Source of the DNA: Candidatus Berkelbacteria bacterium
Lineage (GTDB): Bacteria > Patescibacteriota > UBA1384 > UBA12157
Length of the DNA stretch: 64,000 bases
Direction: 5' to 3'
Assembly (NCBI GenBank): GCA_037127955.1
Contig: JBAXXI010000002.1
Location: forward strand, 8,377 to 72,376
The notes under the pieces were generated by a model. It saw only the letters and a list, made by a program, of their open reading frames with translations, did not search any database and had not been told where the DNA came from. The translations under genes and the position numbers were made by a program. Shown one piece after another: positions 1-64,000 of the stretch (position 1 is the stretch's first letter; the number at the start of each line of letters is the position of its first letter).

Positions 1-592
1 GCGGCATTGGCGGCATGACTGGAGCCTGACCACGCAAAGTCTGAAATACACTAGCGCGTGGCTCATTAACCTTAACTAAAGGTTCGTCATCGTAAGTACG
101 TGAGCCCATTTTCTCCCACAAACTCTTAAGTGATAAATTCAAGGTAACCAATAATGAAACAACGGTTAAACCAAAAAGCAACAAAATAGTAGCATATGGC
201 CCAACCATTTTTACAAATAAATCATGAATGAATGCCCCGAAAAATCCGCCGGCCGGCGAAATGAGTGCTGGAAAAAAGATTAAAGTAAAAATCATACCAA
301 TAACCGAAAATGGCGAAAGTTTGATTCTTTCCGGTAACAAAAAAGCGAGTCCATAAAACAAATAAATGAAAGGTATAATATAGCCAACTAGGCCCCAAAT
401 ATTTTTGGAAAGATTAATAAAAAAATGGCCCACAACACCAGCTAACGAAAATTCTCCTAATAGAATAATTAATCCTAATATAATCAGGATTACACCAGCC
501 GCTTCGCGTGTGGTATCGGGATTGATTTTCCAATCAAGCGATTCCCAAACTGAAACTTGCTGACCGCGTCGATGATATCTTCTTTTGGCCAT
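1..592 (-). CDS. DNA translocase FtsK/SpoIIIE family, N-terminal membrane domain. Partial: ATG at 592, reading frame stays open to the window's left edge.
   Basis: My own translation: MAKRRYHRRGQQ..., then about four hydrophobic helices, then a Pro-rich linker (PVMPPMP). This is typical FtsK N-terminal architecture. It is not in the ORF track because it runs off the edge. Confidence 0.45.
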   Translation of the reverse strand, partial: MAKRRYHRRGQQVSVWESLDWKINPDTTREAAGVILIILGLIILLGEFSLAGVVGHFFINLSKNIWGLVGYIIPFIYLFYGLAFLLPERIKLSPFSVIGMIFTLIFFPALISPAGGFFGAFIHDLFVKMVGPYATILLLFGLTVVSLLVTLNLSLKSLWEKMGSRTYDDEPLVKVNEPRASVFQTLRGQAPVMPPMP

Positions 593-845
593 TTTCCCTC
601 CCGCGTTTTGAAAACGCGTTTATCTGGGTAATCAAATCTTTTCCTACCCATTACTAATATTATATCATATTTTGAGGAAAATGTCGAGACCAATAGCTGC
701 GAAATTTCTTATTATTTGTTCAGCCGGGTAATAAGAATGTTCTCTGGCTTACTCAAACTAGCGCAAAGAATGGTTTTGAATTTAAATTATTTTCGGCCAA
801 CAATCTTTACGCTTTTTTATTTGGCTTAAATTACCAAAAAAATCA

Positions 846-874
846 TTGACTTTTTCAGGTTCATAGTATATAAT
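846..874 (+). promoter_or_regulatory. sigma70-type promoter TTGACT-17-TATAAT
   Basis: Perfect hexamers with 17-bp spacer, 60 nt upstream of ORF 936. The same AAAAATCATTGACT context recurs at 1444. Confidence 0.6.
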
Positions 875-935
875 TTTTTCATAAGTTAAGTGTTAATTTT
901 TCAAACATTTAACTGGCAACTTTGGAGGTAGAAGA

Positions 936-1394
936 ATGGATGATATTGTCAAAGAAGTAACCGACAAACTATCAAAATCTGGCTTTGTCGCGACCGAATT
1001 AGAAAAACTCGTCCTGGAAAGTTACAACTTTCATTTAATGAGGGGCTTCATTGCCGAAACTGGTTGGCCAAAACTTGGTGACATGGCCATGTGTACAGAT
1101 ACATATATGTTTGGCACAATAAAAATCAACAAGATCCACTTTCAACCTGGATGGTTACACGACGATACGGCTGGATTTGTAGGACATTTAATTGAATTGA
1201 TAATTTTTGTTAATAATCTAAAAAATCATAAATACAGTATTGATGAAAACCAAGATATTATCAATATCAACAAAAGACTGCTTTGCGATCTTCAAAACTG
1301 GCTCAATGGCGAAAGCAAACGAAAATTCCGCTGGGATTATCACTTAGAGCAGTTAAATCAGACTAATAACGAAGAAATCAAATTGCCTTACTAA
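936..1394 (+). CDS. hypothetical protein (152 aa)
   Basis: ORF with RBS GGAGGT. Consensus promoter upstream and a terminator hairpin downstream. No recognisable motif. Confidence 0.5.
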   Translation: MDDIVKEVTDKLSKSGFVATELEKLVLESYNFHLMRGFIAETGWPKLGDMAMCTDTYMFGTIKINKIHFQPGWLHDDTAGFVGHLIELIIFVNNLKNHKYSIDENQDIININKRLLCDLQNWLNGESKRKFRWDYHLEQLNQTNNEEIKLPY

Positions 1395-1410
1395 CAGAAA
1401 TAACGGTCTA

Positions 1411-1437
1411 AACGGATACAAAATATCCGTTTTTTTA
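1411..1437 (+). terminator. rho-independent terminator
   Basis: AACGGATAC-AAAA-TATCCGTT followed by T6. Confidence 0.7.
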
Positions 1438-1450
1438 TACTGAAAAATCA

Positions 1451-1479
1451 TTGACTGAGTTTACAAAAAATGTTACAAT
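1451..1479 (+). promoter_or_regulatory. sigma70-type promoter TTGACT-17-TACAAT
   Basis: Upstream of ORF 1525. Shares the AAAAATCATTGAC extended context with the promoter at 846. Confidence 0.6.
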
Positions 1480-1524
1480 TACTCCATATAGATCGCCAAG
1501 ATACTATATGGAAAGGAGTAAAAT

Positions 1525-1809
1525 ATGCGTGTAATTGTTGTCTCCACTCTTTTGGCCGGACTTTTGCTTATACCCGGCACATCCTACGCCCAGGCAGTCG
1601 ATGGTACCTATTTCAGCTCACAAATCCCTATTCCTGCTGATCCGGTTCCCGGCACACCACCAGTTAATTACGCCTGTAACCTCAACGAGATCAGAGAATC
1701 TCGTCGCAAGAAAAAGAAACGACAAAACCGCCACCCCAGAAACCAAGGCTTTTGGGATTACGACCCGTTTCGACCGAATTTTTACCGCACCGGCGTGCGT
1801 AACCACTAA
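1525..1809 (+). CDS. small secreted hypothetical protein (signal peptide, basic C-terminus)
   Basis: N-terminal hydrophobic signal ...LLLIPGTSYAQA. RBS GGAAAGGAG. Flanked by a consensus promoter and a terminator. Confidence 0.5.
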   Translation: MRVIVVSTLLAGLLLIPGTSYAQAVDGTYFSSQIPIPADPVPGTPPVNYACNLNEIRESRRKKKKRQNRHPRNQGFWDYDPFRPNFYRTGVRNH

Positions 1810-1815
1810 CCTCAC

Positions 1816-1841
1816 AGCGGACCTATAAGTCCGCTTTTTTA
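1816..1841 (+). terminator. rho-independent terminator
   Basis: AGCGGAC-CTATAA-GTCCGCT followed by T6. Confidence 0.7.
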
Positions 1842-1913
1842 TATCAAAATTTATACTAAAAAACCGCCTTTGATCTAATCTCCAGCGGTTTTTATATACC
1901 AATATTAAAATAT

Positions 1914-3689
1914 TTATATTTCGATGATCACCGGAATGATCATTGGTCGGCGCTCAGTTTCAGTAAACAAAAATTCACCTAATTCCTGACGCAAAGCTTT
2001 CTTGATAAAATCCCAGTTTGCCGGGTATTTTTCATTATGCTTATTAAAGGTTTTCTTGATTTCCTGGCGAGCCTTGTAAACCAAGTCTTCTCGTTCACGC
2101 ATATAAATAAACCCGCGCGAAATAATATCTGGACTAGTAATAGTTTTACCAGTTTCATGGTCAACCGTCATAATAATGACAAAAATACCATCTTTAGCCA
2201 TGGCTTGGCGGTCACGCAAGACAATATTGCCCACGTCTCCCACACCTAAACCGTCGACTAAAACATAAGAAGCGTCAACTTTTTGGTTTGAAATACGGGC
2301 ACCTTTTTCATCGATTTCGATCACTTGACCATCTTCAATAGTAAAGGTTTTTTCTTCTGGAATACCCAATTCTTGAGCTAAACGAGCGTGTAAAACCAAG
2401 TGACGAAACTCACCATGAATTGGCAAAAAGTACTCTGGTTTTACATTGGCAATCACCAACTTCAACTCATCACGTTTAGCGTGACCCGAGGAGTGAACTT
2501 TTTCTCGTTCTGAACCATAAAACACGTTTGAACCAAGTCGGTACAAATTATTGACGGTATCAGAGTAAGTGCGTTCATTACCAGGGATAGCACCAGCTGA
2601 GATAACCACTGTATCGCCTTTTTTGATTTTGATTTGGCGATGTTCGCCAGTCGACATACGGACCAAGGCTGAATATTCTTCACCTTGTGAACCGGTACAA
2701 AGAATAACTAATTGATTATCAGGAATCTTATCTGCGCCACGAATATCAACTAATATTCCTTGTGGCACCTTTAAATAGCCTAAATTCATAGCAATATTGA
2801 TCGCCTTTTCCATACTTCGACCAGCAATCGCCACCTTGCGGTGGTACTTCTGAGCCGAATTAATCACACCTTGAATACGATCAAGAGCGGAAGCAAACGA
2901 AGTCACAATCATACGGCCTTTGGCTTTACCAAATATACCTGCAATTGTATCGTGAACCACGCTTTCTGCGATTGGATTACTTTTAATTTCAACGTTAGTC
3001 GACTCAAGTAGTAATAATTTAACCCCACGAGCCGAAAATTCATTCAATTTATTTAGAATTTTTTGTGATTCTAATTTGTTTGGATCAAGCTTAAAGTCAG
3101 CAATATGAATAATTAAGCCTTCTGGAGTATCGATAGCCAAACCCACATCGTCCAAAAACGAGTGAGAAAATGGGATAAATTCGATTTTGAAAACACCTAA
3201 CTGAATCTTGTCGCCAGCTGTAATCAAACGGATTTGAGGTTTGAGTTCCATTTCTTCCATTTTTGATTCAATAAAACCAGCGGTGAGCTTGGTCGCATAA
3301 ATCGGGCATTGTAATTTTGGCCAAATGTAAGCAATAGCGCCAATATGATCTTCGTGTCCATGAGTAAAGACAATACCGCGAATCTTGGATTTACGTTCTT
3401 CAAGGTAAGCCACGTTTGGAATGATAAAATCGATGCCAAGCATTTCGGCTCGAGGAAACATGATACCGCAGTCAACGATTAAAATATCGTCGCCATACTC
3501 ATAAATTTGCATGTTTTTACCGATTTCGCCGTTTCCACCCATTGGGATAATTTTTAATTTTTTCGCCTCAGGCGCTTTGAAAGTTGCCAAAGGTTGGTTA
3601 CCGGTTTGTTTAGCTGGCCCATTGTATATCGGTCTGATATTAGGGTTAGCGGCCGGACGAGGTTGCTCGTAAGATTGTTTGTAAGCCAT
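1914..3689 (-). CDS. rnj: ribonuclease J (beta-CASP metallo-beta-lactamase RNase)
   Basis: KIIPMGGNGEIGKNM...; HGHEDHIGA (HxHxDH) motif; about 590 aa. This is classic RNase J architecture. Confidence 0.93.
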   Translation of the reverse strand: MAYKQSYEQPRPAANPNIRPIYNGPAKQTGNQPLATFKAPEAKKLKIIPMGGNGEIGKNMQIYEYGDDILIVDCGIMFPRAEMLGIDFIIPNVAYLEERKSKIRGIVFTHGHEDHIGAIAYIWPKLQCPIYATKLTAGFIESKMEEMELKPQIRLITAGDKIQLGVFKIEFIPFSHSFLDDVGLAIDTPEGLIIHIADFKLDPNKLESQKILNKLNEFSARGVKLLLLESTNVEIKSNPIAESVVHDTIAGIFGKAKGRMIVTSFASALDRIQGVINSAQKYHRKVAIAGRSMEKAINIAMNLGYLKVPQGILVDIRGADKIPDNQLVILCTGSQGEEYSALVRMSTGEHRQIKIKKGDTVVISAGAIPGNERTYSDTVNNLYRLGSNVFYGSEREKVHSSGHAKRDELKLVIANVKPEYFLPIHGEFRHLVLHARLAQELGIPEEKTFTIEDGQVIEIDEKGARISNQKVDASYVLVDGLGVGDVGNIVLRDRQAMAKDGIFVIIMTVDHETGKTITSPDIISRGFIYMREREDLVYKARQEIKKTFNKHNEKYPANWDFIKKALRQELGEFLFTETERRPMIIPVIIEI

Positions 3690-3726
3690 AGTGATGACTT
3701 TCTAGTTAAATTCTAAATATAGAACT

Positions 3727-4284
3727 TTATTGATTAATTTGAGATAAAATTTCTGGAATTTTTTTAAAATCTTCCTTCATTGCTTCGCGGACCGAAAGCT
3801 GGTGTGTAGCGGCCGCTGGCTGATGCATAATCAGATAAACCTGGCCGGCTTTTTGATAAGCCTTGCCGTGAGCATCTGAAACAGATTTTAATTGTGGGAA
3901 AAACACTTGCATCGAGTGCTTACCCAAAGTGACGATTAATTTTGGTTTAATAGTTCTTATCTGACTAATTAAATAACTATTCGTACAAATTCTGACCTCT
4001 TCTTCAAGAGGATCGCGATCGTGCGGCGGACGACACTTAACTACATTTGTAATAAAAACGTCTTCTCGCTTTAAATTGATTGAAGCCAGTAACTCATTTA
4101 AAAATTCGCCAGCTTCACCAACAAAGGGTCTGCCTGCCCGATCTTCCGGTTCACCCGGACCTTCGCCAATAAAAAGAATCTCGGCAGTGGGACTACCTTC
4201 ACCAGGAGTGGCGTTAATTCTTCCCCTATAAAGAGGACATTTTTTGCAAGATTGAATATCTTGCCCAATCGAATCTAGATCCAT
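3727..4284 (-). CDS. uracil-DNA glycosylase, family 4
   Basis: CKKCPLY...GEGPGEPEDRAGRPFVGEAGEFLNELL motifs are characteristic of family-4 UDG. Confidence 0.85.
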   Translation of the reverse strand: MDLDSIGQDIQSCKKCPLYRGRINATPGEGSPTAEILFIGEGPGEPEDRAGRPFVGEAGEFLNELLASINLKREDVFITNVVKCRPPHDRDPLEEEVRICTNSYLISQIRTIKPKLIVTLGKHSMQVFFPQLKSVSDAHGKAYQKAGQVYLIMHQPAAATHQLSVREAMKEDFKKIPEILSQINQ

Positions 4285-4461
4285 GCAATCTTTCTGAGAC
4301 CTTAATTTAGATCAAGAGAAATAAATAATTTATTTTACCAATGAGATCTTTTTATATGACACACCTAGTTTAACACTAATTTAGGCTTTTGTCAAGCTAA
4401 ACCTAGTTATAAGGTTTAAAATATTAAAAAAGAGGTAAAAATTTACCTCTTTTAACTTGGG

Positions 4462-4707
4462 TTAGGAGTAAGTGACGCGGATTCCTGCGTCGTGCTGAAG
4501 GTCTAATGCCTTTTGACCAATAATACTGTAATTTGTTTCGCGACCGGCGACAACTTTAGCTTTTTCGCGGAAATGATCCGTAAAAAATTGCCCCATTGCT
4601 TCTTCAGCGGTTGTGCCACTGGTTGCTTTTGCTGGTTTGTTGAATTCGTAAACTAAGAAATCCTTAGTCCGTTTTAACAATACCAGGTGTACAACTTTCC
4701 CATTCAT
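4462..4707 (-). CDS. hypothetical small protein (81 aa, possible alpha/beta-barrel fold)
   Basis: Start moved to MNGKVVHLV... because AAGGAG lies 7 nt upstream. No firm family assignment. Confidence 0.4.
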   Translation of the reverse strand: MNGKVVHLVLLKRTKDFLVYEFNKPAKATSGTTAEEAMGQFFTDHFREKAKVVAGRETNYSIIGQKALDLQHDAGIRVTYS

Positions 4708-4875
4708 TAACTTTCTCCTTATAAAGTGTAGTGACAGATCAAATCTGTCTTCGTATATTAGCACATATTAACAGGTTTGTCAAGGTTAGGACATAAAAAA
4801 CCTGCTGAGCGGCCGACTACTAAGGAAGGCGTTTCAACAGGTTTTTGTTAATATTTAAAACTTAAATACTTGAAT

Positions 4876-6984
4876 TTAATGGTCTTCGTTCATAGCATCT
4901 TTGATGCTGAGTGAGACGCGGCCTTTTTCCTTGTCCACTTCGACGACTTTGACCTTGACGATATCGCCGACTTTAACCTTGTCGGAAACTTTCTCAATTC
5001 GCTCATTAGCAATTTGAGAAATATGAACCATACCGTCTTTATTTGGTAAAATCTGAACAATGGCGCCAATTTCATTACCGCGCATGCGGTCTTTCAAGAT
5101 TTGAACGACTGGACCTTCGAAAATCTCACCGACTTTTGGTTCACGCATGGAACCCGTAATAATCGACTCGGCTTTGGCAGCCATAGCTGAATCAGTTGAA
5201 CTGATCATAACTAAACCGTCGTCTTCAATATCGATGGAAATTAATTCACCACCACCACAGTCTTCGATGATTTTACGAATATTTTTACCACCTGGCCCGA
5301 TTAATTCACCAATCTTATCGGCATCGATTCTGAGCGATGTGATACGAGGAGCATAAGCCGAAAGTTCAGCTCGTGGCTCAGTGATGACTTCATTGATCTT
5401 ACCTAAGATAAAATTGATACCGTCGCGAGCTTGAAAAGTAGCTTCGGAAAGCATGTTCATTTCAACACCCTTGAGTTTGGTATCCATCTGGCAAGCCGTA
5501 ATACCATCTTTGGTACCAGTTAATTTATAATCCATATCGCCAGCAAAATCTTCCAAACCTTGAATATCGGTTAAAACTTTGTATTTATCGCCCAAAGTCA
5601 TCAGACCCATGGCAATACCAGCCACTGGAGTTTTAATCGGCACACCAGCGTCCATCAAAGCCAAGGTTGAACCGCAAGTCGAAGCCATTGAGCTTGAACC
5701 GTTGGAAGCCAAAACTTCGGATACAACGCGGATAGTATATGGGAAATCTTCTTTGCTTGGAATAACAGCCACCAAAGCGCGTTCTGCCAAGGCGCCGTGA
5801 CCAATTTCTCGACGAGAAGTACCACGAATGGTTTTAACTTCACCGGTTGAATATGGTGGGAAATTATAGTGATGCATGTAACGCTTGGTTCCCTCTTCTT
5901 CCATGGTTTCAATAGTCTGTTCTTCACCAGGAGCGCCAAGAGTCACAATTGACATAACCTGGGTCTGACCACGAGTGAACAAACCTGTTCCATGGGTTCG
6001 TGGCAGTAAACCAACTTCAATATCGATTGGGCGAATTTCGTCTAGCTTTCGGCCGTCAGGGCGAATACCCTTTTCGACAATAGCGTGACGGACTTCTTTT
6101 TCGAGTAAATCCGACAAAGTATTTTTCAGTTCTGATTGTTTGTAGTTACCCTCAAAAGTCTTCAAAACATCGGCTTCAAAAGAAGCAACTTGTTCATCGC
6201 GTTTAGCTTTATCCATCTCTGTCATAACGCTAGCCAATTTATCGCCAAGGTGTTTTTTAACATCGGCAATAATAGCGGCTTCACCTGGATCAGCCACGGT
6301 GTGCTTGGTTTTAGAAATTAAAGCTTTTTGGACTTCGATACCTGGTTGAAGTTCTTTCAAACCAAATTCAACGGCGGCCATAAAGTCTTTTTCAGACACT
6401 TCTTCAGCACCAGCTTCAATCATCATAACGCGTTCCGAAGTTCCAGCAACAGTTAAATCAAGGGTAGATTTTTCCATTTCGGCCATGGAAGGATTGGTAA
6501 TAAATTTACCGTCAACCAAACCAACACGAACAGCCGAAACTGGTCCTTCGAAAGGAGCTGGAGTTTGACTAAGTGCAGCCGAGGCGGCAATAATACCTAA
6601 AATATCTGGGTCATTTTCACCGTCAAACGAAAGAACAGTGATAATCACCTGAACATCGTTTCGGTAATTTTTTGGAAACAAAGGACGAATCGGACGATCA
6701 ATCAAACGGCAAGTCAAAATGGCTCGGTCTGAAGGTCGACCTTCACGTTTAATAAAGCGGGAACCGGAAATTTTTCCAGCCGCATATAATCTTTCCTCAT
6801 AATCCACCATGAGTGGAAAATATTCTGCATCATCTTTAGCTTTTTCGGAAACAACCGCAGTCGCTAAAACAACTGTGTCACCGCAACGAACGGTGACGGA
6901 ACCAGAGGCTAATCGAGCGAGTTTACCGGTTTCGATAGTAAGTTCTTTACCACCAATGACGGTCTTAAACACATCGGATTTCAT
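4876..6984 (-). CDS. pnp: polynucleotide phosphorylase (polyribonucleotide nucleotidyltransferase)
   Basis: Two RNase PH domains followed by KH and a C-terminal S1 domain (…KVKVVEVDKEKGRVSLSIK). Start set to MKSDVFKTVIGGKEL...; the track ORF starts 26 codons further upstream. Confidence 0.95.
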   Translation of the reverse strand: MKSDVFKTVIGGKELTIETGKLARLASGSVTVRCGDTVVLATAVVSEKAKDDAEYFPLMVDYEERLYAAGKISGSRFIKREGRPSDRAILTCRLIDRPIRPLFPKNYRNDVQVIITVLSFDGENDPDILGIIAASAALSQTPAPFEGPVSAVRVGLVDGKFITNPSMAEMEKSTLDLTVAGTSERVMMIEAGAEEVSEKDFMAAVEFGLKELQPGIEVQKALISKTKHTVADPGEAAIIADVKKHLGDKLASVMTEMDKAKRDEQVASFEADVLKTFEGNYKQSELKNTLSDLLEKEVRHAIVEKGIRPDGRKLDEIRPIDIEVGLLPRTHGTGLFTRGQTQVMSIVTLGAPGEEQTIETMEEEGTKRYMHHYNFPPYSTGEVKTIRGTSRREIGHGALAERALVAVIPSKEDFPYTIRVVSEVLASNGSSSMASTCGSTLALMDAGVPIKTPVAGIAMGLMTLGDKYKVLTDIQGLEDFAGDMDYKLTGTKDGITACQMDTKLKGVEMNMLSEATFQARDGINFILGKINEVITEPRAELSAYAPRITSLRIDADKIGELIGPGGKNIRKIIEDCGGGELISIDIEDDGLVMISSTDSAMAAKAESIITGSMREPKVGEIFEGPVVQILKDRMRGNEIGAIVQILPNKDGMVHISQIANERIEKVSDKVKVGDIVKVKVVEVDKEKGRVSLSIKDAMNEDH

Positions 6985-7069
6985 GTTACCTTTCTGGCAT
7001 GAGTACGTAGAACACCTAAAGGAGCACAAATTTTTATGCGTCTTTACCTGCCCTACGTCCATGCAATTA

Positions 7070-7180
7070 TTTTATTAATTCCGAAATCCGAATTCTAAAT
7101 CTCAAATAAAATATCAAACTGTTAAATTTCCAATTGGGAATTCTGATTTAATGATTTTATTCGTCATTCGTCATTCGAAC
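7070..7180. mobile_element. MITE-like repeat copy A (ORF-less) with about 17-bp terminal inverted repeats AAATCCGAAATCCGAAT / ATTCGGATTTCGGATTT
   Basis: CCGAAATCCGAATTCTAAAT…AATTGGGAATT…TTATTCGTCATTCG…TTCGGATTTT. Shares both ends and the internal AATTGGRAATTT…TTTATTCG block with the copies at 27335, 47222 and 63408. Confidence 0.7.
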
Positions 7181-7195
7181 TTCGGATTTTTTAAT

Positions 7196-7453
7196 TTACT
7201 TTTTTAAACCTAAATCTTTAATAAGTTTTTCGTACTTTTTTGTTTCGTTTTTCTTGAGATAATTCAAAAGACGGCGGCGTTTTCCAACCATCATCAAAAG
7301 TCCGCGGCGTGAATCTGAATCTTTAGCGTGCTTTTTCAAATGTTTGGCTAATTCAGCGATTTTCTCTGTTAAAAGAGCGACTTGAACATCGGTTGAACCA
7401 GTGTCATTTTTGTGTGTTTGGTACTTTTTGACCAAATCTTGTTTTTCTGCCAT
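7196..7453 (-). CDS. rpsO: 30S ribosomal protein S15
   Basis: 85 aa, full-length S15-like sequence. Lies downstream of pnp in the usual rpsO-pnp order (both on the minus strand). Confidence 0.93.
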
Positions 7454-7614
7454 GTTTTCTCCTGTTCGTTATACTTCAGCCATGATTTACCCCGAGCTTG
7501 TCGAGGGGCCAAGACATAACCTGCCCTCAATATTATTGGGGCGATTAATTAATATGGATTAATTGTACTACATTTTCACCTATTTGACAATAGTCTTGAC
7601 AAAAGCTTGATTTT

Positions 7615-7632
7615 GAGAGAGAGAGAGAGAGT
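7615..7632. repeat. (GA)9 dinucleotide microsatellite in the rpsO / 7708-gene intergenic region
   Basis: GAGAGAGAGAGAGAGAGA seen directly. Confidence 0.8.
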
Positions 7633-7707
7633 AAATTTGAATTGGAAGGATTTTCCTTCTAATACAAATAATTTATCGTTCATAGCGGTAACAAAAAGGA
7701 GAAAACT

Positions 7708-8262
7708 ATGTCAGTGGAAAATCCAAATCAAATCGGACAATTTGAGCCAGAAGAAAGTCGTAGTTGGGACGAGCAAATGAACAAGACAGAAGAAGGCACC
7801 ATTAATCCACTCAATAAAACCAATGAAATACCAACAGAATTATACTATGGACAAAATAAATTACGCGACGGATTTAAAGTAGAAATTGGACCTGATGCCG
7901 AAAATAGATACTACGAGACTCGTGCTAAAAGAATTATTGAATTTGCTAATCAATATCTCGAACATGCAAAAAATAGTTTTAAAGGTGAAACAAATGAAGG
8001 CTGGAGAAATCAGCTAATTTTGAATGAACTCAACGATATGGTAAATGGCATAGTTGTTGCACGAGAAGCAATTGCATGCAATGCAATGGAAAAAAATACA
8101 AACATTTCTGAGACTTTCATTCAAAGAAGTGGTAAATTTGATCGCGATAATTTTGGAGACAGTATGGGCGTTGCCGACGTGAAACAAACATACAGAGATG
8201 ATAAACTAATGAAAGCAATTCAAAGTGAAATACTAAATTTAAACAAAACCGAAACTAAATAA
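7708..8262 (+). CDS. hypothetical protein (184 aa)
   Basis: RBS AAAAGGAG. A bidirectional terminator hairpin follows at 8285-8311. Confidence 0.5.
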   Translation: MSVENPNQIGQFEPEESRSWDEQMNKTEEGTINPLNKTNEIPTELYYGQNKLRDGFKVEIGPDAENRYYETRAKRIIEFANQYLEHAKNSFKGETNEGWRNQLILNELNDMVNGIVVAREAIACNAMEKNTNISETFIQRSGKFDRDNFGDSMGVADVKQTYRDDKLMKAIQSEILNLNKTETK

Positions 8263-8284
8263 TTTTTATTCAATTAAAACACCA

Positions 8285-8311
8285 AAAGCACACCTCGTAG
8301 GTGTGCTTTTT
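8285..8311. terminator. bidirectional terminator hairpin
   Basis: AAAGCACACCT-CGTA-GGTGTGCTTTTT, with A/T runs on both sides. Confidence 0.65.
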
Positions 8312-8335
8312 AATAAAAATAAACTTTTTAAGATG

Positions 8336-9502
8336 TTACGATTGCATATTTTGAGTTTTTTTGGCTTGCCAGTCGCGGATGGTAGCAATGACCTGGTTTC
8401 CACGGCTTTGCAAGCTCTCGCCTGCAATGTTAAAGGCTGCCGCGGCTTCGTGACCGCCGCCACCAAAAAGTCTGGCAATAGCCGAGACATCCACTCCGGC
8501 CTTGGCGGCTCTAAACGACCCGTGAAGACCATCATTTTTTTCACTTAGTAATAAAGCAAAATCAATGCCTGGCGCGGTTTTTAAGAGCTCGTCGAGTACA
8601 CCAGAGGTAGCCGAATCATCGGCTGCCGCACCAGCAAAATCCGCTCGATTAACCGCAGACCAGATAAACTTATAATTATTTTCATCACGAACATTTTCCA
8701 AGACTCGGCCCCAAAGTTTTAAGGTTGAAAGAGTTTTGGTTTTAAAAATCCATTTGATAATTTCTTGCTGACGAGCGCCAGCAGCCACTAATTGAGCGGC
8801 GACGGTAAATGATTTTGGGGTGGTATTAGAGTTTTGAAAACTTCCCGTATCAACGATAATACCAGTTAATAAAGCGGTAGCGACATCGGTATCAAGTAAC
8901 GGTTTTTCCCGACCTAAAGATTCAACCAAAGCTACCAAAATTTCAGCCGTACTGGTGGCAGTCAAATCAACCCAGTTAACTTTACCAAAATAATCATTAC
9001 CAGGATGATGATCGATATTAACCACCGGTGTTTCGTAAAATAGTTCTGTATTTTTATCATAAATAGCCCCTAATCGGTCTAAATCAGGTGCGTCGAGCAC
9101 AATAATCAAATCGTATTTAAAATTACCAAAAGAAAAAGTGACATCTTCAGATTTAAAACTACCGTTAACAGGAGTAATAACGACGTTAAGTTTATTTTCT
9201 TCAGGCACATTTTTATAGGCCAGTTTGTCAACTTTAACTTTGCTAGTGTTGACGGAAATAATAAAGTCTTTAGTTCCGGAAAAAGTTGAAGATAGACTAT
9301 CTTTTCCAGGTAAAAACTGTAAATTTTCCGGCAAAACCTCGCTCGTAACCGCGGTCACTTCTTTACCTAGTTTTTTCAGTACCAAAGAAAGAGCGATCAT
9401 TGATCCCAAAGCGTCACCGTCAGGGTTCACATGGCTCAAAATTAAAACTTTTTGCGCCGATCGAACCAATTCAATTGTTTGCTGTTTAGGGGTAAGTTCC
9501 AA
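8336..9502 (-). CDS. nrnA: DHH/DHHA1 phosphoesterase (NrnA-like nanoRNase / pAp phosphatase)
   Basis: DHH motif (VNPDGDALGS, NIDHHPGN) and a C-terminal DHHA1 GGGGHEAAAAF motif. Confidence 0.82.
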   Translation of the reverse strand: MELTPKQQTIELVRSAQKVLILSHVNPDGDALGSMIALSLVLKKLGKEVTAVTSEVLPENLQFLPGKDSLSSTFSGTKDFIISVNTSKVKVDKLAYKNVPEENKLNVVITPVNGSFKSEDVTFSFGNFKYDLIIVLDAPDLDRLGAIYDKNTELFYETPVVNIDHHPGNDYFGKVNWVDLTATSTAEILVALVESLGREKPLLDTDVATALLTGIIVDTGSFQNSNTTPKSFTVAAQLVAAGARQQEIIKWIFKTKTLSTLKLWGRVLENVRDENNYKFIWSAVNRADFAGAAADDSATSGVLDELLKTAPGIDFALLLSEKNDGLHGSFRAAKAGVDVSAIARLFGGGGHEAAAAFNIAGESLQSRGNQVIATIRDWQAKKTQNMQS

Positions 9503-9649
9503 AATAATTTTTCCTCTTACTTATGCAACTTACTAATATATTAAAAAACCGGCAAATTGTCAAGGGTTTTAGCTAAAAAAAATTAATTTACTATAGAACT
9601 TCTGCTTTAATCTTGATTTAAACTAAATTTTCTGGTATATTAAATAGTC

Positions 9650-10102
9650 ATGAATAATAAAAATATCTTACAAAATTTTAGAAAAGCTTTCTTCAGGGAA
9701 AAATATCGCTTTGATCAAGGCAATGCTTTTTTAGTATTCGTAAACTTTGCCCTCCTTGTCGCCGCTCTAATTAATCAAAATGGTGGTAAACCAGAAATAA
9801 TCAAATACTACGTCATCGGCGGTCTGTTTGCTACCTGGTTTTTAGGTTATATTTTAGATCGCGTGGTTCAAGTTCAGGATATCCAAGAACGCGTTATCTT
9901 AAAACGCAGCCCAATTTGGCAACAAAATTTTGCCCGTCACGACGATCATGAAGAAAAATTAGCAACGCTAATTTCAAAACTGGAAAATATTGAGAAAAGA
10001 CTGGAAAAAAATATTAAAAAGACAATGCCGACTAAAGAGTTGCAAACTCGAAAGAAATATGCTAATATTAACCTAAATCAGTCAAAAATGAAAACTGAAT
10101 AA
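9650..10102 (+). CDS. hypothetical membrane protein (2 TM plus coiled-coil tail)
   Basis: Hydrophobic helices LVFVNFALLVAALI and VIGGLFATWFLGYIL. Confidence 0.45.
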   Translation: MNNKNILQNFRKAFFREKYRFDQGNAFLVFVNFALLVAALINQNGGKPEIIKYYVIGGLFATWFLGYILDRVVQVQDIQERVILKRSPIWQQNFARHDDHEEKLATLISKLENIEKRLEKNIKKTMPTKELQTRKKYANINLNQSKMKTE

Positions 10103-10111
10103 AGGAAAAAC

Positions 10112-10411
10112 ATGCCAATTACCAAATCTGCGAAGAAATCATTAAAAGTTTCTCGCGCCAAACAAGCTCAAAATTACATCAAAACTGTTGCTTTAGAAAA
10201 AGCTATTCGTAAAGCCGATGTTAAAACCGTTAGCGAAGCTATTTCTCTAATCGATAAGGGTGCTAAAACTGGTTTAATGCACAAAAATAAAGCAGCCAGA
10301 CTCAAAAGCCAATTAACTAAGAAATTTGGTACACCAAAAGTCGAAGCTAAACCAGTAGTTAAAACTGAAGCTAAAGCTAAGACAGTCAAAAAAGCGGCTG
10401 CTAAGAAATAA
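10112..10411 (+). CDS. rpsT: 30S ribosomal protein S20 with Lys-rich C-terminal extension
   Basis: KSAKKSLK… and GLMHKNKAARLK motifs match S20. Confidence 0.85.
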   Translation: MPITKSAKKSLKVSRAKQAQNYIKTVALEKAIRKADVKTVSEAISLIDKGAKTGLMHKNKAARLKSQLTKKFGTPKVEAKPVVKTEAKAKTVKKAAAKK

Positions 10412-10417
10412 TTCAGT

Positions 10418-10512
10418 ATAAAGTTAAAAGTCCAAAGTTAAAAGTTGCTTGGAATTACTATAAATATGATTTTTTCCATCTACTTTAAACCTTAAACTTT
10501 AAACTTTTAACT
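10418..10512. repeat. heptamer-tandem palindromic element (AAGTTTA/AAGTTAA type) in rpsT-lepB spacer
   Basis: Left arm AAGTTAAAAGTCCAAAGTTAAAAGTTG. AT-rich loop. Right arm ACTTTAAACCTTAAACTTTAAACTTTTAACT is its approximate reverse complement. Confidence 0.7.
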
Positions 10513-10527
10513 GTTTGCTGGAGGGGT

Positions 10528-11109
10528 ATGAATCAAATTCAACAGGCGCTATCACCTAATACCAAACAAAAAATCATGTATGGAACAGGTTGCGCCTATG
10601 AACTCACAAAAGGAATCATTGTTGTGGCAATTGTCATAACCTTGATTCATTTTTTTATTGCCACCATTGCCATTGTCGACGGTATTTCTATGGAACCAAA
10701 TTTTCATACTGGCGATTACTTGATCGTTGATCGCTGGGACTATAATTTTGGTAAACCTGCCCGCGGCGATGCGGTTGTCCTACGCTTTCCTGGTGATCCT
10801 GATCACAAAAAATATATTAAAAGAATTATTGGCCTACCTGGCGAACATATTAAAATTGCTGACGGCCAAGTTTTTATTAACGATAAACTTCTTAACGAAA
10901 CATATATCCCAGGCACGACCGAAACAACTTCACCATCACGGGTAATCGACGAAATAGTCAAGCCTGATGAATATTTTGTCATGGGTGATAATCGTATGAA
11001 TTCCAATGATTCGCGCATCTGGGACACGGCCGGCTCTCGCTTCTTAATCGGTAAGGCCTGGATTGAGGTTTGGCCTAAACCAAAACAAATCGAAAAAGTT
11101 AATTACTAA
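10528..11109 (+). CDS. lepB: signal peptidase I
   Basis: SMEPNF…GDYLIVDRW, KRIIGLPGE and YFVMGDNRMNSNDSR boxes. Confidence 0.9.
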   Translation: MNQIQQALSPNTKQKIMYGTGCAYELTKGIIVVAIVITLIHFFIATIAIVDGISMEPNFHTGDYLIVDRWDYNFGKPARGDAVVLRFPGDPDHKKYIKRIIGLPGEHIKIADGQVFINDKLLNETYIPGTTETTSPSRVIDEIVKPDEYFVMGDNRMNSNDSRIWDTAGSRFLIGKAWIEVWPKPKQIEKVNY

Positions 11110-11174
11110 ATCGATTGCAATTTAATTTAAAATTATCTAGTATAAACTAAGAATACACTTAGGGGGATTTTAAT

Positions 11175-11390
11175 ATGCCAAAACGAGCCTGCAGTTCCTT
11201 TAGGCAAAACGCCATCGGAATTTTAAATCAAAGGCCAAAACCTTTAGAAATCGGCGGACAAGCTAATTCCGCCTATGTCGTTGATCGACTATCTGATCAA
11301 GATAACGATCACTTTCTCGAGTGCAGACCATGCAAAAAATTTGTCATTAATCAGGACAGACCAAACCCTTCCCCAGACAATCCGGCTTAA
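11175..11390 (+). CDS. hypothetical small protein (71 aa)
   Basis: Strong RBS AGGGGGA 7 nt upstream. A terminator lies immediately downstream. Confidence 0.35.
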   Translation: MPKRACSSFRQNAIGILNQRPKPLEIGGQANSAYVVDRLSDQDNDHFLECRPCKKFVINQDRPNPSPDNPA

Positions 11391-11400
11391 GCCGGATTTT

Positions 11401-12927
11401 TTAAACTGTTGGTTCGTGCGATTTATCTAAACTCTCGCCAATATAAGAGATAATTGGAAAAAGTTCACCAGCAAAAGTCTCAAGCGTTACCACCGAGGTA
11501 TCTGATTCATACCAATCTGGTTTGGCATAAGTTTCACTCATAAAACGTTTTGTCCATTCAACTTCAACCCCAAAAACAATCGCGTAAGGCAAAAACAAAT
11601 TATACCTGTCCTCAAGAGTCGAACCACCGTCGATTCTGCCGTTCAATTCCAAATATTTCTTAAATTGCATCCATTGACGCAAGGTTGTGGTACCGACCAC
11701 GCTTCGAGTTGGCATCAAATTAGATAAACCAATAATAACGCTGGCCGTAATCATTTGACCAACCCAGGCAAACAAAAGATATTTTGGTTCAGGTCCCCAA
11801 ATCGCCGTATAAAAAAACCCGGCTAAACTCAAAAACAGTAAACCAATACCGGTAAAACGCCAATAAAGGTGAATCACCATTGGGTTTTGAACAAAATAAC
11901 CACGTTTAGTTGCCTCATTGTAAATATTAAGGTAAACCATGGCGATTTTTTTCGAAAAGATATGGCGACCAATCCTCATCTCCACATCTTGACCAGTACT
12001 TTTGTATTTATCAGGTTCAAAAATCTTTGAAAGTAAAATTCGTTCGAATTCGTTCAATTCCGGTAAAGTTTCTAAGTTTAAGCTTTTACGCTTACCAAAA
12101 GAGAAAGTCCCGTCAGCGTGATGGGTAATAAAAAGATATTTACGTCTAGCTAAATCAATCAAAGTAGCCGCGATTTCGCGCGAACCGACTTTACCGTCCA
12201 TCAAGGCGCCGACAATCGCCGGTGGACTATCGTTTGGCGGTAAATTGACTACTTTTTTACTATTGTAAAAAATTTGATCCTGGCGACGTCTAACCACCAT
12301 AAAAATCAACAAAATTAAGGTGGCTAAAGGTAAAATTATAGCCAAAACTACATAACTTTGAGCCGGAATTTGAGCCAAATAGTAATTAAATTTTTTAGTA
12401 ACAGGCGCATCTAAAACACCAAGTGGCAAATCAGCCACAATTGTAAAAGAAGCTTGAGCATCGATATTAGTTGCTTCATAAACCAAAGTTCTTGAATCCG
12501 CCATGTATTCTTTATGACTTTCCACTCCATGAACTGCATAAACTCGTTGGTTAATTTGTGCTTGCGTCACATCGGCCGGTAAATGCATGACGGCCTTAAA
12601 GTTTCCGATAAAAACACCGGGGGCATCCAACACGATCATGCTAATTTCATACTTATCTGGTAAAATTTTCAAATTTCGAGAATAATTCTTAGTCTCGGTT
12701 AAAACATGACCATCAGACGTCACCGCGATATCTAAAACCTGATCTTCCACCAAACCTTCGTTTGGCACGCTCGCAATTTCAAATGCTGCACTGGTTTTAT
12801 TACTTTGAGAATTTACTAAAAAATAACCGCCACCAAAAACTGCGATTACCATTAAAAACGTAAAAAGTTTACGCCAATAAATACCTGAATTTTTCAGTAA
12901 TTGATTAATTACCTGCCAAGTCGTCAA
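11401..12927 (-). CDS. polytopic membrane protein, DUF2207-like topology
   Basis: N-terminal TM, an extracellular domain, a TM followed by an LPPNDSPPAIVGALMDG segment, and a C-terminal TM cluster. The family assignment is from memory only. Confidence 0.5.
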   Translation of the reverse strand: MTTWQVINQLLKNSGIYWRKLFTFLMVIAVFGGGYFLVNSQSNKTSAAFEIASVPNEGLVEDQVLDIAVTSDGHVLTETKNYSRNLKILPDKYEISMIVLDAPGVFIGNFKAVMHLPADVTQAQINQRVYAVHGVESHKEYMADSRTLVYEATNIDAQASFTIVADLPLGVLDAPVTKKFNYYLAQIPAQSYVVLAIILPLATLILLIFMVVRRRQDQIFYNSKKVVNLPPNDSPPAIVGALMDGKVGSREIAATLIDLARRKYLFITHHADGTFSFGKRKSLNLETLPELNEFERILLSKIFEPDKYKSTGQDVEMRIGRHIFSKKIAMVYLNIYNEATKRGYFVQNPMVIHLYWRFTGIGLLFLSLAGFFYTAIWGPEPKYLLFAWVGQMITASVIIGLSNLMPTRSVVGTTTLRQWMQFKKYLELNGRIDGGSTLEDRYNLFLPYAIVFGVEVEWTKRFMSETYAKPDWYESDTSVVTLETFAGELFPIISYIGESLDKSHEPTV

Positions 12928-12995
12928 ATTCCCTCCTCGACGAACTTTTACTCAATGTAAATATAGTATAGCAGATTCTATTTTTCTTTGCCCAG

Positions 12996-13937
12996 TTAAC
13001 TGGCTAAACTAAGAACTAATAGATCTAAAATGGTTCTCGGCGCCATTTTACCAGTTTTGGCCGCGATATCTTGCTCGAGCAAAAAACCATAGATCTTTTT
13101 GAGCTCAGCTAAATCATATCGCCGTACTAAATTTAGGGTTTTACCCGCCACAAACGGGTGCAGACTGGCCATTTTAGCAATTTCCCACTGCGAATTGATC
13201 CCCCGTTCCACCAAATCTCGCACCACCAACATATTACGAAATTGATAAACAATCATACTTAAAATATAAAGTTCATTTTCACCGTTATCTAAAAGTCTGT
13301 ACAACTCCTTTAAAGACTGGGTTTGCTTCCGGTTAGCCAAGGCATCGATCAAAGTGAAAATATCACTGGTAGTTTGAGCCTGAACCAGTAATTCGATGGT
13401 TTTTGGAGTGATTTTCGGGTTGTAAGTCACTAGTTTTGTAATCTCGTTAGTTAATCGCCATAAATCCGCACCAACAAAAACATAAAGTTTATCAATTCCG
13501 TCATAGTCAATCTCCCCTTTTTGCCTGGCCACTTCTTCACCAATCCACTTCTTAATTCCACCTTCATCAAGAAATTTGAATTCCTGAGCCTGTTTTGGTT
13601 TATTCAGTTTTTTAAATAAACTACCACGTTTATCCGGCACCCCACTTTCAGCAAACACTAAAACTGTTGTGTCCGGCACTTTCAGGATAAATTCACCGAT
13701 TTTTTCTTGCTCTTCTTTTTTACCTTCCAATAATAAGTTTTCTACAATCACCAACCGACTTTTAGCTAAAAACGGAAAAGCCAAAGCCTGACGGATAATA
13801 TCATCAGCCTTAACGGTTTTACCCTCCAAAACGGCCAAATTGGTATCGCCCAAAGAAGCGGAAATGTATTTTTCCTTCATATCTTTGATTTTTTGTTTAA
13901 GGCGATATGTATCTTCGCCAAATAAGAATAGGATCAT
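12996..13937 (-). CDS. holA: DNA polymerase III subunit delta
   Basis: N-terminus MILFLFGEDTYRL… with a central LVF…ESG region typical of HolA; about 310 aa. Confidence 0.75.
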   Translation of the reverse strand: MILFLFGEDTYRLKQKIKDMKEKYISASLGDTNLAVLEGKTVKADDIIRQALAFPFLAKSRLVIVENLLLEGKKEEQEKIGEFILKVPDTTVLVFAESGVPDKRGSLFKKLNKPKQAQEFKFLDEGGIKKWIGEEVARQKGEIDYDGIDKLYVFVGADLWRLTNEITKLVTYNPKITPKTIELLVQAQTTSDIFTLIDALANRKQTQSLKELYRLLDNGENELYILSMIVYQFRNMLVVRDLVERGINSQWEIAKMASLHPFVAGKTLNLVRRYDLAELKKIYGFLLEQDIAAKTGKMAPRTILDLLVLSLAS

Positions 13938-14003
13938 ATTCCGAGTATATATTATCTACAATCAAGTATCTAGTTCTATTTCCTTGGCCGCCAGACCCAT
14001 ATT

Positions 14004-14026
14004 TTTGGGTGTAGGGGTTGACTTTG
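14004..14026. repeat. solo copy of the GGGTGTRGGGGTTGAC motif, again forming a -35 box (TTGACT-17-TAATAT)
   Basis: TTTTGGGTGTAGGGGTTGACT lies upstream of the hotdog gene at 14081. Confidence 0.5.
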
Positions 14027-14080
14027 CCCTGTTTTTATAGTAATATATGGCTATCTTATTGTTCCTTAAAGGAGAAAAAA

Positions 14081-14833
14081 ATGGGTAAATTTCCAGTTGT
14101 AGTTCCGCACGGTCGGGACTGGCATTTTCTCGACGAAGTCGACGAAATTGATGTTACAAATGGTCGCGTCAGAGGTAAATACCACTTTCGCGCCGGTGAG
14201 GCTTGGTTAGCCAGTAATCATTTTGAAAACATGCCAATCATGCCTGGAGTTAGACAACTCAACCTGATAAAAAAGGCTGCCCGCCAAACACTCCAAAATC
14301 CCAATCCGAATCGATTATGTGAAATCGAAAATGTTGTTTTTATCGGTCAAGTCAAACCTGGCGACCAGCTCACGGCAAGTGCTGCGAGCTGCCAGGATTT
14401 CGAAAATGTTAAAGCTTTTTGCACGTTAATGGCAAACGATAAAACGGTCTGTGTAGCTAATTTAACTTTTTCGGGTCAGACAGCTAAAAATAACGAACCG
14501 GTTCTGGTGCCATTTAGCTATTCTGGACAAGAAATCTGGCAATCCGAAAATGGTTTACTTGACCCGGAAATGGTTCTGGAAGCAATGGCTCACAACACTA
14601 TTCAGATTGCCCAGGGCTACCCGGAAATAAAAGATAAACTTTTTCTCTTCCAGGGTATCCAAAAAGCTGAATTCGGCCCAGACATCTATCCATCAACTCT
14701 TCATTTGACCAGTAAAATCTCCTGGAACCAACCTGGCCGGCGCGGTATCGCGCATTGCACAGCCATGGTCGGTCAAGACAAAATGGCCCAGGCTACTATC
14801 GAATTTGCCTGCCTTAATCAGCGCAAAAAATAA
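14081..14833 (+). CDS. FabA/FabZ-like double hotdog-fold dehydratase-family protein
   Basis: HFENMPIMPGVRQLNLIKKAARQ resembles the FabZ HFPGxPVMPGV…Q catalytic motif, and a second hotdog-like half follows. ATG at 14081 lies after AAAGGAG. Confidence 0.55.
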   Translation: MGKFPVVVPHGRDWHFLDEVDEIDVTNGRVRGKYHFRAGEAWLASNHFENMPIMPGVRQLNLIKKAARQTLQNPNPNRLCEIENVVFIGQVKPGDQLTASAASCQDFENVKAFCTLMANDKTVCVANLTFSGQTAKNNEPVLVPFSYSGQEIWQSENGLLDPEMVLEAMAHNTIQIAQGYPEIKDKLFLFQGIQKAEFGPDIYPSTLHLTSKISWNQPGRRGIAHCTAMVGQDKMAQATIEFACLNQRKK

Positions 14834-14838
14834 CTTAC

Positions 14839-14862
14839 AACCACCCTTCGGGGTGGTTTTTT
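14839..14862 (+). terminator. rho-independent terminator
   Basis: AACCACCC-TTCG-GGGTGGTT followed by T5. Confidence 0.75.
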
Positions 14863-15042
14863 AATCTATTTTGTCGCAACAAAGAGATTAACCCACCAAT
14901 AATGAAATCTACTTGCAGATTCATATAATTAGGATACTGCAAGAGATTGAATTATGGTGGGTAAACAACAGTCTTGACTTTTGCCCTTTTAAGGTGTATT
15001 GTTTTTACTATTCAGACTATTTCGAAAAGGGAGGGTAGTACT

Positions 15043-16122
15043 TTGAAAAACTACGCAAAAATCATTGGAATCGGGTCATATGTACCCGAGAGAGTTCTGA
15101 CTAATTCAAATATCGAGCACATGCGACCAGATGGTGTTGAACCAGAAAATTGGACCAACGATGACTGGATTTTTTCCAGAACTGGCATTAAAGAACGCCG
15201 AATCGCTCAACTTCATGAAGGTTCAAGTGACCTGATGGTTAAAGCCGCCCGGCGAGCTTTGCTCGATGCCAACCTGACGATCGATCAAATCGATCTTATT
15301 GTCACTTCGACATCTTTTCCTGACAATGGCTTTAATGTACCTCGAACCGGCGAAATTTTTGGTTCTAAAATCAATGCCAAACCAGAAACGCTCATTATTG
15401 AAGAAAATGCCGCTTGTGCGGGTTCCACCTGGGCACTCGAACGCGCTCGCATGGAAATGATTATTCATAAATATACACATGTTTTAGTTGTTTCCGGCGA
15501 CAAGGTTAGCGCCAGTGTTGATTATGAAGATCGCTCAACCTGTATTTTGTTTGGCGATGGCGCCGGTGCCGTAGTTTTAGAGCGCGGCAATTGTGCCGGT
15601 ATCCTTAAAACCATCCGCCAAAATGACACTCAATATCTTGATAGTATCGAAATCCCCGGCGGCGGCTCAGCTTTACCGATGACTCAAAAACTCCTGGAAC
15701 AACACGCTCAGTTTATGCATATGCCCGGCGGCAAAAATATGATTGAAGTTATGGGTGGGAAAATTCTTCCTCAAATTTACGAAGAAATGAGCAGACAGGT
15801 CTTTAAGATTAAATACGTTATCCCACACCAGGCTAATATTAGAATTATCAATTTGGCTAAAAAGAAAATTGAAAGACAGTTAGCTAAAACTGGTAAAACC
15901 CTGGGAACCATATTTTTTACCGATAATATCGAAATTTATGGCAACACTTCCGGCTCCAGTATTTTTCTGGCGCTCGATACTTTATATCACCAAGGGTTAT
16001 TAGAACCCGGCGATCTGCTTCTTCTGGTCGGCTTTGGGGCCGGCTTCGTTTACGGAGCCAATCTCCTCGTCTGGACCAAAGAAAAATTCAAATCAAAGGA
16101 GGGCCCGTCTATGGGCGATTAA
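15043..16122 (+). CDS. fabH: 3-oxoacyl-ACP synthase III (FabH/KAS III family)
   Basis: Catalytic Cys (NAACAGSTWAL), His (IPHQANIRI) and Asn (YGNTSGSSIFLAL) motifs. TTG start lies 7 nt after AGGGAGG. Confidence 0.82.
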   Translation: MKNYAKIIGIGSYVPERVLTNSNIEHMRPDGVEPENWTNDDWIFSRTGIKERRIAQLHEGSSDLMVKAARRALLDANLTIDQIDLIVTSTSFPDNGFNVPRTGEIFGSKINAKPETLIIEENAACAGSTWALERARMEMIIHKYTHVLVVSGDKVSASVDYEDRSTCILFGDGAGAVVLERGNCAGILKTIRQNDTQYLDSIEIPGGGSALPMTQKLLEQHAQFMHMPGGKNMIEVMGGKILPQIYEEMSRQVFKIKYVIPHQANIRIINLAKKKIERQLAKTGKTLGTIFFTDNIEIYGNTSGSSIFLALDTLYHQGLLEPGDLLLLVGFGAGFVYGANLLVWTKEKFKSKEGPSMGD

Positions 16123-16148
16123 AAAAACACAATACCTATTCACCAAAG

Positions 16149-16175
16149 CAAGCCGCGATGCACACCGCGGCTTTT
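16149..16175. terminator. bidirectional terminator
   Basis: AAGCCGCG-ATGCACAC-CGCGGCTTTTT. Confidence 0.65.
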
Positions 16176-17089
16176 TAAAACAATGTTTGTTGATCGTTAG
16201 TTCTGGTTGAAACTGGCATACGAACTAAAAGTGATTTAAAACCGAGATCTAAAAAGAGTTTTTCCACTTTTGCCTGGTCAAAATCGTGAATACGACTGGT
16301 TTTGAGTTCAAACTCAATCGGCGCGTTTGACACAATTTGTGACAATTTTCGACTTAAAAATGCTTGTTCTTTGTTCTCTATTAATAAGGTTTGTAATTTT
16401 CCTTTTATTTTTTCAATATTTTCATAAATATTTTCTAAATTATTGTATTCCTGAATCAATTTGGCCGCGGTTTTTTCCCCAATTCCTGGTACACCCGGAA
16501 TATTATCAGAAGTATCGCCCTTGAGCGCCTTGAAATCAACAAAATCAGCCGGAGGCAAACCGTAACGGGCTTGGACTTTATTTTCGTCATACATGAGCGC
16601 GTGTTGGGCGCCACGAGCCATGGAATAAACCTTAGTCAAACCATCAACTAACTGAAAAGTATCAGAATCCCCGGTCACAATAATGGCTTCGATATTTTTT
16701 TGAATTTCGCCATTTGATCTTCGGATTTGCGCCACAATCGTGGCAATCACATCTTCCCCTTCATAACCCTCGGCCGAAACAATCGGGATATTCATCGCTT
16801 CCAGAATTTTCTTGCAATACTGAATCTGTGGTACTAAATCGTCGGGCATAGGTTTACGGTGAGCTTTATACTCAACATAATCCTCGTGTCTCTTGGTTTT
16901 CTTGGGTAAATCAAAACAAGCCACCAAGTACTCTGGTTGCAAATCTTTAATCGCGGCCAAAATGGCCGAGGCAAACCCGTAAGCCGCATTAATCGGGTGA
17001 CCATCGCGGGTTAGAGTTGGCGGGATGCCGTAAAACGCTCGGTAAATCAAGGCAAACGAATCAATTAAAACTAATCGGTTTTTTAACAT
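16175..17089 (-). CDS. 5'-3' exonuclease (Pol I N-terminal / FEN-like), stand-alone
   Basis: LVLIDSFALIYRAFYG… with a C-terminal helix-hairpin-helix region; 304 aa. Confidence 0.85.
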   Translation of the reverse strand: MLKNRLVLIDSFALIYRAFYGIPPTLTRDGHPINAAYGFASAILAAIKDLQPEYLVACFDLPKKTKRHEDYVEYKAHRKPMPDDLVPQIQYCKKILEAMNIPIVSAEGYEGEDVIATIVAQIRRSNGEIQKNIEAIIVTGDSDTFQLVDGLTKVYSMARGAQHALMYDENKVQARYGLPPADFVDFKALKGDTSDNIPGVPGIGEKTAAKLIQEYNNLENIYENIEKIKGKLQTLLIENKEQAFLSRKLSQIVSNAPIEFELKTSRIHDFDQAKVEKLFLDLGFKSLLVRMPVSTRTNDQQTLF

Positions 17090-17154
17090 GTTTTGATTGT
17101 AACATAAAATTCATTTTTAAAAGAAATTCTACAACAAGATATAACGCTTATACC

Positions 17155-17182
17155 TTGACAAAAGTCTTTTTTTGTGCTATAC
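17155..17182 (+). promoter_or_regulatory. sigma70-type promoter TTGACAAAAGTC…TATACT
   Basis: TTGACA, 16-17 bp, TATACT. Upstream of the lipoprotein gene. Confidence 0.55.
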
Positions 17183-17273
17183 TATTTAGTTACAAGATTA
17201 GCTATGTCTACTTGTGACCGCCGTGGATTTTCCCGGCAATTGTCTCCCGCTTAGCGGGAAAGGAACCTTAACA

Positions 17274-18179
17274 ATGAAGAATATCTTCAGTCTCGGAATG
17301 GCGCTTATACTGGCGCTTATTCTTACTCTGACCACCGCAGGTTGCGATGGCGGAAACGCAAAAAAATTGTCACCATCAGTGCCAAACTATCAGATTACAG
17401 TTAGTGCTCCCAACGATTCAGCCCAAAAAGTCAATCAGGATTTTGACGGTACCGGCTTTACTGCCTATACCGGACACCTGTATTTCGATTTAATTGTTGC
17501 TGGAACCAGAGGTGGCGCGCCTTCAGCAGATTTCCAATTATGGAAGTCGAGCGAACCGCAAAACTGGAATTCACCGAGCGACGATCTTAAAACCTTTACC
17601 AAGGTTTGTGATCTCGCTTACGAAAACGGCGAACTGCCCAATTATTGGTTCTTCGAACCAGGGCGTTATCTGATTAAGGCGTTTGCACTAAATTCAAAGG
17701 TTGAATACACGCATACACGGTTAACAATTAACAAAAAACCTGTAGTCGTACCAGTGATAGTGACGCCGCACTTGTCAATCAAAATGTCAGCCAGTGCCCC
17801 AAACGAAATCGGCGACAAAACTGTCACCATCGTTGTCAAGAACAATGGCGTAACCGCAGACAACATTACTGTCTCGGTTTTCGACTATTTTGACACCCCT
17901 GGCTCAATCATTGTTTACGCCGGCCAAAATGGCTTACAGGACTGGTTAACCGATTCCGGACCGGTTGAAATCGGCTACGGCATGATTTTCAAACCAGGAA
18001 CGGTCAAAATGACCAAGTCCGGTATGACTAATCCGATCACCGACGATATAATTACCGACGTTTATAACGCTGGTATTATGTCAACCGGTGAAGAGATTAC
18101 TTTCACCTGTATTTACACATTCGACCAAAACGCCCCAGGTAAAGGCATGACCCGGAAGATCAAAAGAATCAAATTATAA
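17274..18179 (+). CDS. putative lipoprotein
   Basis: Signal peptide ending in an LTTAGC lipobox. ATG at 17274 after GGAAAGGAA. Consensus promoter upstream at 17155. Confidence 0.55.
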   Translation: MKNIFSLGMALILALILTLTTAGCDGGNAKKLSPSVPNYQITVSAPNDSAQKVNQDFDGTGFTAYTGHLYFDLIVAGTRGGAPSADFQLWKSSEPQNWNSPSDDLKTFTKVCDLAYENGELPNYWFFEPGRYLIKAFALNSKVEYTHTRLTINKKPVVVPVIVTPHLSIKMSASAPNEIGDKTVTIVVKNNGVTADNITVSVFDYFDTPGSIIVYAGQNGLQDWLTDSGPVEIGYGMIFKPGTVKMTKSGMTNPITDDIITDVYNAGIMSTGEEITFTCIYTFDQNAPGKGMTRKIKRIKL

Positions 18180-18199
18180 TCTTTCATCTTAACCTAACA

Positions 18200-18228
18200 A
18201 AAACCCCAGATTTATTCTGGGGTTTTTA
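18200..18228. terminator. bidirectional terminator
   Basis: AAAACCCCAGA-TTTATT-CTGGGGTTTTT. Confidence 0.75.
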
Positions 18229-18263
18229 AGTATCTAAAAATTTCTACAAACAATAGAACTTTA

Positions 18264-20204
18264 TCACCGGATCCCAATGACATTAGTTAATAGAGCTTGA
18301 GCAGTATAAAGTAAAAGTAAACCTAGGACTACCCCCATCATTAAATCTTTGGCTGTGGTGATATTTTCTTGGTTACCCTGACTGGTCATGTACAAGTAAC
18401 CTGCGTACATAAAAATAGCAATAGCTAGTCCGCTTAAAATTGGTAAACCCCAAACAAAAAACTTGCTAATATAGTCACCAATATTATTAACCCTACCAAA
18501 GTCTGTATCTATATTACCTGTGGTATTTGATTGAGTTACGGGCGCGCCCACCGTTACATTGATTTTCCGAGATGGCGCCGCACCTTGAGCATAAACTTTA
18601 CTAAAAATATTTAAGAAACTTTCTTTCTGATTTTCCTCAATTAAAACTCTAACTTCATACTCGTGTTCACCTTCAGGAACATTTCTATCAATAAAGGTTC
18701 TACTGGCAGTTTCTCCAACCTGTTTTCCATCTCGATAGATTATAAAATTGGCTGGTGCATATAAATCATAAAATTGACCGATATCGATCGTAACATCATA
18801 ATTATTAACCGAGCTATTTACGGCGCCACTACTGTTACTACAATTTATACCGATTGTGGTAATATTCGACGGATTAACAGGATTTCGAGTACTAGCCGAA
18901 ACCGTACCCTCTTGTTTACAGTAATCTGTTTGATCGTTCGATTCGTTTTCATTAAAAACCTTAACCCTAATCAAATGATCGCCAGCACCTGTTCCCGAAG
19001 CAGATGTATTCCAGACATAATCAACAGTTTGATCCTCGCCAGTCAATAAACCGTGTGATTTCTGATAAAAACATTGGCCATTTTCAGGATTAGCGCATTT
19101 AGAACTCTTACTACTAACCCATAAATAATAAGTATAACCTTTTAACTTTTTAAAATTAATTTTTATTGGTGATTTCTGACCAAGTTTAATTTCACTCGGT
19201 GTGGTGATAATAATATCGCGTCCGCTTGATGGTATGACTGGATCGACTACTTTTGTCTGAGTCGGACTTGAAACAGTTTTATCGGGCGAAGTTGACGAAT
19301 CAGAATGAGGCTTACAACTATTTACTCCTGAATCAATATTATTTGGTGTGTTACCCTGCATTGAAACAACTTCTGCGCCAAGGTCACGATTAGTAATACT
19401 TAACAAAATATTCTTACCGCTTGGACAAGCCTGACGATACTCACTAGTAATTTTAGGAATATTAATACTTTGACCTGACTCACCAATAAAAACCTTCCTT
19501 GACAACCACTGAGTACCACTAAAAACCGTATTTGTCCCCTCTACTGGCAGATTCTCTCGACCCAACTGATCAATCGATGTAACAAATTTAACTTCATGAT
19601 TAGTATTTTTCCTGATTTTTGCTGCAAAAGGTTCAGTTTCAAAACTTTTACCGCTACCAGAAACTTTAAATATTAAAGAATTATCCTTTGGCACAGTTAA
19701 AGTCATAGTGACGGTTTCACCACTATGCCATTGAAAAGCTGGTGAAATAGGCGCCATATTCAAGCCGCTAGCTTCTGTTCTCCAGTAAGGACGAAAAACT
19801 ATCTGAGTTTGACTCGTATTGCCATTTTCGTCTTTACCAAGTTCCCATTCTAAACCAACATCTGATTCTTGTCCGTTAACATCTTTTATACCAAAATAAA
19901 TATCTGGATTATCCTTGGACTTACAATAATTATTAGAGGAATAAGTAACAGTCTGAAAACGATTATCATCAGGCTTAACACTGCCTAAAACAACGGTCGC
20001 CTCAATACCGGTAAAATTCCCCCGACTAGTATTTTTTAAATAATAAGCACCAGGAAAACAAGATTTTGAACTAACCATATTGTTAAGCTCATCCGCCGAG
20101 GAAAAAGGATTGCCTAAAACAAAAAACAAGATAATTAAAAAAACAATTATGATCAATGAGTACAACCAATATTTTTTGGCTTTAAATAGATTTCTTAATT
20201 TCAA
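18264..20204 (-). CDS. large surface protein with N-terminal TM and C-terminal VirB2/TrbC-pilin-like double-TM domain
   Basis: N-terminal anchor helix and roughly 550 aa of Ser/Thr/Asn-rich ectodomain. The C-terminal 70 aa has two hydrophobic helices separated by a short polar loop (…VWGLPILSGLAIAIFMYAGYLYMTSQGNQENITTAKDLMMGVVLGLLLLYTAQALL…). Confidence 0.55.
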   Translation of the reverse strand: MKLRNLFKAKKYWLYSLIIIVFLIILFFVLGNPFSSADELNNMVSSKSCFPGAYYLKNTSRGNFTGIEATVVLGSVKPDDNRFQTVTYSSNNYCKSKDNPDIYFGIKDVNGQESDVGLEWELGKDENGNTSQTQIVFRPYWRTEASGLNMAPISPAFQWHSGETVTMTLTVPKDNSLIFKVSGSGKSFETEPFAAKIRKNTNHEVKFVTSIDQLGRENLPVEGTNTVFSGTQWLSRKVFIGESGQSINIPKITSEYRQACPSGKNILLSITNRDLGAEVVSMQGNTPNNIDSGVNSCKPHSDSSTSPDKTVSSPTQTKVVDPVIPSSGRDIIITTPSEIKLGQKSPIKINFKKLKGYTYYLWVSSKSSKCANPENGQCFYQKSHGLLTGEDQTVDYVWNTSASGTGAGDHLIRVKVFNENESNDQTDYCKQEGTVSASTRNPVNPSNITTIGINCSNSSGAVNSSVNNYDVTIDIGQFYDLYAPANFIIYRDGKQVGETASRTFIDRNVPEGEHEYEVRVLIEENQKESFLNIFSKVYAQGAAPSRKINVTVGAPVTQSNTTGNIDTDFGRVNNIGDYISKFFVWGLPILSGLAIAIFMYAGYLYMTSQGNQENITTAKDLMMGVVLGLLLLYTAQALLTNVIGIR

Positions 20205-20222
20205 AATCCCTCCTTAAATTAT

Positions 20223-21536
20223 TTAGCCATTCATTCTTTTAAGTAAAGCATCTTTGGCAATTTTGCGATCAGACCAAGGAATTTTGTGATCTCCGACCAC
20301 CATACACTCCTCGGCGCCTTTACCAGTAATTAAAACTATATCACCTTTATAAGCTAGGTTTACAGCTTTCTCAATAGCCGCTTTTCGATCCAGCATTTTA
20401 AAGAAATTTTCACCTTCAATTTTTGGTTTCTTTGGGTCAGCCCCACGCGGCACACCACCGGCTACTTCTTCGATAATTTTATTAGCATCTTCGGTATAAG
20501 GATCTTCGTTAGTCACGATCACGATATCGGCAAATTTACCGGCTAGTGCTCCAAGAATCGGCCGCTTAGTTTTATCGCGATCACCACAAGAACCTAAAAC
20601 CGAAATAATCCGCGCTTTTTTAGCCATAGTTAAGGTTTGATAAACTTTTTCCAAAGCATCTGGTGTGTGAGCATAATCAATCAAAACCGCAAAAGATTGG
20701 CCCAACTCCACTTTTTCCATACGTCCAGGCACAAGCTCTAATTCGTCTAAGGCACGCTTGGCCACATCTAAATGGATTTTTAAGGCGTAAGCCACCGAAA
20801 GAGCGGCTAGGGCATTATAAATGTTGAATTTGCCAGGAAGCTTTAAATCAATAGCAATTTGACTAGTTGGTGTCACCACGGTAAACATCGAGCCGGTCGA
20901 TTCTAGAATAATCTTCTTAGCCAAAATATCCGGTCGACCCTTACGACCACGCTCTGGGCTTTCTGTACCATAACTCAAGGTTGTTCGAGACGGCATTTTC
21001 TCCAAGTACTCAAAAGTGCGTTCGTCATCATGGTTGATAATATTAATAGTTTTGCCAGTATTAAAAAGCTGACCTTTAGTATTTCTGTATTCATCAAAAG
21101 TTTTGTGATAATCCAAATGATCGTGAGTCACGTTAGTCATGACAGCCACCTGATAATCAATCCCAAAATTACGATTTTGAGCAATCGCATGAGAAGTCGT
21201 TTCCACAATTACCCAGTGGCACCCCGCCTTAAGGCAGTCCGCTAAAAACTTCTGAAGAGCAAACGGCGAAACCGTAGTCATTTTACTGGTATTAACCCAT
21301 TCTTCCTTATCAATTTTAAAGTTAATAGTCGTGGCCATACCAACCCTATAATTCGCCTTTTCTAAAATTCTGGCGATCATGTTACAGGTCGTGGTTTTAC
21401 CATTTGTACCAGTCACACCAATAATTTTGAGCTTTCTTCCAGGATAGCCATAATAAGTCGCCGCCAAAATACCCCTGACTTTGTGGGTCCAGAGGATAAA
21501 ATTTGGGGAAACAAATTGTTTGAGAAACTGCTTCAT
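20223..21536 (-). CDS. murE: UDP-N-acetylmuramoyl-tripeptide synthetase (MurE family Mur ligase)
   Basis: GVTGTNGKTTT P-loop, DYAHTPDAL motif and a C-terminal TNEDPYTED segment (MurE DNPR-region equivalent). Confidence 0.82.
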   Translation of the reverse strand: MKQFLKQFVSPNFILWTHKVRGILAATYYGYPGRKLKIIGVTGTNGKTTTCNMIARILEKANYRVGMATTINFKIDKEEWVNTSKMTTVSPFALQKFLADCLKAGCHWVIVETTSHAIAQNRNFGIDYQVAVMTNVTHDHLDYHKTFDEYRNTKGQLFNTGKTINIINHDDERTFEYLEKMPSRTTLSYGTESPERGRKGRPDILAKKIILESTGSMFTVVTPTSQIAIDLKLPGKFNIYNALAALSVAYALKIHLDVAKRALDELELVPGRMEKVELGQSFAVLIDYAHTPDALEKVYQTLTMAKKARIISVLGSCGDRDKTKRPILGALAGKFADIVIVTNEDPYTEDANKIIEEVAGGVPRGADPKKPKIEGENFFKMLDRKAAIEKAVNLAYKGDIVLITGKGAEECMVVGDHKIPWSDRKIAKDALLKRMNG

Positions 21537-21538
21537 GA

Positions 21539-22465
21539 CTAATTTCGTCTTAATTTTTCAATAATTTTAAATAATAAATACCAACAAGATTTATGAACCA
21601 AATCGTAGCTACCAAATGTCTGATAACTTTTGCCACCAAATTGCTCCTTAAACCTTGTAATACCAGCATATTTGACAGCTAATTTTTTATCAACATTTTT
21701 ACCAAAGGGCGAAACCGCCAAAAGATCGTAATAAGAACAACTTTTTTCTTTGGCTAATTTAATCGCCTCCCAGTGCAACAGGTATGGCGCCATCACTTCT
21801 CTATGCTCTGATAAAGAAGCGCCATATAAATAGCTAGCGGTTTCAGAGTAAAACGTAAAAATACCAGCCGCTACTGGAACCTTATTATACCTGGCGATTA
21901 ACATTTCGGCAAGACCATCTTGGTTTAATATTTTAAATAATTTTTCAAAATAACTTTTCGGCCTCACTTGAAAGCCGTCCCGGCGAGCTGTTTGACAAAA
22001 AATCTTGTAAAAATCATCGATATTTTTACTTTCTTCGATCACCACTTCGTGCTTTTGCGCTACCTTAATATTGTAACGACCTTTTGGCTTCATTTGAGCC
22101 AAAATACTTTCCTGTGAACCAGTAATTTTCACGATTTGACGGTACTCTGGCTGAATTTCCTCGAATGATTTAATAAACCGATTTGTTTTTAGAATATTTT
22201 CGATTTTTTGATTGAAAACTGTATATTTTTGATTTAAAAAATCTAACCTTGTAAATATCGAGTGAGATTTAACAGAAATTTCTTTAATTTTTGGCAAAAA
22301 TTTTCGAAAATCGATTTGAAAAAAATCAACTTCTGGCGCATATAAAAATGACAAACCAAATGGCAACGGTTTTTCGAGTACCAAAATTTCATCCAGCCAG
22401 TGAATTTTCCAACCTTGGCTTTCTCTTAGCGCAGCCCACTCTTTTGTTTGAAGCAAACTTTTCAA
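21539..22465 (-). CDS. FemAB-family peptidoglycan interpeptide aminoacyl-transferase
   Basis: N-terminal LQTKEWAALRE… resembles FemABX. About 300 aa. Sits directly adjacent to murE. Confidence 0.6.
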   Translation of the reverse strand: MKSLLQTKEWAALRESQGWKIHWLDEILVLEKPLPFGLSFLYAPEVDFFQIDFRKFLPKIKEISVKSHSIFTRLDFLNQKYTVFNQKIENILKTNRFIKSFEEIQPEYRQIVKITGSQESILAQMKPKGRYNIKVAQKHEVVIEESKNIDDFYKIFCQTARRDGFQVRPKSYFEKLFKILNQDGLAEMLIARYNKVPVAAGIFTFYSETASYLYGASLSEHREVMAPYLLHWEAIKLAKEKSCSYYDLLAVSPFGKNVDKKLAVKYAGITRFKEQFGGKSYQTFGSYDLVHKSCWYLLFKIIEKLRRN

Positions 22466-22549
22466 AGCAATAATCCTTACTATTAAAGCTTAATACAACT
22501 TGATTATAACAAATTTTTCAGGTAAAATGTAGTGGATGAAAATTAAATA

Positions 22550-22582
22550 AGTTTAAAGTTGAAGGTAAAAAGTTTAAAGAAC
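22550..22582. repeat. half-element of AAGTTTA-type heptamer repeat immediately upstream of tsaD start
   Basis: AAGTTTAAAGTTGAAGGTAAAAAGTTTAAAGAAC. No clear matching right arm. Confidence 0.4.
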
Positions 22583-23770
22583 ATGGAAAAAAACAATATT
22601 AAAATACTGGCTATCGAGACTAGTTGTGACGAAACCGCCGCCGCTGTTGTTGAATCTAAAAATGGCGAAGTTAAAATATTGTCAAACATTGTTAATAGCC
22701 AGATTGATCTTCATAAAGTTTTTGGCGGTGTTTTTCCAGAAATTGCCTCTAAGACTCATGTTGAAAATATCATTCCAGTGATCGAAGAATCACTGGATAA
22801 ATCCGAAATCAGAATGTCAAAATCCGAAAAATTGAATGACATAGATGTAATTGCTGTAACTAGCGGACCAGGTTTGATTGGTTCACTTTTAGTGGGCACA
22901 AACACGGCTAAAACCCTGGCTTTTACCAAAAGCAAGCCGATTTTACCGATTAATCATTGGCTAGGTCACATATACTCCACTTTCAGTGGAGAATTTCCAG
23001 TTTCCAGTTTCCAGTTTCCAAATAAATTATCTAATGAAGAAAAATCCAAAACTGAAAACTGTGAACTGAAAACTGAGAACTTGCCCCAATTCCCTCTTCT
23101 CGCTTTAATTGTTTCAGGTGGCCACACCGGTTTAGTGATTATGAAGAGCCACACCGAGTACGAAACTATCGGCCAAACCCTCGATGATGCCGCCGGCGAA
23201 GCTTTTGACAAGGTGGCCAAACTGCTCGAACTTGGCTACCCAGGTGGACCAGCGATTTCAGCCGCCGCTGAAAAGTTCACAGTTTACAGTTCACAGTTTA
23301 CATATAAAATAATTCCAAATATTAAATTTCCGCGGCCCATGATACATTCAGGGGACTTTAATTTTAGTTTTTCCGGACTTAAAACATCGGTACTGAATAA
23401 GGTTAGAGAACTTGCTCAAACATACACTTTAGATGAAATTAAAAATCAAATTGCTTACGAATTTCAACAAGCCATTATCGATACTTTAATTACTAAAACT
23501 TTAGAAGCTGCCAATGAATACAAAATCAAATCAATTTGTCTGTGCGGTGGCGTTTCGGCTAATAAGGAACTCCGAGACCAGTTGGCTTCCGCACTTGAGA
23601 ACTGGAAATTGGAAACTGGAAACTCTGAATTATCTCTTTTTGTTCCCCCGATGCACTTGACTGGCGACAACGCTGCCATGATCGGTATCGCCGCCGCTTA
23701 CCAACTCGCCAACGGTGTCGAACCAACGACTTTTGATCAGGTTAACGCGAACTCAAATTTAAAGTTATAA
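22583..23770 (+). CDS. tsaD: tRNA N6-adenosine threonylcarbamoyltransferase TsaD (Kae1/YgjD), carrying three in-frame repeat-derived insertions
   Basis: ILAIETSCDETAAAV, SGPGLIGSLLVG, HWLGHIYS, VSGGHTGL, DDAAGEAFDK and GGVSANKELR motifs. The protein is about 60 aa longer than typical TsaD. The extra segments are encoded by heptamer-repeat elements. Confidence 0.9.
   Translation: MEKNNIKILAIETSCDETAAAVVESKNGEVKILSNIVNSQIDLHKVFGGVFPEIASKTHVENIIPVIEESLDKSEIRMSKSEKLNDIDVIAVTSGPGLIGSLLVGTNTAKTLAFTKSKPILPINHWLGHIYSTFSGEFPVSSFQFPNKLSNEEKSKTENCELKTENLPQFPLLALIVSGGHTGLVIMKSHTEYETIGQTLDDAAGEAFDKVAKLLELGYPGGPAISAAAEKFTVYSSQFTYKIIPNIKFPRPMIHSGDFNFSFSGLKTSVLNKVRELAQTYTLDEIKNQIAYEFQQAIIDTLITKTLEAANEYKIKSICLCGGVSANKELRDQLASALENWKLETGNSELSLFVPPMHLTGDNAAMIGIAAAYQLANGVEPTTFDQVNANSNLKL
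22994..23080. repeat. heptamer-tandem palindromic element (GTTTCCA type) inserted in frame inside tsaD
   Basis: TTTCCAGTTTCCAGTTTCCAGTTTCCA-AATAAATTATCTAATGAAGAAAAATCC-AAAACTGAAAACTGTGAACTGAAAACTGAGAAC. 87 bp. Encodes FPVSSFQFPNKLSNEEKSKTENCELKTEN, which typical TsaD lacks. Confidence 0.75.
23275..23303. repeat. partial GTTCACA-type heptamer repeat inside tsaD (in frame)
   Basis: GTTCACAGTTTACAGTTCACAGTTTACA encodes …FTVYSSQFTY…, an 11-aa insertion relative to the E. coli TsaD alignment I did by eye. Confidence 0.55.
23596..23626. repeat. partial GAGAACT/GGAAACT-type heptamer repeat inside tsaD (in frame)
   Basis: GAGAACTGGAAATTGGAAACTGGAAACTCTG encodes …ENWKLETGNSE…. Confidence 0.55.
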
Positions 23771-23884
23771 CACTCACATGTCCTCCCCTCCTTTTCGAGG
23801 AGGGGCGTAAGGGTGGTTTTAATAATATAAAATTAATTAATTTTTTATATAAGAAAAGCGCCTACTTTTCAGTAGGCGCTTCTA

Positions 23885-24223
23885 TTATTTTTCGTCCATC
23901 GTCCTTACGTCTCGGTGTTCATTGCATGATGTATACTTCCATTTACAACCACATTCCTTACAACATGCTATTCTATACTCCTCCCACGAATACCTATCAT
24001 GCGTAACCCCGCGTGAACAAATCTCGCTTGTTTTAAGTAAATCTGATAAAGAATAATTACCAGCCACTTTACACTTTGGACAAATTTCATTTTGTTCGTA
24101 AAAAGTCTTTTTTTCAAACTTTTTAACTGCAGAAAGATTCAAACCGCATTCATCACAAATACGCAACCTACCTTCAGGAATTTTAGTCCCGCATTCTGGA
24201 CATACGAAAGCTTCATATGGCAT
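23885..24223 (-). CDS. Cys-rich zinc-ribbon hypothetical protein (112 aa)
   Basis: Multiple CxxC pairs. Strong RBS (AAGGGGGTGG) preceded by an A8 tract. Confidence 0.5.
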   Translation of the reverse strand: MPYEAFVCPECGTKIPEGRLRICDECGLNLSAVKKFEKKTFYEQNEICPKCKVAGNYSLSDLLKTSEICSRGVTHDRYSWEEYRIACCKECGCKWKYTSCNEHRDVRTMDEK

Positions 24224-24305
24224 ATTTCCACCCCCTTTTTTTTGAATTTAAAGTACTGTATATAGCCTAATACATTTTTTAAGGTTTGTCAAGGAGTAAC
24301 AATTA

Positions 24306-24330
24306 AAAAAGCCCGGAAAAACCGGGCTAG
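24306..24330 (-). terminator. rho-independent terminator on minus strand, 270 bp downstream of the nearest minus-strand stop codon
   Basis: On the minus strand: GCCCGG-TTTTT-CCGGGC followed by T6. A second terminator (ATCCGG…CCGGAT plus T6) sits at 24566-24600 directly after the 24604 gene. Confidence 0.55.
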
Positions 24331-24603
24331 CCCTGAGGAGTTGGATATGGTACCAAGCGTTATTTGGCAAATATTTATATTGGGGAGAAACAGTTGGCAA
24401 GACCCAAACATGTCTCCTCCTGAGGCATGAATAAATATTTGTATTTAGAAAGCTGCAAAAATTTCTGAGCGGCGACCGAACTTATCAGATCGCGGCGGCA
24501 AAACATTTACTGCAAACAAATAACGCTTAAGGCGATAATAACAAACCATTATTTAAAATACAAGCTTTTAAAAAATCCGGCAGAAAACTACCGGATAAAT
24601 GAT

Positions 24604-25041
24604 TTAGATTAAAGGTGAATAAGGTTCAGCATAATCTTTATTCACAATTTGCGTATAAAGATCTGTTTTGCATTTTTGTACATGTAGTGGTTCAACCACA
24701 AGCAGCGAGTCTGTCGCCCATTTTTCCAACTCTTTTTCGTTAGGCCGACGAATCAGAACCAAATGATGACAATCTTTCAACAACTCCATGTCAACATCTT
24801 GCGATTGGTGATTTTCGTGTTGAAAACCTAAAACTAAAACATTGGTACCAGGATGATGTTCAACAGGTTCGTGATCCTGAGCCTGAGAGATACCCAGAAT
24901 TTGTAAGGCCTTAACTTCACCATTATGGTTTAGGTAAAAGTCCAGCTCTGGGCAGGGACAACTTCCACAGGGGAAAATTGGCCATTCAGCCTTATTCAGC
25001 GCGCTGAGAATCGCCAATCTTTGTGTACGTGGCATACTCAC
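24604..25041 (-). CDS. His-rich hypothetical protein (145 aa)
   Basis: ORF with a terminator hairpin immediately after the stop codon. No family recognised. Confidence 0.4.
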   Translation of the reverse strand: MSMPRTQRLAILSALNKAEWPIFPCGSCPCPELDFYLNHNGEVKALQILGISQAQDHEPVEHHPGTNVLVLGFQHENHQSQDVDMELLKDCHHLVLIRRPNEKELEKWATDSLLVVEPLHVQKCKTDLYTQIVNKDYAEPYSPLI

Positions 25042-25215
25042 ATTTCTACCTCCTCTGAGTTACTGATTTTCAAGTGATTAATCAGAATAATAGACCATTT
25101 TTCGCCAAAAGTCAAGCCCCATACCCAAAATTTCAGCATGAGGATTATGTCTCTGGTCAAGGTTCAAAAAATTTGATAGAATAAAATCAATATTTAATCA
25201 CTTCAAAGGAATAAT

Positions 25216-27336
25216 ATGAAGGAACTAGCAAAAAACTACAATCCGAAAGAAACTGAAGATAAAATTTACGCGCTTTGGGAAAAAGCCGAGGCTTTTAAAC
25301 CTGTTATTGATAATCCGTCAGCTGATGGACAAAAACCTTTTGTAGTAGTTATTCCGCCACCGAATGTCACTGGCTCCCTTCATATGGGCCATGCTCTCAA
25401 TAATACGATTCAAGATATATTAATCCGCCGTTCGCGCATGCGCGGCGTGCCAACTTTATGGATCCCTGGCACTGATCATGCTGGTATCGCCACTCAAAAT
25501 GTGGTGGAGAAAAAATTAGCCAAAGAAGGCACTTCTCGTCACGAATTAGGTCGTGAAGAATTTACCAAAGAAATTTGGACCTGGGTTGACCAATACGGCA
25601 ACACCATTATCAATCAGTTAAAGAGTATGGGTTGTTCTTGCGACTGGTCGCGTCAGCGTTTTACCATGGACGAGGGTTACGCTGAAGCCGTCAAAGCCAC
25701 CTTTATTCGTTACTATGAAAAAGGTTGGATTTACCGCGGTGAACGCGTGGTCAACTGGTGTACTCGCTGCCAAACATCGCTTTCAGATATCGAGGTTGAA
25801 TACAAAGAAGAAAAAGGTAAATTATACTGGATTAAATATGGGCCTTTCACTTTAGCCACCACCAGACCAGAAACTAAACTGGGTGACACGGCCGTTGCAG
25901 TTCACCCAGACGACAAGAGATATAAAGATATGGTTGGCAAAACATATACGATTAAAGGCGTAAATGGTGATTTTGATGTGATTGTTATTGCTGATAGATA
26001 TGTTGACCCAAATTTTGGTACTGGCGCCGTAAAAGTAACCCCAGCTCACGATTTCTCTGATTATGAAGCATCTCTCAGACACAATGTGCCGATGAAACAA
26101 ATTATCGATAAATACGGTAAAATGATGGACAACTGCGGTAAATACGCTGGCATGAAGACCGCTGAAGCTCGCGAAGCTATTGTCGAAGATATGCAAAAAA
26201 TGGGCTTAATTGACCATATCGATGAAGATTACATCCATAATGTCGGAACCTGTTATCGTTGTGGTAAAATCATCGAGCCACAACCAAGTAAACAATGGTT
26301 TGTCAAAATGGACGAACTAGCTAAACCGGCTATCGAAGCGGTTAAGAGTGGTGCTATCAAATTTACCCCAGAGCGCTGGAGTAAAGTGTATTTAGATTGG
26401 ATGGAAAACCTGCGCGACTGGTGTATTTCTCGTCAAATCTGGTGGGGCCACCAAATCCCAGCCTGGGAAAAAGGCGACGAAATTTATGTCGGTGATAATC
26501 CGCCAGAAGGTTTTACCAGGTCGGAAGATGTTTTAGATACTTGGTTTAGCTCCGCCCTTTGGCCATTTGCCACCCTTGGCTGGCCTAGCAAAACCGAAGA
26601 TTTAAAGCATTTCTACCCTACCAGTGTGCTTTCAACAGCCCGCGATATCCTCTATCTTTGGGTTGCCCGCATGATTTTCTCTGGGTACGAATTTACTGGC
26701 GAAAAACCATTTTCCGAAGTTTATATTCACCCAACCGTTTTCAATAAAGAAGGTAAACGCATGTCCAAATCACTTGGTACCGGCGTTGATCCGCTACTTT
26801 TAATTGACCAGTACGGCGCCGACGCCATGCGTTTCGGTTTAAGTTATATTAATACCGGTGTCCAAGATTTGAAGTTCGACGAGGAAGCGATCAAAGCTGG
26901 TGGTAAATTTGCCAATAAACTCTGGAATATCTCTCGTTTTCTTACCTGGAAATTAGAAAACGAAAATCCAAAATCAGAAATCAAAATTACAAATGAAACA
27001 CCAGAACCTAAATCCGAAGCCGACAAAATCATATTAACTAAATTAAACGAAGTTATTTCTTTAGTCGATAAAGACTTAGATGAGTTCAAATTTGGCCAAG
27101 CCGCTCACGAACTCTACGATTTTGTTTGGCACGATTTAGCCGATGTCTATATCGAAGAAAGTAAAAAAGAACTAAATTTACCAGTTTTGCAGCACATTAT
27201 TACCTCTTCGATTAAACTTCTACACCCAATTATGCCTTTTGTAACTGAAGAAATCTGGCAAAACTTGTACGAAAACAAAATAGTTGATGAAAAATTATTG
27301 ATTAAAGCCAAATGGCCAAATGCTAAAAGCGTTTAA
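25216..27336 (+). CDS. valS: valine--tRNA ligase (short form lacking C-terminal coiled-coil)
   Basis: PPPNVTGSLHMGHAL (HIGH) and KMSKSLGTGVDP (KMSKS) motifs; editing-domain sequence present; 706 aa. Confidence 0.93.
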   Translation: MKELAKNYNPKETEDKIYALWEKAEAFKPVIDNPSADGQKPFVVVIPPPNVTGSLHMGHALNNTIQDILIRRSRMRGVPTLWIPGTDHAGIATQNVVEKKLAKEGTSRHELGREEFTKEIWTWVDQYGNTIINQLKSMGCSCDWSRQRFTMDEGYAEAVKATFIRYYEKGWIYRGERVVNWCTRCQTSLSDIEVEYKEEKGKLYWIKYGPFTLATTRPETKLGDTAVAVHPDDKRYKDMVGKTYTIKGVNGDFDVIVIADRYVDPNFGTGAVKVTPAHDFSDYEASLRHNVPMKQIIDKYGKMMDNCGKYAGMKTAEAREAIVEDMQKMGLIDHIDEDYIHNVGTCYRCGKIIEPQPSKQWFVKMDELAKPAIEAVKSGAIKFTPERWSKVYLDWMENLRDWCISRQIWWGHQIPAWEKGDEIYVGDNPPEGFTRSEDVLDTWFSSALWPFATLGWPSKTEDLKHFYPTSVLSTARDILYLWVARMIFSGYEFTGEKPFSEVYIHPTVFNKEGKRMSKSLGTGVDPLLLIDQYGADAMRFGLSYINTGVQDLKFDEEAIKAGGKFANKLWNISRFLTWKLENENPKSEIKITNETPEPKSEADKIILTKLNEVISLVDKDLDEFKFGQAAHELYDFVWHDLADVYIEESKKELNLPVLQHIITSSIKLLHPIMPFVTEEIWQNLYENKIVDEKLLIKAKWPNAKSV

Positions 27337-27795
27337 ATCCGAAATCCGAATTCTAAATTTCAAATAAAAGGCGAAAATGTCAAATGATGAAACCAAATTT
27401 GACTTAGAAGAAAGAACCGCTAAATTCGGTGAGGATGTTATAAATTTCGTTAAAACGATACATTTAAACGAAATCAATCGCCCATTGATCAGTCAATTAA
27501 TCAGATCTGCAACAAGCGTAGGCGCCAATTACTGTGAAGCAGATTGCGCAGAAACAAAAAAGGATTTCGAGCATAAGCTTGGAATATGTCGTAAAGAATC
27601 AAAAGAAACCAAACACTGGTTGAGAATGATGGCGACAGCCCAACCAGATTTAAAAGAAAATCTACGATCAATATGGAAAGAGTCCAACGAATTAAATTTA
27701 ATCTTCTCTTCAATAATTCGTAAATCTAGAAATAAATTGTAGAATTGGAAATTTAATATTTTATTCGACATTCGAGTTTCGTCATTCTGATTTAT
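27335..27795. mobile_element. Long copy B of the TIR repeat, carrying the four-helix-bundle (Avd/IVS-protein-like) gene
   Basis: Left end AAATCCGAAATCCGAATTCTAAATTTCAAATAAAA overlaps the valS stop codon. Right end AATTGGAAATTTAATATTTTATTCGACATTCGAGTTTCGTCATTCTGATTT. The ORF 27377..27742 lies between them. Confidence 0.7.
27377..27742 (+). CDS. four-helix-bundle protein (23S rRNA intervening-sequence protein / Avd-like family)
   Basis: LISQLIRSATSVGANYCEA and KKDFEHKLGICRKESKETKHWLRMM match the family signature; 121 aa. Located inside a TIR-bounded repeat. Confidence 0.8.
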   Translation: MSNDETKFDLEERTAKFGEDVINFVKTIHLNEINRPLISQLIRSATSVGANYCEADCAETKKDFEHKLGICRKESKETKHWLRMMATAQPDLKENLRSIWKESNELNLIFSSIIRKSRNKL

Positions 27796-27811
27796 AGAAC
27801 ATATCATTAAT

Positions 27812-28285
27812 ATGAATCACAAAACCACTATCATAATTATTCTTCTTGTAATCAGTTTACTGGCCTCTCTTTTAATTCTAAAAATCACTTATCAACAGAA
27901 AATTGACAAAATAAATCAAGAAAAACAATTAATGATTACTGGTTATACTGAAGAAATCAAGAATGAAACTAACCCCAATATCCTAATCGAAAGTGGTTTG
28001 AAACAGCTTGAAAATGGTCAACCAGAATTAGCCATGATTAGCCTGAAAAAAGCCGTAACTGTTGAACCAAATTTCCGAGACGGATGGTTAACCTTAGGTT
28101 TGGCTCAATACACTCAAAAAGATTATCAAGCCGCTCTTACCTCTTTTCTAGCGGCAGAGAAAATTGACCCGATCAATGCCCAAACCTATCACTTTCTTAA
28201 TCTAACCTACACTAAACTCAAACAAAAAGATTTAGCTCTCATTGCCCAGGAAAAATTCGTTTTTCTAAACAAAAACCAGAAATAA
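27812..28285 (+). CDS. TPR-repeat protein with N-terminal membrane anchor
   Basis: N-terminal TM followed by 34-residue TPR-like repeats (…AMISLKKAVTVEPNFRDGWLTLGLAQYTQKDYQAALTSFLAAEKIDP…). Confidence 0.65.
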   Translation: MNHKTTIIIILLVISLLASLLILKITYQQKIDKINQEKQLMITGYTEEIKNETNPNILIESGLKQLENGQPELAMISLKKAVTVEPNFRDGWLTLGLAQYTQKDYQAALTSFLAAEKIDPINAQTYHFLNLTYTKLKQKDLALIAQEKFVFLNKNQK

Positions 28286-28370
28286 CCCCGAACTTCACAT
28301 GCTATGCGAAACAAGCTTTTGTGTGATACAATATTAATAATCATTTATTGATTTATTGTCTGGAGGGGTT

Positions 28371-29639
28371 ATGAACTATTTGAAAAAATTAAATATAAAA
28401 ATTTTATATTATTTTATTTCGATTTTATTTTTATCAAGCGTTTTTACTCCTATTTCAAACATTAGAGCTCAGGTTCCATCAGCTGAAGGAATCTGTTGGA
28501 GTTGGTCAGGTATGCCAAATAATAGTCCTCAAGTTTCCATTAATAACTCTGATGGAACTCCTGTTTGTGGTACAAACTGGAAAAATGCAACTTCGAAGCC
28601 AACGGTTACCTCGCCATCAAGCGGGAGCACAACAACAACCAAACCCAGCACGACAACCACAACAAAATCAACCAGTCCTGCCAATAACTCTGGGGCCGTT
28701 CAAAACGTTAAAGCTTCACCATCAATCAATAATAATGTTTGCAAAGTCGTTCTTTCTTGGAAAAAACCTGCTAAAACTAACACTTCTTTTGCCCCTGCTA
28801 GTCCAGCTGACAATGTTAAATATGACGTTTCGGTTTTTGCTTTTTCTGGCGCAGTCAGCCTTAGTCCGCCTAATAATATTCAAGTTGTTGACTACAATAC
28901 CACTTCACTCACCTTTAATAATATAAAATGCGGTTTAACCTATAAGTACTATATTGTTACGAAAAGCCGCAATCCAAATACGACAGTATTTCAAATTGAA
29001 GATGGTAGGGCAAGTGGTCAATTTGCTGCTCCTATTGGGACAGCTGCTACCGCCTTTCCACCAGATGGAGCCATTATTGATTCACGTCAGAATGAAACCA
29101 CTAAAACTTATACGGGCACATTGCAATGGCGCGAACCGATCAACAAACCTGCTGGGAAAACGGGCAATGACCTTAAATACCGCTACACTCTAACAAAAAA
29201 AGGTGTAGCCAGTAGTCCGGTTACTGTTAACAAACCTCAAAGTGGTATCCCGGTTTTTACTAATATTAAATGCACAAACGAAGACTCAAGCGGTTGCGGC
29301 CAATACAAAGCTCTTATCGAAACCATGTTGGATGGCCAACCAATTGGCTCGCACACATCAGTCGTTACAATAGCCAAAGATGGACAAGCCGTCTCTCAAG
29401 CCGATAGTAATGGCCAAACCTTACTGGATATTGATAATTATGGTTCAGCTGATCAAAATGGAAATGCTGGTGAAAATGCTGCCTGCGGTAATGTTTGTGA
29501 ATCTAATGTATGGGGATGGTTTAATCCGGTCCAAGAAATAAAACATGTTATTTGCCAAATTCAATGCACAATTTTAGATTTTATTGCCGGAGCATTGGGC
29601 CAAGCATTTACTACAATTCTGCTACCAAATCTTTTATAA
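28371..29639 (+). CDS. secreted Thr-rich surface protein (possible FN3/Ig-like domains)
   Basis: ATG at 28371 lies after GGAGGGG. Signal peptide, then a TTTTKPSTTTTTKST linker. Hydrophobic C-terminus. Confidence 0.55.
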   Translation: MNYLKKLNIKILYYFISILFLSSVFTPISNIRAQVPSAEGICWSWSGMPNNSPQVSINNSDGTPVCGTNWKNATSKPTVTSPSSGSTTTTKPSTTTTTKSTSPANNSGAVQNVKASPSINNNVCKVVLSWKKPAKTNTSFAPASPADNVKYDVSVFAFSGAVSLSPPNNIQVVDYNTTSLTFNNIKCGLTYKYYIVTKSRNPNTTVFQIEDGRASGQFAAPIGTAATAFPPDGAIIDSRQNETTKTYTGTLQWREPINKPAGKTGNDLKYRYTLTKKGVASSPVTVNKPQSGIPVFTNIKCTNEDSSGCGQYKALIETMLDGQPIGSHTSVVTIAKDGQAVSQADSNGQTLLDIDNYGSADQNGNAGENAACGNVCESNVWGWFNPVQEIKHVICQIQCTILDFIAGALGQAFTTILLPNLL

Positions 29640-29648
29640 GAAATAAAA

Positions 29649-32354
29649 ATGTTTCAAAATTTTAAAAAAATTCCACAACTTTTATTCATTGCATTAGCTA
29701 TTTTTGGATTTGGCTATTTTTTGCAACATAATCATACAGATTTCAATACTAATATTGGTGTAGCCCACGCAGCCGTAACACTTGAACAATCGACCAAAAC
29801 CATAAATTCACTTCATGCCGAATTAACTTCAGCTACAGCTGCAAGTGAAGGCACTGCCTGGATCTTCAGCGTCTGGAAAGTCATGATGGGACTAGCCAAC
29901 GCTTTTGTCGCCATCATTTTGATTTTCTTTGCCTTTGTTAATATTGCCCATATCGAGTACGACACTTATCAACTCAAAAAAGCTTTACCGAAACTGATTA
30001 TTGGTATAGTTATGGCTAACTTTAGCATGCTTATTTGCCGCATGCTAGTTGATCTAGCCTCAGTCTTAACCGCTACTTTCACTCATAACCCAAAAGGTTT
30101 AATGGGTGGAATTATGTGCGCTATGGGCATTCATCCAAGTGGCAGTATCGGTGAATATTTTCTACAAATATTAGCTCAACAATGGCTCTGGATTCTTTTA
30201 GTTGTTTTGGCAGTCTTTATCTCGATTCTTTATCTAGGCATCTTATTACTCATTCGACATGGCGTTATCTTGGTTTTAGCAGCCGTCGCTCCAATTGCTT
30301 TTATTTTGCTCGCTTTTCCACCAACTGAAAGTTACTTTAAAAAATGGTGGGAATGGTTTGTTAGTTGGACTTTTATGGGTCCAATTATGACACTGATTCT
30401 TTGGATGGCTGGTATGGTTGGTGGCGCCGGAGAATTTACAGGCACAGTTTGCGCTCCAACTACAACTTTTAGCTGGCTCCGGGCGTTTACCACCCTGGCT
30501 TTACTCTATGTTGCCGGTATTGTTCCAAGTAAACTTGGTGGCGAAGTCATGGGCGCATACAAAAACGCGGTTCACGGCGCTGGTAAAGCTGCTTACGACA
30601 ATCCTTGGAGCAAACGCAAACGCGAAATCATGGGCAATGATCTAAAACACAAGTTTTATGGTAACACTAAACTTGGTCGCTGGATGGAACAAGGCGTCAG
30701 AAACGATGAAGCCATGCTTGAGGCACAAAAAAACGAAGAAGAAGTTCGCAAGGGTTTGCGCGACCTGACTACTCCTGACTCAACCGCTGAACGCAATGCA
30801 ATTGCTAAAGAACGTTTAATCAGATTAAAGACCGAACTTGAAAACCAGGGCGATGAAAGACTAGCTAAACATATGAAAATCAATATCGATGCCATTACTG
30901 ACACCGATTTAGCTAGCAAAAAACTCAAACGAGCCATGGATCAAATCAAGAAAAAAGGCATGACCGATGCCTACAAAGGCGCCAAAGGTGCAAAATTAAC
31001 TGAAGAAGATATTGAAGACGCTCAAGTTACTCGTGATCTTGACCAAGCTCAAAAACAACAAATGACGGCCGCTTATGACGACGATATTAAAGGTACGGCT
31101 TTGACTCAAAAAGATATTGAAGATGCTCGTGTGACCCGTGATTTAGAAGCAGCAAAAAAGAACAAAATGACACTGGCTTATAAAGGAGCAGGCGGCGATA
31201 AACTGGTTGAAGACGAACTTAAAGATGTTGTTGCTACTGGCAAAATGGAGAAAGCCAAAAACGATGCTACGGCTAGAGTTTATTTAGGTGCTACTGGTAG
31301 AAAAATGGCCGAATTTGAATCTGGTATTGCTAATTCACAAATGGCTATTGACAAAGTTAAAGACGATCAAAGAGTCTTAATGGCTACCGAGCGTTTAGCC
31401 GGCCATGAGATTATTCACGATTTAATTAAACAGTACGACAAAGACAACGAAGCCGCTGGCCGTCCATCAAACTTAAACAATGCTTATAAGGAAGTTGATA
31501 ACTTTACGATGGAATTGGCTAATGCTAAGACTGAACCAGAAAGAGTTGCCGCACAAGCTAAACTCGATATTGCCTTAACTAATTTAGAAACTGGAAAAAA
31601 AGCTTTTGCCGCCGACCTTCACAGTAAGGGTAAATTTGCAACAGCCAAAGACGCTGATGAATTTGTTGAAAATAGCCATTTACAACGCTACGAACGCACT
31701 AGACATATGGCTATTATCGGCAAGCGTGTTAATGACGATGCCACTGTCGATGCTCAAAGTATGTCTTCTAGCGCCGCTATCGGAGACTTGGTTAAATCAG
31801 ATGGCAGTCTCGACGGTGGTAGTTACGGCCCGTACACTTGGACAGCCAAGACCAATGAAGATTTCTGGAAAGGTGTTCGCTCTGACGATCCTGACTCCAG
31901 AGCTGGAGCCTTAGGTATTGCCACAAAACTTGATACCGTGAAACGTAAAATGCATGATTCTCAGACTCGAGGTGCGGCTATCAAGGATTACTCTAAGGTT
32001 ATTAGCGCCGGTAACCCTGAGTGTTTCAAAGCTCATATTTCTACAGCTATTCATGAATTAAAAGATGCTGAAAGAGCACAATTAGATAAAAGTCTTCGTG
32101 ATCGAGGTAAAACACCTGCAAGTGGTACAGATTTTACTTTAGAAGATTATAGTCGAATCTTAGGCGAAACAACTCTAGATACCACTACTCCTAATAGCGT
32201 TGAGAACAAATTTGCCAGTCGATTAATCAACTCTTTGCAACAAAATGATGATGCCGAAATAACTTACAAAGATGACGCTGGTGTCGATCAAACTATCAAA
32301 GGTGGTTTCACTGGTCTTGGTCGACAGTCACACTACTATGCCCGTATGGGTTAA
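29649..32354 (+). CDS. polytopic membrane protein, VirB6/TrbL-like N-terminal domain with about 500-aa charged repetitive C-terminal domain
   Basis: Roughly 6-7 TM helices in the first 300 aa with a VirB6-like topology (inferred, not searched). The C-terminal half contains internal repeats (DIEDAQVTRDLDQAQKQQMTAAYDDD / DIEDARVTRDLEAAKKNKMTLAYKGAGG). Confidence 0.4.
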   Translation: MFQNFKKIPQLLFIALAIFGFGYFLQHNHTDFNTNIGVAHAAVTLEQSTKTINSLHAELTSATAASEGTAWIFSVWKVMMGLANAFVAIILIFFAFVNIAHIEYDTYQLKKALPKLIIGIVMANFSMLICRMLVDLASVLTATFTHNPKGLMGGIMCAMGIHPSGSIGEYFLQILAQQWLWILLVVLAVFISILYLGILLLIRHGVILVLAAVAPIAFILLAFPPTESYFKKWWEWFVSWTFMGPIMTLILWMAGMVGGAGEFTGTVCAPTTTFSWLRAFTTLALLYVAGIVPSKLGGEVMGAYKNAVHGAGKAAYDNPWSKRKREIMGNDLKHKFYGNTKLGRWMEQGVRNDEAMLEAQKNEEEVRKGLRDLTTPDSTAERNAIAKERLIRLKTELENQGDERLAKHMKINIDAITDTDLASKKLKRAMDQIKKKGMTDAYKGAKGAKLTEEDIEDAQVTRDLDQAQKQQMTAAYDDDIKGTALTQKDIEDARVTRDLEAAKKNKMTLAYKGAGGDKLVEDELKDVVATGKMEKAKNDATARVYLGATGRKMAEFESGIANSQMAIDKVKDDQRVLMATERLAGHEIIHDLIKQYDKDNEAAGRPSNLNNAYKEVDNFTMELANAKTEPERVAAQAKLDIALTNLETGKKAFAADLHSKGKFATAKDADEFVENSHLQRYERTRHMAIIGKRVNDDATVDAQSMSSSAAIGDLVKSDGSLDGGSYGPYTWTAKTNEDFWKGVRSDDPDSRAGALGIATKLDTVKRKMHDSQTRGAAIKDYSKVISAGNPECFKAHISTAIHELKDAERAQLDKSLRDRGKTPASGTDFTLEDYSRILGETTLDTTTPNSVENKFASRLINSLQQNDDAEITYKDDAGVDQTIKGGFTGLGRQSHYYARMG

Positions 32355-32369
32355 TTCTTAAGGAGATAA

Positions 32370-33164
32370 ATGGACGATCCGATTTTAACCGACGATATAA
32401 TTACAATCGATTGGCAAAAAGTTGACGAGGCCAACGCGATTCGTGATGAAATTTGCGCCAAACCCTGGGATGAGTTAAAGAAAAACCCAGTGGTTTTAGC
32501 TAAAACTTTTTCTGAAGAATTCGAAGTTACGCCAGCCGAAATGATCATGATGGATGAAGCCGAGCTACTCGACTCAGTTTTTGAACATGCTGATAAAATC
32601 CCTGAGGAAAACAAAACCGCACTGATCAACCTCTATAAGGATTATAATTTTCACCAAGATGTGGCAACTATTCAAAATGATTATCAAAGTTTAGCCCCGG
32701 AAATTAACTTTCACGAGAATCTCGATCTTGAAAAAACTCAAAATCAGGCTAAACGAGTTTCTCAAGGGTTGGAAAACTTGCGTTTGATCACCTTTTACAA
32801 AGAGGCTGAAGACTTGACTATCGAAACTAATGCGCTAAAAACTGTTTCGGCTGAACGGGAAAAACTTTTATTTGACAAAGTCGACCAATTACTCAAAATG
32901 ATTAAAGCGGCGACGGACGAAAAGCGCCAACTGAATATTAACGAAATCAACGAAATTATTGAGTTCGAATCAAAATTCGGCCGCAACAGCGTGGGGCTCG
33001 AAGATCTTAAAGAAGAAACCGATCCGCTAGTTTACCTAACCGTCGTTCAAAAAAACCGTAAAGCTTTGATGGTTTTAGCCGCCGCCGATCGCGAAGATTT
33101 GCGCGAAAATTTAGGCGATGCCTTTACGGTCGCAAACTTAATCGAAAAATATCGCATCGAATAG
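32370..33164 (+). CDS. acidic cytoplasmic hypothetical protein (264 aa)
   Basis: RBS AAGGAGA. Begins 16 nt after the VirB6-like gene, so likely co-transcribed. Confidence 0.5.
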   Translation: MDDPILTDDIITIDWQKVDEANAIRDEICAKPWDELKKNPVVLAKTFSEEFEVTPAEMIMMDEAELLDSVFEHADKIPEENKTALINLYKDYNFHQDVATIQNDYQSLAPEINFHENLDLEKTQNQAKRVSQGLENLRLITFYKEAEDLTIETNALKTVSAEREKLLFDKVDQLLKMIKAATDEKRQLNINEINEIIEFESKFGRNSVGLEDLKEETDPLVYLTVVQKNRKALMVLAAADREDLRENLGDAFTVANLIEKYRIE

Positions 33165-33195
33165 TTTAGTACTAGTAATAAACTAACTCAACCTC

Positions 33196-33220
33196 TTGAC
33201 CCCCACACCCAATAAAATTT
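33196..33220. repeat. left inverted repeat flanking GIY-YIG gene (TTGACCCCCACACCCAATAAAATT)
   Basis: Reverse complement AATTTTATTGGGTGTGGGGGTCAA matches the motif at 33504..33530 in 22 of 24 positions. Confidence 0.6.
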
Positions 33221-33473
33221 ATTCTAAAGAATGCTTAATACGTTTTTTGAGTTGATTAAAAGCATTACTTCTTAATTTTAAGTTATGCTCTCTATGTCTC
33301 GCATCCTTTTCCGCCTTGTAAACTTCGGTATAAACAAGCTCGAAAGGAATGCGAGTTTTTGTTGAAAAAACTTTTCCACTATTATGTTCCTCTAACCTTC
33401 TTTTTAAATTAGAGGTCGAACCAATATATAATTTTTCATCTTTTAAACTTTTCAAAATATATAAACAAAACAT
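33219..33473 (-). CDS. GIY-YIG nuclease family protein (stand-alone, 84 aa)
   Basis: LYIGSTSNLKRRLEEH matches the GIY-YIG core (YIG…R…E). Confidence 0.85.
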   Translation of the reverse strand: MFCLYILKSLKDEKLYIGSTSNLKRRLEEHNSGKVFSTKTRIPFELVYTEVYKAEKDARHREHNLKLRSNAFNQLKKRIKHSLE

Positions 33474-33503
33474 GTATTAATTTTATCATATTTTGAAAAA
33501 ATG

Positions 33504-33530
33504 AATTTTGTTGGGTGTGGGGGTTGACAA
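33504..33530. repeat. right inverted repeat flanking GIY-YIG gene (AATTTTGTTGGGTGTGGGGGTTGACAA); also supplies the -35 of a consensus promoter
   Basis: TTGACA at 33524-33529, then 17 bp, then TACAAT at 33547-33552. Confidence 0.6.
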
Positions 33531-33740
33531 ATGGGCCTTTTTGTGTTACAATAGCATGTTCTTGAAAAATGATTAATTTAGTCATTTGGATAGTTACCTT
33601 AAAAATAATTCCAATTCTGCTTTAGATTGGTTTACATAGAAAAAGCCTTTCCGGCTAGTTTATTTTGCCAGGCCTTTTGCCCTGGAAGCGTTTTATAACG
33701 CACGACAGGGTCAATTGGACCCGCCACAGGAGATACTGTA

Positions 33741-34634
33741 ATGAAAAACACTCTGCTTGCCGCCATTTTAATGGCCATCATGACCTTAATCATAGGGTCA
33801 ACCTGTTTTGCTGCCGAAGCAGCCTGGACAACTAAGGGTAAACCTGCCTGTTTTGATGATTTAAATACCAATTTAAATTTTAATCAAAACCCGGCTAACC
33901 CGCCTGCTAACCCCACCTATATCCCTGTTAAGGGCGATCAAGGTGATCAGGGTCCAAAGGGTGACAAAGGCGAACCTGGAAAAACCATTGTCAAGACCGT
34001 CGTGAAGTATGCTCATGCTCACAGGAATCACACTTCAACTTCAATCGGTCACGAAAAGGTTTACCAGGAATTAAAAAAATGGAAAATCGCCTCTCAAGGT
34101 GATATTGATCGCAAGATCGCCGAACAAAAGTCCATTGATAAAAAAGATGGCAAGTCAGAAAACAAACCTGACACGACCGTGACCAAAGAGTCACAACCAC
34201 AGGAGAAGAAAATGTCAGAAACGTTAATTGGTTTTATCGCGGCCTTAATATTCATTGCAGCTGTTAGTATCACTTTAGTGATGTTAAACAATGCCAAAGA
34301 AGCTGCCGTATTGAAAGCTGAAGCTGCCAAGCTCGAAGCCGCTGAAAAAGAGCGCAAAGAAGCTGCTGCTGAACGAGAAAGAATTGCTCGCGAAGATCGT
34401 CTCGAAAGAGAACGCAAAGAAGCAACGATCAATGAGATTAAATGGACAATGGCTGGTAATATTGTTTCAAAACAATTCAGCCAAAAAAATGACCAGGAAG
34501 TTGAAAATTCCGCCAATATTATTGGCATCGGCAATTTCAGCTCCAAATCAAGTCCTGTCCGTATAACATCGGATAGATCTGATACCACTACTGATGCGAC
34601 CGGGGACGCCGGAGGCGCAATCTCTGATATCTAA
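33741..34634 (+). CDS. membrane protein with short collagen-like Gly-X-Y repeat and Ala/Glu-rich coiled coil
   Basis: Signal/TM at the N-terminus, GDQGDQGPKGDKGEPGKT, a TM (LIGFIAALIFIAAVSITLVML), then EAAKLEAAEKERKEAAAERER. Confidence 0.5.
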   Translation: MKNTLLAAILMAIMTLIIGSTCFAAEAAWTTKGKPACFDDLNTNLNFNQNPANPPANPTYIPVKGDQGDQGPKGDKGEPGKTIVKTVVKYAHAHRNHTSTSIGHEKVYQELKKWKIASQGDIDRKIAEQKSIDKKDGKSENKPDTTVTKESQPQEKKMSETLIGFIAALIFIAAVSITLVMLNNAKEAAVLKAEAAKLEAAEKERKEAAAERERIAREDRLERERKEATINEIKWTMAGNIVSKQFSQKNDQEVENSANIIGIGNFSSKSSPVRITSDRSDTTTDATGDAGGAISDI

Positions 34635-34651
34635 CATCTAACCCAACGCAC

Positions 34652-34684
34652 AAAAAAGGCGCACCGCAAGGTGCGCCTTTTTCT
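34652..34684 (+). terminator. rho-independent terminator
   Basis: AAAAAAGGCGCACC-GCAA-GGTGCGCCTTTTTC. Confidence 0.75.
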
Positions 34685-34812
34685 TATTTAATTTTTCTAG
34701 TACTCATATAAATTTAACTTGCCAAAACCACTTTATTTGCCTATTGTGAACCATTATAAGGCGCTGAAACAAGGTTTTAAGCCAAAACAGAACAATTGAC
34801 CGCTTGCCAAAA

Positions 34813-35871
34813 TTACTCAAATTTAGAGGCATCTAGCTCCATCTTCTTCTCTTGAGCGAGTAAATTCGCTTGGTTATTCTCGGTTAAAATAGTTTCTGTC
34901 TCCTTATCTTTACGCGATAACATTGCGCCAAGCTTGAACCCACCAAGTAAACTGACCATACCCATAAAAGCATTGCCCATTATCTTGGCGCCGTGGCCCA
35001 GATAAGGTTTGCCAAAGGCACTCCAGGCACCATCGACATAACGCACGGCATGATGAACTATATCTTGATCAAATTTGGCTGCGGTCATCATATCTAAACC
35101 TCCAAACAAACCAGCTCCCCAGCCTGCACCCAAACCAAGACCCAATCCCCACTTTCCGGCCGTTTCCTGGGCCTTATTCACCTCTTTTGAGTGGTCAGCT
35201 AACTGACCCTCTAACCGTAACATATCTTCTGATTTATGGTAAAAACCGTCAAAAATTTCTTTAGCCAAGGCCTCTTTCTCTTCTGGCTCCATATTTTCTT
35301 TTTGAGACATCCAGGCTTTAGCCTTTTCGCTTAATTCGGCCCACTCGCTAGACATTTGATGAGCAATATCATTTTGGCTCAATTTTTCCGCTCCCTTAAC
35401 CGCGGCAGCAATTTCCACTGAAGTTCGGCCAATCAATACGCCCGCGGCCGCCAAAACTCCTGGTAAACCAAACCCGCCACAGGCAAGACTAACTACACCA
35501 TAACTAACCAAACCCGTTACGGTCTTTTTATCAAATACGCGAGCAGTATGGTTTATAAATTCATTAAAAGTATTGTGTTTAACCAAGCCTTCCGGGGTCA
35601 GCTCGTAATTCAAATCCCCAGCCATTATCTGGTGTAATTTAGGGATTTGACGACCGTGTTTATGTTCTAATTGAACCTCTTGAGACTGTCGCGCATCCAT
35701 TAAGCTGACAAAATGAATTAACCCCTCGGCGTCACCACCCAAGTTTTTCAATCTTTCCTGCCAATTACTGGTTAAAAGTTCGCCTTTAAACTGTTCGTTT
35801 AGACGCACATTTTTTTCAGCATAAACATTAATCGGCTCATTTAAATTAATTTCGGATTTATCCATATTCAC
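34813..35871 (-). CDS. hypothetical protein with glycine-zipper segments
   Basis: GLGLGLGAGWGAGLFGGL and ACGGFGLPGVLAAAGVLIG motifs; 352 aa. Confidence 0.45.
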   Translation of the reverse strand: MNMDKSEINLNEPINVYAEKNVRLNEQFKGELLTSNWQERLKNLGGDAEGLIHFVSLMDARQSQEVQLEHKHGRQIPKLHQIMAGDLNYELTPEGLVKHNTFNEFINHTARVFDKKTVTGLVSYGVVSLACGGFGLPGVLAAAGVLIGRTSVEIAAAVKGAEKLSQNDIAHQMSSEWAELSEKAKAWMSQKENMEPEEKEALAKEIFDGFYHKSEDMLRLEGQLADHSKEVNKAQETAGKWGLGLGLGAGWGAGLFGGLDMMTAAKFDQDIVHHAVRYVDGAWSAFGKPYLGHGAKIMGNAFMGMVSLLGGFKLGAMLSRKDKETETILTENNQANLLAQEKKMELDASKFE

Positions 35872-35875
35872 CCTG

Positions 35876-36223
35876 TTAATTTGATGGATTTTGCGCTTGT
35901 GCGGTCTTAAAAAGTTCGTAAACTTCTAATTTGTAAGCTAAAGCTTCCGCTGCCATCAGCGCCGGCAAATCTAAATTTTTACGGCGCAAATATTCCTGAA
36001 CCTTGTCAAACTCATCTTGATCAATTAATTTATCAAATTCCGCCCCTTCCTCTTCGGAGAGCGTCGCATAAATTCGAGCAATGACTCGGTTTTGAACGGT
36101 TTTGCCAATTTCCAGGTATAATTCCTGCTTTTTTTCTGGCGCAAGATCATCGCCACCAATCAATTTTAAGATATCTTCATCGAAAAATGCCTTGAGTTCA
36201 GGATCGTTCATTAAATCAAACAT
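35876..36223 (-). CDS. acidic hypothetical protein (115 aa), operonic with 34813..35871
   Basis: 4-nt gap to the downstream gene. Divergent palindromic promoter upstream. Confidence 0.45.
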   Translation of the reverse strand: MFDLMNDPELKAFFDEDILKLIGGDDLAPEKKQELYLEIGKTVQNRVIARIYATLSEEEGAEFDKLIDQDEFDKVQEYLRRKNLDLPALMAAEALAYKLEVYELFKTAQAQNPSN

Positions 36224-36259
36224 AGACCTCCTTATCTACCTTTTTATTGTAGCTGATAC

Positions 36260-36288
36260 TTGACAAAAGTCAAAAAATGTGGTATACT
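36260..36288. promoter_or_regulatory. divergent promoter region with palindromic -35 (TTGACAAAAGTCAA)
   Basis: Plus strand: TTGACA-17-TATACT upstream of the 36414 gene. The palindrome gives TTGACT on the minus strand, followed by TACAAT toward 35876..36223. Confidence 0.55.
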
Positions 36289-36413
36289 ACTTGGTTAATC
36301 GATCTTTGACAATTTAATATATATCACCTTTGTTTTCCGGGCCCAGCCCGTTTTAGCTTATAGCACCAGACGGGCAGGTATATGGCTCGACAAAAATTTA
36401 GGGGGATACTGAC

Positions 36414-38204
36414 ATGTCAGTAATTTTTACCAAGCAAGAAAATGCCAAGCTTATCCAATTGTTCCCAGGCAGCCTGTTAAACAGGTTTACAGCCGCCCTT
36501 CGCGACGCGATTTGCACCTGCGACTTGTTTAAGTCAACGGTGACCAATATCGTTAACGCGATGTTCGCCTCTGACGCTTTTCAAGCGAAGATTGAGGAAA
36601 TGGTCAAGAATTCAATCAACAGAATTTTTTCTGGAAATTCGATCCAAGAAGTAGTTGAAATCTACATCAAGGAAAACGTTGAAGAAAGAATTGAAAAGAT
36701 TGTTAAAAAGAAAACTGAGAAGGCCGTTGAGGTGTCACTTGGATCTGATTTCTTCAAAGTAGGCATAGAGAAAATCATTGCCGAAAAAATGAAAATACAG
36801 CTTGACGGGATTGCCGATACAATTGAAGCATCGGTTGGGAAAGTAGCAAGCGATTTAAATCATCAAATCTCGACTGAAACAGAAAACATTCGAGAAGATT
36901 TAAAAGCAGAACTGCTGGCGCAAATAGCCAAAATCAATCCTAAACCAAAAGTTGATTCGCAAATTGTCTCGAGCACGATTTCTGGTTTAAGCCAAATTGG
37001 CTCAGCCTTAATCAACGCTAATGCCGCCAAAAAAGTGGCCAATATCAACAACCCGACAAGCGAAACGGAAACCACTGTTGAACCGGAAACAATCGTCAAA
37101 CCTGAAACAATCATCGAACCGGAAACAACTGTTGAACCCGAACCGATCAAGGTTGTGGATCCTGAAGTTGAAAAGGCTGAAGAATACGCCAGACGGCGAG
37201 CTTTAGCGTTAAAAGTTGGTAAAGACAAGAACCGTCAAGTAACTGAAGCCGAAATTGATGATATCTCAAAATGGGAAAAGAATATCACCGAAGAAAGCAT
37301 CGCTTTTTTCTTTGACCGGAACGATACCACTAATCAACTTGCTCAAATGTGCTTTGCTGCCGGTTTAAACCGTGCCCGCAAAACCATCTGGCGCTTAGCT
37401 TGGATTGTCGTTAAAAAATTAGCTACAATCGAACAGGTTTTCGAAGAACTTAAGGTTGAAAATGGCGACCCCGAAGAAATTATCGAAAGATATAGAAACG
37501 GCATTGCCAATAATATCAACGATGTCGGAGACTACCTGGACAGCCTAACCAAGGCCAAGATCGAAGCCACTTTGGCGGTTGACCCCATACTGTACACCAA
37601 ACTGCTCGACCCTGATAATTACGATGCAAATATCGATAAATGGTTTGAGCAGATTACCAAGGCACAAAATGACAATTTGGCAATGGAAGAAGTGATTGAA
37701 GAAGCTTTAGAAATTGTCAGGGGTATTAACCCCACGATTGAAAATGGTGGCATCTTACCTGAAAAGGTTAAAAATGTTACCCCACCGGATGATTTCCTCG
37801 ATAGTATTTTGCTCAACTCTGACAAAGAGAAAGGCGAAAATACTGAAGAAAACGAGCAAGAATTCAAGAATATTAACGACCTGTTCAAGGCCATCGATGC
37901 TCTTGGTCTTCCGGGGACTGAAGAGGAAAGTCAGGAAAACGTTCCTGAAGGCCCACCGACCGAAGCCGAAGTTCGCGAGTACACCTTGGCCGATCTCGAC
38001 CAAAAGATCCTAAAAAAGATGTACAAACGAGCCTTGACCAGAGAAGGTGCGCTAAAAACCATCGGACAGTTATTGGATGCTAATTTTGAAGAGTTGCTGG
38101 CGAAAGTCAGTCACAAAATTAACTCCAAAGAGTTGAAAGAAGCCAAGGACGCTGTTGAAGCCTATGTCCTGGCGACTATCTCTCCCGAACCAACCAAACA
38201 ATAA
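36414..38204 (+). CDS. large alpha-helical hypothetical protein with tandem PET/PE repeats
   Basis: 596 aa. ETETTVEPETIVKPETIIEPETTVEPEP repeat block. RBS AGGGGGA. Confidence 0.5.
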   Translation: MSVIFTKQENAKLIQLFPGSLLNRFTAALRDAICTCDLFKSTVTNIVNAMFASDAFQAKIEEMVKNSINRIFSGNSIQEVVEIYIKENVEERIEKIVKKKTEKAVEVSLGSDFFKVGIEKIIAEKMKIQLDGIADTIEASVGKVASDLNHQISTETENIREDLKAELLAQIAKINPKPKVDSQIVSSTISGLSQIGSALINANAAKKVANINNPTSETETTVEPETIVKPETIIEPETTVEPEPIKVVDPEVEKAEEYARRRALALKVGKDKNRQVTEAEIDDISKWEKNITEESIAFFFDRNDTTNQLAQMCFAAGLNRARKTIWRLAWIVVKKLATIEQVFEELKVENGDPEEIIERYRNGIANNINDVGDYLDSLTKAKIEATLAVDPILYTKLLDPDNYDANIDKWFEQITKAQNDNLAMEEVIEEALEIVRGINPTIENGGILPEKVKNVTPPDDFLDSILLNSDKEKGENTEENEQEFKNINDLFKAIDALGLPGTEEESQENVPEGPPTEAEVREYTLADLDQKILKKMYKRALTREGALKTIGQLLDANFEELLAKVSHKINSKELKEAKDAVEAYVLATISPEPTKQ

Positions 38205-38275
38205 GGAGAATCGAGACCCTGCGAAAGCGGGGTCTTTTCTTTGCTCAAAATTTCCCATTTTAACCATATAGACTC

Positions 38276-38304
38276 TTGACATTTAGCCAAATTTATGCTA
38301 TAAT
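38276..38304 (+). promoter_or_regulatory. sigma70-type promoter TTGACA-17-TATAAT
   Basis: Perfect consensus hexamers upstream of ORF 38365. Confidence 0.6.
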
Positions 38305-38364
38305 ATATAGTTATCTTTGATAACCTCACCTCGGTGAGATTTTAACAAAAGGAGGGCCCTAAAA

Positions 38365-38892
38365 ATGCTAGGGACTCAAAACCAACCGGCTGTCAAGCCA
38401 AATATTATCGGTCAAGGCCGCATCGTCATGATCGACTTACCCTTCCAGGGTGTCGAATTTAAGCCAATGAACCCAGATGACGTGGAAAGCCCGATTATCT
38501 GGAAATTCACAGGTGAAAAAGGTTTCTGGATCAATATTTATGATCACAGAATGAAAACCCGCCAGGCTTACGTGAAATTCTTTGAAAAAGAAATTCAAGT
38601 AATTGAATTGGTCAGAGAATTTCGTCGGGCAATGCCCTGCCTCGGTCGTTTCAGCCTGAAAGGTAATACCCAATACATTTCTCTCACTGATTTAGGTGTT
38701 GAGGACATGTTCGACTCTGGTGACCATGGGTTGAGACTGACTTTGGCTGGATCGTTTGACCACGACGCCTTCCGGGTTATCCGCGACGAAAAGTCCGGTA
38801 AAATGGCCATGCACCAAGCAACCAAAATTTGTCTGCTTGAACCACGACCGGCGAAACCGGAAATTTCTTCCAAGACGGAAGAAAGCATTTAA
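38365..38892 (+). CDS. hypothetical protein (175 aa)
   Basis: RBS AAAAGGAGGG. Consensus promoter at 38276. Confidence 0.5.
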   Translation: MLGTQNQPAVKPNIIGQGRIVMIDLPFQGVEFKPMNPDDVESPIIWKFTGEKGFWINIYDHRMKTRQAYVKFFEKEIQVIELVREFRRAMPCLGRFSLKGNTQYISLTDLGVEDMFDSGDHGLRLTLAGSFDHDAFRVIRDEKSGKMAMHQATKICLLEPRPAKPEISSKTEESI

Positions 38893-38982
38893 TCAAAACA
38901 AGCGCTGATAGGATATCGGCGCTTTTTTATTGATTCAAAACTAAAAATGAGATATACTGAACCTTGAAAGGAATTTTAAATT

Positions 38983-39924
38983 ATGAATACACAAGAAATT
39001 TTTGATCTCGGTATTAAAATGGGGATGAAGGCCGACCCTCGTGGAAAAGTTGGCGTGAAACGCTGGTTGGATTTACAAAAAAAGAAATTTGATAAACTTT
39101 CTAAAGAGGAAAAAGAATTTTTTGATCTTGAACGACTGAACAATCCTTATGCCGACAGCCGGATTCATTTTGCTAATAAAAAACCAGTCAAAACAGTTTT
39201 GGCCGGAATTGATGTGGAAGTCGGTGAAATTGCCTTGATCAAGGCTTTAAATAAAAATATCGATCTGATAATTACTCATCATCCTCAAGGTAAATCACTG
39301 GTTGATCTGGATGTCAATATGTCTATGATGGCTGATATGCTGGCTAGTTATGGCGTGCCAATCAATGTCGCCGAAGGCGTGATGCGCGATCGAATTCAAA
39401 CCGTAGCTCGCCGTATTTCTCCAGAAAATCATTTTCAATCAATTGACGCTGCTAAAATGGCTGAAATTCAACTACTTAATCTGCATACGCCTTGCGATAA
39501 TTTAGTTTGGCAATTTTTAGAAGACTTAATGACCAAGAAAAAACCTGAAACCGTTGGCGAAATTGTTGAAGCACTTAAAACTGTACCAGAATATAAGCAA
39601 GCAGCTAAGGAAGGTGCTGGCCCGATGATTTTTGCCGGAGCCCCGGAAAACCGCTGTGGCAAAATCGCTGCATTTGACACCACTGGCGGCACCTCTGGTA
39701 GTAAAGAAATCTACCCAGAATTAGTCCGTGCCGGCATTGGTACCGTCATTGGCATGCATATGAACGAAGAAAACCGTGAAGAAGCGCTTAAAAATCACTT
39801 GAATATCGTTATTGCGGGACACATTAGTTCTGATTCACTTGGTATGAATTTATATCTTGACGAACTCGAAAAACAAGGTATCGAAATAGTACCAATTTCA
39901 GGGTTGATAAGAGTGAAAAGGTAG
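38983..39924 (+). CDS. Nif3-like (GTP cyclohydrolase 1 type 2 family) dinuclear-metal protein
   Basis: DLIITHHP motif and a C-terminal IVIAGHISSDSLGMN segment resembling the Nif3 AGHYxxE signature. Assigned from memory. Confidence 0.45.
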   Translation: MNTQEIFDLGIKMGMKADPRGKVGVKRWLDLQKKKFDKLSKEEKEFFDLERLNNPYADSRIHFANKKPVKTVLAGIDVEVGEIALIKALNKNIDLIITHHPQGKSLVDLDVNMSMMADMLASYGVPINVAEGVMRDRIQTVARRISPENHFQSIDAAKMAEIQLLNLHTPCDNLVWQFLEDLMTKKKPETVGEIVEALKTVPEYKQAAKEGAGPMIFAGAPENRCGKIAAFDTTGGTSGSKEIYPELVRAGIGTVIGMHMNEENREEALKNHLNIVIAGHISSDSLGMNLYLDELEKQGIEIVPISGLIRVKR

Positions 39925-39964
39925 TCATCCTGAACTTGTTTCAGGATCTACTCATGAAGGATAT

Positions 39965-40258
39965 ATGAAAAAACAATATTATACATATTTTTTAACAAAT
40001 AAAAATAATACGGTTTTATATATTGGTGTTACGAATAATTTAATCAGAAGAGTCTACGAACACAAAAATAAATTAATCGATGGTTTTACTTGTCATTACA
40101 ACCTGGATAAGCTAATTTATTTTGAATTATTAGATGATCCAAAAACAGCAATTGCAAGAGAAAAACAACTAAAAAATTGGCACAAAGATTGGAAATGGAA
40201 TTTGATAAAAGCAAATAATCCTAACTTAAAAGATTTATATGACGAGATGCTGAAATAA
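39965..40258 (+). CDS. GIY-YIG nuclease family protein (stand-alone, 97 aa)
   Basis: YTYFLTNKNNTVLYIGVTNNLIRRVYEHK is a GIY-YIG core. Confidence 0.85.
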   Translation: MKKQYYTYFLTNKNNTVLYIGVTNNLIRRVYEHKNKLIDGFTCHYNLDKLIYFELLDDPKTAIAREKQLKNWHKDWKWNLIKANNPNLKDLYDEMLK

Positions 40259-40278
40259 ATTCAGCATGACAAATGTTT

Positions 40279-41430
40279 TTATTTCATCGCTTTCTTAAGC
40301 TCTTCCACCTTATCTGTCTTTTCCCAAGTCAGGTTTAATTCTGTTCTACCAAAATGCCCATAAGCGGCTAGTTTTTGGTATACTGGTTTACGTAAATCTA
40401 GAGCCTCGATAATCATGCCTGGGCGTAAATCAAAAACTTTATTGACAGCTTCGGCAATCTTATCATCTTCAAACTTACCGGTACTAAAGGTATCAACTCG
40501 AACTGACATAGGCTCAGCTCGACCAATCGCATAAGCAATTTGCACTTCGGCGCGTTCAGCGAGCCCGGCAGCCACAATATTTTTGGCAACCCAACGGGCG
40601 GCATAACTACCAGATCGGTCAACCTTACTTGGATCTTTACCAGAGAAAGCACCGCCACCGTGGCGAGCATAACCGCCATAAGTATCGACGATAATTTTGC
40701 GACCAGTTAAACCAGTGTCGCCTTGAGGCCCACCAATCACGAAACGACCAGTAGTATTAACATAGAATTTAGTTTTACTGTCCAAATATTTCTCTGGAAC
40801 AACTTTTTTAATCACTAATTCGATAATTTCTTTTTGCAACTCTTTTTGTTTAATATTTTCATCGTGCTGAGCCGCGATTAAAACTGATTCAACTCTGACC
40901 GGTTTGTTACCATCGTACTCCACTGTGACCTGAGTCTTTCCATCTGGTCGAAGACCTTTGATAATCCCTTTTTTCCTAACTTCAGCTAAACGCGCAGCTA
41001 ATTTATGAGCTAAAACGATTGGTAAAGGCATAAGTTCCTTGGTTTCGGAACAGGCATAACCAAACATCAAACCTTGATCGCCGGCGCCAAGTTTCTCCAT
41101 ATTTTCCGCATCAACACCGCGAGCAATATCTACCGATTGACCAGTAATAGCCACATTGACGCCGCTAGTTTGCCAGTGGAAACCATATTCTGAGTCTGTA
41201 TAACCAATTTCTTTAATTTTGTTGCGAACAATCTTTTGAACATCAACATAAGTGTTAGTGGTAATTTCACCAGCAACCAAACAAAAACCATTAGTCAAAA
41301 AGGTTTCGCAAGCCACCCTAGCTTGAGGATCGTCAGTTAAAATTGCATCTAAAACCGCATCGGAAATTTGGTCAGCCATTTTGTCTGGGTGACCCTCGGT
41401 CACTGATTCGGAAGTAAAAAACTTTCGCAT
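40279..41430 (-). CDS. metK: S-adenosylmethionine synthetase
   Basis: [29 protein letters not shown] and DTYGG motifs. Confidence 0.97.
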
Positions 41431-41444
41431 TTTGTCCTTTCATT

Positions 41445-41580
41445 TACAAAAAAATCACCTTTTAAGGTGATGTATATTTTTACATTTTTCCCTAAAGGGT
41501 CGGAATTAGCACCCAACTTAAAGGGTTGCTGGTGGATCAACGGGCCGAATCCCTAACCACACTCTGAATATATTTTAGTT
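41445..41580 (-). promoter_or_regulatory. SAM-I (S-box) riboswitch in the metK leader, with intrinsic terminator as expression platform
   Basis: Minus-strand leader contains AGGGAUUCGGCCCGUUGAUCCACCAGCAACC … GGUGCUAAUUCCGACCC, matching the SAM-I core (GAGGGA-YGGCCCGAUGA…GGCAACC…GUGCYAAUUCC). This is followed by UCACCUUAAAAGGUGA and a U-run just before the metK ATG. Confidence 0.7.
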
Positions 41581-41592
41581 ATTAATAAATCG

Positions 41593-41653
41593 ATTGTAAT
41601 ATTAACCTGTATTTTTGTCAAATATTGACAAGAAAAATTAATTTTGCTAGTAT
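41593..41653. promoter_or_regulatory. divergent promoter region with palindromic -35 pair (TTGTCAAATATTGACAA)
   Basis: Minus strand: TTGACA-17-TACAAT drives the metK riboswitch leader. Plus strand: TTGACA-17-TAGTATAAT lies upstream of the 41703 gene. Confidence 0.55.
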
Positions 41654-41702
41654 AATCTCACTCCATTTTTTTGATGGAGGTTTTGTTACAAAGGAGACTG
41701 TT

Positions 41703-42119
41703 ATGAGCAAACATTACACTAAATCATGGCTTTTCCGTTGCGCTGACGATCGTTACGGAAAAAATTTGGAATTAAGAAATGGCCTTAAGGCTATTTTGAA
41801 CGATGCTGATGTCAAGGTTGCATTTGGACCCATGACTCCTTTTGGTAATTCTCTTGGTTTCACTAATCAAGATTTTTGCAATTATCTTCCAAGTGAAATC
41901 AAAACAGCTCGTCACCTTGGTATCGAAGAAATTATCTTCATCGATCACCTTGATTGCGGTGCTTTTTCTCTAACCTATGGTAAATTAACTGCCGAAGAAG
42001 AAGAGAAAAAACATCTCGAATCAATCGAGGTCGCCAGACGTTTCTTCAAGCAAAATGCACCGGACATGAAATTTGTCGCTTATCTACAAGATTTCGATAA
42101 TTTCAAAAAAATCTGCTAA
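41703..42119 (+). CDS. short beta-carbonic-anhydrase-like protein (139 aa)
   Basis: CADDR (CxDxR) and HLDCGA (HxxCG) zinc-ligand motifs of beta-CA. ATG at 41703 after AAAGGAG. Shorter than canonical beta-CA. Confidence 0.4.
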   Translation: MSKHYTKSWLFRCADDRYGKNLELRNGLKAILNDADVKVAFGPMTPFGNSLGFTNQDFCNYLPSEIKTARHLGIEEIIFIDHLDCGAFSLTYGKLTAEEEEKKHLESIEVARRFFKQNAPDMKFVAYLQDFDNFKKIC

Positions 42120-42296
42120 CTCCATCCCCGCACTCGATGCGGGGTTTTTATTTTAATAATAGTAATAATTAAAATATTTTAACCATGAACCAAAAAATAG
42201 GGGTGTTGATTTTGTTTGACACATATGTTAGCCTAAAAAAAGCACGACTAAAAATAGTAAAATAGATTTTTCTAATTTATAGATCTTATTTATATT

Positions 42297-43040
42297 ATGA
42301 ATATTTCCCTAGCCGCTGAAAAAATCATTGAATTCGGCCCAATCGCCATTACCAATACCATGTTGGTCACTTGGGTAGTGGTCGCTTTCTTAATTATTAT
42401 CAGTTATTTTGCCACCAGAAATATGCAAAAAGTTCCAGGTAAATTGCAAAATATTTTTGAATTTATTGTCGAAGCGCTTTTAGGCTTAATCGACTCGATC
42501 ACTCAGAACCGAGAGCAAAGCAAAAAATTCCTACCTCTTGTCGCTACCATTTTTTTATTCGTATTAACATCTAACTGGACTGGTTTGATTCCTGGGTTTG
42601 AAACCGTTGGTCGTTTCGAACATCATCATGGCGAAGAGGTTTTAATTCCATTTCTCAGATCGCCTGCTTCAGATTTAAACACCACTCTAGCCATTGCCAT
42701 TATCACCATGATCACTGTTCAAGTTTTTGGCGTGATTAGTGTTGGTTTCTTCCGTTACTTTAAAAAATTTGTTAACTTTAAAGGCCCAATCGAATGGTTT
42801 GTCGGTGTCGTTGAAAGTATTTCCGAATTTGCTAAAGTTATATCGTTTTCCTTCCGTTTATTTGGAAATGTTTTTGCCGGTAGCGTTTTGCTGGCCGTCA
42901 TTGCCAGCCTTCTAACCTTCATTGTGCCGATTCCTTTTTACGCCATGGAGGTTTTCGTTGGCGCCATTCAAGCCTTGGTTTTCGCCATGCTTGCCACTGT
43001 CTTTTTACAAATGGCCACCGTTGCTCATGACGAGCATTAA
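42297..43040 (+). CDS. atpB: F0F1 ATP synthase subunit a
   Basis: FRLFGNVFAG with the conserved Arg; 5-6 TM helices. Confidence 0.9.
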   Translation: MNISLAAEKIIEFGPIAITNTMLVTWVVVAFLIIISYFATRNMQKVPGKLQNIFEFIVEALLGLIDSITQNREQSKKFLPLVATIFLFVLTSNWTGLIPGFETVGRFEHHHGEEVLIPFLRSPASDLNTTLAIAIITMITVQVFGVISVGFFRYFKKFVNFKGPIEWFVGVVESISEFAKVISFSFRLFGNVFAGSVLLAVIASLLTFIVPIPFYAMEVFVGAIQALVFAMLATVFLQMATVAHDEH

Positions 43041-43056
43041 TTTATAGATTTATTAA

Positions 43057-43308
<252 letters not shown>

Positions 43309-43372
43309 AGTTAAACAAGTAAAGAGTTTTGCTCTTTACTGTTTACCCTTAAATTTTATATACGGAGGTCAC

Positions 43373-43855
43373 GTGGAAGCATTAGGTATAGAACTTAAAT
43401 TATTAATTGGTCAAATAGTCAACTTTGGCATTTTAGTCACAGCCTTGATTTTCTTTTTGTATAAACCAATTGTTAAAATGCTCGAAGATCGGCAAAAAAC
43501 TATTGCCGAATCCTTAGATAATGCTAAAAAGATTCAAATTAATTTGACCAAGAGTGAAACCAAAACCCGCGAAGCTCTAGACAAAGCTCAAGCTGAAGCT
43601 CGCAAAATGCTTGAAGAAACCAGCAAATCTGCAGTCGAACAAAAAAATAAGATTATTGCCGAAGCACAAGCTCAATCAGATAGAATCATCGAAAACTCAA
43701 AAGCTGAAGCTAAATCCATGAAAGACGATGTTGTTCGCGAAGCTAAAAAAGAAATTTCTTCAGTGGTTTTGGCCGCGTTAGACAAAATTATTTCCAAAGA
43801 TATTGATAGCGAAACAAAAGCAAAATTAACCAAAAAAGCTATAGACGAAATATAA
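43373..43855 (+). CDS. atpF: F0F1 ATP synthase subunit b
   Basis: N-terminal TM plus a long amphipathic helix. GTG start after GGAGG. Confidence 0.78.
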   Translation: MEALGIELKLLIGQIVNFGILVTALIFFLYKPIVKMLEDRQKTIAESLDNAKKIQINLTKSETKTREALDKAQAEARKMLEETSKSAVEQKNKIIAEAQAQSDRIIENSKAEAKSMKDDVVREAKKEISSVVLAALDKIISKDIDSETKAKLTKKAIDEI

Positions 43856-43858
43856 AAT

Positions 43859-43940
43859 AGTTTCCAGTTTCCAGTTCACAGTTTCCAATTAAATAAAAAA
43901 TTGAGAACTAAATGAGAACTGAAAATTGAGAACTGAGAAC
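43859..43940. repeat. heptamer-tandem palindromic element (GTTTCCA type) between atpF and atpH
   Basis: GTTTCCAGTTTCCAGTTCACAGTTTCCA-ATTAAATAAAAAATT-GAGAACTAAATGAGAACTGAAAATTGAGAACTGAGAAC. Confidence 0.75.
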
Positions 43941-43947
43941 CTAAATT

Positions 43948-44331
43948 ATGAAGATTTCTGCAAAAATTTACGCTCAAACCTTAATCCAGTCAGCCACAGA
44001 AGATAATTTGAAAAAATTAGCTAAAAGTTTTTGGTACAAATTACAGAAAAATAAACAGTACAAAGATATGAGTAAGGTTTTAGAAGCTATTGATGAAGAA
44101 TCGGCAAGACTTGATAATAAAATTTTAGCCAAAATTTATTCAAAAAATGAAATTTCCCAAACAGAGAAACAAGCCATAAACGAAAAACTCAAAAATAAAT
44201 TCAAAAAAGAAATAATTTTGCAAAATATTATTGGCAAAAATATCACCGGTATTATCGTTAAAGTTGAAGATAAAATTATTGATTTAAGTTTAGAAGGTAA
44301 ACTCGATAAACTCAAAAGAGTTTTAAATTAG
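43948..44331 (+). CDS. atpH: F0F1 ATP synthase subunit delta (short form)
   Basis: C-terminal …GIIVKVEDKIIDLSLEGKLDKLKRVL matches the delta/OSCP C-terminus. Operon position supports the call. Confidence 0.7.
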   Translation: MKISAKIYAQTLIQSATEDNLKKLAKSFWYKLQKNKQYKDMSKVLEAIDEESARLDNKILAKIYSKNEISQTEKQAINEKLKNKFKKEIILQNIIGKNITGIIVKVEDKIIDLSLEGKLDKLKRVLN

Positions 44332-44420
44332 TTTCCAGTAATCAGTTCCCAGTTCACAGTTAATTTTTAAAATTTAATAAATTGAGAATTAATTGAAAAT
44401 TGGAAATTGAAAACTGAAAA
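44331..44420. repeat. heptamer-tandem palindromic element (GTTTCCA type) between atpH and atpA
   Basis: GTTTCCAGTAATCAGTTCCCAGTTCACAGTT-AATTTTTAAAATTTAATAAATT-GAGAATTAATTGAAAATTGGAAATTGAAAACTGAAAA. Confidence 0.7.
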
Positions 44421-44433
44421 TTTAGGAGAAAAT

Positions 44434-45954
44434 ATGTCAAATAACATTATTGAACAATTAAAGGCTGAGATTTTAAACTTCGATGCCACAGTCAAAGAAG
44501 AGTCCACGGGTGAAGTCGCCGAAATCGGTGACGGTATCGCCAAAATCTATGGCTTAAAAGACGCCAAAAACGGTGAACTTTTAAACATTGAAGCCAAGAC
44601 CGGCGTGGTTACTGCCATGGTTTTAAACCTTGAAGAAACTTCTATCGGCGCCATTATTTTGGGCGATTATAAGAAAATTCAAGCTGGCGACAAAGTCACC
44701 ACCACTTCAAAAGTGGCAACAATTAATGTTTCTGAAGATATTGTTGGCCGCGTGGTTAACCCACTTGGTGTCGCTCTTGATGGCAAAGCCGATATCAAGC
44801 CTGGCAAAGCCATGTTAATTGAAAAAGTGGCCCCAGGCGTCATTACTCGTCAGGGTGTGTCCGTTCCACTTCAAACTGGTATGAAAGCCATTGACGCTTT
44901 GATTCCAATTGGTCGTGGCCAGCGCGAACTCATTATTGGTGACCGTGGTACCGGTAAAACTGCTATTGCCATCGACACCATTATTAACCAAAAAAGTTTA
45001 CCAAAAGATAAAAGACCGATTTGTATTTATGTCGCCATTGGTCAAAAGCAAAGTAAAGTCGCTCGTATCGCTGCCATTTTAGCCGAGCACGGCGCCATGG
45101 AATACACCACCATCGTTTTGGCTGGTGCCTCTGACCCAGCTCCTTTAAGCTATATTGCCCCTTATGCCGGTTGCGCTATTGGCGAATATTTTATGGAACA
45201 GGGTAAAGACGTTTTAATTGTTTTCGATGACTTAACCAAACATGCTTGGGCCTACCGACAGGTTTCCCTTTTGCTTCGTCGCCCACCAGGCCGTGAAGCT
45301 TACCCAGGCGATGTTTTCTATTTACACTCACGACTACTTGAACGATCCGCTCGCTTAAACAAAGAATATGGTGGCGGTTCCATGACTGCACTGCCAATCA
45401 TTGAAACCCAAGCCGGAGACGTTTCCGCTTACATTCCAACCAACGTTATTTCGATTACCGATGGTCAGATTTTCTTGGAAAGCGATTTATTCTACCAGGG
45501 CGTTCGCCCAGCTTTAAACATTGGTATTTCGGTTTCCCGTGTTGGCGGCGCCGCACAAATTAAAGCCATGAAAAAAGTTGCTGGTAAATTAAAACTTGAA
45601 ATGGCTCAGTACCGTGAAATGGCCGCTTTTGCCCAATTTGCTTCTGATTTAGACCCAGCGACCAAGAAAACCATTGAACGCGGCAAACGCATGACCGAGG
45701 TTTTAAAACAACCTCAATACCAACCAATGCCAGTTGAAGAACAAGTTTTGGTTTTATACGCGGTTTCCAACGGTTATTTAGACGCTTACGAAGTTTCCGA
45801 AATCAAAGAAATTGAAGCTGGTTTAGTTTTGAAAGCCCAAACCGCTGGTAAAGAAATATTAGCCGAAATCAGAGAAAAAGGTGTGATTGACGAGACTTTG
45901 GAGAAAAAAGTCAAAGAGTTCCTTGAGAAAAATACAAAAAAAGCCAGCGTATAA
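44434..45954 (+). CDS. atpA: F0F1 ATP synthase subunit alpha
   Basis: [18 protein letters not shown] Walker A. ATG at 44434 after AGGAGAA. Confidence 0.97.
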
Positions 45955-45978
45955 ACACTGGCTACGATTTCAGATAAA

Positions 45979-46224
45979 TTATCCCCTTGATTCAACGCAA
46001 ACCTTAAATGGTTTAGCGGCTTCGATAAATTCTGAATGAAGTTGTTCGGATATCGGTGTACCTTCTGGCACTATGACCATAATTTCCATAGTTGCCTGTA
46101 ACACTTTTAAGTGATTCAAAGGAATTTTACTCTGAATCCGAACATCCGAAACGCGTCTGACCGAATCTTTAAGATCAGATGTCATTTCAGTCCAAGGAAT
46201 AAAAGTATCATTCTGATTATGCAT
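45979..46224 (-). CDS. small hypothetical protein (81 aa) encoded antisense between atpA and atpG
   Basis: ORF with strong RBS AAGGGGGTG 6 nt upstream of ATG. No family recognised. Confidence 0.35.
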   Translation of the reverse strand: MHNQNDTFIPWTEMTSDLKDSVRRVSDVRIQSKIPLNHLKVLQATMEIMVIVPEGTPISEQLHSEFIEAAKPFKVCVESRG

Positions 46225-46283
46225 TAGACACCCCCTTTATTACATAGTTTATATCATAAAAATATTAATTAGTCAAGAGAAAT

Positions 46284-47204
46284 ATGCCAAGCACACAAGA
46301 ATTTAGACGAAGAATTAAATCAGTTGGTTCGATTAAGCAAATTACCAAAGCCATGGAAATGATTGCTTCTATTAAGATGCAAAAATCGACCAAAACCATT
46401 GCCCAAGCCCGTAGTTATATTCAAAACGCTTGGAATATTTTACATTTGTTGGCTAGTAAAACTCTTGACCAAGACCACCCTTTACTTAAACCAAGAGAAG
46501 TTAAAAAAACGGCTGTCATTTTAATCACATCTGACCGGGGTCTTTGCGGATCTTATAATTCCGAGGTGATTAAAAAATTTGTCAATTTTGAAAAAAATGA
46601 ATGCGCTTGTAACAGCGAAACCAAAACATGTGGCGAATATTTGGGCAATTGCGATGTCATTGCTATTGGTAAAGTCGGCGCAGGGTATGTCAATCGCTAC
46701 AAAATCGGCAAACTAATTGCTGAATTCAAAGGCTTCGAGAACAACATTTCCATCGAAGACGTAGTACCGATTTCCAAACTCACCAATGGTGAGTATCTTG
46801 ACGGTCACTATGACCGAGTGGTGGTGATTTACAGTCACTTTATTTCGTCACTTAAACAACTGCCGGTCGTTAAACAAATTTTACCAATCGTTGAAGAACA
46901 TATCGACAACCCTGAACTTTGGGAAAAAGTTGAGATCGATGAAAACATTGATTTCAAGTTTGAACCAAATCCAGAAGCCGTCATTGATGGTGTTTTAAAA
47001 CAAATTGTCAGAAGCCAAATTCTCGGTGCTATATTAGAAGCAAATGCTTCAGAGCATTCAGCTCGTATGGTTGCTATGAAGAACGCCACGGACAATGCCA
47101 CCGATTTGGTTGATGAATTAAAACTGGTTTATAACAGTATTCGCCAAGGCAATATTACCAGCGAGATTGCTGAAATTTCCGGCGCCGCCGAAGCGATGAA
47201 ATAA
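46284..47204 (+). CDS. atpG: F0F1 ATP synthase subunit gamma
   Basis: N-terminal RRRIKSVGSIKQITKAMEMIASIKMQK and C-terminal LVYNSIRQGNITSEI(A)EI motifs. Confidence 0.9.
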   Translation: MPSTQEFRRRIKSVGSIKQITKAMEMIASIKMQKSTKTIAQARSYIQNAWNILHLLASKTLDQDHPLLKPREVKKTAVILITSDRGLCGSYNSEVIKKFVNFEKNECACNSETKTCGEYLGNCDVIAIGKVGAGYVNRYKIGKLIAEFKGFENNISIEDVVPISKLTNGEYLDGHYDRVVVIYSHFISSLKQLPVVKQILPIVEEHIDNPELWEKVEIDENIDFKFEPNPEAVIDGVLKQIVRSQILGAILEANASEHSARMVAMKNATDNATDLVDELKLVYNSIRQGNITSEIAEISGAAEAMK

Positions 47205-47221
47205 ATTTGCGCGCAAATTTA

Positions 47222-47323
47222 AAAATCCGAAATCAGAATTCTAAATGACAAATAAAATTCACGATTAATAAATTTTAAAATTGGACATTTTATTCGAAAT
47301 TCGAATTTCGTCATTCGGATTTA
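47222..47323. mobile_element. MITE-like repeat copy C (ORF-less) between atpG and atpD
   Basis: AAAATCCGAAATCAGAATTCTAAATGACAAATAAAATT…AATTGGACATTTTATTCGAAATTCGAATTTCGTCATTCGGATTT. Confidence 0.7.
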
Positions 47324-47371
47324 AAACAAATAAATATCATAAAAACTAAAAAAGATATTAAAAAGAGATAA

Positions 47372-48756
<1,385 letters not shown>

Positions 48757-48757
<1 letters not shown>

Positions 48758-48945
48758 TGACAAATCCTAATATTATAGAATACTTTTTAACTTTCTTATT
48801 TTTGGCTTCTTTAGTAGGTACAATTTTTGGATTTATTAAAAAAATAAAATGGCTAAAAATAACTGGTATTAGTGTCTTAATTCTTTTCTTGTTTTATATC
48901 GGTTTTATTAGCTGGATAGCTTTTCAAATAAGTAGTTGGGATTAA
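48757..48945 (+). CDS. small 2-TM membrane protein (62 aa) inserted between atpD and atpC
   Basis: ATG overlaps the atpD stop (TAATG). Two hydrophobic helices. Confidence 0.35.
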
Positions 48946-48949
48946 TTAA

Positions 48950-49363
48950 ATGAAAACATTCAATCTAAAACTTATCTCTCCCACTGGTATCAAGTACGAA
49001 GCTGAAGCAAATTCAGTCTTTTTGCCGACTCCAGACGGCGAAATTGAAGTTTTACCAGATCACATGCCTTTGGTAGCCTTGCTTTCACCGGGTGAAATCT
49101 TGATTAAACTTGATGGTAAAACTGAACATTTAGCCACCGATGGAGGTTTGGTTGAAATTAATAACAATACTGTCAAAATCATTGCCGATGCCGCCGAGTC
49201 TGCCGAAAACCTTGATGAATTAAAAATCATGGAAGCTAAAAAATTAGCCGAAGAAAGACTGGCCAACGCCAAAGACAATGTCGAATCCGCCGATGCCGCC
49301 GCTCACCTTGAAAAACAACTTTCCAGACTCCGAATTGTCACCAAGCACAAACATAGAAAATAA
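48950..49363 (+). CDS. atpC: F0F1 ATP synthase subunit epsilon
   Basis: N-terminal beta-sandwich (…VTPDGEIEVLPDHMPLVALL…) plus a C-terminal helical hairpin; 137 aa. Confidence 0.85.
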   Translation: MKTFNLKLISPTGIKYEAEANSVFLPTPDGEIEVLPDHMPLVALLSPGEILIKLDGKTEHLATDGGLVEINNNTVKIIADAAESAENLDELKIMEAKKLAEERLANAKDNVESADAAAHLEKQLSRLRIVTKHKHRK

Positions 49364-49383
49364 ATAATCAATCAAAGACACAA

Positions 49384-49416
49384 AAAACCGTTCTCAAAAT
49401 GAGAACGGTTTTTTGT
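49384..49416 (+). terminator. rho-independent terminator ending the atp operon
   Basis: AAAAAACCGTTCTC-AAAAT-GAGAACGGTTTTTT. Confidence 0.8.
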
Positions 49417-49460
49417 TGCATAGTACGCAAATTTAAATATTGTGATATAATTGATACAGT

Positions 49461-49558
49461 CTAAAGTTTAAAGATAAAAGTTGAAAGTTCATGGAATTAA
49501 TTATTTATATTAATGTTTTTCATATTACTTTAAACCTTTAACTTTATACTTTATACTA
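49461..49558. repeat. heptamer-tandem palindromic element (AAGTTTA type) upstream of PrgI-like gene
   Basis: CTAAAGTTTAAAGATAAAAGTTGAAAGTT - loop - ACTTTAAACCTTTAACTTTATACTTTATAC. Confidence 0.7.
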
Positions 49559-49588
49559 ACTTGGAGGAGGGATACTATTCAGTTTCAA

Positions 49589-50071
49589 GTGCCGCAAAAT
49601 ATAGATCTAGAGGACAAAATCGTCGGGCCACTCACGCTGACCCAGTTTTTGTATGTCCTAGGTGGTGGTTTGCTTGACTATATCTTGTTCCAATCTTTAG
49701 GTAAAAACTACTTCGGAATTTTCCTTTTAATCGGCGGCCCAATCGCCATCATTGCTTTGTCTTTAGCTTTTTTTAAGGTTCAAGAACAACCTTTGTCACA
49801 CTTTATTACTGTTGGTATCAGTTATTTAACTAGACCAAAAGTTAGAATCTGGAAAAGACTAGATAGCTACCCAACTGTTTTAACCGAACCACCAAAGAAA
49901 AAAGAAGAAGAACCGATTATTATTAAAAAACACTTAGAAAAAAGCGAATTAGACCAGTTAGCCTATAATTTAGACACTTTTCAGTCAGATAAACCAGAAG
50001 AGAAAAAGAAAATTGGCAGTATTACCAGCGCTTTTGAACAATTATTAAAAGAACAACCAAAACAAAAATAG
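49589..50071 (+). CDS. PrgI/VirB3-like T4SS membrane protein
   Basis: DKIVGPLTLTQFLYVLGGG followed by two TM helices. Sits upstream of the VirB4 genes as in Gram-positive T4SS. GTG start. Confidence 0.5.
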   Translation: MPQNIDLEDKIVGPLTLTQFLYVLGGGLLDYILFQSLGKNYFGIFLLIGGPIAIIALSLAFFKVQEQPLSHFITVGISYLTRPKVRIWKRLDSYPTVLTEPPKKKEEEPIIIKKHLEKSELDQLAYNLDTFQSDKPEEKKKIGSITSAFEQLLKEQPKQK

Positions 50072-50146
50072 ACTTATAGTAATTAAGACTTTTAGACTTA
50101 TAGAGGCGAACTATAAGCCTATAGATCTAAAAGTCTATAAGTCTGA
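50071..50146. repeat. heptamer-tandem palindromic element (TAAGACT/TATAGAC type) upstream of 50160 gene
   Basis: GACTTATAGTAATTAAGACTTTTAGACTTATAGAGG-CGAAC-TATAAGCCTATAGATCTAAAAGTCTATAAGTCTG. Confidence 0.65.
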
Positions 50147-50159
50147 TGCAGGAGGGGAA

Positions 50160-50849
50160 TTGGCAGACAAAAACTCACAACCAATTATCAGCACCCAAGA
50201 ATTTTTGAGTTTTGCTGAAATTCACGACGGAGTCGTCATTACTAAAACCGGAGAACTTCGGGTTCTATTAATGGCGTCATCGATCAATTTTTCCCTTAAA
50301 AGCGAACAGGAGCAAACAGCTATTGTTTATGCTTACCAAAATTTCTTAAACTCTCTGGCTTTTCCAATTCAAATTATGCTCCAATCTAGAAAACTAGATT
50401 TAACCAAATACATAGCTAAACTCAAAGAAATTAGTCGAGTTCAAACCAATGAACTTTTGCGCGGTCAAACCAATGACTACATCAATTACATCACCAGATT
50501 GATCGAAGTGGCCAATATTATGGATAAAAAGTTTTATGTGGTTGTCTCTTATATGCCACCGGTTTTAGACATAAAAAAAACTGGTCTATTTCCGTCGAAT
50601 AACGACACTTCGAAAATCAAAATGACCCCAGAAAGCTTTGAAAAATACCGTCAAGAATTATCGCAGCGCGTACAGGTAATTCAAAACGGATTAGGTTCAA
50701 TCGGAGTTCGTACTGCTCCACTTAATACTCAACAAGTTGTTGAACTTCTTTACGGTATATATAACCCTGAAGAAGCAGCTAAAGAAAAATTAATTAATTT
50801 TAATCATCTTAATTCAGATGTGATTGAGAGTGAAATAGAACAGCAATAA
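50160..50849 (+). CDS. VirB4 N-terminal-domain-like protein (229 aa), separate ORF
   Basis: FAEIHDGVVITKTGELRVLLMASSINFSLKSEQEQ… resembles the start of Gram-positive VirB4/PrgJ/TcpF proteins. TTG start after GGAGGGG. Assigned from memory. Confidence 0.45.
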   Translation: MADKNSQPIISTQEFLSFAEIHDGVVITKTGELRVLLMASSINFSLKSEQEQTAIVYAYQNFLNSLAFPIQIMLQSRKLDLTKYIAKLKEISRVQTNELLRGQTNDYINYITRLIEVANIMDKKFYVVVSYMPPVLDIKKTGLFPSNNDTSKIKMTPESFEKYRQELSQRVQVIQNGLGSIGVRTAPLNTQQVVELLYGIYNPEEAAKEKLINFNHLNSDVIESEIEQQ

Positions 50850-50889
50850 TTAGATTAAGGCTTGACGCGGAAATTTTCTGAGGAAAATT

Positions 50890-52935
50890 ATGAATAATCA
50901 AAATCAACAACCAAATATGCCAATGCAACCACCGAGACAGAATCCATTTTCTGGCGGTGCTGCTATTCCAATACAGGTAAACAAAACTCAACCTGTTAAT
51001 CAACCGATTCAAAATCCAAATTTAAGACAAAATCCTCAAGCGCCACAAGCTCAGCCACAGATGCAACCAAGGCCAGCTCAAATGCCGCCACAGGCCATGC
51101 CTCAAGTCAGACCAGTTCAAATCCCGAATACCAGACCGACTGTACCAACACAACCAGTCAAAAACATGATTCCAGTACTGAATCAACCAAATTTTCAACA
51201 GGGTCATAATTCACTTTTTGACTTGATTGCTCCCCCATCTTTTGAAAACAAACCGAACTATTTAAAAATCGGCAATATTTTTGTGCGCACTCTTTTTGTT
51301 TTTACTTACCCACGATACGTTATTACCAACTGGCTTTCGCCGATTATTAATTACGATATCACCATGGATATTTCCATGTTTATTCACCCAGTTGGGTCAA
51401 AAGAAACCATGGATCAACTTAAGAAAAAGGCCACTCAACTTGAATCATCGGAACAAATTGATCGCGAGAAAGGCTTAACCCGTGATCCAGAGAGAGAAAC
51501 TGCTATTTCAGATATTGAAAACCTACGCGACGTGCTTCAACGAGGTGAATTAAAACTGTTCCAGTACTCCTTATATTTTACAATTTATGCTCAAAGCGAG
51601 GCTGAACTCAACACCATTACTGAGCAGCTCGAATCGACTTTGGGCGGCATGTTAATTTATACTAAACAATCACTTTTACAGATGGAACAAGGCTTTAATT
51701 CCACGATTCCACTTGGTATCGATCAACTCAACGTTAAGCGAAATCTTGACACCGCTTCCCTCTCCACCACTTTTCCTTTTACTTCCTCAACTTTGTCGTC
51801 AAACGACGGTATTCTTTATGGTATCAATAGACACAATAATTCCTTAGTTTTATTTGACCGTTTTAATCTTGAAAATGCTAACTCAGTTGTTTTTGCCAAA
51901 TCAGGTTCAGGTAAATCTTACACGGTCAAACTTGAAGCGCTGCGTTCACTCATGCTTGGTACCGACGTCATTATTATTGACCCAGAAAATGAATATAAAG
52001 CTCTTTGCGATGCTGTCGGCGGTAATTATTTGGATATTTCTTTAAATTCCGATAAACGTATTAATCCGTTTGACTTACCAGTAGCCGGTATCGGTTTACA
52101 AGCTGGTGCTTCAGGAGACGACATTTTAAGAAGTAATATTACCATGCTCCATGGTTTAATTTCTTTAATGATGGGCAGAATCACTCAAGATGAATCCGCG
52201 CTTCTCGAAAAAGCTATTTATGAAACCTATAATCTTCGCGATATCACCAACGATATCAATACTCAAAAAAATGCCCCGCCACTTTTGGCCGATTTGCAGG
52301 CTATTTTAGCTAATATGACCGGCGCCGAAAGCTTAGTTAAACGTTTAACCAAATATACCGAAGGTACTTTTAAAGGTTTGTTTGACCAACCAACCAACTT
52401 TAATTTGGGTTCTGGCTTAACAGTGTTTAGTGTCCGGGATTTGGAAGATTCACTTCGCCCGATTGGTATGTACATGGTTTTAAATTACATTTGGCAAAGA
52501 ATTCGTTTTAATGTTAAAAAACGTATTATGATTATTGATGAAGCCTGGTGGATGATGCAATACGAAGATTCCGGTAAGTTCCTGTACGCCTTGGCCAAAC
52601 GTGGTCGTAAATATTTCTTAGGTTTAACTATTATTACTCAGGATGTTGAAGACTTTATTGATTCAAAATACGGTCGAGCCGTAGTCAACAACTCTTCGAT
52701 GCAAATTTTAATGAAGCAAAACCCAGCTTCAGTTGATAAAATCGCCACGGTTTTTGGTTTAACTGAAGGTGAAAAATTCATGTTACTTGAGTGCGAAGTG
52801 GGCGAAGGTTTATTTTTTGCCGGTCTCAACCACGTTGCCATTAAGGTTGTAGCCAGTTACACCGAAGACAGGATTATCACCACTAACCCACAAGAAATTC
52901 TTGATGCACAAAGCAAAAAAAGCTCTGATTTTTAG
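50890..52935 (+). CDS. virB4: VirB4/TrbE/PrgJ-family T4SS ATPase with P/Q-rich low-complexity N-terminus
   Basis: FAKSGSGKSY Walker A and IIDEAWWMM Walker B. …YPRYV…NWL…, DISMFIHP and FDRFNLENANSVV blocks. The first roughly 100 aa are Pro/Gln-rich. Confidence 0.85.
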   Translation: MNNQNQQPNMPMQPPRQNPFSGGAAIPIQVNKTQPVNQPIQNPNLRQNPQAPQAQPQMQPRPAQMPPQAMPQVRPVQIPNTRPTVPTQPVKNMIPVLNQPNFQQGHNSLFDLIAPPSFENKPNYLKIGNIFVRTLFVFTYPRYVITNWLSPIINYDITMDISMFIHPVGSKETMDQLKKKATQLESSEQIDREKGLTRDPERETAISDIENLRDVLQRGELKLFQYSLYFTIYAQSEAELNTITEQLESTLGGMLIYTKQSLLQMEQGFNSTIPLGIDQLNVKRNLDTASLSTTFPFTSSTLSSNDGILYGINRHNNSLVLFDRFNLENANSVVFAKSGSGKSYTVKLEALRSLMLGTDVIIIDPENEYKALCDAVGGNYLDISLNSDKRINPFDLPVAGIGLQAGASGDDILRSNITMLHGLISLMMGRITQDESALLEKAIYETYNLRDITNDINTQKNAPPLLADLQAILANMTGAESLVKRLTKYTEGTFKGLFDQPTNFNLGSGLTVFSVRDLEDSLRPIGMYMVLNYIWQRIRFNVKKRIMIIDEAWWMMQYEDSGKFLYALAKRGRKYFLGLTIITQDVEDFIDSKYGRAVVNNSSMQILMKQNPASVDKIATVFGLTEGEKFMLLECEVGEGLFFAGLNHVAIKVVASYTEDRIITTNPQEILDAQSKKSSDF

Positions 52936-52947
52936 ATTTATCAAAAA

Positions 52948-54147
52948 ATGAAACACATATACTTGAAACCAGAAAATAAAAAAGGTTTCGCGGTTGTTAT
53001 TGCAATTGTCATTGTAGTTATTTTGATAATTGTCTGTCTAATCGCTGCCGCTGCTTTTATTGGCGACCGTCAGGGAGCAAATGCTAATGGAGAGATGATC
53101 ACTAATAATTCTACTAATGGCAACAATGGGCAAACTACAAAATGTGCTAATATTAGCTTTGGTAGCAATTATTACCCTTGGATTAAAGATGCCTCTGCTA
53201 AATATTTAAATGGAGACGATGCCGCCTTAATAACCATGATAAACGCTGAATCAACATGGAACCCTAATGCTTCAAACCAAGGTCATGCAACTGGTTTAGG
53301 TCAATTTATGCCAAGAACAGCTAGAGGTTACCCAGAATTTGTTGGTGGTAACGATAAGCATGGTATCACTTGGCCAGCTGGAAATGTTTATGATATTTCA
53401 ACTGGTCATACTGACGATGCTCGATTCGATGCCAAAAGATCGATTTATGCTGCCGCGCATCTTCTTGGTGGGCAGATAGACCGATTTGGATCTTTAAAAG
53501 AAGCTTACGAGCAAGGTTATCACACTTACTGCAAAGAAAACACTGCTAAATGCCAACAACAAAAATCAGAGGCTCAAACGGCTAGTGCAAAAATCATCGA
53601 TAATTACAATATTCTAAAATCTGGCGGCAAATGTATTGATTCGTCTTCAAATATAGCCAATAGCACATCAAATGGTGCTTGCTTGCCAGTTGCTTTTATA
53701 CATGAAAACCACGGCGGATTTTGCGGTCGTGCTAGCCAAGCTCAAGTAGTTAATTATTTTAATCCGAATCAATATCCTTCTCCAACTTCTTCAGCTTTTC
53801 AAGAAAAAAATGGATTAAGCGCCAAGACAGTACATGATAAAAGTGGTAAACCATATATTGGTACAGGGCAATCAGCAAATATCGAAGCTGCCATCAACTC
53901 GATTCAAAAAGGTTTTCCGGTTATCGTTTATACTGATCTGGAAGGCGGACAACATATTTTTGTTCTAACCGGATATGATTCTGCCACTCAAACCTTTCGA
54001 GCAAACGACACTAACTCTGGAATTAGAGATAATTTTCAAACCACTTGTACATCAATTTTAGGCGGGCCAAGAGGAGTATTGCTAACAAAAGCAAATTTAT
54101 TAGCACATCTAGTACCTCAAGCAAACTATTTTATCCTAGTTCAATAA
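52948..54147 (+). CDS. VirB1-like cell-wall hydrolase: membrane anchor, lytic transglycosylase (SLT) domain, C-terminal papain-like (C39/CHAP-like) peptidase domain
   Basis: INAESTWNPNASN…ATGLGQFMP gives the SLT catalytic ES and GLxQ motifs. The C-terminus has Cys (…GFCGRASQAQ…) and His (GGQHIFVLTGYD) in a C39-like arrangement. Confidence 0.65.
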   Translation: MKHIYLKPENKKGFAVVIAIVIVVILIIVCLIAAAAFIGDRQGANANGEMITNNSTNGNNGQTTKCANISFGSNYYPWIKDASAKYLNGDDAALITMINAESTWNPNASNQGHATGLGQFMPRTARGYPEFVGGNDKHGITWPAGNVYDISTGHTDDARFDAKRSIYAAAHLLGGQIDRFGSLKEAYEQGYHTYCKENTAKCQQQKSEAQTASAKIIDNYNILKSGGKCIDSSSNIANSTSNGACLPVAFIHENHGGFCGRASQAQVVNYFNPNQYPSPTSSAFQEKNGLSAKTVHDKSGKPYIGTGQSANIEAAINSIQKGFPVIVYTDLEGGQHIFVLTGYDSATQTFRANDTNSGIRDNFQTTCTSILGGPRGVLLTKANLLAHLVPQANYFILVQ

Positions 54148-54177
54148 TTTTGATTAAAACAAGAGGGACAAAATAAA

Positions 54178-55215
54178 ATGAATAAAAAATTTATCTATAT
54201 AATTATCAGTATCGTTTTAGCCTTATTTATAGGAACTATTGCGCTAATTTTAATTACCACTAGTCCTGTCATAACACTTGGCAACCCCGCTAAAGATAGT
54301 ATTTTTATGCCTTTTATTGCGCCAAATAGCCGTACTATTTTTTACTATAACGGTGTCGATACAATCAAAAAATGGAACTTAACTAACAACCAAGTAGAAG
54401 ATTGGATTAAGTTTCCATTTACCTCTATCGACAACATTAATTACTCCCCTGATGGCAACCAGGCATTAATTTATTGGAGCAACCCACAAGGTAATAACAA
54501 TAATGAACGAACATGGCTTATTGATTTAAAAAATAAAAAAATCATTAAGGAAATTGGTCAAAACATCATAAATAATGCTTGGTCGCCAGATAGCAAAAGT
54601 ATTGTTTACCAGTTCTTTAGTCAAACCAATCACCAAAACGAATTAATAAAAGCCTTAGCAGACAATACTAATCAACAAGTTATTGCCAATCTTGACCTAA
54701 GTCTACCAATTGGTGAAGTTATAGATATTCTTTGGCCAAATAATCAAACTATTGTTTATTTTCCATTAAAAGAAGAAAAAACACCTGTAGACATTAAGTC
54801 GATCAATCTTAATGATCTCAAACAAAAAACTATTATCTCTCAAGTCTTACCGAATATAGCCAATATAATAACTGATCAAAATAAAATTATTATAAGTTTA
54901 TCTAATCAAGATGATGATATTGTCACTCTAAATATTTACGATCTAAACACTAATCAAACAAAAGCGATCGATAAAAATGATCTGTTTTTATCGAAAACCT
55001 CCCAAATCGCCAATACTAATATCTTTTATGCTGGTTGGCGCGGAGCAAAACAATCTACAGATAGTATTATCAGATTTGACACCGATGGAAAAATCGCAGT
55101 AATTAAGGCAAAATTACCAGACAAACTTGAAGTTTCCAACCTAATGTCTCCCGATAAGAAAACCTTATTTTTTCTTAACGGTAACCAACTTTATAAAATG
55201 ACAACCAACCTATGA
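54178..55215 (+). CDS. membrane-anchored PD40/TolB-like beta-propeller protein
   Basis: N-terminal TM, then repeated …YSPDGNQALIYWS… / …WSPDSKSIVYQF… blades. Confidence 0.5.
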   Translation: MNKKFIYIIISIVLALFIGTIALILITTSPVITLGNPAKDSIFMPFIAPNSRTIFYYNGVDTIKKWNLTNNQVEDWIKFPFTSIDNINYSPDGNQALIYWSNPQGNNNNERTWLIDLKNKKIIKEIGQNIINNAWSPDSKSIVYQFFSQTNHQNELIKALADNTNQQVIANLDLSLPIGEVIDILWPNNQTIVYFPLKEEKTPVDIKSINLNDLKQKTIISQVLPNIANIITDQNKIIISLSNQDDDIVTLNIYDLNTNQTKAIDKNDLFLSKTSQIANTNIFYAGWRGAKQSTDSIIRFDTDGKIAVIKAKLPDKLEVSNLMSPDKKTLFFLNGNQLYKMTTNL

Positions 55216-55222
55216 GGTCAAA

Positions 55223-55636
55223 ATGAAAAATAATTTTTTAAAAATTAGCTTAATTATTATCGGAATAATAACTGTGATTAGTATTGTTTTTATAGTTGTA
55301 AAAAATAATATAAAACAGGCACAAAACTCCCCTTCTAAACCAGTAACTCTAACTCAATTAGATCAATTCCCTGTCGAAAATGATAATTTTCGCATAACAT
55401 ACAATAACCAAAACAATACCTTGACCATCGTCCCTAAGATTCCTTTTGATACAACAGATTCACCAGAGTATTTTCTTTCAACCTATTGGAAAGACTATAC
55501 CAATCATGGCAAAGAAGCTCTTTCGTGGTTAAACACTCATAATGTTAATCAACAATTTAGAACTAATTATGGTATTGAAATTAACTGGTGGGCACAAGAA
55601 TGGTGGCCAAATGGCGTCACCGCACCAACGCTTTAA
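55223..55636 (+). CDS. small N-terminally anchored hypothetical protein (137 aa)
   Basis: Single N-terminal TM. Operonic with the upstream genes. Confidence 0.4.
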   Translation: MKNNFLKISLIIIGIITVISIVFIVVKNNIKQAQNSPSKPVTLTQLDQFPVENDNFRITYNNQNNTLTIVPKIPFDTTDSPEYFLSTYWKDYTNHGKEALSWLNTHNVNQQFRTNYGIEINWWAQEWWPNGVTAPTL

Positions 55637-55672
55637 CTAAAAAAGCAGTACATTTAAGTACTGCTTGCTGTA

Positions 55673-56611
55673 TTATTCTCCAGTATCATTTCCCCAATCT
55701 TCAGGAATGCACTCAAGACTGTTTTGTTTTTGATCGTAAGTAATTGAACAAGACCGAGTCGGATTGTCTTTACCGATCACATTATATAAATTATCAAAAT
55801 CGAAAAGTAAAGCTTCTGTTAGAGATAAATTCATATTCGTTTTGCCCGAACTTAAACGATCGCCAACCACCCCAGCTACTTCGATCTTGGGTTCAAACCA
55901 ATTAGCAATATTCTTTCGATACTTTTTATTAGTAAAATATTTTTTAGTTGCTGTGCCGCATTTTACTTTTTGTTCTGTTAAAAACTTGACTGGATCTCCA
56001 TCCTTTTTAACAATATCAATAATTTGCCAACCCATATGAATAAGTTTTGGCGCCGGATCAGAATAGGCTTTAGCTAAAATTTCCGGTGTTACCTTATAAC
56101 TTTTCTGATATTCCTGACTTAAATGAGGGTTAGGCCAACGAATTAATTTATAAGAAATCGTATCGCCATCTAACCATTCAGCCTCAGGAACATCATCGGT
56201 ACCTTTGACTGGCTTGGCGCAAAAACCAGCAATCCAATGAATATTTTTTTCGACTGGGTCAAAAATACCCAAAGTACCCGGGCCTCCATAATCATGCTTA
56301 TAGCTCTGATCAATCTCGTCATGGCAAGAAATAAAATCCATTAAAATTAAAAGTTTGCCTCCAGGTGACCAGCTGAAATAAACTGCCTGACCATTGTCAT
56401 CACTAAACCAAGTGATTCTTTCCCAAGTTGCGCCGGTGTCATAACTAATAAAAAGTTGCTGACCAGCTAACACTGTTCTAGCAATTTTTGCCATAACATG
56501 ATTCAGGGCTGGAGAGACAACCGCCTGATCAAGTTCAGAAATATTTTTATTTTCTTGGGCAAATGCCAAAAACGAAAATAAAAACACTAACCAAATTGTT
56601 AAGATACGCAT
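55673..56611 (-). CDS. secreted hypothetical protein (possible beta-propeller)
   Basis: Start set to MRILTIWLVFLFSFLAFAQ (signal peptide) with RBS AAGGGGA. The track ORF begins 20 codons earlier. Confidence 0.45.
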   Translation of the reverse strand: MRILTIWLVFLFSFLAFAQENKNISELDQAVVSPALNHVMAKIARTVLAGQQLFISYDTGATWERITWFSDDNGQAVYFSWSPGGKLLILMDFISCHDEIDQSYKHDYGGPGTLGIFDPVEKNIHWIAGFCAKPVKGTDDVPEAEWLDGDTISYKLIRWPNPHLSQEYQKSYKVTPEILAKAYSDPAPKLIHMGWQIIDIVKKDGDPVKFLTEQKVKCGTATKKYFTNKKYRKNIANWFEPKIEVAGVVGDRLSSGKTNMNLSLTEALLFDFDNLYNVIGKDNPTRSCSITYDQKQNSLECIPEDWGNDTGE

Positions 56612-56723
56612 GAATTTTCCCCTTTTTAAATAAGATGATTGTAGTTTACGCTTTTTCTCGAGAAAAGTCAAGGGATTATTTATAATTTTGCTAAGAAAAT
56701 GCTATGATAAATTAAGGAAGAAT

Positions 56724-59252
56724 ATGGCAGATAAAATTGATCCAAAGAAAATTGATGTCAAAACCACACCCAAAAAACCAGCCCCTGGTGGTTTTGATGT
56801 AACTCAAAATAAAGTCAGTGTTGAAGAAGTAAACAGTTCACAAGATAGTGTTATGGGTAGTACCGAAGAAACTCCAGAAATCCAAGAAATTCCTGTAAAT
56901 CAAGTAAATCAAGAGGTTCAACCAAATAATACTCAGGTCAAACAACAACCTGAAGCCCAACCTCAAACTGAATCTAAACCTCAAAATCAACCAGAAAAAG
57001 AAGAAGAACCGGCTCAGCAAGAAAATCCTGAGGAAGAGAACCCTGAAGAGGATGAAAAAGAAAAATCTGAGGACGAAAAAGAGGAAGAAGCTGAAGAAGA
57101 GGAACCTGAGGAGGAGGAAGAAAAAGAGGAAGAGCAGTCAGAACCAGAAGAAAACGAAGAAGAAAATCCAGAGAATGAAGAAAAGGAACCAGAAGAAGAA
57201 AGCCCCGAAACCGAAGAAAGTAATACACCAGAAAACGAAAATGCCGAAACTCCTGAAGCTGGCGAAACTAGCGCTTCACCAGAAGCTGCCGAAGGCGCAG
57301 AAGTAGCAGAGGGAGCCGAAACCGCCGAAGCAGCGGCAGCAGCCGAAGAAGCGGCCGTGGTTGCTGAGGAAGCCGTAGTAGCTGGCGAAGAAGTTGCGGC
57401 TGGCGCCGCCGGCGCCCCAATTTTACTGGTTGCTTTAGGTGTACTAGTCGTTATTTTATTGGTCATAATCGTCATTTTTGGCTTTATGGCTTGTCAGGCC
57501 TCTCAAGGTTATTTTGGTAAATCTACACCGATTCCTTCAGGTAAAGATTACGCCAACGTTAAAACTGTTTTAACAGCCGCAAACACCCAAACCAAAACCA
57601 GCACGGGCAAAAATATCAAAGGTTATAATCAATTAAATCTTAACAATAATGATAAAAAATTTATTGAGGACGGCTTAGCTGACAAACGCCTACTTGATGC
57701 TCTCAAATATCTATCTGATCGACACGCCTCTATTGGTATTAGTCATATTATCGACGGCTATCAAAATATGACGGTTAACCCAGAAGCCGGCGAATCCACT
57801 TCTCAAATTAATAGTAATATTTCGGCCCATAAAGAAGGTTTGGCCGCCGATATCGCCAGTGTTGATTTTGTTTACAAAGTTCTTGAGCCAAGCGAATATT
57901 GTCAAAATTTAGTCGCCTCAGCCTGCGGGCCGCTTGCTTTTGCCTGTAAACGTGCAGCCAAAGCCGCCAAGTGGGGCGATATTGTTTATTATCATGAAGA
58001 CGTAAAACAACCAAATTCAAATACCACTAATGTTGACGCAAACGGCAATCCTGTCACAAGTACCGACGGTTCAATCGATAATACTAATCTTGATCAAATC
58101 GGCACTAGTCTTGAAGAAATTAATGCTTCAAACACTGATATTTTAGCTCGATTAGAAGCTTTACAGAAAAAACTATCAGATCAAATTGCCAACTCAGGTC
58201 AAAATCAAGCAGCCCAACAGGATCAAATCCAACGACTTCAAAAAATTATTGACCAATATCGCATCACCATTACTAAACTAAACGATCTCAAAACCAAATT
58301 AGCCAAAATGGTCACTAGTATTCAAGATATGCAAACAAAACTTACTACTCTAAACACTAATTTAGGCACAGCTAGCAACGTCATGAGTAAACTCGGTGCC
58401 GGCAGTAGTACTCTAAACACACTTGGCGATATCACCAAGATTACCGGTCAAGTCAATCAAACCTTAAATATTACTAAAACTCAATTAAATAAATTGATCG
58501 GCGGTCTTAATCAAATCGTCATCACTTTTGTAAAACAATTAAGCATTGCGGAGGCCGCCACCAACTCAACTGATCTAGGTAATGCCATCGCGAACCTTGA
58601 AAGCAGTTCGTCTGACGCGAGCACCCTAGCGGGTTCAGACGCAATCAGCAATCTCGACACCGCCCTACCCGATCTAGATATTTTTAAAAATACTCTCGAT
58701 AGCGCGGCCATGGCTTTAGCCCAAAAAGAATTAGACAAACTAACTAATGAAGCTAAAGATGAAGCCGTGAGCAAGGTCAAAGATGAGTTAAATAAAGCTG
58801 TTGGCGAAAAGCTTGGTAGTGCTTTGGGCAGTCTTGGTCTGGGCGGCAGCGGCAATGAACTTTTACGCCAGAAATGTTTAGGAAATTTAACCTCTATCAC
58901 TCCTTCGAACACTAATTTCAATGGCACAGATTATGTCCAAGCCATCCCAATCAAACTTTCCTGGCAAGACAAAAAACCAGACGGCTTGATCGATCCGCGA
59001 GTTTATTATATGGTCTATCAACCAGAAGCCAGAGCCAAAGTTCACACTGTTATTAGCGAACTTCTTCAGTTTCCATATGACATGAATAACAAATTTTACT
59101 ATCGAATTGTTCAATTAATAACCTATAGCCAAGATCGCGATGTCGCCCCATTCTGGGATAAGCTCATTGATCTTTACGGTTTACCTCGGCCAGCCAATTT
59201 CGGACTTTTCTCCATGCCAGAAGCCTCGGATCAAATTCACGTCTCATACTAA
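56724..59252 (+). CDS. bitopic membrane protein with extreme Glu/Pro/Ala-rich N-terminal region and large coiled-coil ectodomain
   Basis: ATG at 56724 after AAGGAAG. Roughly 200 aa of E-rich low complexity, a TM (PILLVALGVLVVILLVIIVIFGF), then roughly 590 aa with helical heptads. Confidence 0.5.
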   Translation: MADKIDPKKIDVKTTPKKPAPGGFDVTQNKVSVEEVNSSQDSVMGSTEETPEIQEIPVNQVNQEVQPNNTQVKQQPEAQPQTESKPQNQPEKEEEPAQQENPEEENPEEDEKEKSEDEKEEEAEEEEPEEEEEKEEEQSEPEENEEENPENEEKEPEEESPETEESNTPENENAETPEAGETSASPEAAEGAEVAEGAETAEAAAAAEEAAVVAEEAVVAGEEVAAGAAGAPILLVALGVLVVILLVIIVIFGFMACQASQGYFGKSTPIPSGKDYANVKTVLTAANTQTKTSTGKNIKGYNQLNLNNNDKKFIEDGLADKRLLDALKYLSDRHASIGISHIIDGYQNMTVNPEAGESTSQINSNISAHKEGLAADIASVDFVYKVLEPSEYCQNLVASACGPLAFACKRAAKAAKWGDIVYYHEDVKQPNSNTTNVDANGNPVTSTDGSIDNTNLDQIGTSLEEINASNTDILARLEALQKKLSDQIANSGQNQAAQQDQIQRLQKIIDQYRITITKLNDLKTKLAKMVTSIQDMQTKLTTLNTNLGTASNVMSKLGAGSSTLNTLGDITKITGQVNQTLNITKTQLNKLIGGLNQIVITFVKQLSIAEAATNSTDLGNAIANLESSSSDASTLAGSDAISNLDTALPDLDIFKNTLDSAAMALAQKELDKLTNEAKDEAVSKVKDELNKAVGEKLGSALGSLGLGGSGNELLRQKCLGNLTSITPSNTNFNGTDYVQAIPIKLSWQDKKPDGLIDPRVYYMVYQPEARAKVHTVISELLQFPYDMNNKFYYRIVQLITYSQDRDVAPFWDKLIDLYGLPRPANFGLFSMPEASDQIHVSY

Positions 59253-59350
59253 ATAAAAAATCCCAGACATTTAGCCTGGGATTTTTTAGCTTGATACTCT
59301 ATTAAAAATAATGGATACTAATTTTAGGTTGATAAATTAAAGGATTACAA

Positions 59351-59629
59351 ATGGATATAATTAATAAATTTTTAGGCGGCAACTCCAAATATCAAAGGCT
59401 CGCCGGGCCGCTACGCGCCGCTCAAGTCTGCGACTCGGCCCGTTCGCTCGCCGATGGTCGTTTCGCGGTTCTGAGCTTTATAGACGGCTGCTTAACGGTC
59501 GGCGTCACCAGCTCCGCCGCCAGCGCCAACTTACAATTTGAACTACCTCAAATACAAAAAGAAATCAACGAAAAATTAAATTTCGAGTGGGTCAAAAAGA
59601 TCAGAATTAAAATTGTTTCAAGTTTTTAA
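59351..59629 (+). CDS. DUF721 (DciA-like) protein
   Basis: …LSFIDGCLTVGVTSSAASANLQFELPQIQKEINEKL… fits the DUF721 pattern (L.V.V.SSAWA.EL…LN) usually found near recF/dnaN. Confidence 0.55.
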   Translation: MDIINKFLGGNSKYQRLAGPLRAAQVCDSARSLADGRFAVLSFIDGCLTVGVTSSAASANLQFELPQIQKEINEKLNFEWVKKIRIKIVSSF

Positions 59630-60198
59630 AACTTGATTTGAGGCAAATTTAAAGTTCCGGAAATAAAGGCTGGAGCCAAGGAAATAAGGTATAAAGCCAA
59701 AGAAATAAATATACCATAAAGTAAAACTCTAATTGACCAGTTCAAATAATATTTGCGTGGCACATTGGAAAAACTAGTTAAATTATAGGTTTCCAAAATA
59801 TAAGCACTATAAATTTTTGTCTCGTCGCCCATAGTTTCTAGAATTTCTTTTTTATAAGCTTCTTCAGATTTACTATCAATCTGATGATGATAAAAAAGAC
59901 TTTCTTTTTGACCTTTTTTGCTGACAAAATGACTTGGTTTTAAAGCCATTAAGGCAAATAACATCGAGATCACGATGGCCGCCAAAGCCGCTACAAAGAA
60001 AACACTATTAGCCCACTCAGCCTTAAAATTACTGGCAAAAAACACAATCAAAGCCGAGTTAAAACCAATCATAATGTTGGTTCTTAAATCGAGCATATTG
60101 CGAATTTCGACCTGTTTATTTAATAAATCGGACACAAACGTAATTCGCTCAAGCGCGCCAAATTCGCCATCCCATTTAATTTCTTCTTTAGTTTCCAT
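59626..60198 (-). CDS. hypothetical 3-TM membrane protein (190 aa)
   Basis: TM pair after a roughly 45-aa N-terminal region, plus a third C-terminal TM. RBS AAAGAGGG. Confidence 0.45.
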   Translation of the reverse strand: METKEEIKWDGEFGALERITFVSDLLNKQVEIRNMLDLRTNIMIGFNSALIVFFASNFKAEWANSVFFVAALAAIVISMLFALMALKPSHFVSKKGQKESLFYHHQIDSKSEEAYKKEILETMGDETKIYSAYILETYNLTSFSNVPRKYYLNWSIRVLLYGIFISLALYLISLAPAFISGTLNLPQIKF

Positions 60199-60820
60199 AA
60201 ACCCTCTTTTTATATTATTTAATACTATCGTAACATATTTTTAATCGCGATAATATCAATCGCCAAATAAATTGTACAAAAAAAGCGCAAATCGATGTAT
60301 CGGCCCAATACTTATTTTAAAATTCAAGACCAATCGTTGCGCTTATATTTTTTGTTAGACCTAGAGATCATTCCAATCTTCCTCTAAAAAAGAAAATTAG
60401 AAAGTGGTCTAAAACCACCAGGTTGATAAAATCCCTCTCCTTTTTTAAGTGCTTGACTAACCTCCAGAAGGAAGCTAACCACGATTTATTTACTAAGGGA
60501 TTGTTTATATTGTATCGCGATTTCAATCGTTTGTCAAGGGTTAAACCTTATAGTTTTTAAAAGAAAATGTTATTTTTCAAAATATTTTTACATTTATATG
60601 GTTCAATTTTTAATATTTATAAAATCTAGGATTTTGTTTAAATTTTAGGCCTGGAAATTTGTGATTTTTTATACCTCTAAAATAGCTCGCCGGTTTTTTA
60701 ATAATTCTCTAAATGGAACGTTAGCCTTATACTTCCAACATCGCCTGGCCGAGTCACGGCCACCCCTCCAAAACAGCAAGAGTACATTTTTATTATACAT
60801 GTTTTTAAAAAATTTATACA

Positions 60821-60850
60821 AAAAATCCCGCGTAATTAAACGCGGGATTA
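60821..60850 (-). terminator. rho-independent terminator after the MBL-hydrolase gene
   Basis: On the minus strand: ATCCCGCG-TTTAATTA-CGCGGGAT followed by T6. Confidence 0.65.
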
Positions 60851-60854
60851 ATTT

Positions 60855-61718
60855 TTAAATAGGAAGTTTCATCCCATCATAAGCAATCTCAATATTGAGA
60901 CAAGTTTTACGAACCATTTTACACAAATCAGCATGATTTCCGTCATTAGCCCGGTGTCTGGTACCATCGATATGAGTCAAAATCGTCTGTTTAGGCCTGG
61001 TTAATTTGATAATTTCCAGATTTTCTTCAAAACTAACATGGTCGTGCCAAGGGTGCTTTTTTGGTAACTTGGCGCGAATTTTCTGAGTATCACCCGGCCA
61101 ACCCAGCTCCATAATCAAGTAATCCAAATCATTATAATAAGCATCAAGGGTTAGACCAAAGATTGAACATGGCGCGTACATAATGCGCTTGTTATTCACC
61201 TCAGTCAAAAACCCATAGCGATCACGATCTGCACGATTGAAATTAACTGGCGTGACCGTGACTTTTTCAAGCTTGATTGGCAACCGATCATCAACTTCGC
61301 GAATCACGGCCCAACCCATTTTTACAAAATACCAAAGTGTCGGACACCATCTCTCGAAATCATTATCTCCATATTCATCTACTCTGGTTTCAGGTAACCA
61401 AATATTAATCGGACTTTTGCGCTGCTCATGAGCATAAACATGATTAATGTTTTCGATAATGCGCATGCCTTGAGTGTGGTCTGGGTGCCAATGAGTAAAA
61501 AAAATATGTTTCAACTCTTTAATACCTTCTCTTTCAAATTGAAAACGAATTTCCTCTGGCGTATCGAAAAGTATGCCACCATCTTCAGGAATATACATAC
61601 TTGGGCCGGTTCGGGCATAAGGAATGCCTTCGTCGCGAGCTTGCTCGCAATTTACACAACGACAAAGCGCCCGTGGAAACGGCAATGCTCCACCGGAGCC
61701 TAAAATATTAATGTTCAT
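60855..61718 (-). CDS. MBL-fold metallo-hydrolase, PhnP/PqqB-like phosphodiesterase family
   Basis: ILGSGGALPFPRALCRCVNC (N-terminal Cys cluster as in PhnP/PqqB) and HWHPDHTQG (HxHxDH). Confidence 0.65.
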   Translation of the reverse strand: MNINILGSGGALPFPRALCRCVNCEQARDEGIPYARTGPSMYIPEDGGILFDTPEEIRFQFEREGIKELKHIFFTHWHPDHTQGMRIIENINHVYAHEQRKSPINIWLPETRVDEYGDNDFERWCPTLWYFVKMGWAVIREVDDRLPIKLEKVTVTPVNFNRADRDRYGFLTEVNNKRIMYAPCSIFGLTLDAYYNDLDYLIMELGWPGDTQKIRAKLPKKHPWHDHVSFEENLEIIKLTRPKQTILTHIDGTRHRANDGNHADLCKMVRKTCLNIEIAYDGMKLPI

Positions 61719-61869
61719 AGAAATCCCCCTTTTTTTCGTTTTCTAAACGACAGTTTATTAAACATCTAAAACTAAACTGTGTCAAGAGGTGACCTGATTA
61801 CATCTTGACTTTAACCGATTTTTGCCATACAATACACCTAGTTAATCGCACCTTTGAAGGAGAAAAAAT

Positions 61870-62247
61870 ATGACAAATACTATTTGTCCAAAATGTGGCC
61901 ACGAATTGACCGGTAACGGCAAAAATTGCATTGACTGTAATACCAGAGACGGACACGAGACGATCCGAGATACTTTGAAAACTCAGTTTAACAGTTTTTT
62001 CCACGAGCGTCACAAGTCAGACTGTCGCTCCTACGCCTTAACCTCGGTTTTAATCAGCTTGATCATTTTGGCGATTGTTTCATTCATTTTGACCTATCTA
62101 ATCCCGTCTATAATAGCTTTAGTGAACAATTTAGGCTGGAAAGCGGGAATTATTGCGCCTTGCCTTAGTATAATTGTCTATTTCTTGGCTTTTTACTACA
62201 AAAAGAATGCCCTTCGCAAGGAATTTATCGATTCGAATTTCAAGTAA
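61870..62247 (+). CDS. zinc-ribbon plus 3-TM hypothetical protein (125 aa)
   Basis: CPKCGHEL…CIDC N-terminus. RBS AAGGAGA. Terminator downstream. Confidence 0.45.
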   Translation: MTNTICPKCGHELTGNGKNCIDCNTRDGHETIRDTLKTQFNSFFHERHKSDCRSYALTSVLISLIILAIVSFILTYLIPSIIALVNNLGWKAGIIAPCLSIIVYFLAFYYKKNALRKEFIDSNFK

Positions 62248-62283
62248 TCTTAACCCATTAACTCGCAATCACTTGCGGGTTTT

Positions 62284-63366
62284 TTATTTATCAATTTTTC
62301 CAATCTCCACAATCCTGGCGGTTTTTTGTAATGATTTTTCAATATGGTCGAGATCGGTGGTGGTAATAATTGTTTGTTGACCAGACATAATTTTGGCTAA
62401 ATGCATGCGCCGATCATGGTCGAGTTCAGAAAAAATATCATCTAAAAGTAAAATGGGGCGTTGACCAAGTTTTTCAGACATAAACTCAAGCTCGGCCATT
62501 TTAAGCGCCACCAAAGCCGTGCGATACTCGCCGCGGGAAGCAAAAGTAGTGATATCTCGCCCATCCAACAAAAATACCAAATCGTCTCGGTGCGGGCCAT
62601 GACTAGTAGTGTTTTGACTAATATCACGATCGCGATCAATAGTTAAAATATCCATAAATCGATCTTCTTCCACTGAGGCTTTATAGGAAAGTTTTAAAGT
62701 TTCCTTTTGGCCACTAATTTCCGAATAAGCCTTGTCCAAAGTTTGATTGAAAAATTTAATAACACTTGTCCGTTGAGCAATAATAGCTCTACCTGCCTCC
62801 ACTAATTTTTGATCCCAAAACTCTAATTCATCTGGTTTACCCCGACGCAAACTAATCATTTGTAGTAATTTGTTTCGCTCTTTTAGAACTTTATTAAAAC
62901 TGAGTAAATTTAGGGCATATTTTTTGTCGATTTGAGAAAGCATGACGTCTAAAAACTTGCGTCTTAAGCCTGGCGCGCCATCTAAAATTTCCAGTGATTC
63001 TGGACTAAAAAGCACGGCTGGCAAAATTCCGAGTAGATCAATCAGGCGCTTTTTAGTACTGTTTACTTTGAGAATCTTTGGTTGCGGTCTATCTTTAGTT
63101 GGAATTTTTTGCAAAACCAAATCGATTTTTACAGATTTATCCCCACTTACCTCAGCTTCAATTTTAGCAAAATCATTTTCCCAGTTAATCGACTCAGCAT
63201 CTCGGTTTGTCCGCCAACTTCGGCCGGTCGATATAAGCCAAACCGCCTCTAAAACATTAGTCTTTCCCCTGCCATTTGGCCCAATAAATATGGTCACATC
63301 ACTAAAATCAAACTCGTTGCTCAACCAGTTTCGAAAATTAGTAAGTTTTATAGATTTAATAATCAT
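62284..63366 (-). CDS. recF: DNA replication and repair protein RecF
   Basis: IIKSIKLTNFRNW…FIGPNGRGKTNVLEAV Walker A and a C-terminal signature region; 360 aa. Confidence 0.92.
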   Translation of the reverse strand: MIIKSIKLTNFRNWLSNEFDFSDVTIFIGPNGRGKTNVLEAVWLISTGRSWRTNRDAESINWENDFAKIEAEVSGDKSVKIDLVLQKIPTKDRPQPKILKVNSTKKRLIDLLGILPAVLFSPESLEILDGAPGLRRKFLDVMLSQIDKKYALNLLSFNKVLKERNKLLQMISLRRGKPDELEFWDQKLVEAGRAIIAQRTSVIKFFNQTLDKAYSEISGQKETLKLSYKASVEEDRFMDILTIDRDRDISQNTTSHGPHRDDLVFLLDGRDITTFASRGEYRTALVALKMAELEFMSEKLGQRPILLLDDIFSELDHDRRMHLAKIMSGQQTIITTTDLDHIEKSLQKTARIVEIGKIDK

Positions 63367-63407
63367 AATACAGATCTAAAATCATGATGCAGATTTAGTA
63401 ATCATAA

Positions 63408-63505
63408 TGTCGAATAACAAAATCCGAATGTCGAACAAAATACTAAATTAATAAATCTCCAATTAGACGTTTTATTCGTCATTTGAAATTCGGATTTCGG
63501 ATTTA
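63408..63505. mobile_element. MITE-like repeat copy D (ORF-less) between dnaN and recF
   Basis: …AAAATCCGAATGTCGAACAAAATACTAAATTAATAAATCTCCAATTAGACGTTTTATTCGTCATTTGAAATTCGGATTTCGGATTT. Right TIR is perfect. Confidence 0.7.
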
Positions 63506-63507
63506 AC

Positions 63508-64000
63508 CTACTCGTCAATGCGTAACGGCATGATCACATATAAATAGTTTTTATCTTTATTACCACGGATCACCCCGGCCGCCATATTGTTAAGTAAGTC
63601 CAACGTAATTCTTTCTGAACCAATGACAGCTAAACAGTCCAAAATAAATTTAGCATTAAACGCTACTTCAAGTGAATCCCCTTTTACCACACCGGTAACT
63701 GTCGAGATATTATCGCCAACATGGCTCGATGTCGCCAAAACCTCAACCTTATCAGGCGCTGTAATTCGAAGTTTAATATTATTAGCTGATTCTCGGGCAA
63801 ACAAACTAGCCATTTTAATCGCATTATTAAACTCAGCTGTCGCCACCTCCATAGTGGTTTTACTTTCTTTTGGAATAATTTGAGCATAATCAGGAAAAGT
63901 TCCCTCGATCAATCGTGAAACTAAAATCGTATCTTCCATCACAAATTCGACTTGATTCTCCCCTGGTAGCACTCTCACCTTTTCCCCGGCGCTTGAAAGA
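63508..64000 (-). CDS. dnaN: DNA polymerase III beta sliding clamp, C-terminal part (partial; N-terminus beyond right edge)
   Basis: C-terminal domain sequence …GDSLEVAFNAKFILDCL…YVIMPLRIDE. Lies upstream of recF in the canonical dnaN-recF order. Confidence 0.9.
   Translation of the reverse strand, partial: LSSAGEKVRVLPGENQVEFVMEDTILVSRLIEGTFPDYAQIIPKESKTTMEVATAEFNNAIKMASLFARESANNIKLRITAPDKVEVLATSSHVGDNISTVTGVVKGDSLEVAFNAKFILDCLAVIGSERITLDLLNNMAAGVIRGNKDKNYLYVIMPLRIDE

Follow-up and report, generated by a model that had tools for sequence, protein, structure and literature searches.

A modular VirB2-like (PF18895) pilin with a large N-terminal ectodomain in a Candidatus Berkelbacteria genome

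Results

A complete reading frame encodes a 646-residue protein with a C-terminal pilin module

Within the window, the 64,000-nucleotide stretch of Candidatus Berkelbacteria DNA analysed here, the minus strand carries a complete open reading frame for a modular VirB2-like (PF18895) pilin of 646 residues at positions 18264–20204 (stop codon at 18264–18266). The frame is unbroken, begins with a TTG codon at 20204, and is preceded by a strong ribosome-binding site, a Shine–Dalgarno AAGGAGG read directly from the sequence at 20209–20215 on the same strand, 4 nt upstream of the start. The stop codon of an upstream murE-like gene lies at 20223–20225, 18 nt before the TTG, and the pilin gene is probably co-transcribed with femAB and murE-like cell-wall genes. 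The protein is identical to the NCBI entry 'MAG: pilin [Candidatus Berkelbacteria bacterium]' (P0001), and 7 contigs carry the identical sequence; an ortholog of 971 aa with the same architecture (P0002) occurs in an independent data set. An artefactual fusion or frameshift joining two genes was rejected on the basis of these 7 contigs together with the ortholog.

A Kyte–Doolittle profile of the protein contains three hydrophobic segments (residues 13–31, about 582–604, and about 620–643). The double-transmembrane layout that a first-pass annotation had described at the C-terminus was borne out by AlphaFold2, which predicted a hairpin of two helices (residues 575–606 and 612–643) with pLDDT above 90 and a 5-residue polar loop, QGNQE, between them. 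Together with a preceding TDFG motif, these elements make up a pilin module spanning residues 563–646 (18267–18518, minus strand). Of the two pilin profiles that the same annotation had proposed searching, one matched and the other did not: T4SS_pilin (PF18895) exceeded its gathering threshold of 26.6 bits, scoring 27.1 bits on the full-length protein (residues 573–641 against positions 3–70 of a 71-position model) and 33.1 bits (E 5.8e-8) on the isolated C-terminal 101 aa, whereas TrbC/VirB2 (PF04956) remained below its threshold of 27.9 bits, at 13.0 bits for the full-length protein and 17.5 bits for the isolated module. In NCBIfam, NF045849 (Mycoplasma ICE pilin-like) matched the hairpin over 73 of 80 profile positions at 27.3 bits (E 2e-6), below its curated cut-off of 40, and there was no other match for the 646-aa protein.

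The module holds the PF18895 motif YAGYxYMTSxGN...AK as YAGYLYMTSQGNQENITTAKD, and four residues (G57, S63, G65, and K74) are invariant in an alignment of pilin modules (A3). The module can be aligned over its whole length with about 100 stand-alone pilins of 95–130 aa and retains their YAGYxYMTSQGN...AKD motif, and stand-alone pilins recovered in an exhaustive search reached up to 59% identity to it. All 38 of the aligned stand-alone relatives match PF18895, and 26 of these 38 close relatives also match PF04956 weakly, at an E of 0.1 or better (best E 1.8e-7). Against a custom HMM of 107 pilin modules, the target scored 104 bits. The C-terminus is thus not the plain two-transmembrane anchor lacking pilin similarity that the annotation had named as the opposing case, because it matches PF18895, aligns end to end with stand-alone pilins, and shares 88% identity with the small pilin P0155 described below. 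Its sequence places the 646-aa protein, as a modular member, in PF18895, the family of VirB2-like T4SS pilins of Patescibacteria. The small-protein layout of this family, in which the hairpin follows a signal peptide almost at once, is departed from here by about 525 intervening residues; that layout is a typical trait rather than a strictly defining one.

Neither phmmer with the C-terminus nor the 107-sequence HMM found a pilin paralog among the six-frame ORFs of the window, and when GTDB representative genomes were scanned with the module, the sole matches were two distant Saccharibacteria loci, with no close relatives. Searching PDB sequences with pilin profiles (hmmsearch) returned no solved pilin, only artefactual summed matches to designed 'Pizza' repeat proteins, and full-length phmmer against PDB sequences gave insignificant matches alone (haemagglutinin and staphylococcal nuclease; E 0.014 or worse). 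Structural comparison of the hairpin with solved conjugative pilins was non-discriminating. Pilins with extensions are frequent in this family: among the 94 pilin-module proteins in the set of top matches, 34 are stand-alone, 26 are tandem, 26 have an N-terminal extension of 61 aa or more, and 8 have internal modules or C-terminal extensions. The tandem 'poly-pilins' carry up to 6–7 modules per chain.

The ectodomain is predicted to comprise an enzyme-like head, a stalk, and two further beta domains

At the N-terminus, residues 1–37 (20094–20204, minus strand) form a probable Sec signal peptide, with a basic n-region (KLRNLFKAKK), an h-region of 18–19 aa at residues 13–31, and a c-region reading GNPFSSA↓D, where the arrow marks the putative cleavage site. 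The hydrophobic segment that had been annotated as an N-terminal anchor is present, but an anchoring role is not what it suggests: by analogy with stand-alone pilins, a Sec signal peptide that is cleaved is probably the better description. The Ser/Thr/Asn-rich ectodomain of the first-pass annotation was recovered as residues about 38–562, roughly 525 aa with a Ser+Thr+Asn content of 28%.

The first folded unit of this region, head domain A (residues 45–285; 19350–20072, minus strand), was modelled by AlphaFold2 with pLDDT above 90 for residues 50–250 and assigned through Foldseek to a concanavalin-type beta-sandwich of the glutamic-peptidase (G1)/YncM fold. Matches to G1/YncM-type structures had E-values of 5.9e-7 to 7.5e-6 and TM-scores of 0.55–0.59 on the target; they included the glutamic peptidases 2ifr (E 5.9e-7, TMt 0.56), 2ifw (TMt 0.59), and 1s2b, and YncM (4hfs, TMt 0.59). 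Head domain A has many homologs and no Pfam family, and R82, D98, Y103, W120, R142, Q213, E217, T224, and E278 are invariant in the family alignment. Peptidase_A4 (PF01828) did not match the target and matched 3 of 28 head-domain homologs weakly (best E 2e-4), and a head-domain profile found no match among PDB sequences. By hhalign, the head family aligned with SGP (query sequence 99% identical to a database entry) at a probability of 10.8% and with a 56-sequence G1 profile at 6.5%; the peptidase link of the head is therefore one of fold only. In these low-confidence alignments (SGP numbering), Gln53 falls opposite Asp115, which is conserved at 90% or more, Gly55 opposite Gly117, Trp58 opposite Trp120, and the catalytic Glu136 opposite a non-conserved position, so that the canonical G1 Gln/Glu dyad appears not to be conserved.

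The head is followed by a Ser/Thr/Pro-rich linker, or stalk, at residues 286–328 (19221–19349, minus strand), which is predicted to be disordered from its composition and low pLDDT (below 50 for residues 250–294 and 300–328). Beyond it lie an Ig-like beta-sandwich, domain B (residues 329–442; 18879–19220, minus strand), which is common to the large pilin fusions P0070, P0094, and P0097, and a small Ig/FN3-like beta domain C (residues 455–555; 18540–18842, minus strand). Elsewhere, domain C is found repeated within giant surface proteins, and it also lies directly ahead of the pilin module in pilins of 310–340 aa.

The pilin module tracks a small pilin of the same genome

The genome encodes a stand-alone pilin of 108 aa (P0155). 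Its gene opens a PF18895 array of 5 genes, which sits on the same 228-kb contig about 13.6 kb past the end of the window. The fusion module and P0155 are 88% identical without gaps (74 of 84 residues), and their last 34 residues are identical. At the DNA level, identity is 84%, with dS 1.02, dN 0.08, and dN/dS 0.079; read from these values, the within-genome near-identity of the two modules is one under purifying selection. Recent gene conversion was considered as the source of the 88% identity and ruled out because dS is about 1.0. In the 971-aa ortholog P0002, the module is 71–74% identical to the small pilin P0164, and the modules of the two orthologous fusions share 51% identity; VirB4 is 80% identical between the two genomes. 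Each fusion module is thus far closer to a small pilin than to its counterpart, and therefore the module tracks the local small pilin.

The point of fusion also corresponds between the two proteins. The ectodomain ends about 3 residues ahead of the TDFG motif, and the predicted signal-peptidase site of P0155, AHA↓Q (AHA↓QVATDFG), lies 4 residues before the same motif; by this alignment, the ectodomain is grafted at the position where the mature chain of an ordinary small pilin begins.

A T4SS-like cluster lies in the same window

As the first-pass annotation had reported, the window also contains a T4SS-like gene cluster, on the plus strand at 49589–59252, about 30 kb from the 646-aa pilin gene. 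It comprises a PrgI/VirB3-like gene (49589–50071), a split VirB4 (50160–50849 plus 50890–52935), a VirB1-like gene encoding an SLT and C39-like peptidase protein (52948–54147), and, on the same strand up to 59252, three unnamed membrane or secreted proteins; an opposite-strand ORF occupies 55673–56671 within the cluster span. Pfam and NCBIfam searches for VirB6 or VirD4 in the large neighbouring no-match ORFs at 28–38 kb found neither. The fusion gene lies outside both this cluster and the pilin array, about 57 kb from the latter. In a relative (L001), the 971-aa ortholog P0002 is encoded by the next gene downstream of the VirB4 cluster, in the same orientation, and this synteny supports the proposed link between the fusion pilin and the T4SS. 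Two other large pilin fusions are located between lepA and murJ, away from T4SS genes.

Discussion

The reading we favor, and to which we give an even chance of being correct, is that the 646-aa protein is a modular VirB2-like pilin that combines the polymerisation module of a small pilin with a displayed head that binds or hydrolyses; incorporation into a pilus and adhesion are the inferred parts of this reading. The Sec signal peptide would export the chain. Like a VirB2-type pilin, the C-terminal hairpin would then insert into the membrane so that its two ends face outward and its loop lies on the inner side. The T4SS could take up the protein as a minor, substoichiometric subunit beside P0155, at the tip or sparsely along a filament or stalk. 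Because tight filament packing leaves no room for a 525-aa graft on each subunit, such uptake would have to be rare or terminal. Since the termini in solved T-pili face outward, the head would sit tens of nanometres away from the cell and might there bind, or else hydrolyse, some component of the surface of the host cell. The label 'adhesin' is our inference from this arrangement, and the modelled head fold is enzyme-like (glutamic-peptidase/YncM). A broader proposal, for which our doubt somewhat outweighs our confidence, is that Patescibacterial T4SS filaments consist of a small major pilin plus modular pilins bearing interchangeable enzyme or adhesin heads on their outward termini, with hairpins kept matched by concerted evolution.

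It is possible, albeit less likely, that the protein never enters a filament and is instead a membrane-anchored surface enzyme or binding protein, perhaps positioned beside the T4SS, for which the pilin-type hairpin is a C-terminal anchor. The gene adjoins cell-wall genes away from the T4SS and other large fusions lie near murJ, which favors this alternative; moreover, the ectodomain is sterically bulky, and the module is able to persist as an integral membrane unit, since tandem poly-pilins carry up to 6–7 of them in one chain. Also, no pilus has so far been demonstrated for any Patescibacterial T4SS, and reviews speak only of a potential for conjugative pili. However, a generic anchor has no need of 88% identity to one particular small pilin at a dN/dS of 0.08 with synonymous sites near saturation, nor would its module need to follow the local small pilin over its own ortholog or keep the conserved loop motif intact, and the ortholog P0002 is embedded at the end of a T4SS operon.

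Glutamic peptidases (family G1) mature autocatalytically. The head shares their fold, and the ectodomain gives way to the module at the start of the mature small pilin. Both observations would suit a precursor that is cut near TDFG, possibly by its own peptidase-like head, to yield a small pilin of the ordinary kind and a secreted, soluble enzyme. We consider such processing improbable: ahead of the module there is neither a signal-peptide-like hydrophobic stretch nor a recognisable cleavage motif, the available low-confidence alignments show no conservation of the G1 catalytic residues Gln53/Glu136, a near-identical small pilin already encoded in the genome would make the product redundant, and the Ig-like spacers and stalk suit display rather than a pro-enzyme. 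Least probable is a plain two-transmembrane anchor with compositional resemblance to pilins, or an assembly or frameshift artefact joining two genes, given the above-cut-off PF18895 match shared by all 38 aligned stand-alone relatives, the 88% identity of the module to the array pilin P0155 with 104 bits against the custom HMM, the continuous frame with its strong ribosome-binding site, and the recurrence of the protein on 7 contigs and of its architecture in an ortholog from another data set.

The proposed modular pilin has its closest counterparts in the Patescibacterial PF18895 pilins, which include the Candidatus Southlakia epibionticum ML1 array and the arrays described by Quinonero-Coronel et al. 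(2025; PMC12102498) and which share its two-helix module and loop motif. Those systems belong to the same phylum and to the same monoderm (MPF-FATA-like) T4SS type, with PrgI/VirB3, VirB4, and VirB1-like genes, and the target genome likewise holds a typical 5-gene array; unlike them, the target carries about 525 aa of folded ectodomain before the module, and its gene lies outside the array and the T4SS cluster. We found no description of such ectodomain–pilin fusions in the searchable literature. VirB2/TrbC/TraA (PF04956) and the archaeal CedA1/TedC resemble the target in having a signal peptide followed by a hydrophobic helical hairpin, and in solved pili the pilin termini are on the outside of the filament. 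In contrast, the target scores below the PF04956 cut-off, lacks a detectable sequence match to any solved pilin, has a huge N-terminal extension, and comes from a monoderm; no cyclisation or processing enzymes were identified. Mbov_0395/MMCAP2_0565 of Mycoplasma ICEs (NF045849) represent another monoderm T4SS pilin-like protein, but the Mycoplasma proteins are small.

The modular type IV pilins of Streptococcus sanguinis, PilB with a vWA module and PilC with a lectin module, carry a bulky functional module on a pilin module and act as minor subunits that give the filament adhesive properties. The design principle shared with the target is one of analogy, not homology: the pilin fold and the machinery are unrelated, and the graft is C-terminal to the pilin module in PilB and PilC and N-terminal to it in the target. 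VirB5/TraC at the pilus tip and Gram-positive surface adhesins of the PrgB type share the proposed role in T4SS target-cell contact; they are separate polypeptides rather than pilin fusions and have no sequence or fold relationship to the target. Neither a VirB5 nor a PrgB homolog has been reported in Patescibacteria, so the target-contact role is left vacant.

A large part of bacterial diversity falls within the Patescibacteria (CPR), whose members mostly live attached to other microorganisms. S. epibionticum, the one tractable species, cannot grow epibiotically without its T4SS and pilin arrays (PMC10633639; PMC12857230). The 646-aa fusion pilin, encoded by a tiny bacterium of parasitic type, is a testable candidate for a host-contact element of a T4SS that is reported to be essential in related bacteria. 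If our reading is correct, the modular pilin concept would widen from type IV pili to VirB2-type pilins. Were the broader proposal true, the VirB2 superfamily would gain its first modular pilins, and these would form the part that recognises the host in a secretion system that is essential but opaque in its mechanism. Host-contact proteins of uncultured epibionts could then be sought by a sequence rule, namely a fusion whose module nearly matches a small pilin encoded alongside it in the genome.

The head domain is of interest in its own right. Its beta-sandwich fold is shared with G1 glutamic peptidases (scytalidoglutamic peptidase, 2ifr/1s2b), Bacillus subtilis YncM (4hfs), and CPAVM1 (8xai), whereas the target head has no Pfam match and has its own invariant residues. 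Head domain A thus reveals an unnamed, widely distributed extracellular family that, as modelled, combines a G1-peptidase fold with invariant polar residues of its own.

Gene context and domain organization

The open reading frame at 18264–20204 on the minus strand encodes a 646-aa protein from a TTG start codon, with a strong AAGGAGG 4 nt before it. Kyte–Doolittle analysis gave exactly three hydrophobic segments (residues 13–31, ~582–604, and ~620–643), and the stretch between them is 28% Ser+Thr+Asn. We found the identical protein on seven contigs, the longest being CAZJOX010000001.1 (228,033 bp; GCA_964547745.1); together with the ORF and hydropathy data, this shows that the layout described in the first-pass annotation was right and rules out an assembly artefact. 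The identical database entry reads 'MAG: pilin [Candidatus Berkelbacteria bacterium]'. Only 18 nt separate the TTG from the stop codon of an upstream murE-like ligase gene, itself preceded by a femAB-family gene, and this order and spacing make it probable that all three genes form one transcript. The convergent neighbor (17214–18179, plus strand) encodes a product of 321 aa that starts with a signal of lipoprotein type (…LTTAGC/DGG) and matches no family; the NCBI product there is 301 aa.

Domain borders, drawn from search matches and an AlphaFold2 model (mean pLDDT 75), delimit a signal-peptide-like segment (residues 1–37), head domain A (45–285; 19350–20072 of the window, minus strand), a disordered Ser/Thr/Pro-rich linker (286–328), an Ig-like domain B (329–442), a small Ig/FN3-like domain C (455–555), and a pilin module (563–646).

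The C-terminus is a T4SS_pilin module

PF18895 (T4SS_pilin) scored 27.1 bits on the full-length protein, covering 68 of 71 model positions (cut-off 26.6), and 33.1 bits (E = 5.8e-8) on the isolated last 101 residues, bearing out the earlier suggestion of a pilin-family C-terminus. An exhaustive HMMER search over 1.84 billion representatives returned 1408 relatives at E ≤1e-3, dozens of which are stand-alone pilins of 95–130 aa that align to residues ~563–646 with up to 59% identity and share the motif TDxG...W..P....A...IYAGYxYMTSQGN.E.I..AKD.I.GV..G..LL with the module. These scores, the alignment, and the motif establish membership of PF18895 at the level of sequence. A direct match to TrbC/VirB2 (PF04956), also envisaged in the first-pass annotation, was not obtained, as the score was 13.0 bits for the full-length protein and 17.5 bits for the isolated C-terminus, below 27.9. 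PF04956 was matched at E ≤0.1 by 26 of 38 aligned close relatives of the module (best 1.8e-7), and kinship to classical VirB2/TrbC is plausible at the family level. NCBIfam gave a sub-threshold match to a Mycoplasma ICE pilin-like protein family. As anticipated, AlphaFold2 predicted a two-helix hairpin, with 32-residue helices at 575–606 and 612–643, the short loop QGNQE between them, and helix pLDDT >90 in the full-length and isolated-module models alike.

The module tracks a co-resident small pilin

P0155, a 108-aa stand-alone pilin on the same 228-kb contig, was recovered in a profile search that used the module as query. P0155 is the first gene product of a five-gene PF18895 array (108, 108, 200, 195, and 140 aa; CAZJOX010000001.1 139,640–142,032, or 10001–12393 of locus L002), which lies ~13.6 kb past the window's right end, beyond the T4SS cluster as seen from the fusion gene. 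A gene for a 447-aa SBP_bac_8 protein comes before the array, and a gene for a T2SSE/PilB-like ATPase, on the opposite strand, comes after it. Residues 563–646 of the fusion align without gaps to mature P0155, with 74 of 84 residues identical, including all of the last 34, compared to 23–31% identity with the other four array pilins. The corresponding DNA is 84% identical, with dS of 1.02, dN of 0.081, and dN/dS of 0.079; these values rule out a fresh duplication or recent conversion as the source of the likeness and show that strong purifying selection keeps both copies alike.

The pilin modules of the fusion and of P0002, its 971-aa ortholog in a relative, are only 51% identical, whereas the P0002 module is 71–74% identical to P0164, a different small pilin. 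Thus, what the fusion's module follows is a small pilin and not the orthologous module, which indicates module exchange or co-evolution and would be expected if fusion and small pilin must fit one assembly. The predicted signal-peptidase site of P0155 (AHA/QVATDFG) falls 4 residues ahead of its TDFG motif, and the fusion's ectodomain leads into the module as ...NTTGNIDTDFG, placing the graft point at the predicted mature pilin N-terminus.

Among 94 pilin-module proteins of the top matches, 26 carry an N-terminal extension of at least 61 aa and 26 are tandem multi-module chains. Together with ~100-aa Ser/Thr/Asn-rich C-terminal tails on two members of the array, these counts show that decoration of the module is a general theme. 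The 'poly-pilins' recovered in the exhaustive search (P0028, P0033, P0082, P0102, and others) contain 2–7 tandem T4SS_pilin modules per chain of 185–820 aa; P0028 has 6 PF18895 stretches (173 bits). Domains B and C recur in the large pilin fusions P0094, P0097 (848 aa; 10001–12547 of locus L006), and P0070 (621 aa; 10001–11866 of L007 and 4208–6073 of L008), and domain C also occurs as repeats within giant surface proteins and immediately ahead of the pilin module in 310–340-aa pilins. The P0097 and P0070 genes lie in a conserved lepA ... murJ neighborhood, not beside T4SS genes. One lepA–murJ fusion adjoins a NAGPA-domain gene; P0005 combines NAGPA with head domain A.

The ortholog closes a T4SS locus

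The T4SS-like system reported elsewhere in the window is present as a monoderm-type cluster at 49.6–59.3 kb, encoding a PrgI/VirB3-like protein, a split VirB4, an SLT plus C39-like peptidase (VirB1-like), and several unnamed single-pass proteins. The VirB4 N-domain ORF (50160–50849, plus strand; weak TraC_F_IV match) and ATPase ORF (50890–52935, plus strand; Gln/Pro-rich low-complexity stretch at its start) are 69% and 80% identical, respectively, to ORFs at 2–562 and 513–2480 of the 12.8-kb contig (L001) that carries P0002; because the relative keeps the same split, a sequencing error is excluded. A further cluster protein (56688–59252, plus strand; 854 aa) begins with an extremely acidic stretch of ~200 aa rich in Glu, Pro, and Ala, followed by one TM segment at ~245 and a long coiled-coil-like ectodomain.

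P0002 is the sole other protein with the full architecture; it shares the head and the B/C region, adds further repeats, and likewise carries a pilin module. Its gene lies immediately downstream of homologous T4SS genes in the same direction, directly after that of an 879-aa homolog (35–57%) of the 854-aa protein, and is followed by DciA and PycTM, which also flank the window's cluster. This synteny shows that the pilin fusion is the last gene of the relative's T4SS locus; in the present genome, rearrangement moved it ~30 kb from the cluster. The window's DciA-like gene (59351–59629, plus strand), at the cluster's edge, adjoins the PycTM (Pycsar effector transmembrane) gene (59626–60198, minus strand); L001 has the pair with DciA inverted, and no cyclase was seen beside the pair among the neighboring ORFs scanned.

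The ATP synthase beta gene is separated from the epsilon gene by an ORF of 62 aa (48757–48945, plus strand) that has two hydrophobic segments and is not pilin-like by a custom pilin HMM. Four co-directional genes at 28356–34634 (plus strand; 427, 901, 264, and 297 aa) gave no significant Pfam or NCBIfam match; the 901-aa product has four N-terminal hydrophobic segments, and the block could encode further envelope or secretion machinery.

Head domain A

Domain A matched no Pfam family and was modeled by AlphaFold2 with pLDDT >90. Its best PDB matches were scytalidoglutamic peptidase, of family G1 (2ifr, E = 5.9e-7; 2ifw; 1s2b), B. subtilis YncM (4hfs, TMt 0.59), and the protease CPAVM1 (8xai). 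The family (P0003–P0011 and others) is sizeable and unnamed, consists mostly of 280–350-aa secreted proteins, and also occurs in non-CPR bacteria in fusions with NAGPA and with T9SS sorting tails. Invariant in its alignment are R82, D98, Y103, G105, G117, W120, R142, G162, Q213, E217, T224, and E278, about ten of them polar or aromatic, a pattern indicative of a conserved site for catalysis or binding. Peptidase_A4/G1 was weakly matched by 3 of 28 family members, and profile–profile alignment with G1 peptidases was not significant (probabilities 10.8% and 6.5%). The alignment with the G1 profile pairs catalytic Gln53 with Asp115, and Glu136 with a position that is not conserved. We therefore name the head by its predicted fold, 'G1-peptidase/YncM-fold', rather than as a protease or an adhesin.

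Proposed role and alternatives

Published work already covers the VirB2-like pilins and pilin arrays of Patescibacteria, and NCBI labels this protein 'pilin'; in the searchable literature we found no description of large modular VirB2-family pilins, of a match between a fusion module and a co-resident small pilin, or of the domain A family. The solved T-pilus shows VirB2 as a U whose turn lies in the lumen and whose termini both face outward (bioRxiv 10.1101/2022.09.25.509369). Were the pilins of Patescibacteria to assemble in this way, a graft at the N-terminus would be displayed on the outside of the filament. Because a 525-aa graft could not sit on every subunit, we infer that the protein is likely a minor subunit co-assembled with P0155, at the tip or sparsely placed, where it would present a stalked head that binds or hydrolyses a host-surface component. 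It may fill the adhesin role in Patescibacteria, where neither a VirB5 nor a PrgB homolog is known (PMC12102498); both the T4SS and the pilin array are essential in S. epibionticum (PMC10633639; PMC12857230).

It is possible, if rather doubtful, that the hairpin is just a membrane anchor, as the dispersed position of the gene beside cell-wall genes, the two other fusions at lepA–murJ, the existence of poly-pilins, and the lack of an observed pilus would allow, but the near-identity of the module to one small pilin, upheld by selection, argues against it. Quite improbable is a processed precursor, as the protein shows no recognisable cleavage signal and the catalytic dyad did not appear in the low-confidence G1 alignment. 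A chance hydrophobic hairpin or artefactual fusion is the least credible reading, ruled out by the PF18895, P0155, seven-contig, and P0002 results.

What the first reader, a model, noticed from the sequence alone, without database searches (positions are those of the whole stretch)
22994..23626. Palindromic heptamer-repeat elements inserted in frame at three places inside tsaD
TsaD is about 60 aa longer than usual. The extra peptide segments (about 29, 11 and 7 aa by my by-eye alignment to E. coli TsaD) are encoded exactly by GTTTCCA/GTTCACA/GAAAACT heptamer-tandem sequences. These are the same element that occurs as complete hairpins in atp operon spacers. This behaviour matches Rickettsia palindromic elements, which insert in frame into essential genes without disrupting them.
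Basis: seen in the sequence. Interest (0 to 1): 0.75.

Follow-up and report, generated by a model that had tools for sequence, protein, structure and literature searches.

The report
In-frame heptamer-hairpin repeats inside tsaD
An essential tRNA-modification gene (tsaD) of an uncultured ultra-small (Patescibacteria/CPR) bacterium carries, in frame and translated, pieces of the same 7-base-repeat hairpin elements that fill the gaps between its other genes, much as Rickettsia palindromic elements do, and relatives show this across the whole clade.

Summary
tsaD (22583-23770, 395 aa) is about 60 aa longer than solved TsaDs. The extra segments are encoded by four-unit tandem heptamer arrays: a complete hairpin (22993-23080, F138-N166), a 5'-arm-type array (23275-23302) and a 3'-arm-type array (23596-23623). 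They match the complete hairpins in the atpF-atpH and atpH-atpA spacers.

I add a fourth in-frame piece (22799-22833) from a second family (AAATCCG). That family also sits in frame in leuS and fills four intergenic spacers.

The coding copies are open only in the used frame. The one unit per 3' arm that would read TGA in frame is TGT or TGG instead.

Across 39 related TsaD genes, six loops are insertion hot-spots. Of inserts of 8 aa or more, 49% show 7-nt periodicity, against 0.5% of core windows. Of long inserts, 62% form hairpins, against 7%. Insert-free orthologues exist in the same synteny. The site-1 element is orthologous in a 64%-identical relative, where its 3' arm is 93% identical at DNA level against 67% for the core.

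Best reading: dispersed STRR-like heptamer-hairpin repeats tolerated in frame in permissive loops. This is RPE-like behaviour, not RPE membership. The mobility mechanism is unknown. I rate it a new variant of a known kind.

The parts
22583..23770 (+). tsaD coding sequence (395 aa; an alternative TTG start lies at 22559).
   Evidence: Pfam PF00814 at E=1e-81. PDB TsaD hits at E=1e-67. AF2 model with pLDDT 86.3. Foldseek TM 0.89 to A. aeolicus TsaD.
22993..23080 (+). Site 1: a complete family-1 element in frame, encoding F138-N166. 5' arm 22993-23020 is (R)TTTCCA x4. The loop is 23021-23052. 3' arm 23053-23080 is TGAAAAC TGTGAAC TGAAAAC TGAGAAC.
   Evidence: Hairpin energy is -21.1 kcal/mol (z -3.8) on the sense strand and -34.9 (z -6.1) on the antisense strand. 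AF2 pLDDT is below 50 for residues 138-163. The element is orthologous to one in L052.
23275..23302 (+). Site 2: a family-1 array of 5'-arm type only (GTTCACA GTTTACA x2), encoding F232-T240.
   Evidence: It is complementary to the site-1 3' arm (-34.3 kcal/mol) and to site 3 (-23.9); the background is -5.7 +/- 3.0.
23596..23623 (+). Site 3: a family-1 array of 3'-arm type only (TGAGAAC TGGAAAT TGGAAAC TGGAAAC), encoding E339-N347 (ENWKLETGN).
   Evidence: The same array sits at the same site in L016 and L053, and in a different loop in L001.
22799..22833 (+).
   Evidence: It lies in insert region B of the orthologue alignment. Pattern search. Alignment with intergenic family-2 copies.
22545..22592 (+). 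Half copy (5'-arm type) of family 3 (AAGTTTA AAGTTGA ...) abutting the tsaD start codon.
   Evidence: TRF. Sequence. Compare the full family-3 hairpins.
43860..43940 (+). Complete family-1 hairpin filling the atpF-atpH spacer.
   Evidence: Energy -20.8 kcal/mol, z -4.8. Pfam of flanking genes. Covariance model score 103 bits.
44331..44421 (+). Complete family-1 hairpin filling the atpH-atpA spacer.
   Evidence: Energy -27.0 kcal/mol, z -6.9. Also.
7072..7196 (.). Complete family-2 (AAATCCG) hairpin in the rpsO-pnp spacer; both genes are on the minus strand.
   Evidence: Energy -35.1 kcal/mol, z -5.5 on the minus (sense) strand. Pfam S15 and PNPase.
47218..47324 (.). Complete family-2 element in the atpG-atpD spacer.
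   Evidence: The fold is weak, z about -1.5.
63412..63508 (.). Family-2 element in the recF-dnaN spacer; both genes are on the minus strand.
27335..27376 (+). Family-2 5' half, running from the leuS stop codon to the next start codon.
26958..27024 (+). Family-2-like array in frame inside leuS (AAATCCA AAATCAG AAATCAA AATTACA AATGAAA ...).
   Evidence: LeuRS Pfam.
10416..10516 (.). Family-3 (AAAGTTA / TAACTTT) hairpin between rpsT and lepB.
49460..49560 (.). Family-3 hairpin upstream of a PrgI-family gene.

Best explanation
The genome carries several families of short (about 80-125 nt) palindromic repeat elements. Each arm is about four tandem 7-nt units, so the stem is 6-bp helices broken by one mismatch every seventh base.

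Most copies fill spacers between co-directional genes. A minority of copies, or single arms, lie inside genes. Only those that are in frame, free of stop codons and placed in permissive loops survive.

In tsaD there are four such pieces. They are translated. Site 1 becomes a 29-aa segment predicted to be disordered. The other three pieces lie in loops that vary among orthologues, and sites 2 and 3 are modelled as extensions of helices. The catalytic core is intact.

Shown here: family identity with intergenic copies; the reading-frame filter; recurrence, gain and loss in the same six loops across the clade; and conservation of the arms at nucleotide level.

Inferred: the elements spread, and are kept alike, by recombination or template switching between arrays, or by an unidentified enzyme. 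Heptamer slippage adds and removes units. At the protein level the inserts are neutral passengers.

Intergenic copies probably act, if at all, as operon-internal RNA hairpins for stability, processing or translational coupling. The same has been proposed for cyanobacterial 7-bp STRR hairpins.
For: Family identity: for family 1; for family 2, where the order of variant units and the loop are conserved between copies.

Translation filter. All four tsaD arrays sit in codon phases 3,1,2,3. The only phase-1 unit of each 3' arm is TGT or TGG. Nine of ten intergenic 3' units start with TGA. Intergenic copies have stops in all three forward frames, whereas the tsaD copy is open only in the used frame.

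Protein. The AF2 core is confident and residues 138-163 have pLDDT below 50. TM-score is 0.89 to TsaD structures. H125, H129 and other invariant residues are kept.

Clade-wide pattern:
- There are six hot-spot loops. 49% of inserts of 8 aa or more have lag-7 identity of 0.5 or more, against 0.5% of core windows (Mann-Whitney p=6e-27).
- 62% of inserts of 18 aa or more fold with z below -2, against 7% of core windows.
- Period-7 arrays run at 1.24 per kb in tsaD, 0.107 in other CDS and 0.68 in intergenic DNA (p=2e-30).
- The same repeat recurs in different loops of one gene in L017, L023, L003, L002 and L019.
- Insert-free orthologues exist, with the same FemAB neighbour in L031.

Nucleotide-level conservation against L052. 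The site-1 3' arm matches at 28/30 nt, against 66.9% for the core (p=7e-4). Third codon positions match at 63% inside the insert against 41% elsewhere.

Not an artefact. The identical protein is found on 9 contigs.

Analogy. STRR 7-bp hairpins lie between co-transcribed genes (PMC2670836).
Against: - No target-site duplication or terminal structure distinct from the arrays was seen. No transposase is encoded in the 64-kb window.
- Half elements occur (sites 2 and 3, and L001 region E).
- Insert-free orthologues carry unit-like native sequence exactly at the sites. Site 3 has CTGCCCTGGAAAACT. L053 has TCTGAAAAT before LPQFP at site 1. Some arrays could therefore have grown in situ or been seeded by microhomology.
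- Heptamer units are only modestly more shared within a locus (17%) than between loci (7%).
- No consistent strand bias of hairpin stability was found, so an RNA-level role is unproven.
- Surface exposure was inferred from low pLDDT and alignment gaps, not measured.
- Only 64 kb of the genome could be surveyed.
Confidence: 0.75

Rival explanations
1. In-situ microsatellite-like growth. Each array arose where it sits, by 7-nt replication slippage of local sequence plus fold-back template switching. On this view there is no dispersal of an element.
For: Heptamers dominate all tandem repeats in these loci: 221 period-7 arrays against 27 of period 6 and 54 of period 8, with a mode of 4 copies. Heptamers are the commonest long simple-sequence repeat in many bacteria (PMC4679880). 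Unit-like native sequence lies at sites 1 and 3 in insert-free orthologues. Solo arms exist. No target-site duplication was found.
Against: The same variant units, in the same order and with homologous loops, recur at unrelated loci. The same family sits in different TsaD loops in different genomes: site F in L016 and L053, region E in L001, regions B and C in L054. About 1,170 heptamer classes exist, so a shared class at five sites in 64 kb is not chance.
Confidence: 0.15
2. Functional cis-elements. The hairpins or heptamer arrays are kept by selection on the nucleic acid, for example as binding or processing sites for a clade-specific protein or RNase. On this view their presence inside tsaD and leuS mRNAs is regulatory. 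This overlaps with the best explanation for the intergenic copies.
For: The 3' arm is 93% identical between genomes whose tsaD core is 67% identical, including at synonymous sites. Elements sit in operon spacers immediately before start codons. One fills the rpsO-pnp spacer, where E. coli has an RNase III-processed hairpin (own knowledge). tsaD density exceeds even the intergenic density.
Against: Presence is patchy and turnover is rapid among orthologues. Insert-free tsaD genes exist. There is no consistent sense-strand stability advantage, and the tsaD site-1 hairpin is weaker on the mRNA strand. Ongoing gene conversion from other copies would equally explain the nucleotide conservation.
Confidence: 0.2
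3. Lineage-specific protein loops. The extra peptides are selected for a TsaD function specific to CPR bacteria, and the DNA periodicity is incidental.
For: Inserts recur at the same six loops. Sites 2 and 3 are modelled as helix extensions with pLDDT 80-96. Some peptides recur among orthologues, for example ENWKLE and TENCELK.
Against: The same DNA occurs in non-coding spacers. Peptides differ completely between close relatives and are absent in others. Conservation extends to third codon positions. Site 1 is predicted to be disordered.
Confidence: 0.05
4. Intervening sequences removed after transcription or bypassed by the ribosome, so that the mature protein lacks them.
For: The site-1 insert is a stable hairpin.
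Against: The frame is kept and stops are specifically avoided in the used frame only. All 44 related tsaD genes read through without a stop. No Rfam intron or ribozyme matches.
Confidence: 0.02

Closest known systems
Rickettsia palindromic elements (RPE)
   Same: Both are short palindromic dispersed repeats found in intergenic DNA and in frame inside unrelated housekeeping genes. Both add a peptide without breaking the ORF. Both occur in a reduced genome (PMC10969869).
   Different: The host is a different phylum. These elements are smaller (81-125 nt against about 100-150 bp). The arms are tandem 7-nt units with a periodic mismatch. Half elements are common. Many unit families coexist and turn over between genomes. 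No sequence comparison with RPE consensus sequences was possible here.
Cyanobacterial STRR (short tandemly repeated repetitive) heptanucleotide sequences
   Same: Both are 7-bp tandem units that can form hairpins between co-transcribed genes such as hupS-hupL. Their function is unknown; transcript stability or translational coupling has been proposed (PMC2670836). STRR also occur inside a functional gene, rnpB (Vioque 1997, title cited in PMC2858038).
   Different: The unit sequences differ. The phylum is Patescibacteria. Here the arrays are translated, in frame, inside protein-coding genes.
TAACTGA and other heptamer direct repeats (Beggiatoaceae, Cyanobacteria, Bacteroidetes)
   Same: Both are genome-specific heptamer arrays of two to six units. 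Both are mostly intergenic and lie just upstream of start codons. Both are occasionally found inside ORFs, giving 7-aa repeats (PMC4679880).
   Different: Those are almost all direct repeats; the paper reports one indirect repeat. Here the arrays come as inverted pairs forming hairpins and recur in essential genes.
MITEs with in-frame insertions (e.g. Coxiella QMITE1, intragenic ERIC)
   Same: Both are non-autonomous palindromic repeats that can create in-frame fusions (PMC10969869; PMC5896051, listed).
   Different: No terminal inverted repeat plus target-site duplication signature was seen here, and no related insertion sequence was found.
Borg tandem repeats creating disordered regions
   Same: Both are rapidly evolving nucleotide repeats that add intrinsically disordered segments to existing proteins (PMC9879509).
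   Different: Borg repeats within ORFs have unit lengths divisible by three and are direct. Here the unit is 7 nt, so the frame rotates through each array, and the arrays are palindromic.

Membership tests
TsaD / Kae1 / Qri7 (the host gene) | Pfam PF00814 domain, ASKHA fold and the metal-binding His-x3-His motif. | tested here: met
   PF00814 at E=1e-81. Foldseek TM 0.89 to 8ifx_A. H125 and H129 are invariant.
Rickettsia palindromic elements (RPE) | Dispersed multi-copy repeat present in both intergenic and genic DNA. | tested here: met
   Family 1 has 5 sites and family 2 has 7 sites in 64 kb.
Rickettsia palindromic elements (RPE) | Palindromic, able to form a hairpin. | tested here: met
   z of -3.8 to -6.9 for full family-1 copies. 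Sites 2 and 3 are single arms only.
Rickettsia palindromic elements (RPE) | In-frame insertion in unrelated genes with the ORF kept open. | tested here: met
   tsaD has four pieces and leuS one. Relatives carry arrays in LeuRS, 5'-3' exonuclease and FemAB genes.
Rickettsia palindromic elements (RPE) | Insert lies at the protein surface and is compatible with the fold. | tested here: inconclusive
   Site 1 has pLDDT below 50 and lies between helix 125-134 and strand 172-177. The core superposes on TsaD. Solvent exposure and partner interfaces were not computed.
Rickettsia palindromic elements (RPE) | Sequence homology to the RPE-1 to RPE-10 consensus sequences; host genus Rickettsia. | not testable with these tools
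   No RPE sequences were available. The closest loci by TsaD similarity are Berkelbacteria/Patescibacteria MAGs.
MITE | Terminal inverted repeats flanked by target-site duplications. | tested here: inconclusive
   The arms are inverted. The only flanking direct repeat at site 1 (GAGAA) is itself part of a unit.
MITE | A cognate autonomous insertion sequence or transposase in the genome. | tested here: not met
   None among about 50 window ORFs scanned. tblastn with the Y1 transposase of L054 finds nothing in the window. Only 64 kb of the genome was visible.
REP / RAYT system | 20-40 bp GC-rich palindromes with a GTAG or CGTC head, plus an associated Y1 (RAYT) gene (abstract of PMC3733652). | tested here: not met
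   The arms are AT-rich 28-nt heptamer arrays without a GTAG or CGTC head. The window has no Y1_Tnp gene. A relative (L054) has a Y1_Tnp gene, but it is flanked by a different, non-heptamer repeat.
STRR / heptanucleotide long simple-sequence repeats | Tandem 7-nt units, mostly intergenic, sometimes forming hairpins between co-transcribed genes. | tested here: met
STRR / heptanucleotide long simple-sequence repeats | The cyanobacterial STRR unit sequences. | not tested
   The units here are GTTYMCA/TGRRAAY, AAATCCG and AAAGTTA. From memory the STRR units (CCCCAGT, TTGGTCA, CAACAGT) differ from these.

The most novel reading that the evidence does not exclude
The heptamer hairpins are not passengers. 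They are a nucleotide-level code kept by selection, even inside essential coding sequence. On this reading, periodic 7-nt arrays are read by a clade-specific nucleic-acid-binding or processing factor, for example a protein binding one unit per heptamer, an RNase, or a hairpin-specific Y1 enzyme. This would couple expression of tRNA-modification, aminoacyl-tRNA synthetase, ATP synthase and RNA-decay genes in bacteria that have very few classical regulators. tsaD would then be a preferred host because of that regulation, not merely because its loops are permissive.
Probability: 0.15. Interest if true: 0.8.

Novelty: new variant of a known kind. Interest (0 to 1): 0.62.

Why it matters
In-frame palindromic repeats in essential genes have been treated mainly as a Rickettsia peculiarity. 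Finding the same behaviour in Patescibacteria, with a different repeat architecture (tandem heptamers, as in cyanobacterial STRR), suggests it recurs in reduced, host-dependent genomes.

It gives a concrete source for the length variation of CPR housekeeping proteins. It also warns annotators and structure predictors that these "lineage-specific loops" are repeat DNA.

The arms are more conserved than the enzyme core at synonymous sites. That makes tsaD a compact natural test case for a long-open question: what maintains heptamer repeats, and do they have a function? The six hot-spot loops also map where TsaD tolerates insertions.

Tried and rejected
- **More copies of family 1.** A covariance model built from the three full copies found no further strong copies in the window or in 28 related loci. 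The best other hits were 24-33 bits.
- **Known RNA families.** Rfam gave no family for the elements, only sub-threshold miRNA-like hairpin hits.
- **Sites 2 and 3 as two arms of one split hairpin enclosing 293 nt.** The arrays are complementary (-23.9 kcal/mol) and pair in the MFE structure. They do not pair in the centroid, and the region's z-score is -0.6. The site-2 array pairs even better with the site-1 3' arm (-34.3). I treat this as family complementarity, not a demonstrated structure.
- **Sense-strand bias of hairpin stability as a test of RNA function.** Results were mixed.
- **One heptamer family per genome.** Rejected. Several families coexist, and sharing of units within a locus is only 17% against 7% between loci.
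- **Transposase search.** Pfam scans of about 50 window ORFs and tblastn with a relative's Y1 transposase found nothing.
- **DNA of the closest orthologue.** DNA for P0002 (77% identical) could not be retrieved.
- **Prior description.** Four literature searches that paired CPR or Patescibacteria with repeat-related terms found no description of such repeats in these bacteria.
- **A link between the 7-nt unit and the 7-nt anticodon loop of TsaD substrates.** Considered and dropped. The units read as NNA anticodons, which are not t6A substrates (own reasoning).
Full report
**What is there**

The ORF at 22583-23770 (+) is tsaD. It matches Pfam PF00814 at E=1e-81. Its best solved relatives are bacterial TsaDs of 327-343 aa at E=1e-65 to 1e-67. 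It is 395 aa long. HMMER alignments to solved TsaDs break or gap at three places. Query residues 136-166 have no counterpart. About 8-10 residues near 232-242 are extra. Seven residues near 343-349 are extra.

The DNA under these gaps is tandem heptamers:
- 22993-23020: ATTTCCA (GTTTCCA)x3.
- 23053-23080: TGAAAAC TGTGAAC TGAAAAC TGAGAAC.
- 23275-23302: GTTCACA GTTTACA GTTCACA GTTTACA.
- 23596-23623: TGAGAAC TGGAAAT TGGAAAC TGGAAAC.

A two-unit probe with up to 2 mismatches hits 10 times in the window. The expectation is 0.73, and 0 of 100 shuffles reach 10.

The first pair of arrays, with a 32-nt A/T-rich loop between them, forms a complete hairpin that encodes F138-N166. The other two arrays are single arms, one of 5'-arm type and one of 3'-arm type. 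Each array has exactly four units.

**Same family as the atp spacers**

The degenerate units GTTYMCA and TGRRAAY occur in tandem elsewhere in the 64 kb only at 43860-43940 and 44331-44421. These positions fill the spacers atpF-atpH and atpH-atpA (Pfam).

The three full copies align at 76-78% mean column identity, including the loop. All fold as hairpins of 6-bp helices with one mismatch every seventh base, at z -3.8 to -6.9. A covariance model built from them scores only these three strongly.

tsaD has a fourth insert. K73-L84 (22799-22833) lies in another loop that varies among orthologues (region B). It is a fragment of a second family whose variant units keep a conserved order: AAATCCG AAATCAG AATTCTA AATGACA AATAAAAT, then the loop, then TTTTATTCGTC ... 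TTCGGATTT.

Full copies of family 2 fill three spacers: rpsO-pnp (7072-7196), atpG-atpD (47218-47324) and recF-dnaN (63412-63508). A half copy runs from the leuS stop codon to the next start codon (27335-27376). Another piece is in frame inside leuS (26958-27024).

A third family (AAAGTTA) forms hairpins at 10416-10516 and 49460-49560, and a half copy abuts the tsaD start codon. An octamer-based hairpin lies at 50064-50148.

The conserved order of variant units and the homologous loops show that these are copies of specific sequences, not independent slippage products.

**The coding copies are translated**

A 7-nt unit rotates through all three codon phases. All four family-1 arrays in tsaD sit in phases 3,1,2,3.

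In each 3' arm, the single unit that starts in phase 1 is TGT (C160) or TGG (W341). Nine of ten units in the intergenic 3' arms begin with TGA.

Intergenic copies have stop codons in all three forward frames. The tsaD copy is open in exactly one forward frame, the one that is used.

All 44 related tsaD genes I extracted read through without stops. The identical protein is recorded on 9 contigs, so this is not an assembly artefact.

**Effect on the protein**

An AF2 model has mean pLDDT 86.3 and pTM 0.85. Residues 138-163 fall below pLDDT 50, lying between helix 125-134 and strand 172-177. Site 2 lies at the end of helix 221-237 and site 3 at the end of helix 328-345.

The model superposes on A. 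aeolicus and E. coli TsaD with target-normalised TM 0.88-0.89. H125, H129 and 88 other positions are invariant among 25 relatives.

Surface exposure is inferred from this. I could not compute it.

**Comparative evidence**

Homologues in this Berkelbacteria/Patescibacteria-like clade range from 330 to 513 aa. I collected 14 loci from genomes and 36 from metagenomes, plus three by exact protein look-up.

In an alignment of 39 non-redundant tsaD genes, all length variation falls in six loops. These lie after window residues 25, 75, 138, 236, 282 and 343.

- Of 76 inserts of 8 aa or more, 49% have lag-7 DNA identity of 0.5 or more. Only 0.5% of 1,540 core windows do (Mann-Whitney p=6e-27).
- Of 42 inserts of 18 aa or more, 62% fold with z below -2, against 7% of core windows. 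This includes a second kind of insert that is GC-rich and not heptameric (L023, L026, L020, L005).
- Within single genes the same repeat occupies different loops: L017 A and B; L023 A and C; L003 B and C; L002 A and C; L019 A, B and F.
- Presence is patchy among orthologues of 62-72% core identity. Four orthologues have no inserts at all, and L031 has the same FemAB neighbour as the window.

It is not met.

**tsaD is a hot-spot, but not the only one**

Period-7 TRF arrays occur at 1.24 per kb in tsaD, 0.107 per kb in other CDS and 0.68 per kb in intergenic DNA over 46 loci. The binomial probability for tsaD against other CDS is 2e-30.

The other CDS hosts include LeuRS, 5'-3' exonuclease and FemAB genes (Pfam on eight of these ORFs).

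Period 7 dominates all tandem repeats in these loci: 221 arrays, against 27 of period 6 and 54 of period 8. The mode is four copies.

There is some ascertainment bias. Every locus was fetched through tsaD, and one of the six search peptides was itself repeat-encoded.

**Age and conservation**

Family 1 is old and widespread:
- At site 3: L016 and L053.
- In a different loop: L001 (region E).
- In loops B and C, and in an intergenic spacer: L054.
- At site 1: L052.

The L052 site-1 element is clearly orthologous: GTTCTCA ATTCTCA ATTTCCA GTTTCCA, a loop, then TGAAAAC TGTGAAC TGAAAAT TGAAAAC. The TGT unit is in the same place.

Between the window and L052, core DNA is 66.9% identical. The 3' arm is 28/30 identical (p=7e-4). 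Third codon positions are 63% identical inside the insert against 41% elsewhere.

Something therefore acts on the nucleotides. It could be selection on the repeat or hairpin, or continuing homogenisation against other family copies.

L053 is closer to the window than L052 but has no site-1 insert. It reads TCTGAAAAT immediately before LPQFP. That is one unit, and could be either a deletion scar or a native seed. At site 3, insert-free orthologues read CTGCCCTGGAAAACT, again unit-like.

**Mechanism**

I commit to dispersed heptamer-hairpin repeat families that are tolerated in frame in permissive loops and translated.

How they spread is not shown. I found no target-site duplication. None of about 50 window ORFs is a transposase. 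A Y1 (IS200/RAYT-type) gene in relative L054 is flanked by a different REP-like repeat and has no homologue in the window.

Given the unit-like native sequences at insertion points, I consider microhomology-primed template switching or gene conversion between arrays, plus 7-nt slippage, the most likely route. That step is inference.

An RNA-level role for the intergenic copies is plausible. They sit in operon spacers directly before start codons. One fills the rpsO-pnp spacer and folds at -35.1 kcal/mol (z -5.5) on the sense strand. However, hairpin stability shows no consistent strand bias.

**Comparison with what is known**

The behaviour equals that of Rickettsia palindromic elements (PMC10969869). 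The architecture equals that of cyanobacterial STRR: 7-bp repeats able to form hairpins between co-transcribed genes, with unknown function (PMC2670836). STRR are also found inside rnpB (Vioque 1997, cited in PMC2858038).

Heptamer arrays are known to be the commonest long simple-sequence repeat in many bacteria and to be mostly intergenic (PMC4679880; PMC4692102).

(GTTTCCA)n arrays, next to other heptamer arrays, also occur in 13 viral contigs, most of them GC-rich (0.49-0.66). One of them, L067, forms a perfect hairpin.

Borg tandem repeats also add disordered regions to proteins, but their units are divisible by three (PMC9879509).

Four searches that paired CPR or Patescibacteria with repeat-related terms found no description of these elements in these bacteria.

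**Verdict**

This is a real feature, correctly seen and correctly interpreted in kind. It is a new variant of a known kind. It turns out to be a clade-wide property of TsaD and a few other housekeeping genes.

Noticed in passing
window 7072-7196: A family-2 heptamer hairpin fills the rpsO-pnp spacer. It folds at -35.1 kcal/mol (z -5.5) on the sense strand. In E. coli this spacer holds the RNase III-processed pnp leader hairpin (own knowledge). RNase J is encoded nearby at 1914-3689.
   Followed up: partly
window 26958-27024 and 27335-27376: leuS carries an in-frame family-2-like heptamer array. A family-2 half copy runs from its stop codon to the next start codon. In relatives, LeuRS is a second hot-spot for in-frame arrays.
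   Followed up: partly
window 41479-41574 (-): A SAM riboswitch (RF00162, 54.9 bits) lies upstream of metK (40279-41430, -).
   Followed up: no
window 50064-50148: A hairpin built from 8-nt units (ATAGACTT / AAGTCTAT) folds at -26.5 kcal/mol. It lies between a PrgI-family gene and the next ORF. The tandem-unit hairpin design is therefore not restricted to 7-mers.
   Followed up: partly
L054 13870-14070 and 14625-14870: A Y1_Tnp (IS200/RAYT-type) gene in a relative is flanked on both sides by several copies of a REP-like repeat (AAGCTTGYTCTCCG..CTGGAGCGCAGACTTTAGTCTG). This looks like a classical REP/RAYT arrangement in a CPR genome. The window has no homologue.
   Followed up: partly
L023, L026, L020, L005, L053 tsaD loops: A second kind of in-frame insert is GC-rich (0.52-0.66 GC in AT-rich genes) and about 30 aa long, with peptides such as SEMPVTRTKFESR. 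Several of these inserts form hairpins, although two L023 copies do not reach z < -2. It sometimes occurs twice in one gene. In L053 it follows a heptamer array within the same site-D insert.
   Followed up: partly
region E of tsaD in L019, L040, L002, L017, L024, L016, L021: A CACTATC-type heptamer array encoding HYPL(S/T)xIR is kept at the same place in many orthologues without adding length. It looks like an old array that has been absorbed into the protein.
   Followed up: no
L055-L067 (viral contigs): Exact (GTTTCCA)3 occurs in 13 viral contigs, most of them GC-rich (0.49-0.66), usually next to other heptamer arrays. L067 has a perfect (GTTTCCA)4/(TGGAAAC)4 hairpin. Heptamer arrays of this unit are therefore not confined to CPR bacteria.
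   Followed up: partly
window 22966-23220 (-) and 23464-23679 (-): Antisense ORFs of 84 and 71 aa across the arrays exist only because the heptamers are also stop-free on the reverse strand. They are probably not genes.
   Followed up: partly
window 18264-20204 and 49589-54147: Genes resembling type IV secretion or conjugation components are present: a T4SS pilin domain, PrgI, a TraG/VirB4-like ATPase, and an SLT plus C39-like peptidase. A 23S_rRNA_IVP-family gene follows leuS here (27377-27742); genes of the same Pfam family are present, at varying positions, in three relatives (L052-L054).
   Followed up: no
L022 vs L025, tsaD region B: Two near-identical relatives differ by one extra copy of a 24-nt (8-aa, QKNVAQAL) in-frame unit. 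This is a direct example of copy-number change inside a TsaD loop.
   Followed up: no

What the first reader, a model, noticed from the sequence alone, without database searches (positions are those of the whole stretch)
27335..27795. TIR-bounded repeat family: one copy carries an Avd/23S-IVS-like four-helix-bundle gene, three copies are ORF-less MITE-like derivatives
Four loci (7070-7180, 27335-27795, 47222-47323, 63408-63505) share the ends AAATCCGAAATCCGAAT … ATTCGGATTTCGGATTT and the internal AATTGGRAATTT…TTTATTCG block. Only the copy abutting the valS stop contains the 366-bp four-helix-bundle ORF; in the short copies the ORF is precisely missing. This looks like a non-transposase-encoding mobile or retro-processed element seeding intergenic regions, and it links the enigmatic IVS-protein family to a defined repeat with inverted termini.
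Basis: seen in the sequence. Interest (0 to 1): 0.7.

Follow-up and report, generated by a model that had tools for sequence, protein, structure and literature searches.

The report
IVS-like heptamer-armed gene cassette family
A small, strongly conserved four-helix-bundle gene sits between two inverted arrays of 7-base repeats just after valS, and three gene-less hairpin copies of the same arms lie in other operon spacers; this layout matches the "intervening sequences" known from 23S rRNA but occurs here between protein genes, and I found the same layout around this gene family in about 80 other bacterial species.

Summary
Four loci share the same arms: 7077-7189, 27335-27793, 47223-47322 and 63407-63504. 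Only 27335-27793 carries a 121-aa PF05635/TIGR02436 four-helix-bundle gene. The "TIRs" are really 5+5 inverted tandem heptamers (AAATCCG AAATCCG AATTCTA AATTTCA AATAAAA, then the complement).

The window is from a Candidatus Berkelbacteria MAG. All four copies lie in spacers between co-directional genes: valS-TPR, rpsO-pnp, atpG-atpD and dnaN-recF.

In 79 species and 6 plasmids from several phyla, homologues of this gene are flanked by inverted heptamer arrays (consensus AATTTCT). They are nearly always co-oriented with both neighbouring genes.

The Coxiella 23S IVS has the same layout: S23p ORF, heptameric repeats before the ATG, an inverted-repeat stem and RNase III excision (PMC4990558).

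Related genomes show empty sites, different hairpin families at the same spacers, and 81-84-nt in-frame hairpin insertions in tsaD and valS. The gene-less hairpins therefore turn over.

The valS copy is old and fixed. Its protein and arms are under purifying selection.

No transposase, clear target-site duplication, RT or DGR was found.

Best reading: an IVS-type cassette outside rRNA, with deletion derivatives. RNA processing and heptamer binding by the protein are inferred, not shown.

The parts
27335..27369 (+). Left arm of the ORF-bearing copy (c2). It has five tandem heptamers: AAATCCG AAATCCG AATTCTA AATTTCA AATAAAA. It overlaps the valS stop codon (27334-27336) by 2 nt.
   Evidence: Sequence read. 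Repeat families D1 and D7. 83-86% conserved against the orthologous arm in L085 although synonymous sites are saturated.
27377..27742 (+). 121-aa four-helix-bundle gene (23S rRNA IVS protein / S23p / Avd-like family). It is co-oriented with valS upstream and a TPR gene downstream, and it has no strong Shine-Dalgarno sequence.
   Evidence: PF05635 E 9.5e-14 and TIGR02436 E 7.5e-22. PDB 2RLD E 3e-16. AlphaFold pLDDT 91.9 with four helices; Foldseek TM 0.80-0.89 to 2RLD and about 0.7-0.8 to Avd 4DWL. pN 0.131 against 0.223 for valS in the comparison with L085.
27759..27793 (+). Right arm of c2. It has five inverted heptamers: TTTTATT CGACATT CGAGTTT CGTCATT CTGATTT. It is preceded by the AATTGGAAATTTAATA block (27743-27758).
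   Evidence: (D2, D3). It matches the left arm at only about 25 of 35 positions, and an arms-only fold is not better than shuffles (z 0.0).
7077..7189 (-). ORF-less copy c1 (5+5 heptamers) in the rpsO-pnp spacer.
   Evidence: The transcribed (-) strand folds to -35.1 kcal/mol with z -5.6; the + strand gives -22.4. Neighbours are rpsO at 7196-7453 (-) and PNPase at 4876-7062 (-).
47223..47322 (+). ORF-less copy c3 in the atpG-atpD spacer. It retains the last roughly 10 nt of the ORF's 3' end.
   Evidence: It ranks 1 of 79 for similarity to its own genome's IVP flanks. The orthologous spacer is empty (26 nt) in L128 and holds a different heptamer hairpin in L127.
63407..63504 (-). ORF-less copy c4 in the dnaN-recF spacer.
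   Evidence: (I1, I7). It ranks 1 of 79 against its own genome's IVP flanks. Neighbours are identified.
22798..22831 (+). Half-array of the same heptamer type (AAATCCG AAATCAG AATGTCA AAATCCG), translated inside tsaD as KSEIRMSKSE.
   Evidence: D7. The ortholog in L085 differs by an indel at this place.
43856..43941 (+). Sister family (AGTTTCC/TTTCCAG-type) ORF-less heptamer hairpin in the atpF-atpH spacer.
   Evidence: (D5, D10). Folds to -20.8 kcal/mol with z -4.5, as a stem of 6 bp plus 1 mismatch per heptamer. The site is empty (2 nt) in L128.
44324..44424 (+). Second TTTCCAG-type hairpin, in the atpH-atpA spacer.
   Evidence: Folds to -27.5 kcal/mol with z -4.8.
22988..23081 (+). TTTCCAG-type hairpin inserted in frame in tsaD. 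By protein alignment the insert is 27 aa (81 nt), reading GEFPVSSFQFPNKLSNEEKSKTENCEL.
   Evidence: Absent from the tsaD ortholog in L085. The TsaD Pfam match is split into two stretches.

Best explanation
This is an IVS-type cassette outside rRNA. A four-helix-bundle (S23p/IVP, Avd-like) gene is enclosed by two inverted arrays of about five tandem heptamers. The same genome holds internal-deletion derivatives that keep only the arms and form roughly 100-nt hairpins.

How it most likely works.
1. The cassette has no promoter of its own. It is transcribed as part of the host operon, always in the sense orientation, and it fills the spacer between the upstream stop codon and the downstream ribosome-binding site. 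This step is shown by anatomy and by 79 loci.
2. In the transcript the two arrays can pair into a long, periodically mismatched stem. That stem is the analogue of the 23S IVS stem, which RNase III cuts. Cutting would make the insertion tolerable for the host transcript and would release the ORF RNA or a hairpin-capped mRNA end. This step is inferred by analogy with Coxiella, Leptospira and Salmonella IVSs.
3. The heptamer sequence (A-A-T-n-n-C-t) is conserved across phyla beyond what pairing needs, and the repeat-unit type tracks the protein clade. The pentamer-forming protein therefore probably recognises the heptamer arrays of its own element and of the ORF-less copies. This step is inferred.
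4. The hairpin form is gained and lost over evolutionary time, in operon spacers and even in frame inside genes, by an unknown mechanism that needs no transposase. Gain and loss are shown; the mechanism is unknown.

The valS copy itself is an old, vertically inherited insertion under purifying selection.
For: Family and anatomy in the window.

Protein identity.

Generality across relatives.
- Inverted flanks score 25-73 against a shuffled mean of about 17 in nearly all of 79 loci.
- Lag-7 autocorrelation is 0.45 upstream and 0.48 downstream, against about 0.28.
- AATTTCT is present in 55 of 79 upstream flanks and, as its complement, in 55 of 79 downstream flanks.
- Arms of the same locus pair better than arms from different loci: 39 against 30, p 5e-10.
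- Nostoc, Planktothrix, Chlorohelix and Treponema plasmids show the same build with other heptamers; in Bernardetia the flanking repeats look direct rather than inverted.

Sense insertion in operons. The upstream neighbour is co-oriented in 74 of 77 loci and the downstream neighbour in 71 of 79, against a baseline of 0.81 (p 1e-4 and 0.025). Median gaps are about 41 and 60 nt.

The IVS parallel. The Coxiella 23S IVS has a 28-bp inverted-repeat stem, an S23p ORF preceded by 2-3 GACAGAT heptamers, and an RNase III cut at the first repeat (PMC4990558).

Sequence-specific conservation. Arm mismatches concentrate at heptamer positions 4, 5 and 7 (28%, 33%, 19%) and are rare at positions 1, 2 and 6 (2-4%). 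Arms with a 9-mer unit are confined to one protein clade: 8 of 14 against 0 of 65, p 1e-7.

Purifying selection. IVP pN is 0.131, below valS at 0.223 and tsaD at 0.203, with pS saturated. The arms are about 85% conserved.

Turnover. Seen. ORF-less copies resemble their own genome's IVP flanks, with ranks 1, 1, 6, 5, 5, 6 and 15 of 79.

Folding. Strong transcribed-strand hairpins form for c1 and for the atp copies.

Precedent for RNA binding. Avd, a structural relative, is part of an RNA-protein complex (8UB7).
Against: - There is no RNA-specific pairing signal. G.U (59) is about equal to A.C (55) among arm mismatches.
- The arms of the ORF-bearing copy in this window pair poorly: about 25 of 35 positions, with an arms-only fold at z 0.0 and a whole-element fold at z -1.1.
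- Each arm is more conserved between species than the two arms are complementary to each other. This fits protein binding, possibly on DNA, better than a simple RNA stem.
- No RNase III gene motif occurs in the 64-kb window. The rest of the genome was not available.
- A hairpin that RNase III could cut would be harmful inside tsaD or valS mRNA.
- In Coxiella the S23p protein is reportedly not made and is decaying (PMC4990558).
- Nothing here tests binding, processing or movement directly.
Confidence: 0.55

Rival explanations
1. A DNA-level mobile element, that is a true MITE-like transposon. The inverted heptamer arrays are multi-site protein-binding ends on double- or single-stranded DNA. The four-helix-bundle protein, or an unlinked host or IS enzyme, mobilises both long and short copies. 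RNA pairing is incidental.
For: - Dispersed homologous copies share the order of their heptamers.
- Empty and filled orthologous sites exist, as do in-frame insertions.
- Different families occupy the same spacer in two relatives, while one family recurs within a genome.
- There is no excess of G.U over A.C.
- The arms are conserved as sequence rather than as pairs.
- A possible short duplication or microhomology of a heptamer-like target (GAAAT; CTGAAAATTT) lies at the two coding-region insertion sites.
Against: - No transposase or recombinase is in the element or within 10 kb on either side.
- No consistent target-site duplication flanks the four copies.
- A 120-aa helical bundle has no known catalytic fold.
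- The ORF copy has stayed at one site since before synonymous saturation.
- The strong bias for sense orientation within operons is not predicted by a purely DNA-level element.
Confidence: 0.25
2. Host regulatory hairpins rather than mobile DNA. Heptamer arrays, like cyanobacterial STRR, arise and expand in place by replication slippage in AT-rich operon spacers. They are kept because they stabilise or process polycistronic mRNA or couple translation. The four-helix-bundle gene is a domesticated RNA-binding regulator that acts on them.
For: - Every copy lies in an intra-operon spacer.
- c1 lies where E. coli has an RNase III-cut hairpin that controls pnp (my own knowledge).
- 7-nt STRR hairpins between hupS and hupL are long known, with a proposed role in transcript stability or translational coupling (PMC2670836).
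- Heptamer copy number varies among Coxiella strains.
- The protein and arms at valS are under purifying selection and are vertically inherited.
Against: - Copies share a specific order of variant heptamers and loop blocks, which slippage in place would not reproduce at four loci.
- The ORF's 3' remnant in c3 indicates descent from the long form.
- In-frame insertions into essential genes are hard to explain as regulation.
- Near-identical cassettes occur across distant phyla with about 70% protein identity.
Confidence: 0.15
3. A retro-processed or DGR-related element. The Avd-like protein works with a reverse transcriptase to copy and reinsert the element.
For: Only the structural kinship of the protein with Avd.
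Against: - No RT gene appears among the annotated genes within 10 kb on either side.
- No R[FY]xDD motif occurs in any long ORF of the window.
- No template/variable repeat pair was found.
- Only one IVP gene is in the window.
- The 80 related loci show housekeeping neighbours, not RTs.
Confidence: 0.03

Closest known systems
23S rRNA intervening sequences that carry an S23p ORF (Coxiella burnetii, Leptospira; PMC4990558)
   Same: The protein family is the same. The ORF is in sense with the host transcript. Tandem heptameric repeats lie directly before the ATG. Terminal inverted repeats form a stem. Shine-Dalgarno sequences are poor or absent. ORF-less short forms exist, as in the Salmonella-type IVSs.
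   Different: The element here lies between protein-coding genes, not in an rRNA helix. The protein is under strong purifying selection instead of decaying. The arms are 5+5 heptamers that pair imperfectly. RNase III cleavage has not been tested.
Cyanobacterial STRR heptamer repeats and the hupS-hupL hairpins (PMC2670836; unit sequences such as CCCCAAT are recalled from Mazel et al. 1990)
   Same: Both have 7-nt tandem units that form hairpins in operon spacers, and the function of both is unknown. In Nostoc and Planktothrix plasmids I found such arrays flanking PF05635 genes.
   Different: The host phylum (CPR) and the unit sequences differ. To my knowledge STRR has not been described as the arms of a gene cassette.
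Rickettsia palindromic elements (RPE) (my own knowledge)
   Same: Both are short palindromic repeats found in intergenic regions and inserted in frame into essential genes, where they are translated as extra peptide segments.
   Different: There is no sequence relation. RPEs have no heptamer periodicity and no associated four-helix-bundle gene.
Neisseria Correia/NEMIS elements, and REP/BIME or ERIC elements (my own knowledge)
   Same: These are roughly 100-150-nt inverted-repeat elements that are co-transcribed with neighbouring genes. Correia hairpins are cut by RNase III.
   Different: Correia elements have true TIRs and a TA duplication. REPs have RAYT transposases. Neither feature is seen here.
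Avd of diversity-generating retroelements (PDB 4DWL, 8UB7)
   Same: The fold is the same (TM about 0.7-0.8). The relatives are pentameric and form part of an RNA-protein complex.
   Different: There is no RT and no TR/VR pair. Sequence identity is only 13-15%.

Membership tests
PF05635 / TIGR02436 four-helix-bundle protein (23S rRNA IVS protein, S23p) | Match to the family HMMs above the curated cutoffs | tested here: met
   PF05635 scores 51.9 bits against a cutoff of 33.8. TIGR02436 scores 77.6 bits against a cutoff of 24.
PF05635 / TIGR02436 four-helix-bundle protein (23S rRNA IVS protein, S23p) | A four-helix-bundle fold of about 120 aa, like 2RLD and 2GSC | tested here: met
   The AlphaFold model has pLDDT 91.9 with helices at 10-25, 35-56, 61-88 and 90-118. 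Foldseek gives TM 0.80-0.89 to 2RLD and 0.77-0.83 to 2GSC.
PF05635 / TIGR02436 four-helix-bundle protein (23S rRNA IVS protein, S23p) | Homopentameric ring | not testable with these tools
   Only a monomer was modelled. 2RLD and 2GSC each have five chains.
Bacterial rRNA intervening sequence (IVS) | Located inside a 23S or 16S rRNA helix | tested here: not met
   No rRNA is in the window. The element lies between valS and a TPR gene. None of the 15 related loci scanned shows rRNA; one lies between tRNA genes.
Bacterial rRNA intervening sequence (IVS) | Bordered by complementary sequences that form a stem | tested here: inconclusive
   The arms are inverted heptamer arrays. c1 folds strongly (z -5.6). 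The arms of the ORF copy pair weakly (z 0.0). Many homologous loci have good stems, for example L005, L021 and L039.
Bacterial rRNA intervening sequence (IVS) | S23p ORF in sense with the host transcript, preceded by heptameric repeats | tested here: met
   compared with PMC4990558.
Bacterial rRNA intervening sequence (IVS) | Excised from the transcript by RNase III | not testable with these tools
   This needs RNA data or enzyme assays.
MITE or TIR DNA transposon | Terminal inverted repeats and several dispersed copies | tested here: met
   Four copies plus a half copy are in the 64 kb. The ends are inverted heptamer arrays.
MITE or TIR DNA transposon | Target-site duplication of fixed length | tested here: not met
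   The flanks of c1-c4 share no direct repeat. Only ambiguous heptamer-like microhomology is seen at two coding-region insertion sites.
MITE or TIR DNA transposon | An autonomous partner that encodes a transposase | tested here: not met
   The long copy encodes only the four-helix-bundle protein. No transposase is among the annotated genes within 10 kb on either side.
MITE or TIR DNA transposon | Presence/absence polymorphism at orthologous sites | tested here: met
   tsaD has an 81-nt insert and valS an 84-nt insert present in one of two relatives. The atp spacers are filled in the window and L127 and empty in L128. This was shown for the c3 site and for sister-family copies, not for c1 or c4. 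The c2 site is occupied in both relatives.
DGR accessory protein Avd | Encoded next to a DGR reverse transcriptase, with template and variable repeats | tested here: not met
   No RT is within 10 kb on either side. No RT motif is in the window. No TR/VR-like repeat pair was found.
Cyanobacterial STRR | Tandem 7-nt units in intergenic DNA that can form hairpins | tested here: met
   The organism, however, is a Berkelbacteria (CPR), not a cyanobacterium.

The most novel reading that the evidence does not exclude
PF05635 four-helix-bundle pentamers are sequence-specific binders of tandem heptamers. Together with inverted heptamer arrays they form a widespread, transposase-free class of selfish or domesticated cassette. 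The ORF-less hairpins spread through operon spacers, stable-RNA genes and even coding sequences. One mechanism would then explain three unexplained things: 23S rRNA IVSs, cyanobacterial STRR repeats, and the peptide insertions in CPR housekeeping proteins.
Probability: 0.3. Interest if true: 0.85.

Novelty: new variant of a known kind. Interest (0 to 1): 0.68.

Why it matters
The S23p/IVS protein family has thousands of members, solved structures and no known function. Heptamer (STRR-type) repeats have been unexplained since 1990.

This locus, together with the cross-phylum survey it led to, shows that the two go together as one unit: inverted heptamer arrays around the gene, plus gene-less hairpin derivatives.

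That gives direct experiments. One can test whether the protein binds heptamer arrays, and whether RNase III processes the arms in cultivable Nostoc, Planktothrix or Bacteroidota.

It also offers an explanation for some of the odd peptide insertions in housekeeping proteins of CPR bacteria.

Tried and rejected
- Strand-specific RNA wobble test. G.U against A.C among arm mismatches gave 59 against 55, so there is no signal.
- Orientation of the ORF-less hairpins judged by C/G content. I rejected this after seeing that a palindrome reads the same on both strands. Orientation claims are kept only for ORF-bearing copies. For c2-c4 there is a weak hint from the AATTGG loop block.
- Ungapped strict hairpin scan. 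It was too strict and found only 2 in the window. I replaced it with period-7 array pairing.
- Target-site duplications. None is consistent.
- RT and DGR search. Negative.
- Rfam. Only a SAM riboswitch in the window, and no family covers the hairpins.
- PADLOC and PHROGs. No hit for the protein.
- Viral contigs. No relative of this clade.
- Metagenome scan with the arm pattern. It did not recover other contigs of this genome. It did show AAATCCG-type arrays and hairpins in many unrelated organisms, 2 of 35 followed by an IVP gene.
- Population variation. The element is identical in four assemblies.
- Promoter and terminator scan of the element. Nothing above chance.
- RNase III motif in the window. 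None.
- Literature searches. They found no general description of heptamer arms around PF05635 genes; only the Coxiella case turned up.
Full report
**What is in the window.**

- The 17-mer AAATCCGAAATCCGAAT has 14 matches at up to 3 mismatches against 0.67 expected by shuffling.
- The repeat finder groups exactly these loci (families D1-D3, D7, inverted pairs I1, I4-I8).
- Read in register, each arm is not a conventional terminal inverted repeat. It is an array of five tandem heptamers.
- In the long copy the left arm is AAATCCG AAATCCG AATTCTA AATTTCA AATAAAA (27335-27369). The right arm is TTTTATT CGACATT CGAGTTT CGTCATT CTGATTT (27759-27793).
- The refined coordinates are c1 7077-7189, c2 27335-27793, c3 47223-47322 and c4 63407-63504.
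- Aligned in the transcribed orientation, the copies match over both arms and over the inner block AATTGGAAATTT...TTTTATTCG. c3 keeps about 10 nt of the 3' end of the ORF. The short copies therefore look like internal-deletion derivatives of the long one.
- A half-array of the same type is translated inside tsaD at 22798-22831.

**The gene.**

- ORF 27377-27742 encodes 121 aa. It matches PF05635 (51.9 bits, cutoff 33.8) and TIGR02436 (77.6 bits, cutoff 24).
- It matches PDB 2RLD at E 3e-16.
- The AlphaFold model is a confident four-helix bundle (pLDDT 91.9).
- The closest solved folds are 2RLD, 2GSC (Xcc0516) and Avd from the Bordetella phage DGR, including Avd inside the DGR ribonucleoprotein 8UB7.
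- PADLOC and PHROGs give nothing.
- There is one such gene in the window.

**Organism and context.**

- The exact protein is on contig CAZJOX010000001.1 of a Candidatus Berkelbacteria MAG, GCA_964547745.1.
- All four copies lie in spacers between co-directional genes.
  - c2 lies between valS and a TPR gene, and the valS stop codon overlaps the first heptamer.
  - c1 lies between rpsO and pnp.
  - c3 lies between atpG and atpD.
  - c4 lies between dnaN and recF.
- The window has no rRNA or tRNA.

**The architecture is general.** I fetched 80 loci from different species that encode close homologues (53-76% identity). Most are CPR phyla, with some Cloacimonadota, WOR-3, Stahlbacteria and Eisenbacteria.

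- In nearly all, the 120 nt upstream and the reverse complement of the 120 nt downstream align. Scores are 25-73, against a shuffled mean of about 17. The aligned parts are tandem heptamers that end in AATAAA(A) right before the ATG.
- Lag-7 autocorrelation is 0.45 and 0.48 in the flanks, against about 0.28 for other lags and 0.20-0.26 inside the ORF or 1 kb away.
- The heptamer AATTTCT occurs in 55 of 79 upstream flanks and, as its complement, in 55 of 79 downstream flanks.
- Arms of the same locus match better than arms of different loci: 39 against 30, p 5e-10, with a direct-orientation control of 18. So there is a shared motif and also locus-specific complementarity.
- Mismatches between arms concentrate at heptamer positions 4, 5 and 7 (28%, 33%, 19%). 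Positions 1, 2 and 6 almost never mismatch (2-4%). This gives A-A-T-n-n-C-t.
- The gene is co-oriented with its upstream neighbour in 74 of 77 loci and with its downstream neighbour in 71 of 79. The baseline is 81% (p 1e-4 and 0.025). Median gaps are about 41 and 60 nt, so the arms fill the spacers.
- More distant homologues on plasmids show the same layout with other heptamers.
  - Nostoc flagelliforme has AATTCAA x4 and TTTGAAT x4.
  - N. punctiforme has AATTCGC x4 and GCGAATT x4.
  - Planktothrix has AATCCCC and AATCGTA.
  - Chlorohelix and Treponema also have flanking arrays; in Bernardetia the flanking repeats look direct rather than inverted.
  - The cyanobacterial units are of the STRR type. 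That identification is from my memory of Mazel et al. 1990.
- A 9-nt unit (AATTCACCT) occurs only in one clade of the protein: 8 of 14 against 0 of 65, p 1e-7. Protein and repeat therefore travel or co-evolve together.

**What was already known.** For the Coxiella burnetii 23S IVS, Warrier et al. (PMC4990558) describe the following.

- A 28-bp stem formed by terminal inverted repeats.
- An S23p ORF in sense with the rRNA.
- Two or three tandem GACAGAT heptamers plus a degenerate one directly before the ATG, with copy number varying between strains.
- RNase III cleavage at the start of the first repeat.
- A protein that is probably not made and is decaying.

They also quote the older idea that the ORF encodes a mobility component. 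7-nt STRR hairpins in operon spacers such as hupS-hupL are long known and their function is unknown (PMC2670836). I found no paper that states the general rule seen here.

**Gain and loss.** A related Berkelbacteria contig (L085) keeps the synteny FemAB-tsaD...valS-IVP-TPR.

- The cassette is at the same junction in both genomes. IVP is 82% identical while ValRS is 64-67% identical.
- Synonymous sites are saturated (pS 0.73-0.79). IVP has the lowest non-synonymous divergence: pN 0.131, against 0.223 for valS and 0.203 for tsaD. The arms are about 85% conserved.
- This copy is therefore old, vertically inherited and under selection.
- By contrast, the window's tsaD has a 27-aa in-frame insertion that is a TTTCCAG-type heptamer hairpin and is absent in L085.
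- L085's valS has a 28-aa in-frame insertion that is a canonical AATGACC/AATTTCC...AGAAATT hairpin and is absent in the window.
- In the atp operon, the window and L127 (AtpG 76% identical) both have heptamer hairpins in the atpF-atpH, atpH-atpA and atpG-atpD spacers. The sequence families differ at the same sites, and the same family recurs within a genome. L128 (69% identical) has empty spacers of 2 and 26 nt.
- ORF-less hairpins also occur near IVP genes in other species. They tend to resemble their own genome's IVP flanks, with ranks 1, 1, 6, 5, 5, 6 and 15 of 79 and one outlier.
- A metagenome scan with the arm pattern found AAATCCG-type arrays in many unrelated organisms. These include ORF-less hairpins between tandem permease genes in GC-rich soil contigs and an in-frame array in fmt. 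Two of 35 were followed by an IVP gene.

**Mechanism.**

- Shown: the cassette is inserted in sense inside transcription units, its arms fill the spacers, and it has no promoter signal above chance.
- Several short copies fold into strong hairpins on the transcribed strand.
  - c1 gives -35.1 kcal/mol with z -5.6.
  - The atp copies give z -4.5 and -4.8. Their stems have 6 bp plus one mismatch per heptamer.
- Inferred by analogy with rRNA IVSs: RNase III cuts the stem. This would separate the flanking messages and release the ORF RNA.
- It is notable that c1 sits where E. coli has the RNase III-cut hairpin that controls pnp. That fact is from my own knowledge.
- Against a purely RNA-level reading:
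  - G.U and A.C mismatches are equal at 59 and 55.
  - The arms of the ORF copy in this window pair poorly (z 0.0).
  - Each arm is better conserved between species than the two arms are complementary.
- These points, the conserved A-A-T..C pattern and the co-variation of unit type with protein clade suggest that a protein reads the heptamers. The encoded pentamer-forming bundle is the obvious candidate, since its relative Avd sits in an RNA-protein complex. This has not been tested.
- How hairpins are inserted is unknown.
  - No transposase, RT or consistent target-site duplication was found.
  - The two coding-region insertion sites show only a heptamer-like microhomology (GAAAT; CTGAAAATTT).

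**Verdict.**

The family is real, the long and short forms are related, the link to the IVS protein family holds, and the hairpins turn over. The retro/DGR idea and classical TIR/TSD transposition are not supported.
- The element is best described as a 23S-IVS-type cassette living outside rRNA, with deletion derivatives. This makes it a new variant of a known kind.
- The general pairing of PF05635 genes with inverted heptamer arrays across phyla appears not to have been described. It makes the function of both directly testable.

Noticed in passing
window 22583-23770 (tsaD): 22988-23081, 23268-23307, 23595-23634, 22798-22831: tsaD carries several heptamer arrays that are translated in frame. 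One is a full 81-nt hairpin that the L085 ortholog lacks. The L085 ortholog in turn has 7-aa and 39-aa insertions at other array positions.
   Followed up: partly
L085 7552-7634 (inside valS): An 84-nt canonical heptamer hairpin (AATGACC AATGACC AATTTCC AATTTCC ... AGAAATT) is inserted in frame. It is translated as MTNDQFPISNQNENNQNSNNLEIRNSDL and is absent from the window's valS.
   Followed up: yes
window 10410-10520, 49455-49561, 22549-22581: A third heptamer-hairpin family (AAAGTTT/AAACTTT units) has a different unit pattern. It lies in the rpsT-lepB spacer, in the 5' leader of a PrgI-like type IV secretion operon, and as a half copy just before the tsaD start codon. Its relation to the IVP-type family was not established.
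   Followed up: partly
window 7077-7189: Copy c1 occupies the rpsO-pnp spacer. In E. coli an RNase III-cut hairpin at this place controls pnp expression (my own knowledge). It folds to -35.1 kcal/mol on the transcribed strand.
   Followed up: partly
window 43856-43941, 44324-44424 compared with L127 3679-3778, 6916-7024 and L128 3571-3572, 6913-6938: The atp operon spacers are filled by different heptamer-hairpin families in two related genomes and are empty in a third.
   Followed up: yes
window 17154-17192, 36259-36297, 38275-38313: A repeated promoter-like box, CTTGACA-N17-TATACT/TATAAT with conserved surroundings, occurs upstream of three genes.
   Followed up: no
window 41479-41574 (-): A SAM riboswitch (Rfam RF00162, 54.9 bits) lies upstream of the gene at 40279-41430, which I take to be metK-like without having checked it. 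L127 has a SAM riboswitch too.
   Followed up: no
window 27377-27742 (protein residues C53, C57, H66, C71, H80): This clade of the four-helix-bundle family has invariant or nearly invariant Cys and His residues (NYCEADC...H...GIC...H). They could form a metal site. I do not recall this from other family members.
   Followed up: no
L030 2672-3505: In one Paceibacterota genome the cassette lies between tRNA genes. It is therefore inside a stable-RNA transcription unit, which is closer to the rRNA IVS situation.
   Followed up: no
L094, L095, L097, L101, L103, L105, L110, L111, L113, L125: GC-rich soil metagenome contigs have ORF-less GAATGAC/AAATCCG heptamer hairpins directly after a conserved ...DPMEALRYE stop, between what I take to be tandem permease genes (these ORFs were not checked). 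The hairpin type is therefore not limited to AT-rich CPR genomes.
   Followed up: no
L028, L033, L034, L035 (just downstream of the IVP stop codon); L064 3001-4274; L070 1203-3366: In some genomes a second left-type arm or a second IVP gene follows directly, so the cassettes can be tandem or nested.
   Followed up: no
window 45955-46283 and 48758-48949: The atpA-atpG and atpD-atpC spacers are unusually long (329 and 192 nt). They may hold small unannotated ORFs, and in a relative a GIY-YIG gene sits between atpA and atpG.
   Followed up: no
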